Part shown: one piece after another, positions 1 to 64,000 of the stretch | Layout: each line of letters starts with the position of its first letter | Position numbering within the stretch: the first letter of the stretch is position 1 | From: an uncultured bacterium | Lineage (GTDB): Bacteria; Chlamydiota; Chlamydiia; Chlamydiales; SM23-39 | Length of the DNA: 64,000 nucleotides | Direction: 5' to 3' | Assembly: GCA_964641775.1 (NCBI GenBank) | Contig: CAZXLK010000001.1 | Location: 144 to 64,143 of the forward strand | Notes under the pieces: model-generated | Told to the model about the DNA's origin: nothing | Database searches by the model: none | Seen by the model: the letters and a program-made list of their open reading frames with translations, nothing else | Position numbers and translations under genes: made by a program

Positions 1-234
1 ACTTCCCTCCGAAAGATCAATGCCGGTGACTTGATGTCCAATTTTAGCCATGGCATTGGTAAGCATTCCTCCGCCGCATCCAATATCTAAAAAAGAGATC
101 GCAGCAGGAAATTTAAGGTGCGTTTCTTCCACAATCCAAGGAATCCGAAGTCTATTTTCTGCCCGAAGAAGAGCAATCGGATGATCGCATGCAGTATACC
201 ACTCTAAAGAATCATAGAACTGGTTATTGATCAC
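1..234 (-). CDS. UbiG-like class I SAM-dependent O-methyltransferase, N-terminal part (gene runs off the left edge)
   Basis: My own minus-strand translation from GTG at 234 gives VINNQFYDSLEWYTACDHPIALLRAENRLRIPWIVEE..FLDIGCGGGMLTNAMAKIGHQVTGIDLSEGS. DIGCGGG is SAM motif I and the layout parallels UbiG. It is missing from the ORF track because it is truncated. Confidence 0.75.
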   Translation of the reverse strand, partial: MINNQFYDSLEWYTACDHPIALLRAENRLRIPWIVEETHLKFPAAISFLDIGCGGGMLTNAMAKIGHQVTGIDLSEGS

Positions 235-658
235 GGATCATATTCCAATAAATTATCTGATAACTCATGAAAAAAATAAGTAAAAAGCATTGCGCGATTA
301 GAAAAAAGGAAAAATGCGGCATCGCATACCAAATCCATCCCACTGACGCAAGAGCAATGGGGTGCAAAACAAAAAGAAGGGCATGAACCCAATGTTCGGT
401 AGCAGGGCAATGGTGTTTATGGACAAATTCATCTTTTGTCACCATGAGACAAGAGAGGATCGCAAGACCTAAGTAGACCCAAAGGGCATTTTTCGAATAG
501 GGGACTAAAAGGACAAAGGCCACACAAGCTAAAAAAGAGAGCGTATCGATGGGATGGCCGATTCTTTCCCAACGAGGAAGCCCTCTTTTTTGATGAAACC
601 AGATTTCATCAAAGGCCATTGCAACGGCTTGCAAAAAAAAGGGAATTAAAATCCACAT
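224..658 (-). CDS. small polytopic membrane protein with His-rich motifs (DEIWFH, DEFVHKHH, EHWVH); function unknown
   Basis: ORF 224..712. The likely start is MWILIPFF at 658, 2 nt after the PKS stop. It has about 4 hydrophobic segments and repeated DE-x-x-x-H motifs. Its end overlaps the methyltransferase start. Confidence 0.6.
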   Translation of the reverse strand: MWILIPFFLQAVAMAFDEIWFHQKRGLPRWERIGHPIDTLSFLACVAFVLLVPYSKNALWVYLGLAILSCLMVTKDEFVHKHHCPATEHWVHALLFVLHPIALASVGWIWYAMPHFSFFLIAQCFLLIFFMSYQIIYWNMIRDQ

Positions 659-659
659 C

Positions 660-1703
660 CTATCCAATCTCCATGATGGATCCAGTGATGGTAAGACCCG
701 GGCCAAATGCAAGACTCACAACCAAATCCCCCGTTTTTCCCTCTTTCAAAACCGCATCCCAAATGTGTGGAAGCGTTGCGGATGACATATTCCCATATTT
801 TTTCAAAATTGCAAAGCTTTGCGTCATTTGAGAATCTCTCAGTTTTAGCCATTCTTGGATATAATGTAAAATTTTCGGCCCTCCCGGATGGATTGCAAAA
901 TGGGCATTTTTCAAAATGGCCTTATCAACTTTTGCAGCTATACAAAGCTTTTTCAAATAACTCTCCAGGCTTTGTGCGATAAGAAGGGGAACTTTTTTTG
1001 AAAGAGTCATATGAAAGCTGTCGTTTGAGATAGACCAAGTCATCTCATCTTCAGAGTCAGGGATGATCTCTTCATGCATCCCAAGTATTTTAAAATGGGG
1101 CTCTTTTAAGCCATTTGTCATGCTATATTTGATAAATCCATCGGCAAATAAAGTTTGTGTGACAAGCTGAGCATTTCCATGTTCTTTTAAGTTTAAATGC
1201 AATGAACAAATTTCCGTATGGACAATATCAACTTGTTTTCTTCCACTATTTAAAAATCCCGTCCCCATTCGAATGGCAGGAAAAGATGCATAACAGCCCA
1301 TGTGATAGGCATGAGTCACTCTCGTCTCCCAACCTCTACTAGATACCACTTTTTGAGCCCCGCTTGGAGAGACGTATCCGGTGCAGCTCACATGAATCAA
1401 ATCATCAGGCCCATTTTTTTCAGAAAGGTAGTATTTCTCAAAAATAACACTTACTTCTTTCTCAAAGTGTTTGATCCGATCTGACAGCCCCCATTCCCGA
1501 TGCAAAAAATCCCTCAAGACATGTCCTCTTTTTGCAATGTGCTCAGGTTTGCATCCTACATGCAAAATCCTCTCTTTGATTTTCTCGCCATGAGCGGTGA
1601 TGAGCCATTCAAGGATGTTTTCCTGGCTTGTTTCAAATTGGGGACGGATCGGATGAAAGGCTGAAATGCAGGCCATTTCCTCACGTTTACATTTGTCGGA
1701 CAA
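660..1703 (-). CDS. type III polyketide synthase (chalcone/stilbene synthase family)
   Basis: 347 aa. The catalytic Cys lies in HVSCTGYVSPSG, the His in FAIHPGGPKIL and the Asn in YGNMSSATLPHI. Length is typical for the family. Confidence 0.9.
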   Translation of the reverse strand: MSDKCKREEMACISAFHPIRPQFETSQENILEWLITAHGEKIKERILHVGCKPEHIAKRGHVLRDFLHREWGLSDRIKHFEKEVSVIFEKYYLSEKNGPDDLIHVSCTGYVSPSGAQKVVSSRGWETRVTHAYHMGCYASFPAIRMGTGFLNSGRKQVDIVHTEICSLHLNLKEHGNAQLVTQTLFADGFIKYSMTNGLKEPHFKILGMHEEIIPDSEDEMTWSISNDSFHMTLSKKVPLLIAQSLESYLKKLCIAAKVDKAILKNAHFAIHPGGPKILHYIQEWLKLRDSQMTQSFAILKKYGNMSSATLPHIWDAVLKEGKTGDLVVSLAFGPGLTITGSIMEIG

Positions 1704-1728
1704 TAAAAAAAAGGGTAGTCTAATATTG

Positions 1729-1932
1729 ATGCGTAAAATCTTTTGGCTCGGTCTTTTTTTCGCAGGGTATGTCTGGATGGTCAGTACCGGAAACGAAGAT
1801 TTTGTCTTGGAAAAGGTAAGGGCCCTTTACAGACTTGTAGCCACATGGTTTGCAGATGCCGATGTTGATTTTCAAGTTAGACCAAAAAAAATTTTACATA
1901 AGAAAAAGGAGCGATCCCGAAGATGGGATTAA
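1729..1932 (+). CDS. small membrane-anchored hypothetical protein
   Basis: Internal start MRKIFWLGLFFAGYVWMV of ORF 1666..1932. It has a single N-terminal TM segment and a basic tail. Confidence 0.4.
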   Translation: MRKIFWLGLFFAGYVWMVSTGNEDFVLEKVRALYRLVATWFADADVDFQVRPKKILHKKKERSRRWD

Positions 1933-1983
1933 AAAATTAATTATTATAGTTTTTAAAGATAAATATCGTTAAAATGTATTGGT

Positions 1984-2859
1984 ATGACAATAAATCCAAA
2001 TCAATGGATCGATACCCAAAATCTTCTCGTCTTGCTTGCGCAAGCGCTATCTCCGACAATGCCTTTGGATTTGACCGCAAAAGCAGCGATTGCAAGCCAA
2101 GTCTTTACCAATTTTTACCGCCCTAGCCTAACCCGTCCTAAGTTTGAAGCCAAATTACTCCCCACCCTGCAAACAGCTGCGACCGAGATGGAGCGTTTGA
2201 TTGAAAATTATTCTTTACAAAGAGAGAGGCCCATGACCCCTCTTCCCAAAACGACTAAATCCCTCGAGATGTCCAATCAAAAAGCCCCTTCCCAAGAATT
2301 GCCAAAAAATTTTAGCACCGAACCCCGAGGGCTTTTGCAGCAAGTCAGAATCGCTATCGGCGAGCTAACCTCTTCTAAATACCAAGATCTTCCACCGTCT
2401 CTTCCTCTATCCATCCTTACCAAACTTAAACCGATGGTAGACTCTTATATCCAAAATCTTTCACAACAAAAGCAGATGCCGAAAACCGCCCAGGCAACTT
2501 CCTTAAAAAATCCGGTTCAAATCACAAATCCAACAAAAAAAAAGATCTTTCCTTTCTCCCCAAAAAACCAAGAAATCACGCCAAAAGAAGAACAAAAAAC
2601 AACCCCAAAAACCCTGCCTGAGCAGTCATTTACCCGCCCTATCCTAAAAGAAAAAAAACAGCCCCTGCCCGACCTAAAATTTATCCCTGCATCAACCCCT
2701 CAAAACCCCAAACTCCCGGCCCCAGACGTCAAACCCATCATTCCTTTCCCTACTGTCTACCCACTTCCTACATCTCTTACCAAAAAGAAAAAGCGCAAAC
2801 GGTACTTCTTCAAAGACGGTGACGAAGAAGAAGATAATGAAAAAAATCAAAAAGATTAA
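1984..2859 (+). CDS. Pro/Lys/Gln-rich low-complexity hypothetical protein with C-terminal KKKKRKR basic patch
   Basis: 291-aa ORF with no competing ORF. It shows compositional bias and no recognisable enzymatic motif. Confidence 0.55.
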   Translation: MTINPNQWIDTQNLLVLLAQALSPTMPLDLTAKAAIASQVFTNFYRPSLTRPKFEAKLLPTLQTAATEMERLIENYSLQRERPMTPLPKTTKSLEMSNQKAPSQELPKNFSTEPRGLLQQVRIAIGELTSSKYQDLPPSLPLSILTKLKPMVDSYIQNLSQQKQMPKTAQATSLKNPVQITNPTKKKIFPFSPKNQEITPKEEQKTTPKTLPEQSFTRPILKEKKQPLPDLKFIPASTPQNPKLPAPDVKPIIPFPTVYPLPTSLTKKKKRKRYFFKDGDEEEDNEKNQKD

Positions 2860-2945
2860 AACTCCCTTGACACTCACTTAAAAGACCCCTTCTTGACATC
2901 GGGGTTGATTTGGGGTATGGGCTGAAAGAAAAGGAGCCTTATCCC

Positions 2946-3566
2946 ATGCCTAATGCCTATTGGATCTTGATTATGAGCAGCTTACTTTTGGGATGCATGC
3001 CAAATATGGGCTTAAGCACTGCAGCTGCTTCGGAGGTGAATGTGGCCAATCTTTCTCGAATCCAGCGGGGGATGACAGAGTGGGAAGTTCGAAAAATCAT
3101 GAGAAAGCCTTATGAGGAAACGGTCATCGTTTGGGACAAAGCGACTTACGACATCTGGTTTTATGTGACCAATCCTGTAGTCATGGGTCAAAGCAAAATG
3201 GAGCCTTTGAATCTCACTCCTTTAACCTTCAAAAATGGCATTTTGATAGGCACAGGATACCTCTATTATAATTTCTTGAAAAAGCAGCTAATGGAAGCGG
3301 AAACTATCCGACAAGAGCCTAAAGAGCTGGAAGATACCGATTTAGAAAAAACTCTTTGCTTTTCGCATCGCGATAGAGACGATGAGTATGGAAGAAGGCG
3401 CCATCATGGTGAAGACAATAAAAGAGAGCGCCGGGACGAGGATGAAGAGAGGCGCTATGAACAAGAAGATCGGAGGCGTACTGAATATCGGGAAGGCTAT
3501 CGGATGAATGAAGATGACGATGAAATGCTGGATCTTGAGCGCCAGCAGGACTTCGACCAGACCTAA
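2946..3566 (+). CDS. BamE/SmpA-OmlA-like lipoprotein with long Arg/Asp/Glu-rich C-terminal tail
   Basis: The internal start MPNAYWILIMSSLLLGC supplies a lipobox. LSRIQRGMTEWEVRKIMRKPY resembles the SmpA_OmlA fold start. The tail reads RDRDDEYGRRRHHGEDNKRERRDEDEERRYEQEDRRR. Confidence 0.6.
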   Translation: MPNAYWILIMSSLLLGCMPNMGLSTAAASEVNVANLSRIQRGMTEWEVRKIMRKPYEETVIVWDKATYDIWFYVTNPVVMGQSKMEPLNLTPLTFKNGILIGTGYLYYNFLKKQLMEAETIRQEPKELEDTDLEKTLCFSHRDRDDEYGRRRHHGEDNKRERRDEDEERRYEQEDRRRTEYREGYRMNEDDDEMLDLERQQDFDQT

Positions 3567-3619
3567 AGTATTTATTATATTGATTATTAATAGTTTGTGC
3601 ATTAAAATCATGCGCAAAC

Positions 3620-4291
3620 ATGAAAGAAATTTTATATAAATTAAAAAACATCAAATTTTCCTATAAGCTTGGAAAGGAAAAAGTCCCTGCAATCCGATCG
3701 ATGGATCTAGAAATCCCGGCATCGACGGTCATTGCAATTTCAGGCCCTTCAGGATCAGGCAAATCGACCCTTCTCAATCTTCTTGGCTTGATAGAGCCGG
3801 TCCAAGAGGGGAGTCTACAATTATTAGGGGAAGAGATCCGGGAGATAGGGGAGAAGAGAAAAAATGAAATCAGGAAAAACGAGATCGGCTTCATTTTCCA
3901 GCAATTCCATCTGATTCCGATTTTATCTGCAAAAGAAAATGTCCGCTATTTTCTCGCCAAACAAAACCTTTCCAAACATGAAATTGCCAAAAGGACTCAT
4001 GACGCCCTAAAGCTCGTTGGACTTTGGGAACACAGGAAAAAAAAGCCATCCCAGCTGAGCGGCGGTCAAAAACAGCGCGTTGCAATTGCCCGTGCAATTG
4101 CCAAAAAGCCGCGCGTTATCATTGCCGATGAGCCGACAGCTAGCCTGGATCAAAAGACGGGAAGAGAAATTATGGAACTTCTTACAAAAATGGGCTGTTC
4201 GGTGATTATAACAACTCACGATCCCATGGTCTTATCCTTTGCAAATATCCACTACCATCTTGTCGATGGGATGATTGAAGGAGATAAATAA
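3620..4291 (+). CDS. ABC transporter ATP-binding protein (LolD/MacB-type)
   Basis: Walker A GPSGSGKST, signature LSGGQKQRVAIARA and Walker B VIIADEPT are all present. Confidence 0.9.
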   Translation: MKEILYKLKNIKFSYKLGKEKVPAIRSMDLEIPASTVIAISGPSGSGKSTLLNLLGLIEPVQEGSLQLLGEEIREIGEKRKNEIRKNEIGFIFQQFHLIPILSAKENVRYFLAKQNLSKHEIAKRTHDALKLVGLWEHRKKKPSQLSGGQKQRVAIARAIAKKPRVIIADEPTASLDQKTGREIMELLTKMGCSVIITTHDPMVLSFANIHYHLVDGMIEGDK

Positions 4292-4292
4292 G

Positions 4293-5495
4293 ATGTGGCT
4301 ACTCATTGCATTTCGTAATCTTTTCCGAAATATCCGAAGAACTATTGCCGTCGTCTTGACTGTGGCCATTGGCTCAGGCGCCCTTTTTGCATTTGCCGGA
4401 TTTATTGAAGGGATAGGCAATGACTTTCGAGAAACGACTATCCATTCCCATTATGGCTATGGCCAGATTCATACAAAAGGCTACCGCGATAAAGTCTTTG
4501 AAGACCCGAAGAAACATTGGATTACCGACTGGGGATATCTCTCTCTTTTTCTAACCGGCAGAAGCGAAGTCAAAGAGGTCTTTCCCCGAGTCTCTTTTTC
4601 TGCTCTTTTGAAAAAAGGCAATATTACCTTAAGCGGACATGGAGAGGGGATAGATGGAAAGAGGGAAGCCGGCTTTTTCACATCCATGAATATTGTGGAA
4701 GGGGAGATGCTGGAAAGCCAGCCAAAAGGGATCATTTTGGGCAAAGGGTTAGCTGACGGCCTCAAGCTGCATGTTGGAGATACCGTTAAAATCTTTACCA
4801 CTACTAAAAGCCGCATTAGCGAAGGCAATTTCAATGTTGTAGGAATCTTCCATACGGGAAATGCCAGCTATGATAAATCGATCTTTCGGATCCAGCTCAA
4901 AGATGCCCAAGATCTTCTCAAAACCTCTAATATTGAAACAGTTTCACTCGGTCTCTATCAACTTTCCGATTGGCAAACACTTGCGACAGCCATCCATGAG
5001 CACTTTCCTCATTTAGAGGCAACCGCCTTTGACGAGCTCGATAAAATCTATTATAAGCATTCGATGGACTGGCTCCATGCGCAATTTGGCATTGTATTAG
5101 TCATCATCCTTGGCATCGTTATTTTGGGCATTTTCAATACCGTTTCTGCCTCGATTCTCGAAAGAAAACAAGAAATCGGCAACCTAAGGGCAAATGGTGA
5201 TTCTGTCCTCGATATCATGCGGCTCATCGTTGCAGAAGGGGCCGTCCTCTCCTTTTTTGGAAGCCTTTTAGGCATTGCTCTGACCTATGCAGTGCTTAAA
5301 GGCTTTGTCGACAAAGGCCTCCTCATGCCACCAGGCCCCGGCCAAACCAAACAATCCTTTGTTTCCTTTTCCTTTACTTGGGTCATGCTTTTAAAAACGG
5401 TTTCCTACAGCACACTCGCTGCCATCATCGCCTCATTCTTAGCTGGGCTGAAAGTGGCCAGAATGCCCATCTCAAAGGCACTTAGATCAAATTAG
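4293..5495 (+). CDS. ABC transporter permease, FtsX/MacB/LolCE-like
   Basis: Starts MWLLIAFRNLFRNIRRT, 1 nt after the ATPase stop. It has an N-terminal TM segment, a large periplasmic domain and a C-terminal FtsX-like 3-TM bundle. Confidence 0.85.
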   Translation: MWLLIAFRNLFRNIRRTIAVVLTVAIGSGALFAFAGFIEGIGNDFRETTIHSHYGYGQIHTKGYRDKVFEDPKKHWITDWGYLSLFLTGRSEVKEVFPRVSFSALLKKGNITLSGHGEGIDGKREAGFFTSMNIVEGEMLESQPKGIILGKGLADGLKLHVGDTVKIFTTTKSRISEGNFNVVGIFHTGNASYDKSIFRIQLKDAQDLLKTSNIETVSLGLYQLSDWQTLATAIHEHFPHLEATAFDELDKIYYKHSMDWLHAQFGIVLVIILGIVILGIFNTVSASILERKQEIGNLRANGDSVLDIMRLIVAEGAVLSFFGSLLGIALTYAVLKGFVDKGLLMPPGPGQTKQSFVSFSFTWVMLLKTVSYSTLAAIIASFLAGLKVARMPISKALRSN

Positions 5496-5505
5496 AAGAA
5501 GAAGT

Positions 5506-5577
5506 CACCACAGAGATAGATACCACAGAGAAAAAAAGAAATTTTATTCATCCCTCTGTGGTGTCTATCTTTGTGGT
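5506..5577. repeat. REP-like palindromic element (CACCACAGAGATAGATACCACAGAGAAAAAAA ... CCTCTGTGGTGTCTATCTTTGTGG)
   Basis: The inverted arms were read directly. The element lies between convergent genes and overlaps the 3' end of the MscS gene (stop at 5565). Related copies occur at 15798-15930 and 19562-19633. Confidence 0.8.
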
Positions 5578-6620
5578 AAAAAAGCTAGTTCACGAACTTG
5601 GATATTACGACGTTGCATAATGTCGCAGATTTGGATCAGGATATTTTGCTTGATTGCCATGTAATCGCCATATTGCGTGGTTTTGGTATAGCCCCGTATT
5701 TCTAATTCAATGGCCGATTCGCTAAATTGTAAAATATGTACAAAAATGGGTTGCCTGGTATCGATATCTTTGTGAGATGCAAAAAGCTCGCGAATTTCTT
5801 CAGTCAAACCGACAATCTCAGAAAAATCGCTATAGCGAAGGAGAAGCTTTTCATTGATATGTCTATGGGACATTCTGGATGCATTGATGACAAGCTCATT
5901 CGTGAAGACTGCATTGGGAATATAATGGGGCTGCATGGAAGGATCGCGAAGCGTCGTAAAATACCAGCCAATTTTTTCTACAGAGCCTGCTAATTTTTTC
6001 TGTGGAAGCTCAATTATGTCATTGACTATGAATGGGCGGGAAAGATTGATCGTCATTCCGCCAAAAAAGTTAGCAATCATGTCTTTGCTTGCAAATCCAA
6101 CAGCCGCTGCCCCAATTCCTCCAAATGCCAGTAATGGAGCAATATTGAGCCCGAAATTTTGCAGCAAAGCAAGGGCTGAGAGTATAAGTACCCCAATCGT
6201 ATAAATCTTGCCAAAAAACTCAATCGATGCCGGATCTAAGGTCTTTCTCCCCGCCTGTCTTTTTGCAGCTACAGCTTTTTCAAAAAGGCTTTTCCAGCGG
6301 AAGAAAAACCAGGTCACACAGATCACGACCCCGGCATTCCTCATTGAGGCCGGATCAATCATAAGCCGATTCAGCTGAAATTCCCTTGCTGCCAAATCGA
6401 TCGCAAAGGCAATGAAAAGGATCCATAAAAGGGTCTTCAAAGGGGCTAAAATGGCAAAGTCAAGGTTATAGCGCCAATCGCTTTGATGGTCGGCATAAAG
6501 CCTTTTAAACCGATCACAAACCTTTCTCAAAAAATAATTACTACTGAAGATCAATCCCAAGAAAAGCACCAGCTCGAAAAGCCAGGCAAATTCTACCCAA
6601 ACACTTGCTAAAATAGTCAT
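5565..6620 (-). CDS. mechanosensitive ion channel, MscS family
   Basis: 351 aa with N-terminal TM helices and the MscS core motif FFGGMTINLSRPFIVNDIIE. Confidence 0.85.
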   Translation of the reverse strand: MTILASVWVEFAWLFELVLFLGLIFSSNYFLRKVCDRFKRLYADHQSDWRYNLDFAILAPLKTLLWILFIAFAIDLAAREFQLNRLMIDPASMRNAGVVICVTWFFFRWKSLFEKAVAAKRQAGRKTLDPASIEFFGKIYTIGVLILSALALLQNFGLNIAPLLAFGGIGAAAVGFASKDMIANFFGGMTINLSRPFIVNDIIELPQKKLAGSVEKIGWYFTTLRDPSMQPHYIPNAVFTNELVINASRMSHRHINEKLLLRYSDFSEIVGLTEEIRELFASHKDIDTRQPIFVHILQFSESAIELEIRGYTKTTQYGDYMAIKQNILIQICDIMQRRNIQVRELAFLPQR

Positions 6621-6721
6621 GCCAACTATCTTAAAATCTCAAGCCAAAATTATCAACCCATTTAGCAAATAAAATCATACAGGGGAGGGGTCCCCTCCGC
6701 CCATCCCTAACGTCTGATAAT

Positions 6722-6760
6722 ACATGTTATGTTAATTAGTGGACTAATTAACATAACATG
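6722..6760. repeat. perfect 18-19 bp palindrome ACATGTTATGTTAATTAGT-GG-ACTAATTAACATAACATG
   Basis: Read directly. It is intergenic, downstream of the 498-aa gene and upstream of the MscS gene. Confidence 0.7.
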
Positions 6761-6785
6761 GCGTCCCCTATCAAGTTCTGGGAAA

Positions 6786-8282
6786 TTAAAATGTATAAAA
6801 GCCTTTAAATGAAACATCTAAAGGATAAGGTTTAAATTCTTCTCTCCAAAGGTCTTTGGTTTGAGGACGAGCAAGACTCTTAGGCTCTTCAAATAACCCC
6901 TCTCCACCCTCATTAGAGTTTGAAAGAAGCTTGTTTAAGAGCGGTTCTGCTCTTGCAGCAGCTTTAGCTTCTCTAGAAATTAGATATAGCCTTTCTACTA
7001 GCCAAGACTTTGCAAGGCTTATATCTCTTAATGCATGCTGAAAATATCTTTTTTCATCACTATTTTCATTAAGATAGTAAGAAGGATTTCCCGGCACCGA
7101 TTTAAATATTTCTTCAAGATCATTAAGTCCTTCTAACGCATCGATTACTTGTTCTAGATTCATCTTTTTAACACTTGCTTCATGTTCAGGCAAAAAGCCA
7201 ATTCCTAAATTTGAAAATTCAGGAAAATCTAGAAGAAAGCCATCAAAATGATATTGCAAATTTGCTTGGGCTCTTTGGATCATGAGACGACGTTCATGTC
7301 CTTCAACTTCTTTTTTATAACCGCGAATCTCACGTAGCCTATTATTCAGTTTTTCAGCTAGGTCAATCTGGTCATGATCAGCATGTCTTAAAGAGGTAAT
7401 GTGCTTTAATTGACTGCGAAGTTCAGATTCGATTTTTGCATTTCTTCTAGCAAGACATGAAAACAGATGTTTTTTATTAAAACTCTCAACAAGTTCATCA
7501 TCAAGAGAATAAACTTTTGATACTATTCTATTATCATTTTCTTTATTTAAAGACTCTTCCTTTAATGTAAAAACTGTTTGAAGATCATCTTGTTCTTCTA
7601 AATTTTTTACCATCGTTTTTAAGTCTTCAAATCTAGCTTGGTCCTCCCGAGTGAGTTCCGATTTTATTGATTTCAATCTCAAATTCAAATATTTATCCCT
7701 AGCTGCTTGATCATCAAGTAATTCTACAACCTTTTGAATATCATTAGATAAAATGAGTAACCTCATTTCCTTAAGAGCTTCCCAAGTCATTGGACTCATT
7801 TGTTTACATAATTCCGAAAGGGCATCTTTTGCTTTTTCGATTTCGCTATCAGTCATCAAAAAAACATCTTCAGCATTAATTGAGTCAATGCCAATTTTCG
7901 CAAGTTCTGGAAATTCCTTTCGGATAGATAAAAGTTGCTTTATGATCCGCATTTTTGGCTGTTCATGAACCAGACGATCTGAGATATCTCTATATTCTGG
8001 AGAATCATGGATTATGCCCAATTTATAATAGGCTACTGCAAGTAACTCTACCCTATGCTTTTCCCATTTAGCAAAGTCTGCAAGATTCTTTTCATCACGA
8101 ATAGGCGGGTAATCCTTTAAAATCCGTTCGGCAACCCTTTTGCATTTTATATCTTCTGGAAGGTTAAGACCTATAACGATATCCCAAATCCATTCAAAGA
8201 TAGACAAATCTTTTCTAAATAGGTCTTTAAAAACTTGGGCAGAATCTACTTGATCTACTGTAGGAATTATATTTAAATCCAT
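6786..8282 (-). CDS. hypothetical protein, predicted largely helical/coiled-coil, no recognisable domain
   Basis: Long uninterrupted 498-aa ORF in an AT-rich stretch. It is Glu/Lys/Leu-rich with heptad-like regions. Confidence 0.6.
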   Translation of the reverse strand: MDLNIIPTVDQVDSAQVFKDLFRKDLSIFEWIWDIVIGLNLPEDIKCKRVAERILKDYPPIRDEKNLADFAKWEKHRVELLAVAYYKLGIIHDSPEYRDISDRLVHEQPKMRIIKQLLSIRKEFPELAKIGIDSINAEDVFLMTDSEIEKAKDALSELCKQMSPMTWEALKEMRLLILSNDIQKVVELLDDQAARDKYLNLRLKSIKSELTREDQARFEDLKTMVKNLEEQDDLQTVFTLKEESLNKENDNRIVSKVYSLDDELVESFNKKHLFSCLARRNAKIESELRSQLKHITSLRHADHDQIDLAEKLNNRLREIRGYKKEVEGHERRLMIQRAQANLQYHFDGFLLDFPEFSNLGIGFLPEHEASVKKMNLEQVIDALEGLNDLEEIFKSVPGNPSYYLNENSDEKRYFQHALRDISLAKSWLVERLYLISREAKAAARAEPLLNKLLSNSNEGGEGLFEEPKSLARPQTKDLWREEFKPYPLDVSFKGFYTF

Positions 8283-8398
8283 AATAATTATCCTTTTTAT
8301 TGATTTTATTTAAAATGATTATAACATTATTCGGTAATTTTTAAAAGAAATAATTAACATTATCCACTTATAATCAGAGATTTATAATCTGCTAATAT

Positions 8399-26670: not shown

Positions 26671-27345
26671 ATGTTTGGACAAACCTTTTCTGTATCAGAT
26701 ATCCCTAAAGTTTTGATTTTGGCATTTTTGGAAATCCTTCTTTCCATGGACAATGCCATTATTCTTGGGCTCATTGCAAGCAAGTTGCCTCAAAGGCTGA
26801 GATCTCGAGCCCTTTTTACCGGTTTTGTCTCAGCTTGGGTCTTACGTATCATTGCTATTTTGGGACTTTCCTATTTTTTGCAATACCTTTGGATACAAGT
26901 CTTTGGAGGACTTTATCTCATCTATTTAGCCGTAAAATATTTTTTTAAGAAAAAAGATCATAGCGGCCTTCTCCCTAAACCTAAGGTCAATTTTTGGACA
27001 GCAGTCCTAATGATTGAGCTTTTCGATCTTGCATTTGCCATGGATTCCATTGTGTCAGGTCTTGCATTTATAGCCGGGCCGGGAGAACCAGTCCTCTTCC
27101 ATCCAAAAATCTGGATCGTCTATCTAGGAGGCATGATCGGTGTTTTTTTCATCCGTTATACCTCGCAGATCTTTAGCACATTTCTGATCCGCTTTCCTAG
27201 ATTAGAAACGGCCGCCTATATGATGATCGGATGGATTGGGTTAAAACTCATTTGCACAGCCCTAGCATTTACTTTCCCTTATTTTGATCTCGTTTTTTGG
27301 ACGGGTCTTGTACTATTCTTCCTGCTAGGATTTTTGTATGAGTAA
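26671..27345 (+). CDS. TerC-family integral membrane protein
   Basis: Internal start MFGQTF. Contains LEILLSMDNAIILG and ELFDLAFAMDSI. Confidence 0.85.
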   Translation: MFGQTFSVSDIPKVLILAFLEILLSMDNAIILGLIASKLPQRLRSRALFTGFVSAWVLRIIAILGLSYFLQYLWIQVFGGLYLIYLAVKYFFKKKDHSGLLPKPKVNFWTAVLMIELFDLAFAMDSIVSGLAFIAGPGEPVLFHPKIWIVYLGGMIGVFFIRYTSQIFSTFLIRFPRLETAAYMMIGWIGLKLICTALAFTFPYFDLVFWTGLVLFFLLGFLYE

Positions 27346-27790
27346 ACCCGAAAATGAACTCGTTTCCAATCGGCGTGCCTTTCATGATTATGAAATTTTA
27401 GATACGTATGAAGCCGGAATTGTTCTTCTTGGCACCGAAATTAAATCGCTGCGCAATCATGGAGGCTCTCTCCAAGATGCCTACATTGATCTAAAAGGGG
27501 GCGAGCCTTGGCTCATTAATTCCAGCATTGCCCCTTATTCCTTCGGCAATGTCTTCAACCATGAAGATAGGCGCCCCCGAAAGCTTTTGATGCATAAAGG
27601 CGAAATTGCCAAGCTCCGCAAGCAAGTAGCAGAAAAAGGACTTACCCTAATCCCCCTTGCTATCTATCTCAATAAAAAAGGGATTGCCAAAGTCCGTCTA
27701 GCAGTGGCCAAAGGAAAGAAGCTTTACGACAAACGGGCCGCCCTAAAAGAAAAGCAAATCAAACGATCCCTGCAGCGCGAAGAGGAATAA
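27338..27790 (+). CDS. smpB: SsrA-binding protein
   Basis: NRRAFHDYEILDTYEAGIVLLGTEIKSLR, with a basic C-terminal tail. Confidence 0.95.
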   Translation: MSKPENELVSNRRAFHDYEILDTYEAGIVLLGTEIKSLRNHGGSLQDAYIDLKGGEPWLINSSIAPYSFGNVFNHEDRRPRKLLMHKGEIAKLRKQVAEKGLTLIPLAIYLNKKGIAKVRLAVAKGKKLYDKRAALKEKQIKRSLQREEE

Positions 27791-27837
27791 ACAAAACGCA
27801 AATGTTCACGGGAGTGAGGAGAATTCCAATTGCTCCT

Positions 27838-27867
27838 TGACGAGAAGAAGTACAATCATTTATTTTG
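27838..27867 (+). promoter_or_regulatory. candidate sigma70-like promoter for dnaN (TTGACG - 18 nt - TATTTT)
   Basis: Hexamers read directly, ~25 nt upstream of the dnaN start. The -10 is weak. Confidence 0.25.
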
Positions 27868-27891
27868 CTATCATCAATTTTGAGGGGAACC

Positions 27892-29025
27892 ATGAAAGTA
27901 GTCATCGCTAAAGCCGATCTCGTCAATATCATTGCGAAAATCCAAAATATCGTACCGGCAAAACCTGCCATTCCTATTCTTGCCAATGTGCTTTTAGAAG
28001 CAGTCGATGATCAGCTCATTGTCAGCGCAACCGATTTGACAGTAAGCATACGGTGCTTTAGCCCGGCAAAAGTGATCGAAGAAGGATCGATCGCCCTTCC
28101 TGCCCGGAGATTTTTTCAGCTCATCCGAGAGCTCACTGCCCCACAAGTCAAAATTACGGCAGAAACCAATGAAACTGCTGAGATCACAACAGGAACTTCC
28201 GTTTTCAAAATCAATGGGATGAATAAATCTGAATTTCCCCATCTTCCCGATTTAGCAGGTTCGCCTGAGCTCCAACTCGGCAAATCAACTTTGAAAGAAA
28301 TGCTTTCCAAAACAGTCTTTGCTGCAGCTAAAGAAGACAGCCGTTTTACGTTAAATGGCGTCCAACTGCAAGTCGCAGGACAAAAAGCAACCTTCATTGG
28401 CACGGATGGGAAAAGACTCTCGAAAATTGCAGCCCCTGTTGCCATTGACCCTGCAATGCAAGGCTCTTACATCATTCCACTTAAAGCAGTTGAAGAAATG
28501 ATCAAAATCTTGGATGACTCTGAAACTGCTGCAACCTTGACAGTTGCCTATGACAAAGTCTCTTTGGAAACAGGATCGCTCACACTGATTTCCAAACTCC
28601 TTGCCGGCCAATATCCCGATGTCGATCGGGTCATTCCGGAAAAAGTGGTAAGTAGATTTTCCATGCATCGAGAAGAGCTCATGGCCCTTCTTCGCCAAGT
28701 ATCTCTATTTACGTCGGATACGAGCAACTCCGTCCGCTTTAGCTTTGAAACAGGCCAGCTCCACTTAACTGCTTTAAGCCATGAAATCGGCGAAGGGCGG
28801 GTAAGTATGCCTGTCGATTATTCAGGACCAAAGCTCGATATTGCATTCAATCCCTACTTTTTCCTCGACATTCTTCGCCATAGCAAAGATGAAACGATCC
28901 GCTTTGGATTGAATGATGCCCATAATCCCGGCATTGTTACCGATTCAACCAACGCCCTTTTTGTCATCATGCCCATGCGGCTCAATGAAAGCCCCCCTCC
29001 TGCCGTTGTAAATGCCGCAACTTAA
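27892..29025 (+). CDS. dnaN: DNA polymerase III beta sliding clamp
   Basis: Starts MKVVIAKADLVNIIAKIQNIVP. It has three-domain length, and a family-typical segment (LNDAHNPGIV) lies close to the C-terminus, which itself ends ...NESPPPAVVNAAT. Confidence 0.9.
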   Translation: MKVVIAKADLVNIIAKIQNIVPAKPAIPILANVLLEAVDDQLIVSATDLTVSIRCFSPAKVIEEGSIALPARRFFQLIRELTAPQVKITAETNETAEITTGTSVFKINGMNKSEFPHLPDLAGSPELQLGKSTLKEMLSKTVFAAAKEDSRFTLNGVQLQVAGQKATFIGTDGKRLSKIAAPVAIDPAMQGSYIIPLKAVEEMIKILDDSETAATLTVAYDKVSLETGSLTLISKLLAGQYPDVDRVIPEKVVSRFSMHREELMALLRQVSLFTSDTSNSVRFSFETGQLHLTALSHEIGEGRVSMPVDYSGPKLDIAFNPYFFLDILRHSKDETIRFGLNDAHNPGIVTDSTNALFVIMPMRLNESPPPAVVNAAT

Positions 29026-30070
29026 ATCTCTTTATTTGCGCAATTTTCGCAATTTCGATCAGGTTGAAATTGCCTTTTCCCCAGGTATTAACATCATCTG
29101 GGGCAATAATGCAGCAGGCAAAACAAATCTTCTCGAAGCGATTTCTCTTCTTGCAATGGGAAGATCTTTCCGGACGCAGCATCTATCGGAATTGATTCGA
29201 GAGGGCGAGTCTTTCTTTTTTCTTGCGGCGGAAATTCTTCTGGCCCAAGTGACCCATTCGATAAAACTCAACTTTGATGGACAAAACAAAAAGCTGCAGA
29301 TCGATTCTACAACGTTTAGTTCCTTCAATCCTCTTTTAGGAACTCTTCCTTTAGTCCTCCACTCCCCTGCCGATTCTGAGCTCATTTCAGGCTCTCCTAC
29401 CTATCGACGCCGTTTCCTTAACCTCCATCTTGCACAAAGCGATCCCATCTATATTCACCATTTCTCCCGCTTTTGGAGGGCCATGAAGCAAAGAAATGCC
29501 TTGCTTCGCACCCAAAAAATGGAAGAAATTGCACTTTGGGAAGAAGAAATGGCCCGCTCCGCAAATTATATCTACCAGAAAAGACATGAGCTAGTCTCCG
29601 AGCTCAAAGCTCCTCTAACCACTCATGGAAATGAGCTCATTTCCCGCGAGATGCATGAGATACGCTATCACCCCTCTTCTCCTGACAATTATTTGGAAAT
29701 TCTTAAAAAAAACCGAAAGCGCGACTCAGAGTTGGGACTTACGACAGCGGGGCCTCATCGAGATGATCTCTCTTTTTGGATTGGAAATGCTCCGGCAAAA
29801 ACCTTTGCAAGCGAAGGGCAGAAAAAAACAGCAGCTGCTGCCCTCAAACTGGCCGAATGGGATAGGTTAGCGCATCGCCTCGCCATCCAGCCTCTCATGG
29901 CCGTCGATGATATCGGCCTTGCCTTAGACCCAACGAGACAAACCCAATTTCAAACCAAGCTTGAAAATCTTTCCCAAGTTTTCATCACAACCCCCTATCC
30001 ACCTAAGGACCAAGGTTCTCATATTCAAATACACCAGGGAAAAATTATCCCATCCCGCACTCTTTTTTGA
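29012..30070 (+). CDS. recF: DNA replication and repair protein RecF
   Basis: LRNFRNF..GNNAAGKTNLLEAISLL (Walker A) and GPHRDDL. It overlaps the dnaN end. Confidence 0.9.
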   Translation: MPQLKSLYLRNFRNFDQVEIAFSPGINIIWGNNAAGKTNLLEAISLLAMGRSFRTQHLSELIREGESFFFLAAEILLAQVTHSIKLNFDGQNKKLQIDSTTFSSFNPLLGTLPLVLHSPADSELISGSPTYRRRFLNLHLAQSDPIYIHHFSRFWRAMKQRNALLRTQKMEEIALWEEEMARSANYIYQKRHELVSELKAPLTTHGNELISREMHEIRYHPSSPDNYLEILKKNRKRDSELGLTTAGPHRDDLSFWIGNAPAKTFASEGQKKTAAAALKLAEWDRLAHRLAIQPLMAVDDIGLALDPTRQTQFQTKLENLSQVFITTPYPPKDQGSHIQIHQGKIIPSRTLF

Positions 30071-30073
30071 GAG

Positions 30074-31684
30074 TCATTTGGCGAATTGATTTTCGGTCGA
30101 TTTTACTCCACTTGCGCCGGTCGATGATCGATAATCGGTGACAGCGTCTTGCTGGGCGCCGATGAGCTCAACGCCTGACCATTTTTGATGCGTGAGCACA
30201 TCTACTTTTGCATCGCGCTCTTTTCTCTGAATATTCTCTACATAGGCTAGCATTTTTCTTTCTGCAAAATCCTTTGCAAAGGTTTTAGCAAATAGAGCAT
30301 CGCCATGAAACCCTGCCAAAGTGATGAATTGCCAGACATAGCCAAGCGCGCCAAGCTGATCTTGATAGGCTGCAATTTCATGATCGCTCATCCCAAACTT
30401 ATCCCAGTTAAAGGAAGGAGAAAGATTATAGGCTAAAAATTTATTGGGGAAAACTTGGTGGACGCCATGAGCAAATCTTGAAGCCTCCTCAATGAAAGGC
30501 GCTGCCGTTTCCATCCACAGCATATCCGCGTAAGGGGCAAAAGCTATGCCTCTAGCAATGCCCATCTCCACTCCCCCTTTGATCTGATAATAGCCTTCAA
30601 AAGTACGGGGAATTTCCCAGTCCCAAGCAATTTCTACACCGAGTTCTTTGGCAAGGGCCACCGCCTCTTTATGGGAAAGAGTGTTCGCCCTCTTCCACCT
30701 TCTCAAAAGCTCCCCTTCTAAATTTTCGGATACGGCATCAAAATAGGTTTTTAAGTCGGCCTCTTTGAACCAATCAGCCACGACTGCCTCGATCTCCTCT
30801 TTTTCCGCTTGACCCAAGTTCCGGATCACCTCTGCAAGAGCAGGGAGTTTTATATTGCACGTTCCAAGAATGAAAGGATGATCCCTTGGATCAATATTTG
30901 TATCGAGAAGAGTCGCCCCTTCTGCATCTGTTCGGGCTACAATGAGAAGATCGGATCCCATGATATCTGCTTGAAGCCGCGCTGCAATAAGCCGATCGCA
31001 ATGCTCCTGCGTTGAGACGAGCACCTTGCCCGACATGTGGCCACATTTTTTTGTGCCCGGTTTTTGGTCTTCCAAATGGATCCCGGCAGCTCCCCTTTGA
31101 ATGAACATTTTGGTTAGCTTCATGACAGCCGATAGGCCTCCATGCCCTGTGTCGGCATCAGCGATGATAGGACGAAGATAATCAAGTGCGGGTTTGGCCT
31201 CTCTTTCAGCTGCCGTCATCCGCCATCTATTTTCTCTTTGTTTGCGATCGTGAAATCTTTGTGCTTGGAAAAGCTGCTCCACTTTATTGGGAACGGTATC
31301 CATCGGGTAATCGGCAAAATCAGGCCCCGGTTCATTCGATGTGGAAGCTGTGGATGAGCATTGCCATCCGCTTACGTAAATGCTTGTCAAATGCTCTGCC
31401 ATCTCAATGACTTGGATCGGGTCTAGCGCGCCAAAAGTGTGGGAATAACTCCCCTCTTTTTGCATTTTCTTGAACATTAGCCATGCTTTTTTTGCCATGG
31501 CACTTGAAGGATACTCTTGATGGATGCTCTCTCTTAATGCAGCGACTTTTTGAGCAGTATAAGGTCTTCGAATGTCTGAATGACGCTCTTCTTTCCACCA
31601 AGAAGCGATTTTTTCAGGTGCATGTTGATCAAGCCCATCTTCGGCATAAACGAATAGGGCAAAGCAAAGGATTAGAAATTTCAT
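30074..31684 (-). CDS. aceA: isocitrate lyase (long form)
   Basis: Contains the KKCGHMSGKVLV signature, IIADADTGHGG and the EDQ region. The N-terminal 20 aa are hydrophobic. Confidence 0.9.
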   Translation of the reverse strand: MKFLILCFALFVYAEDGLDQHAPEKIASWWKEERHSDIRRPYTAQKVAALRESIHQEYPSSAMAKKAWLMFKKMQKEGSYSHTFGALDPIQVIEMAEHLTSIYVSGWQCSSTASTSNEPGPDFADYPMDTVPNKVEQLFQAQRFHDRKQRENRWRMTAAEREAKPALDYLRPIIADADTGHGGLSAVMKLTKMFIQRGAAGIHLEDQKPGTKKCGHMSGKVLVSTQEHCDRLIAARLQADIMGSDLLIVARTDAEGATLLDTNIDPRDHPFILGTCNIKLPALAEVIRNLGQAEKEEIEAVVADWFKEADLKTYFDAVSENLEGELLRRWKRANTLSHKEAVALAKELGVEIAWDWEIPRTFEGYYQIKGGVEMGIARGIAFAPYADMLWMETAAPFIEEASRFAHGVHQVFPNKFLAYNLSPSFNWDKFGMSDHEIAAYQDQLGALGYVWQFITLAGFHGDALFAKTFAKDFAERKMLAYVENIQRKERDAKVDVLTHQKWSGVELIGAQQDAVTDYRSSTGASGVKSTENQFAK

Positions 31685-31753
31685 AGTCAGTGAATATCGA
31701 TGAAGGAAATATTTTGCGTCAAATAAAAAAATCTGTTAACGAAAAGGTTAGCT

Positions 31754-32365
31754 ATGAGAATAACCCTTCTTCTTCTACTTCTTCAAGTGGGATTCGGGCT
31801 CACTCCTGATGATGCCTTAAAAAGGCTAATGGATGGAAACGGACGCTACATAAAGGATGCCTTGCAACATCCAAATCGCACATCAGAAAGAAGAGAAGCC
31901 ACAACCGCAAAACAATTTCCATACGCAGTGATCGTTGGCTGCTCCGATTCTAGGGTAGCTCCTGAAATCATTTTTGATGAAGGAGTCGGAGATCTTTTTG
32001 TTGTAAGGGTGGCCGGAAATGTAATAGGGCAAATAGAACAAGAAAGCATCCAATATGCTGTGCAAGTGCTCGGCTCTGTTTTCATCCTGGTGTTGGGACA
32101 TGAAAATTGTGGCGCTGTTCAAGCAGTAGTGGATGGAAAAACCGAAACAATTCCCGCAATCGCATCGATCATCGAGCCTGCAATCCAAGATGCAAAGGAA
32201 GAAAAAGCAAAGGATCTTCTTGCCTCTTCGATCAAAGAAAATGCCATTCATATGAAAGATCTTATTTTACAATCTTCTGTGATTAAGAGTTTTGTAGACA
32301 AGAAAAAAGTTGCCCTGCAACCAGCCTATTATAATTTACAAACCGGAAAAGTAGACCTACTTTAG
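31754..32365 (+). CDS. beta-class carbonic anhydrase with signal peptide
   Basis: Contains GCSDSRV and GHENCGAV. The N-terminus reads MRITLLLLLLQVGFG. Confidence 0.85.
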   Translation: MRITLLLLLLQVGFGLTPDDALKRLMDGNGRYIKDALQHPNRTSERREATTAKQFPYAVIVGCSDSRVAPEIIFDEGVGDLFVVRVAGNVIGQIEQESIQYAVQVLGSVFILVLGHENCGAVQAVVDGKTETIPAIASIIEPAIQDAKEEKAKDLLASSIKENAIHMKDLILQSSVIKSFVDKKKVALQPAYYNLQTGKVDLL

Positions 32366-32368
32366 AAA

Positions 32369-33328
32369 ATGTTAGCATTCTCCGTTTTTTTAGTTTCCTC
32401 ATTTTTTCTTTTTGGATCTGTTGAGAACTCAATCACTTCTCTCATAGACAAAAAAATCAAGATCACTTCTTCAAAAAAATATACACAGAATCATTTTCAA
32501 GAGATGGTTCATGCGATAGAAAAAAAAGAAAATAAGCTTCGCATCGTAACCTACAACATGCTCATGGAGAAATTCGATAAATCTCACGAAGAGGTCCATC
32601 ATTGGGCGAAACGGTTGCCAAGGATCGTAGAGCTAATTGTTGAAATGGATGCCGATGTCATTGGAACTCAGGAGTTAGATGCAAAGCAAGCCCGTGAGCT
32701 GATGGCGCATCTTCAAACTTATGAGTTTTTTGGAAAACCTAATAGAGAAGGAGAATACAAGGGAATTTTATACCGCAGATCGAGACTTGAGCTATTGGAA
32801 GGCAAATATTATGTGATCCAAGGATCGAAAGCAGGTCTTACGAAGGTGTTGTTATTGGATAAAAAAACGGGCAAAAAATTCTCTCTTCTCAATACCCACT
32901 TTGCTTTTAGCGGAGGTCCGGATAAAAGGGAGCTCGAAACTAAATTTGTCATCAAGAAGATGGAAGAAATATCAAAAGAAATGCCGGTATTATTTGTTGG
33001 GGATTTAAATACCTTTCCCAATTGGCGTGAATTCAGTTTTCCTGCTTATGATGGACCTTCTATCCACCAAATGTTTATTAAAGCCGGCTTTTGGAATGCC
33101 GAAGATGTGGCCCTTTTTGGACACCTTGGCCCAATTTCCACATTTACCAATGCTCCTCCTTCCACCACCTCATTTCGAGGATTCGGCTCTCCCGGTGTTA
33201 TCTTAGATCATATCTATGTCTCAGATGGAGTTGTGGTGCTCATTCATGCTGTAGAGACAGGGACAGTTGATGGGCATTTCCCCTCTGATCATATGCCTGT
33301 CATCGCCGACATTTTATTGAGTCGATAG
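32369..33328 (+). CDS. endonuclease/exonuclease/phosphatase (EEP) family protein with signal peptide
   Basis: Contains LRIVTYNML, VIGTQEL, GDLNT and PSDHMPVIADI. Confidence 0.8.
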   Translation: MLAFSVFLVSSFFLFGSVENSITSLIDKKIKITSSKKYTQNHFQEMVHAIEKKENKLRIVTYNMLMEKFDKSHEEVHHWAKRLPRIVELIVEMDADVIGTQELDAKQARELMAHLQTYEFFGKPNREGEYKGILYRRSRLELLEGKYYVIQGSKAGLTKVLLLDKKTGKKFSLLNTHFAFSGGPDKRELETKFVIKKMEEISKEMPVLFVGDLNTFPNWREFSFPAYDGPSIHQMFIKAGFWNAEDVALFGHLGPISTFTNAPPSTTSFRGFGSPGVILDHIYVSDGVVVLIHAVETGTVDGHFPSDHMPVIADILLSR

Positions 33329-34289
33329 CCTCTTCTGCATCCTTGTTAAAGATCAACGGTAATTTTTCTTCTAAAACGGATTCCATGATTTTTTTAAAAT
33401 CCTGGAATTTTCTCATTGGATGGAGTCCGGAGCCACCCCCAAAGTGAATGAGATGATAATCAATGTAAAATTCCATGTGGGGTGTTGGCCATTTGATCCG
33501 AGCCTTCGCAAGAGACTCGAGGCCAAATTTTGCGAAAGCTTCTTTCGTATAGGGAGAGAAATCAGAAATGGATCGTCGCGGGAACAGCCGAAAGGCTACA
33601 TCGGGATTCTCTTTTAAATAATGAAAAGAATGAGAGCCCGAATCACATACCCACCCATCTACCAAATCAACATGGAATTTAAGATCTCTTAAATTGGGTA
33701 ACCTTTGAGGATCAAAAGCTATAAAAGGAACCCACAAATAATGCCTGCCATGAAAATCGCTATCAATCCCAACAATTGGAACATCAGTTAAAAGCTCTCG
33801 AATGCTAAATGGTTTCATTGGAAAGACATCTCCATCCAAAATGACAACGATGTCATCGTGATCATATCCATGTGTATCAAGAGCATATTGGATCACATGG
33901 CAATGGCGAATAGAGACATGCTCATAAATTTTCTGAATCTCAGGGATTTCATCTTTCAATGGAATACGGAAAAAATCATTACCCGTCTCAGTGCTAAGTG
34001 CTCTCTGAATTTCCAGATTTAAAGGATTATCCGCATGCCACGAAGGATCATAATCGACACATTTCACTCCGAAGAGATCGCAAGTATTGCGAATTGCATT
34101 TTGTTTTTCTTCATTGAAACCATCATTAAAAACAATGAGCTCATAGTCATCGAGGAGAAACTTTTGCAAAGCTTTATGCTGATATTCAATAAATCCTGTG
34201 TGATTTGCCTGAAATGTTAAGATCCGGATCTTTGCTCCGAGTTGAAAAGAGACGAAACAAAAAATGAGAGCTAAGATCAATCGTTGCAT
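33300..34289 (-). CDS. signal-peptide protein with GT-A-like glycosyltransferase features (tentative)
   Basis: ELIVFNDG and the DxD-like VVILDGDVFP are present, with the N-terminus MQRLILALIFCFVSFQLGA. Confidence 0.45.
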   Translation of the reverse strand: MQRLILALIFCFVSFQLGAKIRILTFQANHTGFIEYQHKALQKFLLDDYELIVFNDGFNEEKQNAIRNTCDLFGVKCVDYDPSWHADNPLNLEIQRALSTETGNDFFRIPLKDEIPEIQKIYEHVSIRHCHVIQYALDTHGYDHDDIVVILDGDVFPMKPFSIRELLTDVPIVGIDSDFHGRHYLWVPFIAFDPQRLPNLRDLKFHVDLVDGWVCDSGSHSFHYLKENPDVAFRLFPRRSISDFSPYTKEAFAKFGLESLAKARIKWPTPHMEFYIDYHLIHFGGGSGLHPMRKFQDFKKIMESVLEEKLPLIFNKDAEEAIDSIKCRR

Positions 34290-34410
34290 GGTTTCCCCCT
34301 AAAAGCCTGCAGACTATAGCCAAGCTCATCAAAAGATGCAATCTGTAAAAATTATTTTTAAAAAAATGAATCTGTGATATACCTAACCAGCTTTTTTACA
34401 AGGAGGCAAG

Positions 34411-36144
34411 ATGAAGAAGATTCTGTTATTCATGTTCGCTTGCATTGGTCTTCATGCAACTGCTTTCAATTTGCAGTCATCCTATAACGTGGTATCGACT
34501 TGGCCCGGCGGCTATCAAATTGAAGTTGCATTGAAAAACACATCACAAGCAGATACCACAAGTTGGTCTGCTACATTTAGTTTACCTGCCGGTCAAACGA
34601 TTAGCAGTTTATGGAATGCAAATTTCACAGCATCAGGACAAACCATTTCGGTAACAAATCCATCCTGGTTTGGCGGCGGGGTCATAAAAGCCGGAGCCTC
34701 TTGGACTTTTGGCGTTGTGATTAACAATCCTCAAAACACCGCGAATGGTTTGATTGGCCTTGCGGCAGTTGGAAATGGGACAGCTGTTTTGCCAGTGCCA
34801 ACAGCACCAAAACTCAATGCCATCACTGCCAGCTCCAATAATTATCAAGTCTCATGGAATAGCGTTGCAAATGCAGCCTCCTATTCGCTGCAGCAATCGA
34901 CCAATACATCTTTTACAAACCCGACAACTGTTCAGCAGGGAGCGAGCTTATCTCATTCTTTCACCAATCAGCCAAACGGGACCTATTATTACCGGGTAAA
35001 TGCATCGAATTCATCAGGGATCAGCCCTTGGAGTAATATCCAAACTGTTACAATCAATATTCCTATAACGCTTGCAGCCCCAGTGCTTTCTGCAATTTCC
35101 AACCCATCCAAATCAGGAAATTATACAGTATCTTGGAGTAGTGTTACAAATGCACAAAACTATACGCTGCAAGTTTCATCGTCGTCCGGCTTTACTAGCC
35201 CTCAAACAGTGGCAACGACAACATCAACATCATTTAATGTTACCAATCAGGCGCAAGGAACTTACTATTATAGAGTTATTGCAAATGCCTCCGGCGTGAC
35301 AAGCAATCCCAGCAATGTGCAAAGCACAACTGTTGTCAATGCAACAGCCAATTGCCATTTGGATGCGTATTGGGAATCGTGGAATTCTGCAGATCCCCTA
35401 TCAGCCATTGCCGCAATGAAATTTGATACAGTATCCATTTCTTTTGGAACGTTTCAATCAACCGGCAATAATACATTCATCGTTACCGGACTCGATTGCA
35501 GCCAGGCAAATCTTACGCAATTTGTCAATTTGGTCCATGCAGCCGGGAAAAAAGTTAAAATTTCCATTGGCGGTGCGTCATATCCTATCTCAAGTTATTT
35601 AACAACAACTGCTGCAGCAGCAGGCTGCGCACACGCCATTGCAAATTTCGTAGTTGCAAATAGTTTAGATGGCGTCGATTTGGATATCGAAGATTACCCG
35701 GCAGCAAGCAATCAAATTGCCCTTATCCAAAATCTTCGCTCGCTTCTTCCAAATGCCGACATCAGCTACACGCCAGGCACCCCTGCAATGCAAATCCAGG
35801 CGTTTCATGATGTGATTATTGGGTCTCATCAATACCTAACAAAAATCAGCTTTATGGCATACGATTATGGCTCAGGATATAATTATACCCAAGATGTGCA
35901 GGCAATGCTTACAGCAGGTATTCCATCCACTAAGATCATGATCGGTCTCATGCCTGGAAAAGATGATTTAGGGGCTCTTACCTCTTTATCAAATATCTCG
36001 AGTGCAGCAAGTTATTGCGTCACCAACAAACTGGCCGGTCTCATGTTTTGGGATTTAAACCGAGACTATGAAAACACAACCGGTTTAGGTAATTCAGCAG
36101 CAACCAATACTGCCTACCCCATTCTTCATGGGACAGCGCCATAA
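34411..36144 (+). CDS. secreted GH18 chitinase with N-terminal CBM2-like module and two Fn3-like repeats
   Basis: It has a signal peptide. The CBM-like module reads WPGGYQIEVALKN..WSATFSLP..WNANF..WTFGVVIN. Two ~85-aa repeats each end in GTYYYRV. The GH18 catalytic motif is LDGVDLDIEDY. Confidence 0.85.
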   Translation: MKKILLFMFACIGLHATAFNLQSSYNVVSTWPGGYQIEVALKNTSQADTTSWSATFSLPAGQTISSLWNANFTASGQTISVTNPSWFGGGVIKAGASWTFGVVINNPQNTANGLIGLAAVGNGTAVLPVPTAPKLNAITASSNNYQVSWNSVANAASYSLQQSTNTSFTNPTTVQQGASLSHSFTNQPNGTYYYRVNASNSSGISPWSNIQTVTINIPITLAAPVLSAISNPSKSGNYTVSWSSVTNAQNYTLQVSSSSGFTSPQTVATTTSTSFNVTNQAQGTYYYRVIANASGVTSNPSNVQSTTVVNATANCHLDAYWESWNSADPLSAIAAMKFDTVSISFGTFQSTGNNTFIVTGLDCSQANLTQFVNLVHAAGKKVKISIGGASYPISSYLTTTAAAAGCAHAIANFVVANSLDGVDLDIEDYPAASNQIALIQNLRSLLPNADISYTPGTPAMQIQAFHDVIIGSHQYLTKISFMAYDYGSGYNYTQDVQAMLTAGIPSTKIMIGLMPGKDDLGALTSLSNISSAASYCVTNKLAGLMFWDLNRDYENTTGLGNSAATNTAYPILHGTAP

Positions 36145-36153
36145 GGCATTTTT

Positions 36154-36184
36154 AAGCCGCGGAGAGAGTAGCCGCGGCTTTTTT
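36154..36184 (+). terminator. rho-independent terminator AAGCCGCGG-loop-CCGCGGCTTTTTT
   Basis: 9-bp GC stem followed by a T-run, directly after the chitinase stop. It overlaps the cyoD stop on the other strand. Confidence 0.7.
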
Positions 36185-36482
36185 ACTCGTACATCCACGG
36201 CATCATATTGTGATTGAGGTGCTCCATAATCCAAATGGAGAAAAAGATGATAATTCCAATGACCCCTAACGTGGAGGCATAAACGAGAAGATTCCATCTT
36301 GAACCTTTGACACTTAGGACATTCAGGAAAAAAATCGACTGCACCGATGCTTGCAAGATGGCCAGCATCAGTATGAACAAACTGGCCATTTTTATTTTCA
36401 GCGCGATTAAAAAAAAGGCTAGCATTGTAAGGATTAAGGAAGAGACATATCCTATAATTCTAGAAGTTAATGAACTATGCAT
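36183..36482 (-). CDS. cyoD: cytochrome o-type quinol oxidase subunit IV
   Basis: 99 aa with 3 TM segments, positioned after cyoC. Confidence 0.8.
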   Translation of the reverse strand: MHSSLTSRIIGYVSSLILTMLAFFLIALKIKMASLFILMLAILQASVQSIFFLNVLSVKGSRWNLLVYASTLGVIGIIIFFSIWIMEHLNHNMMPWMYE

Positions 36483-36483
36483 A

Positions 36484-37041
36484 TTATAAAAGGCCCATTC
36501 CGTAAACTACTGTAAATATAAAGATCCAAACAAAATCAAGAAAATGCCAAAAATAGGCCAATCTAAAAATTTGTGAATTTATATGGGTTGATAATGGCCT
36601 AAGAAAAAGATGAACCATGAGTATGGCCATCCAAAGAAGCCCGCAAAGAATATGAAGGCCATGCGTTCCAACCAATGTAAAAAAAGCTGATAAAAATGCG
36701 CTTCTTTGCCAGCTAGCATTGCGACCTATAAATTGGGCAAATTCGGAGAGTTCAATATAAAGAAACGAAAGTCCCAATAAAAATGTCACGAAAAACCAAA
36801 AAATGGCCGCACCCTTTTTTTGCCGAAAAATGGAAAAAGTGGCCAAAGAACAAGTAAAGCTACTCGTCAAGAGAATGAGTGTTTCTTGAACCACAGTTGG
36901 CATTTCAAAAAGATCATGAGCTGTTGGTCCTCCAAAGGCGCCATCTTTTAAAACGAGATAGGTTGCAAAAAGGGCTGCAAAAATGACAAGATCTGTCATT
37001 AAATAAACCCAAAAGCCAAAAACCCTTACGTCGTCTTCCAC
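36484..37041 (-). CDS. cyoC: cytochrome o-type quinol oxidase subunit III
   Basis: Contains FGFWVYLMTDLVIFAALFATY and TLVGTHGLHIL. Confidence 0.9.
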   Translation of the reverse strand: MEDDVRVFGFWVYLMTDLVIFAALFATYLVLKDGAFGGPTAHDLFEMPTVVQETLILLTSSFTCSLATFSIFRQKKGAAIFWFFVTFLLGLSFLYIELSEFAQFIGRNASWQRSAFLSAFFTLVGTHGLHILCGLLWMAILMVHLFLRPLSTHINSQIFRLAYFWHFLDFVWIFIFTVVYGMGLL

Positions 37042-38984
37042 TCATTCTCCAGTTTTTTCACCTCATCCGCTTCTATCTCATATTCCGTATTCTCATCGAA
37101 AGAGAGGATGATGAGACATGTAACTGCCCCAAAAATGGCTAAAAAGATCAGCCAATAAATATGCCAAACAATCCCAAAGCCAAATAGAAAAGCAAATCCT
37201 GAAATATAAATCCCCATACCGGTATTTTTGGGCATTTCAAAGGTTTCATATTTTTTCTCGGGCATCTTCCCTTCTTTTTTCCAAACCCAAAATTGTTCTC
37301 GAACACTCACATTCGGGATTTTCGCAAAGTTATAAAAAGGGGGCGGCGATGTAGTAGACCATTCCAAAGTTCTTCCATTCCAAGGATCATTGCCTGCAGG
37401 CTTTTTCTCTTTGAAGCTGATATAGATTTGATAAAGCTGGATCAAAAGCGCGCAGCATATAATGACAAATCCAATTAAAGAGGTCACAAATAGGGGCTGC
37501 CAACCCGTCTCCGACGTATAGTGATCAAGGCGTCTTGTTGCTCCCATAAATCCTAATAAATAGAGGGGAATGAAAGCGAAAAAATAACCAATGATCCAAA
37601 GCCAAAAGGCAATTTTTCCATAATGTTCATTCAGCAAAAAACCAAAGATTTTGGGAAACCAAAAGGTCATCCCTGCAAAAATCCCAAAGATCGCAGCTCC
37701 AATCACCATCGTGTGGAAGTGAGCTACTAAAAATAACGTATTGTGGACCTGAAAATCGGCAGGAGGCGCTGCCATTAAAACCCCTGCCATTCCCCCTATT
37801 GCAAAGACTGTGATAAATCCAATAAACCAAAGCATCGGAGTTGCAAAGATCACCTTGCCCTTAAACATCGTCAAAATCCAAACAAAGACCTGTACGCCCA
37901 TTGGAATGGCAATGAGCATAGTCACAATGCCAAAAAACGCGTTTACGCCGGCTCCTGATCCCATGGTGAAAAAATGATGGAGCCAAACTAAATAGGACAA
38001 AATGGTGATGAGAAGGATCGCTACAACCATCGAGGTATAGCTAAAAATCTTTTTCCCCGAGAAAGTAGAGACAATTTCAGAAAACATCCCAAAGGCAGGA
38101 ATGACTAAAATATAGACCTCCGGATGGCCCCACATCCAGATGAGATTGAAATACATCATCTGGTTGCCGCCAAATCCTGTTGTAAAAAAATGCATTCCAA
38201 AGAAACGATCCAGCCAAATGAGTGCTAAAGTGGCCGTCAAAACAGGAAATGCCGAAATAATCAAAATCATCGCAGAGAGAGCAGTCCAAGGGAAAAGAGG
38301 CATTTTCATGAGAGTCATTCCTGGGGCCCGTTTTTTCAAAATGGTAACCGCAAAATTAATCCCCGCAAGAAGGCTCCCCAAACCCGATAGCTGCAGGCTC
38401 CAAAGCATATAATCGACCCCTACTCCCGGATTGAATTCCAGCTCTGAGAGAGGGGCAATAGCAAGCCAGCCGGTATTCGAAAAATTGCCGCCGACCACAA
38501 AGAAAACATTCAAAAGGATTCCTCCGAAAATGGTAAGCCAAAACCCCAATGAATTTAAAAAAGGAAAGGCAAGATCGCGCGCTCCTATTTGAAGCGGGAT
38601 GATCCAATTCATAATGCCAAAGAAAAATCCCATCGTGACGAAAAAAACCATGATATCGCCATGCGATGTGAAGATTTCCTGAAAGTGGGTTGCGGTTAAA
38701 AAACCTTGGGAGTCTTTTGCAATAGACTGTTGAATCCAGATCATTCCGGCATCAATCATCCCTCGGAAAAACATAATGAGAGAAAAAATTACATACATCG
38801 TGCCGATTTTTTTCGGATCAGTCGATGTCAGCCATTCATTCCAAAGCCAGCCCCATCTCTTTTTTTTCGTAAGATACATCGCAATTGCGACGCCGGCTAC
38901 AATAATAAATACCGTCCCTCCCACTGTATACCAATGATGAGGAAGCGCTTCTTTCGTTAATTTTCCGAACCAAAAACTCATCAA
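37026..38984 (-). CDS. cyoB: cytochrome o-type quinol oxidase subunit I (heme-copper oxidase)
   Basis: 652 aa. Contains WMWGHPEVYILVIPAFG, HHFFTMG and VAHFHTMVIG. Confidence 0.95.
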   Translation of the reverse strand: MMSFWFGKLTKEALPHHWYTVGGTVFIIVAGVAIAMYLTKKKRWGWLWNEWLTSTDPKKIGTMYVIFSLIMFFRGMIDAGMIWIQQSIAKDSQGFLTATHFQEIFTSHGDIMVFFVTMGFFFGIMNWIIPLQIGARDLAFPFLNSLGFWLTIFGGILLNVFFVVGGNFSNTGWLAIAPLSELEFNPGVGVDYMLWSLQLSGLGSLLAGINFAVTILKKRAPGMTLMKMPLFPWTALSAMILIISAFPVLTATLALIWLDRFFGMHFFTTGFGGNQMMYFNLIWMWGHPEVYILVIPAFGMFSEIVSTFSGKKIFSYTSMVVAILLITILSYLVWLHHFFTMGSGAGVNAFFGIVTMLIAIPMGVQVFVWILTMFKGKVIFATPMLWFIGFITVFAIGGMAGVLMAAPPADFQVHNTLFLVAHFHTMVIGAAIFGIFAGMTFWFPKIFGFLLNEHYGKIAFWLWIIGYFFAFIPLYLLGFMGATRRLDHYTSETGWQPLFVTSLIGFVIICCALLIQLYQIYISFKEKKPAGNDPWNGRTLEWSTTSPPPFYNFAKIPNVSVREQFWVWKKEGKMPEKKYETFEMPKNTGMGIYISGFAFLFGFGIVWHIYWLIFLAIFGAVTCLIILSFDENTEYEIEADEVKKLENEWKTT

Positions 38985-39838
38985 TGCATCATGTATTTCA
39001 TTACGATATTATGAAATAAATTGTTTTCAACAGAAGAATAAAGGATCACCGGGTGATTTTGGGAGCGCTTGAGAAGGTCGTGATAGACGTTTTGTGTTAA
39101 TTGGAGAGGCGATTCTTTTACTTTTTTTACCCAATTTTCAAAATCTTCCTTGGAGCTTGATTTTACCTGGAAAGTCATGTCTGCATAGCCCTCTCCATTG
39201 ATTTCTGCAGCCCTTCCTCGATATTCCCCCGGTCCATCTGCCATAATGTGAAGAGGTGTAATCATCCCTGTCATCGCATAGATTTGCCCGCTAAGTTGTG
39301 GAATCCAAAAAGAGTTCATCGGAGAATCATCGGCAGCTAGTTCAAATTTGATAGGTTGCGCTGCAGGAATTTGGATGAAATTAATCGTTGCAATCCCCTC
39401 TTCGGGATAGATGAATAGCCACTTCCAATCAAGGGCTACAACTTGAATAATCAGAGGATCTTTGTCAGAAAGCGGCCTGTAAGGATCGAGCTCGTGGGTT
39501 TTATACCAGTTGATCACAATCATGATTGCAATGACAACTGCTACCGGAACCCAAATAGCCCATTCCCCTATTTTTCCCCAGGAGTGCTCCGGGTCATATT
39601 CCCCTTTTCCCTTTTCTGAATGATATTTCCAAGCAATTCGATAAAGAAAAAACAAGGTAGGAATCACGACCGCAAACATGATCCCATACAAAATCCCAAT
39701 GAGGTGGAGCTCTTTTCTTGCCATGATCCCTTTCGGATGAAAGGTCAGGGCACGTTCGTCATTTAGGACTAAAATGACAGCTAAAAGTCCTAAAAATATG
39801 GCAAGAACACCTACCCAGAATTTGAAAGAGCGTTGCAT
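38981..39838 (-). CDS. cyoA: cytochrome o-type quinol oxidase subunit II
   Basis: Two N-terminal TM segments. SPMNSFWIPQLSGQIYAMTGM matches the CyoA cupredoxin region, which lacks the CuA ligands. Confidence 0.85.
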   Translation of the reverse strand: MQRSFKFWVGVLAIFLGLLAVILVLNDERALTFHPKGIMARKELHLIGILYGIMFAVVIPTLFFLYRIAWKYHSEKGKGEYDPEHSWGKIGEWAIWVPVAVVIAIMIVINWYKTHELDPYRPLSDKDPLIIQVVALDWKWLFIYPEEGIATINFIQIPAAQPIKFELAADDSPMNSFWIPQLSGQIYAMTGMITPLHIMADGPGEYRGRAAEINGEGYADMTFQVKSSSKEDFENWVKKVKESPLQLTQNVYHDLLKRSQNHPVILYSSVENNLFHNIVMKYMMH

Positions 39839-40533
39839 TATCTGATTTCATAAACCAGTGATACGTTTGCTTCAAGAGAAACTTCTCCCGCCTCAATGGG
39901 GGGTGCTGCAGGTCCTGCAGCCTTTGCAAAACATGTAAGATTTAACTGAGGTGCTTTTATTTGCGTATGGCTAAGCGAAATCGAGAGAATCCGGACCAAC
40001 TCAACTCCAGTTGCTCTTGCCATTGTCTCAGCATTTCTCACAGCATTTTGCCCTGCTGCAAAAATCGCCTCATCCCAATAGTCTCTATTCTTACTCAATC
40101 CAAATCGAATATCACTGATGCTATTAGCTCCTGCCTGATTGGCTACATCGATCATTTCACCTGCCATATCGAGCTTCCCTGAATGGATCTGAATCGAATT
40201 AGTCACTTCATATCCATTGATCTCTTGCCTCCAATAAGGAGGAGGGTCTTTTGGTATCGGTGTATAGGTAGGCCGTATGGAAAACTGGCAGGTCTCATAA
40301 TCATCCTTTTCCAACCCAAGTTCTTCCAAATTGCCAATGATATCCCCCATCTTCGCGCTATTTTCCGTGAGAGCCTCTTCTGCCGTAAGCCCTAAAGTAA
40401 TGACCCCAATTTTCATTTGGATCTCATCTGCCGGCTTAGAAATGATCGCTGACGCACTTAAATTCAATTTAGGAACATCTTCCTTCCCAAAAACCGTCGT
40501 ACAACATGCAATGCAAACTAAAAGCCACTTCAT
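39838..40533 (-). CDS. SIMPL/DUF541 periplasmic protein
   Basis: The start MKWLLVCIACCTTVFG is preceded by GGAGGAGAA. GLTAEEALTENSAKMGDIIGNLEELGL is typical of SIMPL. Confidence 0.7.
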   Translation of the reverse strand: MKWLLVCIACCTTVFGKEDVPKLNLSASAIISKPADEIQMKIGVITLGLTAEEALTENSAKMGDIIGNLEELGLEKDDYETCQFSIRPTYTPIPKDPPPYWRQEINGYEVTNSIQIHSGKLDMAGEMIDVANQAGANSISDIRFGLSKNRDYWDEAIFAAGQNAVRNAETMARATGVELVRILSISLSHTQIKAPQLNLTCFAKAAGPAAPPIEAGEVSLEANVSLVYEIR

Positions 40534-40585
40534 TTCTCCTCCAAAATAGAACAAAAATTTTACCTCCCCAGTCATTTGAATGCAA

Positions 40586-40974
40586 GGGTGAAGATCCCGG
40601 TTCGTGTAAGTATTTGGGTGCCTAATTCCAAACTGTGTATTTGATCAGCGCAGAGAAAAAAAATAAAAAGAGTTAGAGAGTACGCAGAGAAGAAAAATTG
40701 GCTGCTTCGCAGCATGGAGTTAGAACGGCCAGGCCGGAGATTAGGAGTTGTGTATGAATAATCAATTGACTAATAAAATCATAACTAAGGTATTCGCCGA
40801 TTTGTTTTAGGAACCTCATTAACTCCGGCCTGGCCGATCTAACTCCTGCCGCTTTAGCGGCTATTTTTTTATCTCCGTGAACTCTCTAACTCCCTTTATT
40901 TTTCTCTGTGCTGATCAAATTCACAATTTGGGATCAAACACCCTTTTCATAACACAAACTGGGATCTACACCCC
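40586..40974 (+). mobile_element. internally deleted (MITE-like) derivative of the GxxExxY-gene palindromic element
   Basis: The ends GGGTGAAGATCCCGGTT.. and ..AACTGGGATCTACACCCC match those of the 55.7-kb element. It retains ATGAATAATCAATTGACTAATAAAATCATAACTAAG fused to the gene 3' end GTATTCGCCGATTTGTTTTAG. Confidence 0.75.
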
Positions 40975-41077
40975 TGTTAATTAAACAATTCTGTGAAAAT
41001 TTCTTTTGTGATTAATTTGGATTTGTTTTACAAAAATAAATCAACGAGTAATTTTAATAATTTAATGAAGGGAATAT

Positions 41078-42307
41078 ATGCTTAAAGACAGAATTAAAGT
41101 TAAAGAAAGAAATAGCTGCAGAGTTTGTGGCGGCAAATTGCAGGAAGTATTTGATTTAGGGCTACTTCCAATCTCATGTTTTCCTAAACCGGAAGATCCG
41201 AATCCCGAGTCTCATCCTGTAAAGCTTGCTTTCAACCAGCAATCAGGGCTTGTGCAGCTTTGCCACTCGGTGGATCCGGATGAAATGTATTCTGAATATT
41301 GGTACATGTCAGGCGTCAATCAAACAATGACTCTTGCCCTCATGTCTGTCGTCGATCAAGCAATGAAGCGAGCCCAAAAACTCACAAAAGGGGATGTGGT
41401 TGTAGATATTGCCAGCAATGACGGCACCCTTTTAGCAAACTATCCCGACTTCCTCTTCCGAGTTGGCATTGATCCTGCAAAAAACATCCGGCCGAAATGC
41501 TGCAATCTACATATCAATACCTATTTTAGTAAAGATGCCTACAAAAAAGAGCTTGGTTCAAAAAAAGCCAAAATCATCACTTCCATTGCGGTGTTTTATG
41601 ATTTGGAAGATCCCATTAGTTTTGCAAAAGATGTAAAAGAAATTCTCCATCCGGATGGTATTTGGGTGGTCGAGCTAAGTTATTTACCAACAATGCTTCA
41701 GAAAAATTCCTTTGATACGATTTGCGCCGAGCATCTGGAATATTATTCTCTTCAAGCTTTGGAAAATATCTTCTCGAAGGCTCATTTAAAAGTCGAAGAT
41801 GTAGAACTAAACGATGTAAATGGGGGAAGCATCCGCCTTTATATTCGACATGCGTCTTCTAAAGTGAAAGAGAGCGGGGCAGTAAAAAATCTCCGATATC
41901 GGGAAAAAAATCTCAAACTTACAGAGATTGAGACCTACATTGATTTTCGAGATCGGGTCAAAAATAATAAAAAAGAGATGATCGCCTTTTTAGAAGAGCA
42001 AAAATCGCTTGGCAAAAAGGTCATCGGTTATGGCGCATCGACTAAAGGCAATACAATCCTTGCCTACTATGGAATTGGACCTGATCTACTCCCCTATATC
42101 TGCGATCGCAATCCCATTAAATGGGGAAGACATACAGTCACCCGGATTCCCATCATTTCCGAAGATGAAGCAAGAAGAATGAACCCCGATTATTTCTTGG
42201 CACTCCCCTATCACTTCATGAGAGAGTTTCTAGCGAGAGAAAAAGAATTTCTCGCCGCAGGTGGAAAGTTTGTTTCCCCCATTCCTGAACTTACATTTTT
42301 TTCATAA
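41078..42307 (+). CDS. C-methyltransferase-like enzyme (NDP-sugar C-methyltransferase / TylCIII-like architecture)
   Basis: N-terminal Zn-ribbon CRVCGGKL, SAM motif VVDIASNDGTLL, and a C-terminal Rossmann-like GKKVIGYGASTKGNT. Confidence 0.75.
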   Translation: MLKDRIKVKERNSCRVCGGKLQEVFDLGLLPISCFPKPEDPNPESHPVKLAFNQQSGLVQLCHSVDPDEMYSEYWYMSGVNQTMTLALMSVVDQAMKRAQKLTKGDVVVDIASNDGTLLANYPDFLFRVGIDPAKNIRPKCCNLHINTYFSKDAYKKELGSKKAKIITSIAVFYDLEDPISFAKDVKEILHPDGIWVVELSYLPTMLQKNSFDTICAEHLEYYSLQALENIFSKAHLKVEDVELNDVNGGSIRLYIRHASSKVKESGAVKNLRYREKNLKLTEIETYIDFRDRVKNNKKEMIAFLEEQKSLGKKVIGYGASTKGNTILAYYGIGPDLLPYICDRNPIKWGRHTVTRIPIISEDEARRMNPDYFLALPYHFMREFLAREKEFLAAGGKFVSPIPELTFFS

Positions 42308-42322
42308 CAAGAGGTAATAATA

Positions 42323-43018
42323 ATGAAAAATTATTCAAAAACATTAGATACTTATGATTATGTAACAACAAAAGAAATTAACGGAATTGACCAGATAATT
42401 AATGCAATTATTTTTTCATCATTTAGACCATTTCATCAACATAGAAAATGGGAATATGGTATTTGCCTAAATGCTCTTCGTGAAAGTGGGGCAAAAACCG
42501 TATTGGATGTTGGCGGAACGGGCTCAATGTTTGCTGCTTGCGCCACTTTTCATGGAATGGATGTTACAGTTTTGGACCCTGATGCAGAGGGAGCATACTT
42601 TATTGAAAATCAAAACCGGGTTTTTAAAAGGGATGCTATTCGTTTTATCAATGAGGACTTTTTCCAATTTAAGACGGATCAAAAATATGACGCCGTTGTT
42701 TGCATTAGCACTTTGGAACACGTACCTAATGATTTTGCCTTCTTTAAACGGCTTTTGGGTTTAGTAAAAGATGACGGTTTAGTTTTCCTAACTATGGATT
42801 TTCATCCTAACGGAATGGTGCACGTCGATGGCCATCTTCGAACTTATAATCAAGAGAGGATAGAGACCCTCATAAACATCGCAAAACAAGAAGGTTTTGA
42901 GATTTTTGGCGAGTCTCCCGATTACACATGGAGAGCACCGGATGTCAATGGCTATACTTTTGCATCCCTTGCGCTTCGAAAAAAGGGTCATAATAGCGGA
43001 GATTTTTTTAAAGTTTGA
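42323..43018 (+). CDS. class I SAM-dependent methyltransferase (B-type domain of the array)
   Basis: Contains VLDVGGTGSMFA, DVTVLDPD and YDAVVCISTLEHV. Confidence 0.8.
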   Translation: MKNYSKTLDTYDYVTTKEINGIDQIINAIIFSSFRPFHQHRKWEYGICLNALRESGAKTVLDVGGTGSMFAACATFHGMDVTVLDPDAEGAYFIENQNRVFKRDAIRFINEDFFQFKTDQKYDAVVCISTLEHVPNDFAFFKRLLGLVKDDGLVFLTMDFHPNGMVHVDGHLRTYNQERIETLINIAKQEGFEIFGESPDYTWRAPDVNGYTFASLALRKKGHNSGDFFKV

Positions 43019-43032
43019 GAGGAAATAAATAT

Positions 43033-44367
43033 ATGTATTTAAAAGAAATTGAAGATCGGGTGTTGAATCTGCCCGAAAGAAAATTAAACTATCTCCATGC
43101 CTTAAAGGCTCATGGAGCAAGTAGAATCTGTGTCATCGGAGACGATGACACTTTTTTTTCTTTTGCTGCTGCATCCAATGGAATAGAGGTCACAGTGGTG
43201 CATCCTGATTCTGCCTTTGACAAGTACAATCTATTGATTGGCAGCCGTTTAATTACCTATACCCCCTTGGATCATTTAAAGAATAAATTCGATGCAGTAA
43301 TTTGCAATGATGCTGGGTGCCTGGAAGCTGCTTTAAGCCTTGTAAATGAAGGGGGGTTATTATTTACAAATAGCTCTATCCAAGATGATAGATTTGAGCC
43401 ATGTTCTTATCAATTGGGCATTTTTAAAAAAAGAAAAACACGGGACACACCCGTTGTTTTTTTTGTAAATCATAAAGCCCAGAATTGCGGCACTCATCAA
43501 TATGGTAAAAGAATTGCAAACATCATAAAAAATTCTCAAAAGTGTCAATTTGTGTATGTGGAGGCAGACACTGCAGATGAGTTTTTGCTTCAATATCAGA
43601 GATTTAAACCCAATGGAATTATCTACAATTTTCATTATCTTACAATGCAATGGCTGGAGTGCTCCCTTAGAGAACAAATTAAAAAACAAAAGGTTTTTCA
43701 AGCCTCTATCTTTCATGATCATGTCTTACATGACTTTGATCATTATATCCCGGTTGATCCAAATTTTCCCGAATCGGAGATCAGTTTTCAGAGCCCAAGG
43801 CCATTATTAGAATATGAAAACAAATTTCCTCTTTCCCAAATTCCTATCATCAATTGTTTTGGTTTTGGCTTTGGCAATAAGGGGCATATCAAATTAGCCC
43901 AATTAGTAAATCATCAATTTGATCAGGCCATTTTGAATTTTCATATCCCTGCAAATCAATTTTGCGACTCGCAAGGAATGCAAGCGAGAATGATTGCAAA
44001 TTATTGTCAAAGAGCCATTACAAAACAAGGGATCCAAATCCGTGTAAGCCATGCATTTATGCCGGAAAATGAACTGCTCGACTTTTTAGCAAAGGGCAGT
44101 TTGAATGCATTTTTATATGACGAACTCAATGGATGTGGATGTGCAAGCACCATTGATTATGCAATATCAGTAAAAAGACCTATTGCAATCACAAAGAGCC
44201 ATATGTTCCGCCATATTCGCGATGCAAAACCGAGCATTTGTGTGGAAGATCGGAGCCTCAAAGAAATTATGGCCTCCGGATTTGCCCCATTAGAGCCATA
44301 TTACGAAAAATGGAAACCTTCTAATTTGATTCAAGCCTATGAAAAAATAGTAAAAGAGCTTCTATAA
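43033..44367 (+). CDS. two-domain protein: degenerate Rossmann/MT-like N-domain + GT-B-like glycosyltransferase domain
   Basis: The start MYLKEIEDR is preceded by GAGAGGA. The N-domain has RICVIGDDD..FDAVICND. The C-domain has VVFFVNHKAQNCGTHQYGKR..INCFGFGFGNKGH..FLAKGSLNAFLYDE..RPIAITKS. Confidence 0.7.
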   Translation: MYLKEIEDRVLNLPERKLNYLHALKAHGASRICVIGDDDTFFSFAAASNGIEVTVVHPDSAFDKYNLLIGSRLITYTPLDHLKNKFDAVICNDAGCLEAALSLVNEGGLLFTNSSIQDDRFEPCSYQLGIFKKRKTRDTPVVFFVNHKAQNCGTHQYGKRIANIIKNSQKCQFVYVEADTADEFLLQYQRFKPNGIIYNFHYLTMQWLECSLREQIKKQKVFQASIFHDHVLHDFDHYIPVDPNFPESEISFQSPRPLLEYENKFPLSQIPIINCFGFGFGNKGHIKLAQLVNHQFDQAILNFHIPANQFCDSQGMQARMIANYCQRAITKQGIQIRVSHAFMPENELLDFLAKGSLNAFLYDELNGCGCASTIDYAISVKRPIAITKSHMFRHIRDAKPSICVEDRSLKEIMASGFAPLEPYYEKWKPSNLIQAYEKIVKELL

Positions 44368-44380
44368 AAAAAGGATCTAC

Positions 44381-45955
44381 ATGAAAACTTATTCAAAAAC
44401 TTTAAGTTTGCAGGATTATAAAGACATTCCTGAAATGAATTTTGTCACCTATATGAAAGATAGATTGCATGGCACATATCTTCCTTGTCATGAACATCGG
44501 AGTTGGCAATATGGTCTTTGTTTACATGCACTTAGAACTCACGGAGCAAAACGAATTTTAGAAGTAGGCGGCACCTATTCGATATTTGCTGCATCTGCTG
44601 CTTGGTTCGGCATGGATGTTACGGTTGTAGATCCGGATGGTGCGGGAGTCGAGCTCTTCGCAAGACAAAATATCATTCAGCAATTTCAAGAGCATCGCGT
44701 CCATTTAGTCCAGAAAGATTTTATGCACTATTGGACGAGAAAAAAATTCGATGCTGTGGTTTGTCATAGTCTTTTAGAACACATTGAAGATGATCATTCC
44801 TTTTTTCTCAGGCTACTCAATTTTGTAAGAGAGGGGGGCCTTCTCTATCTTACAGTTGATTTTCATGAAAGCGGTCTTGTTGTAGGGAGTCATTTAAGAT
44901 CCTATAACCAAGCAAGGCTTAATGATTTCATTCAAATTGCTCAAAAGTATGGTTTCGATTTATATGGAGGAGCGGCTGATTATTCTTTTCAGGGAGAATT
45001 TGCCTCTCTTGCTTTGATACGTAAAAAAACAAAACCCACGGTTTTACTTGTAAATCATAAACAAAAAAAACAATGCGGCGTCTTTCAATTTGGCAAACGG
45101 ATTGGGGATCTAATTACCCGCTCTCAAAAATGTAATTTTATCTATGTAGAGGCCGATTCTTTAGATGAATTTTTGCCCTACATCGATATCCATAAGCCTA
45201 GAGGAATCATTTACAATGTCAATTTGCAAAATCTTAGTTGGCTGAGTCAAGAAATAGTGAACCAGATCCGCTCTGCAGGAATTTTTCAAGGATGTATTTA
45301 TCATGAATTTATTATGAGGCTTTTTGATTTCTATATTCCGATGGATCCTGATTTACCGGATAGCGAAGTGAGTTTTAATATGCCGAGACCTCTCTTTGAA
45401 TATGAAAACCCCTATCCAATACCTACTATCCCTACAATCAATAGTTTTGGATTTGGCGATCCTCATAAAGGTTTTGATCTAGTTGCAAAAAAAGTAAATG
45501 ATGAATTTGATCACGCCATTTTAAATATCCATATGACATATAATGACTTTGATCCAAACGCCGTTGAAAAGGCGAACAAAATAGCTAATGCCTGTTATAG
45601 CAATATCACAAAAAAAGGGATTCAATGTAATATTACTAACTCTTTTATGACAGATGAAGAACTCCTTGATTTTCTGGCAAAAGGGAGCTTGAATGCTTTC
45701 TTTTATTACGATCTGCCCGGAAGAACCATTTCTAGCGTAATTGATTTTGCCTTATCAGTGAAAAGGCCAATTGCAATCAGAAAAAGTTATATGGATCGGC
45801 ATGTGTTGAATACAAACCCCAGCATCTGCATCGAGGATCGCAGTCTCAAAGAGATTCTGAATTCAGGCACTCCCCCCCTAGAGCCTTATTACAAAAAATG
45901 GAACTTCTCAAAAACCATCGAAGCTTACGAGAGAGTAGTAGAAAGCTTTATTTAA
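44381..45955 (+). CDS. fusion protein: B-type SAM methyltransferase + GT-B-like glycosyltransferase domain
   Basis: The N-terminal part parallels 42323..43018 (ILEVGGTYSIFAASAAWFGMDVTVVDPD). The C-terminal part parallels 43033..44367 (VLLVNHKQKKQCGVFQFGKR..INSFGFGDPHKG..FLAKGSLNAFFYY). Confidence 0.75.
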   Translation: MKTYSKTLSLQDYKDIPEMNFVTYMKDRLHGTYLPCHEHRSWQYGLCLHALRTHGAKRILEVGGTYSIFAASAAWFGMDVTVVDPDGAGVELFARQNIIQQFQEHRVHLVQKDFMHYWTRKKFDAVVCHSLLEHIEDDHSFFLRLLNFVREGGLLYLTVDFHESGLVVGSHLRSYNQARLNDFIQIAQKYGFDLYGGAADYSFQGEFASLALIRKKTKPTVLLVNHKQKKQCGVFQFGKRIGDLITRSQKCNFIYVEADSLDEFLPYIDIHKPRGIIYNVNLQNLSWLSQEIVNQIRSAGIFQGCIYHEFIMRLFDFYIPMDPDLPDSEVSFNMPRPLFEYENPYPIPTIPTINSFGFGDPHKGFDLVAKKVNDEFDHAILNIHMTYNDFDPNAVEKANKIANACYSNITKKGIQCNITNSFMTDEELLDFLAKGSLNAFFYYDLPGRTISSVIDFALSVKRPIAIRKSYMDRHVLNTNPSICIEDRSLKEILNSGTPPLEPYYKKWNFSKTIEAYERVVESFI

Positions 45956-45959
45956 CAAA

Positions 45960-46124
45960 GAGGTTGTGAAAAAATGGTTACTCATTCGCTTTTGGTAAAT
46001 TTTTGGCCCTTTTTCCGCTTTAGCCTTCGACCAACTCTATTCGAGTTGGCCTTAAGCTTGCATCGAAAAAATTGCAGAAAAATTTAAGCAAAATCGATGG
46101 GCGCCCCCATTTTTTCACAACCTC
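45960..46124. repeat. 165-bp intergenic element bounded by perfect 18-bp inverted repeats
   Basis: GAGGTTGTGAAAAAATGG at 45960-45977 and CCATTTTTTCACAACCTC at 46107-46124 were read directly. An inner small hairpin is CCAACTC/GAGTTGG. Confidence 0.7.
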
Positions 46125-46153
46125 AAAGTCTTCGGGGACCCGTGCGGTCCCCT

Positions 46154-47227
46154 CTATATAAAATGAATTAGATTTTCTTTTATTTTTTTAATAGGAACAG
46201 AGTAACAATTGCTTCTCTTATTGTTTCGAAAAAGTCTCATTGTCGGATACCAGTAACTATCATTTCGGAAGATGCCCCACCTCCAACAGGGCAAAAAGGG
46301 TATGAGAACCCAAGTTGGAATTCCCATAGACCCACTTAGATGGGCGATCGAAGTATCGCAAAGAATGGCTAATTCACAGGTTTTTAAAATCTCTACAGTG
46401 TCTAAAAAGGTTTCGATTTTAGGCCTTTGAATCCCATACATCTTAAGTAGTTTTTCTTCTTCCTGAGAGACTATTTTCTGGACAACAACAAATTGGGTGT
46501 TAGGTTCATCGAATAGAGTAGTAAATTGTGCAAGATCGATCGATTTGCCAGGATAAATACAGGGGTCTATGCGAGGATTTTCAGATTCAGTTCTCCACAT
46601 AATTGCAATTCTTCTTTGAATCGGCTTTAGTTGGATGTTTAAAGGCAACGGAGGAGGAACATTAAAAGGATCTGTTCTACATGTGTAACCCAAACTATCA
46701 TGATAGATAATTTTATCTACATGATCCCAAAGGCTATAGTCTGAATGGATTGTGACATCTAAATGTTCAAGGAGGGAATGTAATTCAGGCTGCAAATGTA
46801 TCGAGACATTGCAGAATTTTTTCAAATAGGGAACATAACGGAGCCATTGGATTGAGTCTCCTAAGCCTCCATGGCAATAAATCAGGAGTTTTTGTCCCTC
46901 TATATTTTCCCCTCTCCATAACTTTGTTTTTGGAATCGGCTTTAAATAAGGGTCGATGCGAGCTTCATGAAGCTCTAATCCCTTCATTAAATCTCCTTTT
47001 ATGAGAACACTAAGGCATTGAAAATATAAAAATCGGGGGTCAGGATTGTTATTAAAAGCATATTGCCAAGCATTGATCGCTTCATCATAACTTTTTAAAA
47101 GATAGAACCAATTAGCAAGAACAGGCCAACTTGCCGGATTTATATTATGTGATACTTTCCGGCACAACTCTAAAGCCTTATCCTCCTCACCTTTTAAAAG
47201 GAATTCCGAAAATAATTTCTCAACCAT
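46154..47227 (-). CDS. short-TPR + GT9-like glycosyltransferase (paralog of 10643..12412 C-terminal part)
   Basis: Contains LLIYCHGGLGDSIQWLRYVP and CDTSIAHLSGSMGIPTWVLIPFLPCWRWGIFRNDSYWYPTMRLFRN. Confidence 0.8.
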   Translation of the reverse strand: MVEKLFSEFLLKGEEDKALELCRKVSHNINPASWPVLANWFYLLKSYDEAINAWQYAFNNNPDPRFLYFQCLSVLIKGDLMKGLELHEARIDPYLKPIPKTKLWRGENIEGQKLLIYCHGGLGDSIQWLRYVPYLKKFCNVSIHLQPELHSLLEHLDVTIHSDYSLWDHVDKIIYHDSLGYTCRTDPFNVPPPLPLNIQLKPIQRRIAIMWRTESENPRIDPCIYPGKSIDLAQFTTLFDEPNTQFVVVQKIVSQEEEKLLKMYGIQRPKIETFLDTVEILKTCELAILCDTSIAHLSGSMGIPTWVLIPFLPCWRWGIFRNDSYWYPTMRLFRNNKRSNCYSVPIKKIKENLIHFI

Positions 47228-47296
47228 ATTTATCTTTTTTCCTTATACCGCTCGTGATTGAAAATCTATATTAATGTAAAAATTATTTCTATTGTG

Positions 47297-47338
47297 TTTT
47301 TTCTGTATTTAATGATAATTATTTTTTTGCATTTATTT
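47297..47338 (+). promoter_or_regulatory. conserved AT-rich upstream element TTTTTTCTGTATTTAATG..ATTATTTTTTTGCATTTATTT
   Basis: Near-identical to 49442-49484 upstream of the paralogous gene. Confidence 0.35.
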
Positions 47339-47388
47339 ATAATATGTCGTAGAAAGAGATGGAAGGAAAAAACATCATAGGTTTTAAT

Positions 47389-48723
47389 ATGTATTTAAAA
47401 GACATTGAAGATAAGATTTCGAATCTATCTGTTAAGAAATTAAAGTATCTCCATGCATTAAAGGCTCATGGAGCAAATCGAATCTGTGTCATTGGCAACG
47501 ATGACATAGATTTATCATTTGCTGCAGCGTCAAACGGAATGCAGGTAACGGTAGTCAATTATGATCCTGCTTTTGATAAGTACAATTTATTGAACTCGAA
47601 ACACTCAATTACCTACATCCCTTTTGACCATCTAACGAAAAAGTTCGACGCAGTGATTTGTAATATCCCTTTGGGCAATCTAAAGGATCGAACTTTAAAG
47701 CTTGTAAATGCCGGTGGATTATTATGTATTAATAGCTCATTGGAAAGTGATCGTTTTGAGGCTTTTCAAGAAGGTATTTTTAGAAAGAGAAAAACTCGGG
47801 ACATCCCCGTTATTTTCTTTGTGAATCATAAAGCGCATCAGTGTGGTGTTTATCAATATGGTAAAAGAATTGCCGACATCTTAAAAAATTCAAAGAATTG
47901 TTATTTTCATTATGTAGAATCTGATTCTGCTCAAGAATTTGCAAATCAATATAATAACTTTAAGCCAAACGGAATCATCTATAATTTTCATTATCTTACC
48001 ATGAAATGGCTTGATACGAACCTTAGAGAACAAATTAAAAACCATGAAGTCTTTCAAGTCTCTATTTTTCATGATCATGTCTTGGCTGGCTTTGATTATT
48101 ATATTCCGGTTGATCCAAATTTTGAAGAATCGAAAATCAGTTTTCAGAGCCCAAGGCCATTATTTGAATATGAAAACAAATTCCCTCTTTCCCAAATTCC
48201 GATCATCAATTGTTTTGGGTTTGGCTTCGGCAATAAAGGGCAGATCAAATTAGCCCAATTGGTGAATTATGAATTTGATGAGGCGATTTTGAACTTTCAC
48301 ATCCCTGCGAGTCACTTTTGCGACGCTCAAGGAATGCAGGCGCAGGCAATTGCAAATTTATGTCAAAGAGCCATCACAAAAAAAGGAATTCAACTCCATC
48401 TAAGCCATAGATTTATGCCGGAAAATGAGTTGCTCGATTTTTTAGCAAAGGGCAGTTTGAATGCATTTCTTTACGATGAACTCAATCTAGGTGGATGTGC
48501 AAGCACCATTGATTATGCATTATCTGTAAAAAGACCTATTGCAATTACAAAGAGCCATATGTTTCGCCATATTCGCGATGCAAAGCCCAGCATTTGCGTA
48601 GAAGATCGAAGTCTTAAAGAAATTATGGCATCCGGCTTTACACCATTAGAGCCATTTTACGAAAAATGGAAACCATCCAATTTGATTCGATCCTATGAAA
48701 ATATAGTAAAAAAGCTTGTTTAA
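47389..48723 (+). CDS. two-domain MT-like + GT-B-like protein, close paralog of 43033..44367
   Basis: The start MYLKDIEDK was chosen by homology. The C-terminal ~100 aa are almost identical to the paralog (RPIAITKSHMFRHIRDAKPSICVEDRSLKEIMASGF). Confidence 0.75.
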   Translation: MYLKDIEDKISNLSVKKLKYLHALKAHGANRICVIGNDDIDLSFAAASNGMQVTVVNYDPAFDKYNLLNSKHSITYIPFDHLTKKFDAVICNIPLGNLKDRTLKLVNAGGLLCINSSLESDRFEAFQEGIFRKRKTRDIPVIFFVNHKAHQCGVYQYGKRIADILKNSKNCYFHYVESDSAQEFANQYNNFKPNGIIYNFHYLTMKWLDTNLREQIKNHEVFQVSIFHDHVLAGFDYYIPVDPNFEESKISFQSPRPLFEYENKFPLSQIPIINCFGFGFGNKGQIKLAQLVNYEFDEAILNFHIPASHFCDAQGMQAQAIANLCQRAITKKGIQLHLSHRFMPENELLDFLAKGSLNAFLYDELNLGGCASTIDYALSVKRPIAITKSHMFRHIRDAKPSICVEDRSLKEIMASGFTPLEPFYEKWKPSNLIRSYENIVKKLV

Positions 48724-49385
48724 ATATTTCGTCTTCCCGGATGAAGAACATAATCCATAATAACATTTGGCTTAACGGGATGCACTGCAGCATCCCTAAA
48801 ATTTTTCGGCATGAATGGTCCCGAATTCATTCTCATCATCTGTTCCAAACAACGCTCCGGAGAAGTAGAACTGCCATAAATAGAATTTAATGTTAGAAGA
48901 TCTTTATAATCCCAAGCTTTCATAAAATTCTTAGGCGTTGCACATCCGGTAATATCTAAATAATATGGACCGGAAACATAAGCATCTTTTTCGAAACATT
49001 GATTCAGATCATAAAACTTATAGGAAGTGTCGATTCGACAATAAAAAACAAAATCAAAATTTTTAAAATTTTCATAAATACGATTTGATCCATTCTTCAT
49101 GGTGTAAAAATGCTTATAAGCATGATATGCACAGCAGCCATCTGGGGTTCTTGTCCTTAATAAATTCGTTTCCACATCAATTCGATCTGGTTCATCTACT
49201 AGAATAGGTAAATCGATCTTTGTCGATAGATGTTCTACAAATTCTCTATCTAATGGGTTATTCCATGTATGAAGAACAACTTTTACTTCATGGTCTACAA
49301 AACTATTGATTATGTCTTGAAAATTAGATAGGCAAAATTTAAGATCTGGTCTAATCGGTCCTTTTATAAAAATAACGATTTTCAT
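48720..49385 (-). CDS. hypothetical protein, weak WavE-like N-terminus (tentative glycan-synthesis accessory)
   Basis: 221-aa ORF. KIVIFIKGPIRPD..VKVVLHTWNN resembles the WavE family start. The functional call is low confidence. Confidence 0.5.
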   Translation of the reverse strand: MKIVIFIKGPIRPDLKFCLSNFQDIINSFVDHEVKVVLHTWNNPLDREFVEHLSTKIDLPILVDEPDRIDVETNLLRTRTPDGCCAYHAYKHFYTMKNGSNRIYENFKNFDFVFYCRIDTSYKFYDLNQCFEKDAYVSGPYYLDITGCATPKNFMKAWDYKDLLTLNSIYGSSTSPERCLEQMMRMNSGPFMPKNFRDAAVHPVKPNVIMDYVLHPGRRNI

Positions 49386-49432
49386 TATATTCTCCTTGTT
49401 AATTCTAGTTTACAATTTAAAATTTATATCAT

Positions 49433-49484
49433 TCTACTAGATTTTTTCTGTATTTAATGCAAATTATTATTTTGCATTTATTTT
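49433..49484 (+). promoter_or_regulatory. conserved upstream element TCTACTAGATTTTTTCTGTATTTAATG..TTGCATTTATTTT
   Basis: Shares 20 nt (TCTACTAGATTTTTTCTGTA) with 52413-52432, and the rest with 47297-47338. Confidence 0.35.
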
Positions 49485-49546
49485 CGACTTATTTCACACT
49501 GGAATTTAGAATTTTGATAAATTGCATAATTAAACATAAGGAATTT

Positions 49547-51124
49547 ATGAAGACACTTTCCAAAACATTAGAAGTTGCAGATTATGATGTAAGTCCCGAA
49601 ATGAATTTTATGAATCAAATGAAAATCAAATTTGGGGGCACATTCTCACCCACTCATAATCATCGCACTTGGGAATACGGAATATGTTTAAAAGCTCTTC
49701 TTGCAAATGGCTCAAAAAGAATTTTGCAAATAGGAGGCAGTGGATCGGTTTTTGCTGCATCAGCTGCTTTGGTTGGGATGGATGTAACAGTGGTAGATCC
49801 CGATCCGGCAGGCGCTGATTTTTTTCCAAAACAAAATCTCCTTTTACAATATAAGGGAATTCATTATGAACAGCTAGATTTCCTCAAATATAAAAATCAA
49901 AAAAAGTTTGATGCGGTTGTTTGTTTGGGAGTATTGGCACATATCGCTGATGATCTGAACTTTTTTACCCATCTTTTGAGCTTTGTCAAGGAAAGGGGTT
50001 TATTATTTATGACCATGGACTTTCATCCAAGTGCGAATCAGCTGACAAGTGCTCACCATCGAACCTATAATGAAGAGAAGCTAATGAGTCTTGCGCAGCT
50101 TGGGTTTAATAAAGGATTTGCATTCTATGGAGGAGAGCCTGACTATTCATGGAAAGAAGAAAATGTTGCATCTCTTTCTTTAATAAGAAAAAAAAGGAGG
50201 GATGTTCCTGTTGTTCTTTTCGCAAATCATAAAGCTAAAAAACAATGCGGGGTTTATCAATATGGGAAAAGAGCTGCTCGCATTTTAGAGAGATCAACGA
50301 AATGTCGATTTATATACGTAGAATCCGATTCATTAAATGAATTTATTCCTGAAATAGAAAAATATCAGCCAAATGGGATCATTTATAATAACCATATCGC
50401 AAATTTTTCTTGGCTGCCTGGCGAAGTAAGGACTTTTCTGAAAAAGCATGGTGTTTTCGAAGCAGCTTTATTTCATGAGTCACATCTATCTTCTTTTGAT
50501 ACTTTTATTTCGATCAATCCCAATATTCCTGAATCTCCAATGACATTTACAACGCCTAGACCTTTATTTGAATATGATAACAAATATCCTCTGCCGCAAA
50601 TTCCTGTTATTAATAGTTTTGGATTTTCTTCAGATAAAAAGGGGTTTGATACACTTGTTAAGCTTGTAAATGAACAATTTGATACTGCAATAATTAATAT
50701 TCAAATCACTCATAATGAATTTAACGAAAGTATGGACGTTGTTTATCAAAACGCTGCTAGCTGCCAAGGTTTAATTACCAAACCAGGTATTCAATTGAAT
50801 ATCAACCATGAATTCCTCTCTGATGAAAAGCTACTCGATTTTCTTGCAAAAGCGAGTATAAATGTATTTTTATATCATCCTATGCATGGAAGAGGTTGTT
50901 CAAGCGTAATAGATTATGCACTTTCTGTAAGAAGGCCGATTGCTATCACTAAAAGTTTTATGTTCCGTCATATTTCTGATGCAAAACCAAGCATTTGCGT
51001 TGAAGATAGAAGTCTTCATGAAATCATGGCAACGGGCTTCGGTCCATTAGAGCCTTATTATGATAAATGGAGGCCTGAAAAATTCTTTTCTGCATATGAA
51101 GAGATTGTCGAATCATTAATGTAA
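49547..51124 (+). CDS. fusion protein: B-type SAM methyltransferase + GT-B-like domain, paralog of 44381..45955
   Basis: The start MKTLSKTLEVADY is preceded by TAAGGAA. Contains ILQIGGSGSVFAASAALVGMDVTVVDPD and VVLFANHKAKKQCGVYQYGKR..INSFGFSSDKKG..RPIAITKSFMFRHISDAKPSICVEDRSL. Confidence 0.75.
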   Translation: MKTLSKTLEVADYDVSPEMNFMNQMKIKFGGTFSPTHNHRTWEYGICLKALLANGSKRILQIGGSGSVFAASAALVGMDVTVVDPDPAGADFFPKQNLLLQYKGIHYEQLDFLKYKNQKKFDAVVCLGVLAHIADDLNFFTHLLSFVKERGLLFMTMDFHPSANQLTSAHHRTYNEEKLMSLAQLGFNKGFAFYGGEPDYSWKEENVASLSLIRKKRRDVPVVLFANHKAKKQCGVYQYGKRAARILERSTKCRFIYVESDSLNEFIPEIEKYQPNGIIYNNHIANFSWLPGEVRTFLKKHGVFEAALFHESHLSSFDTFISINPNIPESPMTFTTPRPLFEYDNKYPLPQIPVINSFGFSSDKKGFDTLVKLVNEQFDTAIINIQITHNEFNESMDVVYQNAASCQGLITKPGIQLNINHEFLSDEKLLDFLAKASINVFLYHPMHGRGCSSVIDYALSVRRPIAITKSFMFRHISDAKPSICVEDRSLHEIMATGFGPLEPYYDKWRPEKFFSAYEEIVESLM

Positions 51125-51164
51125 AAATAAATAAAATGCTTGCTCTTATTGAGCAAGCATATTT

Positions 51165-52355
51165 TTATACTTTTCCCCATTTTTGAATGGCCTGGTTGTA
51201 TTCGGGCCCAAAGTTGCCATCTATTGCTTGCCGCATAGCTTTTACACCTGCTAATGTCCCTCCCGGATGTCCATGAAGCGATCCTCCGCAATTTGCCATG
51301 TAATCAAATCCAATGTTTTTGGTAATTCCACCCACAAGCCCGGGGTGCATTCCGCAACTAAGAGCAGCAGCAACGTTTGCTTTTTGAAGTGTTTGAATCA
51401 CTTCATGTATGTCATCTCCTCCCTGATTGTAATACCCGCCAATCATCCCTGCATGAATGAAATCTACGCCCATCAGAGCTGCTAATTTGCAAATAAAATG
51501 CCACCGAATATGAAACTGATGCTCACTATGCGTTAAAACTTTATCACCGCTTTTTTGAAAATGGATAAATATGGGAAGATCCAATTCTCGAATTGCTTTA
51601 TATGTTCCAAGGCCGCTCCAGAAATTTAAATGGATAGCATTTGCTCCTAATGCATACACTTTTTGAACTCTATTTAAGACGTGGTGGGCATCTGCATTAA
51701 TACAAACAGCATAAATTACTTTTTTTCCTTTTAAATAATCCATAATCAATGGAACGCGAATTTCTATTGGACAGATTGGAGGATTGGACATGATCTCGTC
51801 TTCTTTGATGAAATTAACTCCTCCTTCGACCATTTCTTTTACTAATTCAAGGAGTGTGTCTGGAGTTACTCCTACTTTTGGCTTGATGATTCCACCAAGA
51901 AGAGGTTTATCATATACTCCTAAATAATCTCGAATTCCCCTCATGCCGTATTTAGGACCTTTAAATAGTTTTAAAATCTCTTTTGGAAAATCAACATCGA
52001 TAAGGTGGCATGCCAAGATATTTTCAATATCCATTTGCCCGCCCATCAAATGACATAATAATTTCGATATTCCATCAGTATTAATATCTATATTTGCGAT
52101 AGGAAAAGCGATATGAACAAACCCCCTCTTTTGATTTATTAAACTCTTCTCATCACCAATTACTAAACACGAATGATTTTCGAATAATTCTTCTGTTTCC
52201 CAATGATTTCTAACATTGGGATTTCCGACACTTTGTCCAATTGCAAGATTCCAAGCGGCATCTCTCAGATTGGTTTTACTCTCAAGCCAGTATTTTGCAA
52301 TAAAGTATTTCTCTACAACTATGATTGATCTAAATATATTCATATGTATTTTCAT
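51165..52355 (-). CDS. RuBisCO large-subunit-like protein (form IV RLP)
   Basis: GGIIKPKVGVTP and GGVNFIKEDEIMSNPP correspond to KPKLG and GGxDFxKDDE. GVDFIHAGMIGG is present, and the C-terminal CGGSLHGHPGGTLAGVKAMRQA corresponds to GGGxxGHPxGxxAGAxAxRQA. Confidence 0.8.
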   Translation of the reverse strand: MKIHMNIFRSIIVVEKYFIAKYWLESKTNLRDAAWNLAIGQSVGNPNVRNHWETEELFENHSCLVIGDEKSLINQKRGFVHIAFPIANIDINTDGISKLLCHLMGGQMDIENILACHLIDVDFPKEILKLFKGPKYGMRGIRDYLGVYDKPLLGGIIKPKVGVTPDTLLELVKEMVEGGVNFIKEDEIMSNPPICPIEIRVPLIMDYLKGKKVIYAVCINADAHHVLNRVQKVYALGANAIHLNFWSGLGTYKAIRELDLPIFIHFQKSGDKVLTHSEHQFHIRWHFICKLAALMGVDFIHAGMIGGYYNQGGDDIHEVIQTLQKANVAAALSCGMHPGLVGGITKNIGFDYMANCGGSLHGHPGGTLAGVKAMRQAIDGNFGPEYNQAIQKWGKV

Positions 52356-52412
52356 TATTTAATTAATCTGTTATTAATACGATTCGAATTTAAAAAGATT
52401 ATATTAGATTTG

Positions 52413-52432
52413 TCTACTAGATTTTTTCTGTA
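52413..52432 (+). promoter_or_regulatory. third copy of the TCTACTAGATTTTTTCTGTA motif, immediately upstream of the arginase-family gene
   Basis: Identical 20-mer to 49433-49452. It also sits in a divergent intergenic region. Confidence 0.3.
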
Positions 52433-52441
52433 AATTATTAT

Positions 52442-53329
52442 ATGTGCCAAAATATGGGGCGTATCTATCACGTAATTGGGGCCTCCTCCTGCTGGGGGGC
52501 GCAGATTAGGGCGTGCGAAAAAGGGCCGCGCGATTTGATCGAAGGAAGAGTTTTTGAAAGGCTTCAGCAGATGGGCGTCAAAATCAAAGATATTGAAATG
52601 CTCTTTCCTAACGAGAGGGCATCGGAAGTCAAACACCCTCTTGCTTCATCGCTTCCACTCATCCATGAATTCAATGTCCGCTTAGCGAAAAGAGTCCGTG
52701 AGATTCGGCAAAAAGGACAAATGCCCGTTGTCATTGGCGGCGACCATACAAATGCCGTAGGGACATGGAATGGGATGGAAAAGCCTTTTGGCCTTCTTTG
52801 GATTGATGCTCACATGGATGCCCATACGATGGAAACGACTCCATCAGGCGCCTTTCATGGGATGCCGGTTGCTGCGCTACTCGGTCATGGAGTGAGAGAA
52901 CTTTCGCAGCTTTTGAAAAAAGAGCCTGTTTTAACTCCGGAGCGACTTGCACTCATAGGGACCCGCTCTTTTGAAGAAGGAGAGGCCGATCTTTTAAAGA
53001 AATTGGGCGTGAAGATCTATTTCATCGAAGAAGTTCAAAAGCGGGGTTTAAAAGAGATTATCCCTGAGGCCATTGAACACGTAACTAAAGGGAGTCTTTC
53101 TCTTGGAATTAGTCTTGATCTCGATGCCTTTGCAATTGACGAGGCCCCGGGCGTGGGAAGTCCCGAATCGGGAGGAATCCATGCCAAGGAAATGCTTCCC
53201 CTCTTTTCGATCATTGGGAGCGATCCAAGGCTTTTAGCCTTTGAAATTGTTGAATTTAACCCCGAGCTTGACGTGAACCATATGACTAGAGAGCTGGTTT
53301 TTCAGATTTTAGAAAGAGTGATGCAATGA
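52442..53329 (+). CDS. arginase/ureohydrolase family enzyme (arginase-like)
   Basis: Mn-ligand motifs GGDHTNAVG, WIDAHMDAHT and SLDLDAF are present. The start could be 52442 or 52454. Confidence 0.85.
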   Translation: MCQNMGRIYHVIGASSCWGAQIRACEKGPRDLIEGRVFERLQQMGVKIKDIEMLFPNERASEVKHPLASSLPLIHEFNVRLAKRVREIRQKGQMPVVIGGDHTNAVGTWNGMEKPFGLLWIDAHMDAHTMETTPSGAFHGMPVAALLGHGVRELSQLLKKEPVLTPERLALIGTRSFEEGEADLLKKLGVKIYFIEEVQKRGLKEIIPEAIEHVTKGSLSLGISLDLDAFAIDEAPGVGSPESGGIHAKEMLPLFSIIGSDPRLLAFEIVEFNPELDVNHMTRELVFQILERVMQ

Positions 53330-54330
53330 TCAGAGTTCTTACCATTGATGACGTAAAAAAGCTCATAGAAAAAGTGGGGATCAAATCGTTTATTTTACAA
53401 CTGATTGATCAATTAGAAAAAGATTATTCCCGCTGGCAAGAATTTAAAAAATCTCCCCGACCTGCAATCTATTTTCCCGAAGGGGTAATTGAGGTCATGC
53501 CCATTGCAGATCAAGAGCTCTACTCCTTCAAATATGTGAATGGCCATCCGGAAAATCCCAAGAAGAAAAAATTAACTGTTGTGGGGCTCGGCCTAATGGC
53601 TCATGCGGCAAATGGCTATCCATTCCTATTTTCTGAAATGACGCTCCTCACTGCCTTTCGAACCGCAGCAACTTCTGCCTTGGCATCCAAGTATTTAGCA
53701 AGAAAAGGAAGTAAAACCTTTGGCATCATTGGAACGGGGGCTCAAAGCGAGTTTCAAACTCTTGCTCATCTGTTTGCACTTGATCTTAAAGAAATCTACT
53801 ACTTTGACATTGACCCGCAAGCGATGAAAAAATTTCAAGCAAATCTAAAGACCTACAAACTCATCCCCTGCAAAAGCGCGGAAGAAGTCGCCCAAAAATC
53901 GGATGTTCTTACCATTGCAGTAGCGGCAAAAGGGCATCAGAAAATCGTCAAAAAAGAATGGGTAAAAAAAGGGACTCATCTCAATGGCATTGGAGGAGAT
54001 AGCCCGGGAAAAACGGAGCTTGACCCTGCGCTTACTGCCCAGTGTAAAATCATCGTTCAATTCTTAGAGCAAACAAAGGATGAGGGTGAAATTCAAATGG
54101 TGGGAAAAGACAAAGTCTATGCCGAGCTTTGGGAGCTTGCCGCAAAGAAAAAACCGGGAAGAGAATCCAATGATGAAATCACCCTTTTTGACTCAGTAGG
54201 TTTTGCATTAGAAGACTTTAGCACCCTATACCTCGTTAATTTACTCGCAGAAAAAGAAAATATCGGCCATCATCTCAACATGATTCCGGAGCAGCTACAA
54301 AACCCCAAAAATCTCTTCTCGCTTTTATGA
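53326..54330 (+). CDS. ornithine cyclodeaminase / mu-crystallin family protein
   Basis: Contains TLLTAFRTAATSALASKYLA and FGIIGTGAQSEF (NAD fold). It has an ATGA overlap with the arginase gene stop. Confidence 0.85.
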   Translation: MIRVLTIDDVKKLIEKVGIKSFILQLIDQLEKDYSRWQEFKKSPRPAIYFPEGVIEVMPIADQELYSFKYVNGHPENPKKKKLTVVGLGLMAHAANGYPFLFSEMTLLTAFRTAATSALASKYLARKGSKTFGIIGTGAQSEFQTLAHLFALDLKEIYYFDIDPQAMKKFQANLKTYKLIPCKSAEEVAQKSDVLTIAVAAKGHQKIVKKEWVKKGTHLNGIGGDSPGKTELDPALTAQCKIIVQFLEQTKDEGEIQMVGKDKVYAELWELAAKKKPGRESNDEITLFDSVGFALEDFSTLYLVNLLAEKENIGHHLNMIPEQLQNPKNLFSLL

Positions 54331-55697
54331 CCAAAAAAATCTCCTTTTTTGCTCTGATTTTATTGATCATTTCTGCAGTCGATAGCAACCGAAACCTCCC
54401 ATCTGCCGCAATCTTTGGCGCTCCTCTCATTTTTTTCTTTTTATTTTCTGCCGTATTTTTCCTTTTCCCCAGCGCGCTCATTGCAGCAGAACTCTCTGCT
54501 GCATTTCCGGAAGAAGGGGGGATTTACCATTGGGTAAAAGCCGCATTTAACGATCGATTCGGGATGATTGCTGTTTGGCTTCAATGGGTCAATTCGGTCA
54601 TTTGGTTTCCTACAATTTTGACATTCCTTGCAGGGGTGCTGACGTATTTATTTGATCCTGCATTGATGGATCATAAAATCTATATGATTTCGGTTATTAC
54701 AATTCTTTTTTGGAGTTTGACGATCATCAATCTTTTTGGCATTTCAATCTCTGCCAAGTTTAACTCATTTTTTTCCGTTATTGGAACGATATTTCCGATG
54801 CTTTTTTTGATTGCCTTAGGGATCTATTGGATCCTAAGAAAAGAACCTTTTCAAATCCCAATTACGGCAGAAGCCATTTTCCCCTCTCTTGCCAAATTCG
54901 ACAATTGGACAGCTCTTGTTGCAATCATGGGCTCTTTTGTCGGAATGGAGCTTTCCGGAGTCCACGTTGCCAATACGCCGCATCCCCAAAAAACATTTCC
55001 CAGAGCCCTTTTTCTAGCTGCGATCTACATCTTGGCCACGATGCTTTTCGGCTCTTTAACCATTGCCATAGTCCTGCCGATGGAAGAGATCAATTTAGCG
55101 GGCGGGCTGATGCAAGTTTTTTATAACTTTTTCAAAGTATTTCATTTAGAAGGTCTGATTCCTATCATGACCCTTCTGATTGTTTTAGGAAGCATTGGTG
55201 GGATGATCAATTGGCTCATTGCCCCTGCAAAAAGTCTTCACTACTGCTCACAATATGGCTTTCTTCCCCCATTTTTTTCAAAATTAAACCGGCATGGCGC
55301 CCCTAGCCGGATTCTAATTGCTCAGGCAATAATTGTAAGTTTCATTAGCATTGTGATTTTTCTTCTTCCTTCAATCAATGCCTTTTATTGGTTTTTAACA
55401 GCGCTCAGCAATTGCCTTTATATGTTTATGTATATTCTCATGTTCATTTCCGCCTATCGCCTTCGCTCCCACCGCCTTCCCGGTGTTTTCCGCGTCCCCG
55501 GAGGCTACCCGGGACTTTGCCTTTTCATTCTCCTCGGTCTCATCGGCGCCACCCTAACCATCATCATCGGCTTTGTCCCCCCATCCCAAATCAACATCGG
55601 CAACCACCTCCATTACGTTCTTCTAATTGCCTTCGGCAACATCATCGCCATCCTCCCCGTCTTCGCCTTCATCACCTACAAAAAGAAAACCCGTTAA
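54327..55697 (+). CDS. APC-superfamily amino acid permease/antiporter
   Basis: 456 aa with ~12 TM segments. AELSAAFPEEGGIYHWV is typical of APC family members. It overlaps the preceding stop. Confidence 0.85.
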   Translation: MTKKISFFALILLIISAVDSNRNLPSAAIFGAPLIFFFLFSAVFFLFPSALIAAELSAAFPEEGGIYHWVKAAFNDRFGMIAVWLQWVNSVIWFPTILTFLAGVLTYLFDPALMDHKIYMISVITILFWSLTIINLFGISISAKFNSFFSVIGTIFPMLFLIALGIYWILRKEPFQIPITAEAIFPSLAKFDNWTALVAIMGSFVGMELSGVHVANTPHPQKTFPRALFLAAIYILATMLFGSLTIAIVLPMEEINLAGGLMQVFYNFFKVFHLEGLIPIMTLLIVLGSIGGMINWLIAPAKSLHYCSQYGFLPPFFSKLNRHGAPSRILIAQAIIVSFISIVIFLLPSINAFYWFLTALSNCLYMFMYILMFISAYRLRSHRLPGVFRVPGGYPGLCLFILLGLIGATLTIIIGFVPPSQINIGNHLHYVLLIAFGNIIAILPVFAFITYKKKTR

Positions 55698-56569
55698 GGG
55701 TGTAGAACTAAGTTCGGGTTATGATAGAGTGTTTAATCCCAAATTGTGAATTTGATCAGCACAGAGAAAAAAATAAATGGAGTTAGAGAGTTCGCGGAGA
55801 AAAAAATGGCTGCTTCGCAGCATGGAGTTAGAACGGCCAGGCCGGAGTTAATGAGGTTGCTTTATCTCCCAAAACAAATCGGCGAATACCCTGTTTTAAA
55901 ATAGGTACGTTGAAGTTTAAAAGAAGGCCGATAGATTTGTTCATGAGCCGAAGGTATGTAAGAATTTGTGATGCATGGGTGTCTAGGAGAGCTTCGACTG
56001 CTTTGAGTTCTACGATAACTGTATTTTCTATTAAGAAATCAACACGGAAGCCACAATCAAGGTTCTTACCTTTATAATTTAAAGGAACCGATACTTCTCT
56101 TTGATAGTTTAAGTTAAAATTCTCTAACTCTGATGCCAAGCAAGTTTGATAAGTACCTTCTAAAAGACCGGGTCCAAGATGTTTATGGACCTCAATCCCG
56201 GCAGCTATGATTTTCTGAGTTAATTGATTATCCATAACGCAACTCCTAACCTCTGGCCTGGCCGTTCTAACTCTTTGCAGCTTTATCGGCTATTTTTTTT
56301 CTCTCTAGCTGATCAATTTTACACACCCTGGAATTAAAAGCCCATCTATTACATAAGCTGGGTTTCACACCTTTAAAAAAGGGTATTCGCCGATTTGTAT
56401 TGGGAGATAAAGCAACCTCATTAACTCCGGCCTGGCCGTTCTAACTCCATGCTGCGAAGCAGCCATTTTTCCCTCCGTGAACTCTCTAACTCCATTTTTT
56501 TCTCCGCGCTGATCAATTCACAATTTGGGATTAAGTACCCTATCATAACTCAAACTGGGTACCACACCC
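55698..56569. mobile_element. palindromic element carrying a GxxExxY gene: complete copy (55698-56371) plus adjacent truncated inverted half copy (56381-56569)
   Basis: The ends are GGGTGTAGAACTAAGTTCGGG.. and ..CTGGGTTTCACACC / ..AACTGGGTACCACACCCC. An ~190-bp inverted repeat joins 55698-55891 to 56381-56569. The element fills the interval between two convergent stop codons exactly. Confidence 0.75.
55828..56235 (-). CDS. GxxExxY protein (PD-(D/E)XK-like small protein family)
   Basis: 135 aa. The eponymous motif appears in GPGLLEGTYQ (G-L-L-E-G-T-Y). VDFLIENTVIVELKAV is the typical D..E.K core. Confidence 0.85.
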   Translation of the reverse strand: MDNQLTQKIIAAGIEVHKHLGPGLLEGTYQTCLASELENFNLNYQREVSVPLNYKGKNLDCGFRVDFLIENTVIVELKAVEALLDTHASQILTYLRLMNKSIGLLLNFNVPILKQGIRRFVLGDKATSLTPAWPF

Positions 56570-56770
56570 CTAATGCTCGATGACAAAAGAAATTTTGGCG
56601 TTCACTCGAAAGGTTGTGATCTTGTCATTTTCCACTTTGCCGTGGATCCATTTGAGATCGATCTGCTTAATATTTTTTAGAGTTTTAGCGGCTTCTTTTA
56701 CCCCGTTTTGCATGGCCTCTTCGATGGATTTGCCTTCGCAAGATATTTCAATGACTTTTACAATAGACAT
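56570..56770 (-). CDS. dodecin-family flavin-binding protein
   Basis: MSIVKVIEISCEGKSIEEAMQNGVKEAAKTLKNIKQ..FRVNAKISFVIEH, preceded by the SD AAAGGAGGA. Confidence 0.8.
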   Translation of the reverse strand: MSIVKVIEISCEGKSIEEAMQNGVKEAAKTLKNIKQIDLKWIHGKVENDKITTFRVNAKISFVIEH

Positions 56771-56818
56771 GAAATCCTCCTTTTTTCTTTTTTCTAAATG
56801 ACTTAGAATTACTTGTAA

Positions 56819-58387
56819 ATGAATGAAATAGAAGAAGCAGTATCGAAGAGGCGGACGTTTGCCATCATTAGCCACCCCGATGCCGGGAAAACTACGCTGA
56901 CGGAAAAGCTTCTGTTGTATTCGGGGGCGATTTTGACGGCAGGGATGGTCAAGGGACGAAAAGGGCGAAAGGCTGCAGCATCGGATTGGATGGCGATGGA
57001 GCAGGAAAGGGGAATTTCAATCACCTCTTCGGCTATGCAATTTACGTATAAAGATACGATCATCAATGTCCTGGATACCCCTGGCCATGAAGATTTTTCG
57101 GAAGATACCTATCGGACTCTTACGGCGGCAGATTGCGCGATCATGGTGATCGATGCATCAAAAGGGGTGGAAAAACAAACCCTAAAACTCTTTGAAGTTT
57201 GTAGGCTTAGACAAATCCCCGTCTTGACCTTCATCAATAAAATGGATATGCCGGGAAGAGATCCCATTGATTTAATGAATGAAGTGGAAAACATCTTGCA
57301 AATCCATTCCTATGCGATGAACTGGCCGATTGGGACGGGCAAAGAGTTTCAAGGAGTGTTTGATCGCGAAAAGAATGAATGCATCTTTTTCACAAAAACT
57401 TCTGTCGGCGGCGCCCAGAAAGCCCAAATGGAAAGATTGCCTTTGTCCCAAGCCAAAGAAAGAATTGGCGATTGGAAACAAATCGAAGAAGATTTGGAGC
57501 TTCTGGATATCGCCGGTAATCCGTTTACCAAAGAAGATTTTCTTGCAGGAAAAGTAACGCCGGTCTTTTTTGCCTCAGCTCTTACCAACTTTGGCGTTGA
57601 GCCCTTTTTCGATGCTTTTATCCACCTAGCCCCACCCCCTTCTGCCCGAAAAGCCGACCGAACTGGGGGAACTGAAATTGAAATTGACCCTGTAAAACAC
57701 ACCTTCAGCGGATATATTTTTAAACTTCAGGCAAATATGGATAGACGGCATCGCGACAGCATGGCTTTTCTTCGCATCTGTTCCGGAAAATTTGAAAAAG
57801 ATCTCGTTGTCAAACACCACCGTTTGCAAAGAGAAATCCGCCTCTCTCGTCCTGCCAAATTGGTTGCAGGAGAAAGGGTTACCCTTGAATCTGCCTATCC
57901 CGGCGATGTAATTGGCGTAATCAATCCATCACTTTTTCAAATTGGAGATACCCTGTCTCTTACCGGAGGCTTTCAATATAAACCCCTCCCTCAATTCCAA
58001 CCCGAAATCTTTGCCAAACTCTATCCAAAAGATGTGAGCAAAAGAAAGTCTTTTGACAAAGGAATCTTGCAACTGGAGGGCGAAGGAGCTATCCAGATGC
58101 TGAAAACGGAAGCCGATCTCATTTTCGCAGCCGTCGGCAAGCTCCAATTCGAAGTCATGCAATACCGTCTCAAAGACGAATATCAAGTAGATACCACCTT
58201 AACCCTGCTCCCCTATCAATGCAGCGCCTGGATCCTTGGGGACTGCCAAACCTTTAAACTATCAACCTCTGCCCTCTTGGTTAAAGACCGTCTAAACCGC
58301 CCCATGGCCCTATTTACAAGTATCTGGGACAAAGAGTATTGCATCAAACAAAACCCAAATCATAAACTTGTGGACATTCTTGCATAA
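56819..58387 (+). CDS. prfC: peptide chain release factor 3
   Basis: Contains RRTFAIISHPDAGKTTLTEKLL, DTPGHEDF and NKMD. Confidence 0.95.
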   Translation: MNEIEEAVSKRRTFAIISHPDAGKTTLTEKLLLYSGAILTAGMVKGRKGRKAAASDWMAMEQERGISITSSAMQFTYKDTIINVLDTPGHEDFSEDTYRTLTAADCAIMVIDASKGVEKQTLKLFEVCRLRQIPVLTFINKMDMPGRDPIDLMNEVENILQIHSYAMNWPIGTGKEFQGVFDREKNECIFFTKTSVGGAQKAQMERLPLSQAKERIGDWKQIEEDLELLDIAGNPFTKEDFLAGKVTPVFFASALTNFGVEPFFDAFIHLAPPPSARKADRTGGTEIEIDPVKHTFSGYIFKLQANMDRRHRDSMAFLRICSGKFEKDLVVKHHRLQREIRLSRPAKLVAGERVTLESAYPGDVIGVINPSLFQIGDTLSLTGGFQYKPLPQFQPEIFAKLYPKDVSKRKSFDKGILQLEGEGAIQMLKTEADLIFAAVGKLQFEVMQYRLKDEYQVDTTLTLLPYQCSAWILGDCQTFKLSTSALLVKDRLNRPMALFTSIWDKEYCIKQNPNHKLVDILA

Positions 58388-59162
58388 TTACATTTGCCGG
58401 CCTGTCATCAACATGCGAGAGTTGCCTTCGCAAAATTCCAGGGTCATCTCCCAAGCCCTCTTTGCTGAAGAAATCCAAATTATACAACAACAAGACGATT
58501 GGCTTCTTATCCAAACTCCGGATCAATATCAAGGCTGGATCCCTGCATCGTCTTTCGTACAAAGAAAAACCGCCTATTTGCCAAATATCAAAACCACCCG
58601 TCTAAAGGCGCATCTTTATAGCGAGCCGGATGTTGAATTTGGCCCCCTGACGACCCTTCCCCTTGGGTCCCCCCTAGTCCTTCTTAATCAAGAAACTAGA
58701 TGGGCACAAGTCGAGCTTCCCGATTCTGAGCAAGCCTTCATCCAAACGGGCGATCTAAAAGCTTTTCCCCCCGAAGATCTCCTTGCTTTTAGCAGGCGAT
58801 TTTTAGGCCTTCCATATACTTGGGGAGGACGCTCTAGCTTCGGCTTTGATTGCTCCGGCTTCATCCAAATGCTTTATGCTCAAAAAGGTATCCTTCTCCC
58901 CAGAGATTCCAAAGATCAAGCCCAAGACCCGAGATTCCAACCCGTTCAAGACCCTCTTCCGGGGGACCTCATTTTCTTCGGCCATAGCCCGTCCGTTATC
59001 AAACATGTTGGTCTAAATTTAGGCCAAAATCAATTTATCCACGCTTCTTCCATAGAAAACCTCCCCTGGCTCCGCTTAAGCTATACCACTGACCCTGAGT
59101 GGGTTGGGTCTAGGAATGCCTATTATCCCTATCGCTTCTTCTGTCGCTTTTTAAAAAATTAA
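58368..59162 (+). CDS. NlpC/P60 (C40) peptidase with N-terminal SH3b-like domains
   Basis: Contains GLPYTWGGRSSFGFDCSGFIQMLY and GHSPSVIKHVGL. The start may alternatively be at 58413. Confidence 0.85.
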   Translation: MWTFLHNYICRPVINMRELPSQNSRVISQALFAEEIQIIQQQDDWLLIQTPDQYQGWIPASSFVQRKTAYLPNIKTTRLKAHLYSEPDVEFGPLTTLPLGSPLVLLNQETRWAQVELPDSEQAFIQTGDLKAFPPEDLLAFSRRFLGLPYTWGGRSSFGFDCSGFIQMLYAQKGILLPRDSKDQAQDPRFQPVQDPLPGDLIFFGHSPSVIKHVGLNLGQNQFIHASSIENLPWLRLSYTTDPEWVGSRNAYYPYRFFCRFLKN

Positions 59163-59213
59163 CTTTCCCAATAATCGAATATATTATAATTGTGAAAATG
59201 AAGGAGTAATCAT

Positions 59214-59396
59214 ATGAGAACTATTATTGTTGCCCTAGCTTTTTGTTTAGCTTCTTGTTGCGGAAATGACTGCTGCGATACAGGATGCTATAAATGCCAA
59301 GAAAAACCAGCCTGCTCTTGCAAGTGCCGGCCGAAATGCGAATGCAAACCATGCAAACCAAAGTGCTGCCCACCACCAAGACCACGCTGCTCTTGA
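59214..59396 (+). CDS. small cysteine-rich lipoprotein, OmcA-like
   Basis: MRTIIVALAFCLASCCGNDCCDTGCYKCQEKPACSCKCRPKCECKPCKPKCCPPPRPRCS has a lipobox LASC and Cys at roughly a third of mature residues. An SD GAAGGAG lies upstream. Confidence 0.75.
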   Translation: MRTIIVALAFCLASCCGNDCCDTGCYKCQEKPACSCKCRPKCECKPCKPKCCPPPRPRCS

Positions 59397-59556
59397 TTTG
59401 CTAAATCATCAAAATTGGCAAAGATTATCTATCCCGATAATCTTTGCCTTTCAATCCACTTAATCTAAATGCTTAGAAATCAATAACATAAATCCATCAA
59501 TAAACTTGATATAAATTAATAATTTTGATATAATTATTGGTAAAATAAGGAAATAT

Positions 59557-60486
59557 ATGTCACAACTAATTCCTCCGTTAGATTATCACGATAAGCAGGT
59601 TCAGGTTGTTGCAATACCTGAAAATCGAGAAGAATGTGAACAGAAAAGAGATAACGCCAATACGGCTTTTAAGGTATCGGCTGTAGGTCTTTCAATTCTT
59701 TCAACCATGAATTGGACAACTCTTGCAATTGCTGGATTAATCAGTGTTCCCATTGCTGTCATTGGAATAGCATTAACACTCATGGTTATAGGAATTATAT
59801 ATCTTATCAATACACCGGTCCTACACGGCTCCTTTTCTCTTCTGCCATTTCTTAAAGGAAATGATACTGAGTCATTTAAGCTTCTGGCTAAAGATATCAA
59901 AAGAGGAGATACAGATAAACAGTTGATTATCTATGTGAATGGAGAAAAGATTGATAGAGAAAAATTTGAGAAAACATATTACGAATTAAACCCTGAATCT
60001 TTGGATTCCGATTATACACATTTAACTAATGCTCAACAGGACACTGCAAAAATAATGTTCGAATCTATATTAAAAGAATATAACTTACCTACTGAAGTAA
60101 AATCTAGGATTTTCGATCTCTCTTCACAAACACTTTTTAATGCACTTTTCTTCGGTACACATTTAAAATTGAAAGAGATTAGCGACAATGAATATGAGCC
60201 TGGGAGTAAGGAGTTTAAGGTAATTGATTCTAAATATAAGAAAATCATTAATCTACAAATTGATGATGATGGTAAGTGCTTCATTTCCTCAACGTATAAA
60301 TTTAAGGCTATTAATCCTGCAAAAGAAGGAGTTGAGCTTATATATCAATCAGAATTTACTGTTGATGTCCAGACCGGAATCATGGATTTTTCTACTTATC
60401 TGATAAAAGGCAATTTAAATAACCTAAATAATTTCATCTTCCAGAAACCCTATTTACAAATAGGTGTTCAGTATGATCAAAACTGA
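59557..60486 (+). CDS. Inc-like membrane protein (bilobed hydrophobic domain)
   Basis: VSAVGLSILSTMNWTTLAIAGLISVPIAVIGIALTLMVIGIIYLI is a ~45-aa paired hydrophobic segment near the N-terminus. Confidence 0.65.
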   Translation: MSQLIPPLDYHDKQVQVVAIPENREECEQKRDNANTAFKVSAVGLSILSTMNWTTLAIAGLISVPIAVIGIALTLMVIGIIYLINTPVLHGSFSLLPFLKGNDTESFKLLAKDIKRGDTDKQLIIYVNGEKIDREKFEKTYYELNPESLDSDYTHLTNAQQDTAKIMFESILKEYNLPTEVKSRIFDLSSQTLFNALFFGTHLKLKEISDNEYEPGSKEFKVIDSKYKKIINLQIDDDGKCFISSTYKFKAINPAKEGVELIYQSEFTVDVQTGIMDFSTYLIKGNLNNLNNFIFQKPYLQIGVQYDQN

Positions 60487-60982
60487 ACCATTAGTAGAGA
60501 ATATTGTCGCTTCCTGCTTGATAAAATATTGTAAAGAATATGGCAATTATACTTCCCCTGAAGATGAAAAAGTCAAGAAAGTGGCATTCCCCATTTTGAA
60601 AGATATACAACGCCTTAATAATAAGATCGAGGCTCGTCGGGACGGCATTAAAAGATATAATCAGATTATAAATTTTATTGACTGGCTCCCTGGTTTCATT
60701 AAATGGATATTTACCTTTCATGTTGCTATATGCAAATATCAAATTAATGAAAACAATAAAGACATAAAGAAGTTTGAAAGTGAGATCGAACAGATAGAAG
60801 AGCAAATTAAAAAGAATAGAGAAAGTTTGAGTGGGCTTAGCCTGTGTGGTTTTACTGACAATGATCTTGAAAACGGTGCGTTAGCTGTAACAAGCTTTAA
60901 CGATGCATTTGAAAAGGGTGCTGCCACCGATCAAAAACTGGGAAATTTATTCCGGTCTTATTCAATAAATGGGAAATTATGA
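60473..60982 (+). CDS. hypothetical protein with one hydrophobic segment and coiled-coil C-terminal part
   Basis: ORF 60464..60982 overlaps both neighbours, consistent with operon coupling. Contains WLPGFIKWIFTFHVAI and EIEQIEEQIKKNRESL. Confidence 0.55.
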   Translation: MIKTEPLVENIVASCLIKYCKEYGNYTSPEDEKVKKVAFPILKDIQRLNNKIEARRDGIKRYNQIINFIDWLPGFIKWIFTFHVAICKYQINENNKDIKKFESEIEQIEEQIKKNRESLSGLSLCGFTDNDLENGALAVTSFNDAFEKGAATDQKLGNLFRSYSINGKL

Positions 60983-61761
60983 GCGTCTCAGCAGTAACAA
61001 ACAAGATTGATTCCGGGCATTTTGAAAGGGCTCCCGACAATAAAACGGCGTTGAAAGTGGTGGGGGTTGCTCTTGCTGCCCTAACAGCGGCTGGTTTGAC
61101 TGCAAAAATCTTAGGGGTTACGGCGCTAGGTATAGCCACGCTCCCCGCCACACTGATCCTAGTTGCTACCACAATTATGGCAATAGGCATAGCCTATCTG
61201 ATCTTTAAAACTAATTTGGAACCGTTTACCATTGAATTACCATTTGCTGAGCCATCAAAAGATTTCAATAACTTTTCGAAGAGTATAACTCGTAATGGGA
61301 TGATCATTACAATCGATAATGAGTCTTTTCCTTCTGCCAATACACAAGAATTGGATAAAGAGAAGTGGGTAACAAATGTTTGGGACCAAATCAAAGAGAA
61401 ATTAAACGAAAAAGAAGCTAGAACAATCCTTTATCATTTGAATCCCGAATTTTTTAATTAGTTAAGACATCCATTAATCTTACAAAATTTACTGAAGTCT
61501 AATGAAATGCCAGATGTTCTACATTTTAATTATGACCATCCAGATAACAAATTGAGAATAGAAATCAAAACTACTCCAGATGTAATACTTTCTGTTGCAT
61601 TAAAAGGAGCATATTATTATCCCGATGTTAATAAAAATAGGGCAATATTAGCTGATGTTAATTTAGATTTGCATGTTAAAGATCAGAAAATTACTTTGGT
61701 ATTCGTGCCTCGAGAGGTTGTTAATAGAGAATTCGGGTCATATGCAAACAGCAATAGATAA
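60979..61761 (+). pseudogene. Inc-like gene (paralog of 59557..60486) interrupted by a single in-frame TAG at 61459-61461
   Basis: ORFs 60979..61461 and 61507..61761 are in the same frame with no other stop between them. The N-part has the bilobed domain VVGVALAALTAAGLTAKILGVTALGIATLPATLILVATTIMAIGIAYLIF. Confidence 0.5.
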
Positions 61762-62553
61762 TGCTGTGATCGCAAGAAGCGAAAAGCGAAACATCTCTTT
61801 TGCCCACGCTTTATCATCTAATGTTTGAAATCCTTTGAAAGCCAAATAGATCCAGCATGCCGCAATAATAGGAGCTACGATTCGATAAGTTGTAGAGCCT
61901 ATTGGGAAAAAAGTCATTGCTGCAAATCCTAAACAATAAAGATTCATTTGTACTTTTGTAGCTTTTAGTCCTTTTTGTAATGGCAAAACGGGAATGGAGG
62001 CAGCAGCATAGTCATCGATTTTTAGGATGGAGAGGGCATAAAAGTGGGGCATTTGCCAAAGGATAAGGAGGGAAAATAGGATGAGGGCTGTTTGATCCAA
62101 ATGGCCGACAGCTGCCGCATAGCCGACAATAGGAGGCATGGCGCCGGCTAAGCTCCCAATGACCGTGGCGTGCGTTGTTTTAGGCTTTAAAAGGCTATAA
62201 GGGCCCACATAAATCAAAAACCCAAAGAGGGCGAGTAGGGTTGCGGTTAGGTTGGTAAAAAAAGTTAATAGCAAAATCCCAAAAGCCAAAAGGGCAAGGG
62301 CAAACCAAAGGGCCTGGGTTGGTGAGATGGTTTTTTGGACTAGGGCTCTCGTTTTGGTTCGGGCCATTTTGGCATCGATTTCCCTATCGATATAATTATT
62401 CGAAACACACCCGGCGCCAATAACAGCTCCAAGCCCCAGGAGCATCATGGCAAAGACAAGCCAATTGAAATGGCCACCCAAACAAAATCCGGCAGTAGCA
62501 GTGATCCAATTGCCCATTATAATTTTAGGTTTCATGAGCTGCAAATACTTCAT
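61738..62553 (-). CDS. cyoE: protoheme IX farnesyltransferase (heme O synthase)
   Basis: The start MKYLQLMKPKI forms an ATGA overlap with the cyoD stop. NNYIDREIDAKMARTKTRAL is the UbiA-family motif. Confidence 0.85.
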   Translation of the reverse strand: MKYLQLMKPKIIMGNWITATAGFCLGGHFNWLVFAMMLLGLGAVIGAGCVSNNYIDREIDAKMARTKTRALVQKTISPTQALWFALALLAFGILLLTFFTNLTATLLALFGFLIYVGPYSLLKPKTTHATVIGSLAGAMPPIVGYAAAVGHLDQTALILFSLLILWQMPHFYALSILKIDDYAAASIPVLPLQKGLKATKVQMNLYCLGFAAMTFFPIGSTTYRIVAPIIAACWIYLAFKGFQTLDDKAWAKEMFRFSLLAITALSIAVCI

Positions 62554-62849
62554 GTTCCCATCAGGTTGTAATTCAAATGGTACATGATCCAAACGCTTCC
62601 TATGACAAGAAGGACTGTCACTAAAAGCATAAAAAGGAAAACCGTTAGGTTCCAATGGGGTTTTTTCTCTTTTTGCATTCCAAAAAAGGTAAGGAGAAAA
62701 AATAGGGCTTGCAAAACAGTCAGGATTGCAACGGAAAAATCTATGGTAAATTTTGAAAAAAGCCCCCCTGTTGCAATGAAAAAGGCAGTAAATGTCAAAA
62801 TCAAAGAGCTTGCAAAGCCAATGCCATAGGTAGATGGCTTTCCATTCAT
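62550..62849 (-). CDS. cyoD: cytochrome o-type quinol oxidase subunit IV (second operon)
   Basis: Starts MNGKPSTYGIGFASSLILT. It has 3 TM segments and overlaps both neighbours. Confidence 0.75.
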   Translation of the reverse strand: MNGKPSTYGIGFASSLILTFTAFFIATGGLFSKFTIDFSVAILTVLQALFFLLTFFGMQKEKKPHWNLTVFLFMLLVTVLLVIGSVWIMYHLNYNLMGT

Positions 62850-63424
62850 GTAGCACCTATGAGATAAACGATCGCAAACATAAAGATCCAAATGAAATAG
62901 GAATAAAACCAAAAAAGCTTTAAGCAGTTTAACCGTCTAATGGTCATGGGGATGAGACCCCACTTAAAGGCTTGATAAAGAAAAATCACAATGAAAAGAA
63001 GGCCAAAAACAATGTGGAGGGCATGAGTTCCAATTAAAGTAAAATAAGATGCTGTAAATGCATTTCTTTGCCAGCCGTTTCCGCTTGCAATAAGATTGCT
63101 AAAATCCTTACACACAAAGATTAAGAAAATAATCCCAAGAAAAAAGGTAGCCCCAAACCACCCGGCCATTTGTTTCGTCTGGGAATAGCTCATGGCAATG
63201 CCTGCAGTTAAAGAGCTTGCAAGAAGGACAATTGTTTCCCATAGAGCAAAACGGATGCTCAAAAGCTCCTCTGCACCGGGGCCCCCAAAGGTGCTATTAT
63301 GCAAGACGGCGTATGTGGCAAATAGCGTTGCGAACATGATGCTATCTGTCATGAGATAGACCCAAAATCCAAATGTGGTATTTGCATTTACGTCGTGATG
63401 GGTATCCGGGTAGCTTTCATGCAT
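62846..63424 (-). CDS. cyoC: cytochrome o-type quinol oxidase subunit III (second operon)
   Basis: Contains MHESYPDTHHDV..FGFWVYLMTDSIMFATLFATY and TLIGTHALHIV. Confidence 0.85.
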   Translation of the reverse strand: MHESYPDTHHDVNANTTFGFWVYLMTDSIMFATLFATYAVLHNSTFGGPGAEELLSIRFALWETIVLLASSLTAGIAMSYSQTKQMAGWFGATFFLGIIFLIFVCKDFSNLIASGNGWQRNAFTASYFTLIGTHALHIVFGLLFIVIFLYQAFKWGLIPMTIRRLNCLKLFWFYSYFIWIFMFAIVYLIGAT

Positions 63425-64000
63425 TTTCAATTCTCTCAATTTCTTCTTCTTGGATATAGGTTTCCGTTGTTTTTTCAAAAAGACGCAAAATGACTGAGGC
63501 AAGTATTCCAAATGCAGATACAATGGCAAGCCACCACATATACCAAATCAACCCAAATCCAAAGAAAAAACTAAAAACTCCAATATAGATTCCATGAGCT
63601 GAATTTTTAGGCATATGGATGGGAACATACCCCACCATCTCTTCCCTTTTTTCTTTTTTCATTGCCCAAAAGTCATCTCGGGCATGCACTTCAGGCAAGA
63701 TGGCAAAATTATAAATGGGAGGTGGCGATTTGGTCATCCATTCCAGGGTTCTTCCATTCCAAGGATCCCCTGTAAGATCTCGGTTTTCATTTCGCAGTTT
63801 AATGCTCTTCAAAAGCTGATAGATTTGAAAAAAGATCCCCAGGCTAATAATGAGCGCTCCAACCGCTGCAACCACAAATAAGGGCCACCATCCGGTTGCA
63901 GCCTCATAGTGATCCAATCGCCTCGTTGCCCCCATGAGTCCCAAAATATAGAGCGGAATGAACGCAAGCAAAAAACCAAAGATCCATAAAAAGGCAGCGA
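63417..64000 (-). CDS. cyoB: cytochrome o-type quinol oxidase subunit I, C-terminal part (runs off the right edge)
   Basis: FIPLYILGLMGATRRLDHY..GDPWNGRTLEWMTKSPPPIYNF aligns with the C-terminus of the first cyoB. The reading frame stays open to the window end. Confidence 0.85.
   Translation of the reverse strand, partial: AAFLWIFGFLLAFIPLYILGLMGATRRLDHYEAATGWWPLFVVAAVGALIISLGIFFQIYQLLKSIKLRNENRDLTGDPWNGRTLEWMTKSPPPIYNFAILPEVHARDDFWAMKKEKREEMVGYVPIHMPKNSAHGIYIGVFSFFFGFGLIWYMWWLAIVSAFGILASVILRLFEKTTETYIQEEEIERIENA

Follow-up and report, generated by a model that had tools for sequence, protein, structure and literature searches.

Alignment gives good support to the reading of the 389-bp sequence at positions 40586-40974 as a palindromic element that has lost its interior and belongs to a family carrying a GxxExxY gene. 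The sequence lies in a stretch of 64,000 nucleotides, which we call the window. In a four-way alignment it is collinear over ~370 nt with the GxxExxY locus at 55.7 kb, on the opposite strand. The original prediction, that it is a derivative of that element, is borne out in its core: both arms and both gene ends have been kept, the site is another one, the orientation is reversed, and pairwise alignment with the 55.7-kb locus returns collinear arms together with both gene ends, not short low-complexity runs only. The predicted position is right as well, namely between a SIMPL gene (39838-40575, minus strand) and a C-methyltransferase gene (41078-42307, plus strand).

Direct reading and alignment show that the whole 389 bp form one long imperfect palindrome. 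Folded as DNA, the sequence reaches a minimum free energy of -106.2 kcal/mol, compared with -38.8 +/- 4.3 for dinucleotide shuffles (z = -15.6), and is thus a hairpin when single-stranded. It is built, in order, from an arm of ~168 nt, the ribosome-binding site that served the lost gene (AGGAG, at the end of the left arm), the ATG with ORF nucleotides 1-30, five junction bases, GGTATTCGCCGATTTGTTTT, and a second arm of ~164 nt (Table 1). ORF nucleotides 1-30 are identical to the intact GxxExxY gene at 26 of 30 positions, GGTATTCGCCGATTTGTTTT is identical to the intact copy at 22 of 23, and ~315 nt of the ORF are missing. The deletion junction reads ...AAAATCATA/ACTAA/GGTATTCGCC..., and the only coding capacity left is an 18-codon remnant ORF. 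At this level of detail the original prediction needs some correction. It had 12 codons of the gene start retained, of which codons 1-10 are indeed homologous and codons 11-12 are junction sequence. It also took GTA TTC GCC GAT TTG TTT TAG for the last codons of the gene, which is the right DNA read one base out of frame; the true frame of the 3' piece is GGT ATT CGC CGA TTT GTT (GIRRFV), and the intact ORF continues for 14 codons into the arm.

The terminal inverted repeats measure ~165 nt each and are 74.5% alike. Beside the start codon the features are of the left type (GGAGATTAGGAGTTGTGT), and past the gene remnant they are of the right type (AACCTCATTAACTCC); since each type is in its place, the 389 bp amount to a whole element minus its middle and not to two stray arms. 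In the right arm, the local hairpin reads GCCGC-TTTA-GCGGC and has a T-run behind it; compared with its counterpart in the other arms, it is a variant with compensating changes. GTTAGANCGGCCAGGCCNGAG, the arm core, is present five times in the window (0.01 expected), once in each of the five arms, and TTGATCAGCRCAGAGAAAAA occurs four times (0.01 expected), confined to the two elements.

Table 1. Coordinates of the two GxxExxY-related elements and of the small gene-less hairpins in the window.
Feature	Position	Strand	Description
Left arm, gene-deleted element	40586..40753	+	TTGATCAGCGCAGAGAAAAA, second CGCAGAG unit, hairpin GCTGC-TTC-GCAGC, palindrome CGGCCAGGCCG
GxxExxY gene remnant	40754..40810	+	From alignment and direct reading; 18-codon mini-ORF as it stands; 40754-40783, ORF nt 1-30; 40784-40788, junction; 40789-40810, GGTATTCGCCGATTTGTTTT(AG), out of frame
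Right arm, gene-deleted element	40811..40974	+	86% identity with its intact-copy counterpart
Right (3') arm, intact element	55698..55827	-	Starts one base after the antiporter stop codon
Intact GxxExxY gene, 135 aa	55828..56235	-	TIGR04256, 142.5 bits (cut-off 35)
Inner left (5') arm, intact element	56237..56371	-	Decayed, 67-70% identical to the other arms
Extra outer arm	56372..56573	+	Inverted copy of the right arm together with the final ~70 nt of the gene
Small gene-less hairpin	5497..5580	.	Arms TCACCACAGAGATAGATACCACAGAG and complement, loop ~23 nt, between convergent genes; fold z = -9.7
Small gene-less hairpin, composite	15800..15935	.	Between convergent genes; fold z = -7.2
Small gene-less hairpin, more decayed	19552..19641	.	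Directly after the stop codon of gene 19642-20196; fold z = -3.95

Long perfect palindromes can arise from assembly or amplification, and the arms of this one hold A-runs, so that a fold-back chimera or a likeness due to low complexity should be considered. We regard either as very improbable, however. The 389-bp palindrome is imperfect, its similarity to the intact locus is collinear over the ~370 nt with both gene ends included, and the same architecture recurs in four other genomes and in dozens of metagenome contigs. Moreover, a Logan assembly (SRR9179562, L088) reproduces the SIMPL gene together with the outer 83 nt of the left arm, all 83 identical; the SIMPL gene on this contig is 100% identical, and the contig stops inside the left arm. 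As the outer arm is thus recovered in an independent assembly, the feature is not an assembly artefact of the source contig.

The intact locus extends further than was originally predicted, over 55698-56573 and not 55698-56371, the extra arm being included. It fills the spacer between the convergent antiporter and dodecin genes, with its end overlapping the dodecin stop codon. Its right arm runs on into the last 14 codons of the ORF (to ~55862), whereas the inner left arm has undergone a ~34-nt deletion that takes out the second CGCAGAG unit. The outer arm is 91% identical to the right arm overall, with an inverted repeat of 130 nt (55771-55900 / 56372-56501) that is 95% complementary, and the palindrome including this outer arm folds at -245.7 kcal/mol (z = -19.1). 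Between the two elements, the right arm of the short copy is 86% identical to the full right arm, and its left arm is 81% identical to the full right arm and 70% to the full inner left arm. Divergence between the arms of the 389-bp element and those of the one intact copy in the window amounts to 14-30%, and the element is no recent product of the 55.7-kb copy.

The window protein matches TIGR04256 over residues 4-121 (142.5 bits, cut-off 35, E = 6.9e-42), and PF13366 (PDDEXK_3) is recorded on all its homologues. Among 111 sequences, the motif G23-L-L-E26-G-T-Y29 and the residues D66, E76, and K78 are invariant or nearly so, D66 and E76 being invariant and K78 present in at least 90%. The AF2 model built from these 111 sequences (pLDDT 91, pTM 0.83) supersedes an earlier one from 25 sequences (pLDDT 52); residues 122-135, which are read-through into the arm, are disordered in it. 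The best structural match of the model in the PDB is 4ic1 (SSO0001), which we take to be a Sulfolobus Cas4 nuclease, with E = 3.7e-4, 27% identity over ~110 columns, and a TM-score of ~0.5; lambda-exonuclease relatives come next. At the sequence level, the Cas4 profile match is weak (E = 0.0012), and a PDB sequence search with the family profile gave no match. The GxxExxY protein is predicted from this model to be a minimal Cas4-like PD-(D/E)XK nuclease with its catalytic residues intact. The family is very large, with 35,907 clusters at 50% identity (E <= 1e-3). Its function is listed as unknown in the only superfamily survey that mentions it (PMC3424549), and the open-access literature, searched by family names, accessions, and repeat sequences, yielded nothing bearing on GxxExxY function or on its repeats.

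The closest GxxExxY proteins, 62-73% identical to that of the window, carry C-terminal tails of ~20 aa (...SLTQGKxPS in the alignment), and these tails are arm sequence. In four related loci (L001-L004), whose proteins share 62-66% identity with that of the window across the full alignment, the gene lies between inverted arms of 67-177 nt that are 81-98% complementary. Together with the window, these loci share a common arm skeleton, namely GATCAGCRCAGAGA ... TAGAGAGT-CRCRGAG ... TTAGAG ... small GC palindrome ... GAGT-AGAGAG. Arms are only 51-77% identical between loci, compared with 93-98% between the two arms of L001, L002, and L003. Most gene-bearing copies have arms that are 91-98% alike, as opposed to 74.5% in the 389-bp copy, yet the gene-bearing L004 also has poorly matched arms (70-81%), and the contrast in arm decay between gene-less and gene-bearing copies thus rests on few loci. 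In L001, the upstream arm is present in six tandem copies. Combined with the inverted extra arm in the window, this indicates that arms are dynamic structures that are duplicated, inverted, and re-copied. The source of the window appears to be a Parachlamydiales-like bacterium: a neighbor gene in L002 belongs to the CT021 family, homologs of the SIMPL protein are named Parachlamydiales or Chlamydiae, and one GxxExxY homolog is named Chlamydiales.

To look beyond these close relatives, metagenome contigs were scanned with the GxxExxY protein alignment, and the best 80 loci were kept (proteins 47-61% identical). These are best matches to one query alignment and include ~10 orthologous groups, and should not be read as 80 independent observations. 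When the 350 nt upstream are compared with the downstream region, inverted matches reach ~40-97 bits in most loci, against ~16-22 bits for the same-strand control. The upstream arm takes the form of (T)TCACC followed by about three CRCNGAG units, 1-3 bases apart, and the downstream arm is the exact reverse complement, ending in GGTGAA at or overlapping the stop codon. The arms are true inverted repeats, spacers included. If a cluster is defined as a pattern with two or more units, a forward cluster upstream and a reverse cluster downstream are found within 200 nt in 52 of the 66 eligible loci, and the opposite arrangement in 2 of the 66; farther than 300 nt from the gene, the background amounts to 0.29 clusters per kb. 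A gene placed within inverted repeats is, in short, the general layout of the GxxExxY family. The same set of loci contains 30 gene-less forward-reverse hairpins with loops below 150 nt, some of which form tandem arrays (L015, L044, L055, and L084). A larger forward-reverse pair in L023 was considered as a unit and rejected, as it has ordinary host genes inside.

The sequence of the units themselves bears on the question of whether the arms work as DNA or as RNA. In 53 of 58 loci, position 2 of CRCNGAG (A or G) does not vary from unit to unit, whereas agreement between loci is 0.49. Position 4 is free: paired units agree in 112 of 161 cases, with 110.6 expected from random pairing within a locus. 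Mismatches between arms comprise 104 G.U-compatible and 113 A.C changes on the sense strand (p = 0.59). This combination of a uniform position 2 with neither a pairing signal nor a wobble bias fits a repeated recognition site better than an RNA stem.

An element acting at the RNA level would have its arms pair in the transcript, forming a stem that RNase III cleaves or that serves as terminator or insulator, much like the intervening sequences (IVS) of 23S rRNA, and the 389 bp would then be a structured RNA or terminator module between divergent genes. Several features would suit such a role: the stems exceed 25 bp around a small ORF, host-gene stop codons border directly on the elements, the small hairpins are located at gene 3' ends, and ORF-bearing IVS with inverted repeats are known (PMC4990558). 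Furthermore, each long arm has a small GC hairpin with an outward-facing T-run, and the stems of these hairpins differ between arms yet remain paired (GCTGC/GCAGC vs GCCGC/GCGGC). Nonetheless, we consider the RNA reading improbable. Arm mismatches have no G.U-compatible excess, and each locus keeps one unit variant whatever the pairing partner, with position 4 pairing at the level expected by chance. In addition, no rRNA gene is involved, an Rfam scan of the whole window matched no family (rRNA and CRISPR RNA included), and the nearest structural relatives of GxxExxY act on DNA. A promoter scan of both window elements gave nothing above shuffle expectation.

Many of the 80 metagenome loci can be grouped by their collinear flanks, which allows a look at how the gene is passed on. 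In the pair L018/L063, the flanking proteins are 72-75% identical and the GxxExxY proteins 73.5%; the gene has diverged about as much as its neighbors, which indicates that it was inherited together with them. Yet the units have changed in concert, all six being CACGGAG in one member of the pair and CACAGAG in its counterpart. A second pair, L009/L016, has 84% nucleotide identity, with ORF substitutions mostly at third codon positions. Such comparisons show GxxExxY loci to be vertically inherited and under purifying selection, as seen in distant relatives and not in the lineage of the window itself. Orthologous loci that stay in place over ~30% nucleotide divergence imply that transposition is rare, if it occurs at all. 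The past mobility that had been proposed for the family has indirect support only: the five related loci (the window and L001-L004) do lie in five different gene neighborhoods, but the distant relatives are stably inherited at orthologous sites.

On the original view, the 389 bp are a true MITE, that is, a short non-autonomous element created by one deletion and moved or copied in trans by the protein of the full-length element. Its length is within the range of MITEs (about 50-500 bp), and it has no capacity to encode a transposase. Its layout is that of a type-I MITE, with long terminal inverted repeats and both ends of the parent gene (definition in PMC10969869), and, compared with the full copy, its site differs and its orientation is reversed. 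Gene-less hairpins, moreover, are common beside GxxExxY genes elsewhere, sometimes in tandem arrays, three small ones are present in this window, and the Logan contig breaks off within the arm, a frequent outcome for contigs at repeats. On the other hand, there is a single 389-bp copy in 64 kb, GxxExxY is not known to be a transposase, and its distant relatives remain at orthologous sites. Neither the two window elements nor their relatives show a target-site duplication. The flanks of the 389-bp element read ...GAATGCAA / element / TGTTAATT... and hold no direct repeat; the intact copy has TAA on both sides, which coincides with or overlaps the stop codons of the two convergent host genes. 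With 14-30% divergence from the only full copy and its own arms 74.5% alike, any movement must be ancient. We therefore keep the deletion derivative of the original description and judge the MITE label unlikely, in view of the single copy, the lack of a target-site duplication, and the diverged arms.

Two attempts at a census, a genome-contig scan and an arm-peptide search, had low power and gave no further copy. The scan of a genome-contig collection that does not hold the source genome yielded one match to the arm core, inside an unrelated ORF of an Oligoflexia MAG (L007), which we rejected as chance. Alignment of arm-encoded peptides against a set of 5.8 billion proteins gave no match and also missed the arm ORFs of the window itself, so this search had no power. 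Among relatives of the SIMPL gene on long contigs, the closest (L089, 73% identical) lacks synteny, and its upstream sequence is just 89 nt long; it provides neither an empty nor an occupied site.

The 389-bp data are explained equally well by in-place gene loss with later drift of the arms as by MITE amplification, and the former is the route we favor. That such in-place decay exists is shown by L072, where a bracketed GxxExxY gene is broken by frameshifts and has become a pseudogene. The account to which we give the most weight, at roughly an even chance, is that the 389 bp are a dead deletion copy and that the GxxExxY nuclease acts on its own repeats, in the manner of REPIN/RAYT systems. 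The nuclease would recognize its own element by the repeated units of the two arms and cut or recombine there. Such activity could keep the two arms alike, and the outer arm 56372-56573, re-copied from the right arm, looks like an event of this kind. It might also duplicate arms, as in the six tandem copies of L001, and occasionally yield or spread gene-less hairpins. The 389-bp copy, having no nuclease of its own, would have been left with arms that drift apart. In all of this, the link between nuclease and repeats is one that we infer from their positions. A broader version, in which GxxExxY proteins are the nucleases of widespread and so far undescribed palindromic-repeat systems, a PD-(D/E)XK counterpart to RAYT/REPIN, and the 389 bp are one decayed product thereof, we put forward more tentatively, as a possibility with somewhat less than an even chance.

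The three small gene-less hairpins of the window (Table 1) share this general build and are all located at the 3' ends of genes, and their motif accounts for 6 arm matches in the window, with 0 expected. This motif is absent from all fetched loci. The arms of the small hairpins are unlike the GxxExxY arms of the window, and any nuclease on which these hairpins might depend is not obviously the one encoded here.

The 389-bp element had further been proposed to mark the left border of a glycosylation island. A drop in G+C content at the element is indeed observed: the stretch from 40.5 to 52.5 kb has a G+C of 0.34-0.39, compared with 0.42-0.45 on either side, and the element lies exactly at its left edge. 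This stretch encodes four methyltransferase-domain proteins, which we could confirm, and several paralogous proteins without Pfam matches; no glycosyltransferase domain was detected in the array at E <= 1e-5. The intact element lies 3.3 kb past the right edge, and the genes in between are ordinary in composition. On the left, element and island do coincide, but the coincidence is one of position, and nothing ties the element causally to the island.

As a decayed palindromic copy without its gene in a Parachlamydiales-like genome, the 389-bp element is by itself a modest finding. The framed genes, the concerted units, and the gene-less hairpins, however, lead to a concrete question, namely whether GxxExxY binds and cuts its own flanking units. 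Were this true, it would constitute a second, independent origin of the relationship between bacterium and repeat that is known from REPIN/RAYT. It would also explain many short palindromic repeats in intergenic regions and the odd C-terminal tails found in annotations.

Several known systems resemble the GxxExxY elements in part. Type-I MITEs (PMC10969869) share the long terminal inverted repeats, the non-coding character, both ends of the parent gene, and the stable hairpin, all within the 389 bp of this element. They differ in that the element has no target-site duplication and is single-copy in the available sequence, that the parent gene is no known transposase, and that its relatives are stable residents and not frequent jumpers. 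The IVS of 23S rRNA in Leptospira and Coxiella, with their S23p gene, likewise place a small ORF of unknown function within inverted repeats that can form a long stem, and both kinds of element are regarded as selfish (PMC4990558). In contrast to these, both window elements lie between protein-coding genes, their protein belongs to another family, and no selection at the RNA level is seen. With Cas4 and lambda exonuclease, the GxxExxY protein has in common the conserved D...ExK motif, the best structural match (4ic1), and the weak Cas4 profile match. Compared with full-length Cas4, which has an Fe-S cluster domain, it is a bare core of ~120 aa; it belongs to an NCBI family of its own (TIGR04256), and neither a CRISPR array nor cas genes are seen nearby.

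The closest parallel is found in the REPIN/RAYT systems (PMC5581495, PMC3337134, PMC8266576), where a small nuclease gene is also framed by inverted copies of a short repeat and gene-less hairpins occupy intergenic regions, often at the 3' ends of genes, although the long-armed type of the window has only one gene-less copy. In both cases, gene and repeats are inherited vertically over long periods, and the repeats are homogeneous within a genome or locus and differ between lineages. Differences are nevertheless plain. A REP is self-palindromic and carries a GTAG tag, whereas the GxxExxY arm consists of about three 7-nt units repeated in direct orientation, elaborated to 100-200 nt in the Parachlamydiales-like clade. 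Many GxxExxY genes lie inside the hairpin loop itself, and nuclease activity is here a prediction from sequence and model. Above all, RAYTs are HUH/Y1 transposases (IS200/IS605-like), and GxxExxY has a PD-(D/E)XK, Cas4-like fold. Given this difference in enzyme fold, the GxxExxY elements are not members of the REPIN/RAYT family but an analog of it.

GxxExxY elements occupy orthologous positions in diverged genomes (about 69-84% nucleotide identity), with collinear flanks. Such orthologous sets are formed, among the metagenome contigs carrying GxxExxY genes, by L018 and L063, by L050 and L057, and by the group of L009, L016, L078, L010, and L062. Between L018 and L063, all six of the 7-nt repeat units that lie forward upstream and reverse downstream of the gene differ at the same base (CACGGAG vs CACAGAG). 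On contig L072, a second GxxExxY gene is broken by frameshifts, and forward and reverse unit clusters still frame it; this gene is an intermediate stage in decay in place.

In the window, the intact element is adjoined by a third arm, which duplicates, in inverted orientation, the right arm and the final ~70 nt of the gene. No other two arms in the window match each other as closely as the third arm and the right arm (91-95%). The original left arm, beside the third one, has decayed. It looks as if one arm had been re-copied onto the opposite side. In each long arm there is also a small GC hairpin, and the T-run that follows it points away from the gene, in the manner of a terminator. Three arms share the hairpin stem GCTGC/GCAGC; in the right arm of the short, gene-deleted element the stem is GCCGC/GCGGC, meaning that both sides have changed and pairing has been kept.

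In L001, a relative on an 817-kb ENA contig, the arm upstream of the GxxExxY gene is a tandem array in which a ~130-nt unit occurs about six times, and about 1.5 inverted arm copies lie downstream. Tandem arrays of gene-less forward-reverse hairpins directly adjoin GxxExxY genes on four metagenome contigs (see the table). On L015, L043, and L044, whole hairpins flank the gene, which does not itself lie inside a hairpin.

Positions of arms, hairpins, repeats, and associated features
Feature	Sequence	Positions
GC hairpins of long arms	window	40701-40713, 40848-40861, 55809-55821, 56451-56463
Third arm	window	56372-56573
Small gene-less hairpins (~85-135 nt)	window	5497-5580, 15800-15935, 19552-19641
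46-nt tandem repeat	window	17966-18114
Direct repeats	window	36503-37388 vs 62865-63767
Low-G+C stretch	window	40500-52500
Paralogous repeat families	window	43-51 kb
RuBisCO-large-chain-like protein	window	51165-52355
GxxExxY arm arrays	L001	2194-2997, 3391-3572
Gene-less hairpin arrays	L015	2862-3354
	L044	580-873
	L055	1392-1611
	L084	2231-3154
Frameshifted GxxExxY gene	L072	4298-4720

The top-scoring family members in the 1.84-billion representative protein set (P0230-P0245; 240-295 aa) have two profile matches each and consist of two GxxExxY domains fused in tandem.

One stretch of the window has a lower G+C content (0.34-0.39 vs 0.42-0.45). It encodes four proteins with a methyltransferase domain, several paralogous proteins that have no Pfam match, and the RuBisCO-large-chain-like protein; no glycosyltransferase domain was found in it at E <= 1e-5.

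Other repeats are present as well. Direct repeats of 51-117 nt (73-78% identity) all share one offset of about 26.36 kb, which suggests that part of the quinol/cytochrome oxidase gene region is present a second time, in diverged form. Between two minus-strand genes, a 46-nt unit (AAACGCAAACGAAGGGGTCCCCGAAGACGCATCGTCTTTGGGGTAG) containing small palindromes is repeated three times in tandem (98-100% identical). Finally, three small gene-less hairpins, with arms formed by TCACCACAGAGATAGATACCACAGAG and its complement, each fill a spacer at 3' gene ends; two of these spacers separate convergent genes. Their arms are unlike those of the window's own GxxExxY gene, and their general build is shared with the flanks of GxxExxY genes elsewhere.

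Follow-up and report, generated by a model that had tools for sequence, protein, structure and literature searches.

Gene content of the locus

The RuBisCO-like protein (RLP) gene described here lies within a 64-kb stretch of DNA (the window), in the setting of an ordinary bacterial chromosome; dnaN, recF, smpB and prfC are located nearby. Searches of the window against rRNA, tRNA and Rfam models returned no match. The genes and elements that bear on the RLP are the following:

41078..42307, (+): sugar C-methyltransferase of Methyltransf_14/13 architecture (Pfam), the first gene of a low-GC island
43015-44367, 44381-45955, 47359-48723 and 49457-51124 (span 43015..51124), (+): four paralogous genes
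46154-47227 and 48720-49385, (-): the minus-strand genes within the span 43015..51124
47228..47358, no strand: intergenic region that precedes the 357-aa gene on the minus strand and carries a third, diverged copy of an upstream element
48720..49385, (-): 221-aa DUF7796/WavE-like protein, the sole canonical RLP partner kept in the window
49386..49456, no strand: intergenic region that precedes the 221-aa gene on the minus strand and carries an exact motif copy at 49433-49452
51136..51160, no strand: bidirectional terminator-like hairpin with a 10-bp stem (5 GC pairs), predicted on both strands
51165..52355, (-): RLP gene, 396 aa, identified from the open reading frame, Pfam, family residues and a structural model
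52356..52441, no strand: RLP/arginase intergenic region of 86 nt, with the motif at 52413-52432; GC boundary of the island
52442-53329, divergent from the RLP gene: arginase-family gene

The open reading frame of the RLP is intact and encodes a homologue of the RuBisCO large subunit. The landmarks that the original prediction had listed for a 396-aa protein (IKPKVG, GGVNFIKEDE and GGSLHGHPGG..AMRQA) are all present, and the region equivalent to HRAxH does read IFIHFQKSG. Residues 139–380 match the Pfam family RuBisCO_large (PF00016) with an E-value of 1.5e-33 and 116.8 bits, against a cut-off of 30.1. The true start of the protein is probably Met5 (ATG at 52343), giving a length of 392 aa, because residues 2–3 are absent in 93% of the relatives in the family alignment. 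Membership in the RuBisCO large-subunit superfamily is evident from the match to the TIM barrel and from the AlphaFold2 model (pLDDT 90, pTM 0.88), which contains both the N-terminal domain and the barrel. The model superimposes on form III RuBisCO over its full length with TM scores of 0.87–0.88, and on MtnW with a TM score of 0.83.

Active site of the RLP

We compared catalytic residues in an alignment with actual form I, MtnW and OiaX sequences. The full catalytic and substrate-binding set of RuBisCO forms I–III, taken as K175, K177, K201, D203, E204, H294, R295, H298, H327, K334, S379, G381, G403, G404, N123, E60, T65 and W66 (RuBisCO numbering), is only partly present in the window RLP. 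K175, K177, K201, D203, E204, H327, S379, G381 and G403/G404 are retained; these residues are invariant across the family alignment (n = 52 sequences), and the window RLP keeps every family-invariant residue. The position of K334 is occupied by Tyr308, an invariant tyrosine of the family. H294/R295 correspond to the invariant pair Gln267/Lys268 or, in the other alignment register, to His265/Phe266, and N123, E60, T65, W66 and H298 are all substituted. In addition, the chain is shortened after loop 6 and at the C-terminus. Reading these positions from the sequence, we conclude that the predicted carbamylated-lysine metal site, both lysines of the 'KPK' motif and the P1 phosphate site are kept, and that the residues for carboxylation are absent.

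The same residues bear on whether the protein could be a genuine CO2-fixing, form III-like RuBisCO acting on ribulose-1,5-bisphosphate. The form III enzymes of T. kodakarensis (3a12) and P. horikoshii (2d69), together with 8dht, are the nearest structures to the model and have the IKPK and KxDE motifs in common with the RLP. Yet their sequences are only 24–25% identical to the RLP, which lacks K334, N123, E60, T65, W66 and H298 as well as the full-length post-loop-6 and C-terminal regions, and the profiles of forms I–III score far below their cut-offs (164 against 497 for TIGR03326; 156 against 438 for PRK04208). We therefore consider carboxylase activity extremely improbable. Residues and profile scores agree with the original description of a non-carboxylating RLP whose function is experimentally open.

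Relationship to characterised RLPs

MtnW/YkrW is the 2,3-diketo-5-methylthiopentyl-1-phosphate (DK-MTP-1-P) enolase, and its sequences give the best matches to the window RLP: 2oek in the PDB (E = 5.6e-38) and NF007095 among the NCBIfam models. At about 30% identity, the RLP shares with MtnW structures (2oek, 2zvi, 4nas) the fold, the carbamyl-Lys/Asp/Glu metal site and the P1 phosphate site. Unlike MtnW, which has lost K177, the RLP keeps this lysine and carries a glutamine at the position of the MtnW base lysine. The latter residue, which we take to be Lys98 in the G. kaustophilus enzyme, would be equivalent to N123 of RuBisCO; the RLP has Gly106/Gln107 there, and Gln107 is invariant in the family. 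Scores against the MtnW equivalog models remain far under their cut-offs (171 against 409 for NF007095; 143.8 against 513.6 for TIGR03332). The gene context also differs from that of MtnW, since the RLP has no mtnX, mtnK or mtnA neighbours and sits in a glycan cluster. None of mtnX, mtnK, mtnA, mtnB and mtnD was found among the window ORFs scanned (22.7–55.7 kb) or in the surveyed loci; the earlier statement that methionine-salvage and acid-sugar-kinase genes are missing nearby thus holds for the ORFs in that interval. Given the cut-offs, the catalytic lysine and the gene context, we rejected membership in MtnW.

OiaX/OiaT and the RLPs linked to four-carbon acid-sugar (DUF1537) kinases act on phosphorylated keto-sugar acids in catabolic pathways. 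They belong to the same superfamily, and four DUF1537-kinase-linked RLPs are, like OiaX, about 30% identical to the window protein. In contrast to OiaX/OiaT, however, the RLP has HFQK in place of their HxHR motif, no kinase is adjacent and the context is biosynthetic; the score against NF042437 is 138.9, compared to a cut-off of 700. More distant matches include the Photo clade (1tel/1ykw, 72 bits), R. palustris RLP2 (2qyg, 74 bits) and form I (24% identity), and every NCBIfam match lies far under its cut-off. In a simple neighbour-joining tree, in which the family was compared with MtnW, OiaX, kinase-linked RLPs and form I, the RLP family is monophyletic and its sister is MtnW. The original prediction had named membership in a characterised RLP clade as the outcome that would overturn it; NCBIfam, the PDB, the alignment and the tree all place the protein outside the clades compared.

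IV-DeepYkr is the 5-methylthioribulose-1-P isomerase of R. rubrum, and the names IV-DeepYkr, IV-Photo, IV-NonPhoto and IV-GOS are those of the Tabita 2007 nomenclature. It is plausible that IV-GOS is an older name for the clade of the window RLP. We assign the window RLP, by its match to the description of Jaffe et al., to the 'Form IV-like' clade of phages and Beckwithbacteria (CPR), because its relatives occur on phage contigs and in Beckwithbacteria and are separate from other RLPs. Both groups of proteins have the same distribution, diverge from all RLP clades and hold a partial set of catalytic residues; unlike the phage proteins, the window copy lies in an ordinary bacterial chromosome. 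The presence of the clade on phages had been reported in 2019, with a function described as 'unclear' and with no mention of a nucleotidyltransferase or glycosyl context (Jaffe et al. 2019, Mol Biol Evol; PMC6389311). Our literature search, which combined RLPs with nucleotidyltransferases, glycosyltransferases, IV-GOS, auxiliary metabolic genes and phages, found only that study.

Relatives of the window RLP with 53–66% identity are present on at least 181 IMG/VR contigs, some of which reach 274 kb. A Beckwithbacteria MAG encodes a relative that is 55% identical, and another Patescibacteria MAG one that is 58% identical. The clade as a whole comprises thousands of metagenomic sequences, with at least 505 metagenome contigs. 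Part of the IMG/VR 'viral' contigs are possibly misclassified cellular glycan islands. A tblastn search of the INPHARED phage genomes with the RLP gave no match, and there is therefore no cultured phage reference for it; the RLP also matches no PHROGs family.

A conserved module around relatives of the RLP

The neighbourhoods of orthologues, whose analysis had been proposed alongside the original prediction, contain a conserved module of nucleotidyltransferase (NTase), GDPD-like and cupin genes. We analysed 58 non-redundant loci seeded on the RLP, each flanked by 5 kb or more in both directions, and counted partners within 6 kb: NTP_transferase-like genes are present at 54, GDPD-like genes at 41 and cupins at 35. 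An independent metagenome sample with full flanks gave similar figures (NTase 23/23, GDPD-like 19/23, cupin 14/23), with DUF7796 at 16/23. When loci were seeded on the cupin instead, all 47 contained the NTase and 41 the RLP. P0038 and P0093 are NTP_transferase–RLP fusions of 637 aa. Among the PHROG families, the NTase belongs to 3980, the GDPD-like protein to 34507 and the cupin to 24762. The cupin of the module is small and features the canonical metal motif HxH(x)4E.

The setting of the module is always a glycan cluster, in which DUF7796/WavE-like proteins and O-methyltransferases recur around the RLP. The surrounding glycan genes encode GT2, GT4, GT25 and GT61 enzymes, SDR epimerase/dehydratases, DegT and UDP-GlcNAc 2-epimerase, and the methyltransferases include FkbM and Methyltransf_24/CmcI O-methyltransferases. 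In SAR11 contigs, a ThyX gene adjoins the RLP and is probably just chromosomal flank.

Synechococcus phage Bellamy offers an informative comparison. Its genes gp200–217 share the NTase family, GDPD-like, cupin, DUF7796-like, SDR and glycosyltransferase genes with the RLP loci. Bellamy differs in having no RLP, its NTase being fused to an RpiB/LacAB sugar-phosphate isomerase while the rest of the module is present, and in encoding GHMP and PfkB kinases and a class II aldolase. Among cupin loci without an RLP, this RpiB-type replacement is confined to Bellamy-type phages; the six such loci from IMG/VR feature fusions of the same NTase family to HAD phosphatases instead. Sugar clusters of cyanophages that combine cupins, kinases, NTases, HADs and O-methyltransferases have been described as systems for LPS/capsule modification (PMC7824862).

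The recurrent pairing of RLP and cupin, occasionally joined by a HAD, recalls the chemistry of MtnW, MtnX and MtnD, in which the step equivalent to that of the RLP would be an enolase rather than an isomerase reaction. Transferred to sugar metabolism, acireductone-type chemistry would have the RLP act as an MtnW-like enolase, with a 2,3-diketo-1-phosphate as its substrate, after which a HAD phosphatase and a cupin dioxygenase would yield a 2-keto-acid sugar for activation by the nucleotidyltransferase. The best sequence matches and the sister position of MtnW in the tree are in line with such a scheme, as are the cupin motif, the HAD phosphatases found nearby or fused to the NTase at some loci, and the class II aldolase (MtnB family) present in Bellamy and L202. 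However, the RLP scores under half the MtnW cut-offs, keeps K177 and has an invariant glutamine where the presumed catalytic lysine of MtnW would be. The core module contains no dehydratase, and HAD-like genes lie within 6 kb at only 13 of 75 loci, a frequency by which we also ruled out HAD as a core partner. We regard acireductone-type chemistry as unlikely.

The glycosylation island in the window

Of the 58 full-flank loci, the window is the sole exception in lacking all three of NTase, GDPD-like and cupin. A tblastn search for these and other partner families across the 64 kb gave a best match of only E = 0.003, and the core module, defined as NTase plus GDPD-like and/or cupin within about 6 kb, is absent. 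Accessory partners are present, namely the DUF7796/WavE-like gene and methyltransferase/transferase genes shared with the loci L202 and L231. By itself, the 221-aa DUF7796/WavE-like protein matches nothing in Pfam or NCBIfam, and its AlphaFold2 model, built from an alignment of only three sequences, has a pLDDT of 39, too low for assigning a fold. Its link to the recurrent neighbour family A5 rests on profile comparison (hhalign probability 99.1%, E = 1e-18); 15 of the 41 members of its superfamily match Pfam DUF7796, and one matches WavE. In the closest relatives (L006, L199 and L200), the gene directly upstream of the RLP encodes an orthologue with 59–60% identity.

Homologues of the sugar C-methyltransferase occur near the RLP module in L202 (44% identity) and L231 (40%). 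Two of the four paralogues, 44381-45955 and 49457-51124, have an N-terminal class I methyltransferase domain (Pfam), and the other two, 43015-44367 and 47359-48723, have no significant Pfam match. All four share a C-terminal region that is likewise without a Pfam match. Stand-alone homologues of this region (~310 aa) occur three times in L231, in an array with NTase, cupin, RLP and GDPD genes, and the C-methyltransferase homologue of L231 lies in that array too.

Transcription of the RLP gene and the arginase boundary

Two exact copies of the 20-nt motif TCTACTAGATTTTTTCTGTA are present at 49433-49452 and 52413-52432 (0 expected by chance), confirming the earlier report of one motif shared by the RLP and the glycosylation island. 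A diverged third copy is found at 47287-47307. The similarity extends beyond the motif: 52382-52432 is 73% identical to 49402-49452 over 51 nt, and 47287-47338 is 87% identical to 49432-49483. The motif precedes three island genes on the minus strand, those for the RLP, the 221-aa protein and the 357-aa protein, by 48–80 nt, and its distance to plus-strand genes is inconsistent. At the other end of the RLP gene, the hairpin at 51136..51160 sits where the RLP and 555-aa genes converge, between their stop codons, and implies a monocistronic RLP gene. The RLP appears to be transcribed alone, from a putative promoter region whose element recurs at two other island genes on the minus strand.

The original prediction had paired the RLP with the divergent arginase gene. 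The arrangement is as described, with 86 nt between the two genes, but the functional association did not withstand comparison. No homologue of the arginase, the ornithine cyclodeaminase or the APC permease was found at the ~188 other loci with an RLP relative, and GC content is 0.373 in the RLP gene but 0.477 in the arginase gene, with the step falling in the intergenic region between them. Because of these two findings, we conclude that the pairing is incidental and that the arginase operon is chromosomal flank. The shared intergenic region is what would suggest that the RLP works with the divergent operon of arginase, ornithine cyclodeaminase and amino-acid antiporter; in addition to the findings above, the position of the motif suits the minus-strand island genes, and we know of no RLP chemistry that involves amino acids. 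Such a role is very unlikely. On balance, we favour the interpretation that the low-GC glycosylation island was acquired horizontally and has the RLP gene as its outermost member; the annotation of this gene should place it with the island and not with arginine catabolism.

An RLP without its core partners could also be left over from a phage-derived module, stranded and intact but without a pathway, and either non-functional or drifting. This would fit the absence of all three core partners, the low GC content of the island and the inserted paralogous gene that breaks the conserved DUF7796–RLP adjacency. Against it, every family-invariant residue is kept, the gene has its own terminator and an upstream element in common with other island genes, and those other genes co-occur with the module elsewhere; the partners may also be encoded beyond the visible 64 kb. 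We consider it rather improbable that the window copy is such a remnant.

Proposed role in glycan biosynthesis

With moderate confidence, we propose that the RLP is a Mg2+-dependent enolising enzyme that normally serves nucleotide-sugar biosynthesis for surface glycans. For the clade, the functional evidence is guilt by association, from which we infer the type of reaction, the succession of steps and the destination in glycans. Since NTase, GDPD-like and cupin are absent across the 64 kb, reasoning from the module covers the window copy only indirectly. The RLP would isomerise or epimerise a phosphorylated keto-sugar via an enediolate, its substrate being of the 1-phospho-2-ketose type or possibly an NDP-linked form. 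The product would pass to the adjacent sugar-phosphate nucleotidyltransferase, the small metal cupin and the GDPD-like phosphodiesterase; its attachment and decoration would follow, carried out by DUF7796/WavE-like transferases and O-/C-methyltransferases. In the window, the three core partners would have been lost or would be located apart.

More tentatively, RLP, nucleotidyltransferase, GDPD-like protein and metal cupin may make up a previously undescribed pathway whose product is a novel nucleotide-activated sugar or sugar-phosphate substituent. Such a pathway might serve large phages, SAR11, Patescibacteria and other bacteria in remodelling the glycans of the cell surface. The RLP could act in this pathway as an isomerase or 3-epimerase, for which an RpiB-type isomerase may stand in within some cyanophages.

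To our knowledge, the pathways that characterised RLPs serve are all catabolic or salvage routes, namely methionine salvage, the MTA-isoprenoid shunt and the degradation of apiose or tetronate. The whole clade of the window RLP appears to be tied to sugar nucleotidyltransferases inside glycan clusters, which, if true, would represent the first anabolic, glycan-building role for an enzyme of the RuBisCO family. If the association reflects function, it provides a testable role for the 'Form IV-like' phage RLPs that were functionally unclear in 2019, suggests that surface remodelling by phages involves an as yet undescribed activated sugar, and defines a compact four-gene set for biochemical reconstitution.

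An intact RLP outside the characterized clades

The four motifs quoted in the original prediction are all present in the translated 396-aa open reading frame of the RuBisCO-like protein (RLP; 51165-52355, minus strand): IKPKVG, GGVNFIKEDE, IFIHFQKSG and GGSLHGHPGG..AMRQA. The protein matches Pfam RuBisCO_large (E 1.5e-33), and an AlphaFold2 model, for which 52 sequences of the family were used, reaches high confidence (pLDDT 90, pTM 0.88) and superposes over its full length on form III RuBisCOs (TM 0.87-0.88) and on MtnW (TM 0.83). In a 197-sequence family alignment, the strongly conserved residues are all kept bar two conservative positions; the same alignment suggests Met5 (ATG at 52343) as the translation start. 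Because motifs, Pfam match, confident model and conserved residues are in place, the gene is real and intact.

Alignment to reference sequences shows that the metal/carbamate site, both KPK lysines and the P1 phosphate cup are retained (K175, K177, K201, D203, E204, H327, S379, G381 and G403/404 in RuBisCO numbering), each residue being invariant across the family. The K334 position is an invariant tyrosine. HxHR has become H-F-Q-K, with Q and K invariant in the family; in another alignment register, H294 corresponds to His265 and R295 to Phe266. H298, N123, E60, T65 and W66 are all substituted, and both the stretch following loop 6 and the C-terminus are shorter. This pattern reads as the signature of an enolizing, non-carboxylating enzyme that would still grip the phosphate beside the reacting carbonyl.

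Every NCBIfam match falls far short of its cut-off: MtnW (NF007095) scores 171 against 409, Form III (TIGR03326) 164 against 497 and OiaX (NF042437) 139 against 700. Our references, all from annotated plasmids, were C. necator form I CbbL, B. velezensis MtnW, Rhizobium OiaX and four RLPs adjoining four-carbon acid-sugar kinases. The window protein is ~30% identical to each reference RLP class, 24% to form I and at least 48% within its own family, which a simple NJ tree recovers as monophyletic, MtnW being its distant sister. By scores, identities and tree, the protein falls outside every characterized clade compared.

A large environmental family

Most members of this large family are environmental; a protein search gave 2,881 matches at E <= 1e-10, the best 120 of the 2,881 at 61-78% identity. 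Among representative genomes, it occurs in Patescibacteria, a Beckwithbacteria MAG, Pelagibacteraceae single-cell genomes, Phycisphaerales, Crocinitomicaceae and a Verrucomicrobiae MAG (the last at 75% identity). Relatives at 53-66% identity are carried by at least 181 IMG/VR contigs, some of 190-274 kb and including one giant-virus MAG. A metagenome collection has at least 505 contigs with relatives. This distribution matches the 'Form IV-like' group of Jaffe et al. 2019, ~80 sequences on phage contigs (some Myoviridae), plus Beckwithbacteria. The group forms an outgroup to other RLPs, and its function was termed unclear, with no glycosyl or nucleotidyl context mentioned (PMC6389311). Our literature search found no later work on the group, and we found neither an RLP gene in deposited phage genomes nor a PHROGs family for it. 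The window gene is thus a genuine RLP from a known, functionally uncharacterized clade.

The RLP travels with a nucleotidyltransferase module

The gene neighbourhood is the informative result on the RLP. Open reading frames were called in all fetched loci and clustered by BLASTP.

Loci carrying each neighbour family
RLP-seeded, at least 5 kb on both flanks (n=58): NTase 54, GDPD-like 41, cupin 35
Independent metagenome set (n=23): NTase 23, GDPD-like 19, cupin 14, DUF7796 16
Cupin-seeded viral set (n=47): NTase 47, GDPD-like 37, cupin 47, RLP 41

The NTase partner (~245 aa, NTP_transferase-like) has a V. cholerae NDP-sugar pyrophosphorylase (4evw) as its nearest solved structure and gives weak NCBIfam matches to sugar-1-phosphate nucleotidyltransferases. 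The GDPD-like partner (~150 aa) has all the N-terminal catalytic motifs known from glycerophosphodiester phosphodiesterases (profile against 7e0v, E 5e-5), and the cupin (~107 aa) carries an HxH(x)4E metal motif. The RLP and the nucleotidyltransferase are also joined in single proteins: two RLP homologues (P0038 and P0093, 637 aa each) are NTP_transferase-RLP fusions, the former encoded at two loci (L019 and L020) beside WavE/GT2/methyltransferase and HAD genes. HAD phosphatases are fused to the NTase family at other loci. Genomic linkage of the RLP to a sugar-phosphate nucleotidyltransferase is near-obligate, sometimes as a fusion.

Glycan genes consistently surround the module (GT2, GT4, GT25, GT61, SDR epimerase/dehydratases, DegT and UDP-GlcNAc 2-epimerase), as do O-methyltransferases (FkbM and Methyltransf_24/CmcI). 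In a review of jumbo phages, cyanophage clusters of this kind are presented as systems that modify LPS/capsule, with RuBisCO homologues unmentioned (PMC7824862).

On three SAR11 contigs (Pelagibacteraceae single-cell contigs L008, L011 and L014), an RLP of ~419 aa, 47-49% identical, lies between two paralogous NTases. The module there starts directly after thyX (product against PDB 6j61, E 7.5e-66), which probably only marks where the chromosome borders a small, variable island. On another contig (JGI 3300075153), a 69%-identical RLP, P0010, adjoins a transaldolase/FSA-family gene and a DHBP-synthase homologue, with HAD, NTase, GT25 and phage integrase genes nearby; these neighbours hint at pentulose phosphate chemistry feeding the pathway.

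The RLP is occasionally replaced by an RpiB-type isomerase. Like RLP loci, the cultured cyanophage Synechococcus phage Bellamy (MF351863, 156654-170953; locus L109) has a cupin (gp207), a GDPD-like protein (gp213) and DUF7796-like proteins (gp208 and gp214); unlike them, it has no RLP. Its gp206 fuses an NTP_transferase of the same family to an RpiB/LacAB sugar-phosphate isomerase (Pfam 3.9e-32), and gp209 is a tandem NTase. A class II aldolase, a GHMP kinase, a PfkB kinase, a KdsC-like HAD and a GT61 are also encoded, and most of these genes carry the annotation hypothetical or 'phosphatase'.

The window copy is an orphan in a glycosylation island

The window locus is atypical. The RLP lies at the end of a low-GC island with the following genes:

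41078-42307, sugar C-methyltransferase
43015-44367 (+), paralogue 1
44381-45955 (+), paralogue 2, N-terminal class I methyltransferase domain (Pfam)
46154-47227 (-), 357-aa protein
47359-48723 (+), paralogue 3
48720-49385 (-), 221-aa DUF7796/WavE-like protein
49457-51124 (+), paralogue 4, N-terminal class I methyltransferase domain (Pfam)

Tblastn with all members of the NTase, GDPD-like and cupin families as queries found none in the 64-kb window, the sole full-flank locus (n=58) without all three. That absence is one point for seeing the window copy as a stranded but intact remnant, a reading we consider unlikely. The 221-aa gene is retained, and its orthologues (59-60% identical) lie directly upstream of the RLP in L199, L200 and L006, the loci of the closest RLP relatives (78%, 77% and 75% identity, respectively); family members hold the same position in L198, L110, L111 and L201. 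By hhalign, this family shares homology with the most frequent of the accessory neighbour families (probability 99.1%, E 1e-18). Within the superfamily, 15 of 41 members match Pfam DUF7796 and one WavE, and a member lies within 6 kb of the RLP at 35 of 58 loci. The canonical order in the window's sub-clade is DUF7796-like, RLP, Methyltransf_24-like, GDPD-like, NTase, cupin.

Other island genes also have counterparts at RLP loci. The C-methyltransferase shares 44% identity with an L202 gene and 40% with an L231 gene. Common to the four paralogues is a C-terminal domain of ~310 aa, which has no Pfam match and, by eye, looks like a GT-B-type glycosyltransferase C-terminus; L231 has three stand-alone homologues of it, co-directional with NTase-cupin-RLP-GDPD in a single array. 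The 357-aa protein has weak N-terminal TPR matches and no further Pfam match; a GGLGD-type motif seen by eye is reminiscent of GT9 heptosyltransferases.

The island ends before the arginase operon

The proposed tie to arginine catabolism is not supported. Homologues of the arginase, ornithine cyclodeaminase and APC permease are found at none of the ~188 other loci of RLP relatives, and GC content steps at the boundary:

41078-52355, island, GC 0.365 (RLP 0.373; flanks ~0.42)
52442-55697 (+), operon, GC 0.42-0.48 (arginase gene 0.477)

The island edge therefore lies within the RLP-arginase intergenic region. The operon encodes an arginase-family protein (TIGR01229, 194 bits, below the cut-off of 227.6), an ornithine cyclodeaminase (NF005762, 414 bits, above 350) and a GadC-like APC antiporter (386 bits, below 650), a set consistent with conversion of arginine via ornithine to proline together with an exchanger.

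The shared 20-nt motif proved real: no exact match is expected by chance, and there are two. Read on the minus strand, the conserved element AATAATAATT...TACAGAAAAAATCTAGTAGA precedes the start codons of three minus-strand island genes (357-aa, 221-aa and RLP) by 48-80 nt; its spacing from plus-strand genes is irregular. A bidirectional terminator hairpin lies 3' of the RLP stop codon. We read the RLP gene as monocistronic, with a regulatory element in common with other island genes, its orientation inferred.

At the left edge of the island, nested inverted repeats (40583-40976) form a ~400-nt near-perfect hairpin (RNA MFE -200 kcal/mol, z-score -21.5) within the 500-nt gap between a SIMPL-family gene and the C-methyltransferase. 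It has no Rfam match; a MITE-like element and a scar left by recombination are both possible origins.

A proposed role in nucleotide-sugar synthesis

The RLP is a RuBisCO-fold enzyme with intact metal/carbamate and P1 phosphate sites and no carboxylation lysine. It would remove the proton alpha to the carbonyl of a phosphorylated keto-sugar, giving a Mg-stabilized enediolate, and reprotonate this to yield either an isomer or a 3-epimer. The same enediolate/reprotonation chemistry underlies the isomerase reaction of the R. rubrum RLP and the RuBisCO misfire that turns RuBP into XuBP. The product would be an unusual sugar phosphate that could then undergo nucleotidyl activation. Another possible substrate is an NDP-linked ketose; the shortening after loop 6 and at the C-terminus might permit this. 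The GDPD-like protein may cleave or transfer a phosphodiester, and the cupin could be an isomerase or a dioxygenase. The main rival chemistry, an enolase-phosphatase-dioxygenase series resembling MtnW/MtnX/MtnD and yielding a keto-acid sugar, seems quite improbable to us.

A glycan/nucleotide-sugar link, of which we found no description in the searchable literature, is only indirect for the orphan window copy and, by comparative genomics, strongly supported for the RLP clade.
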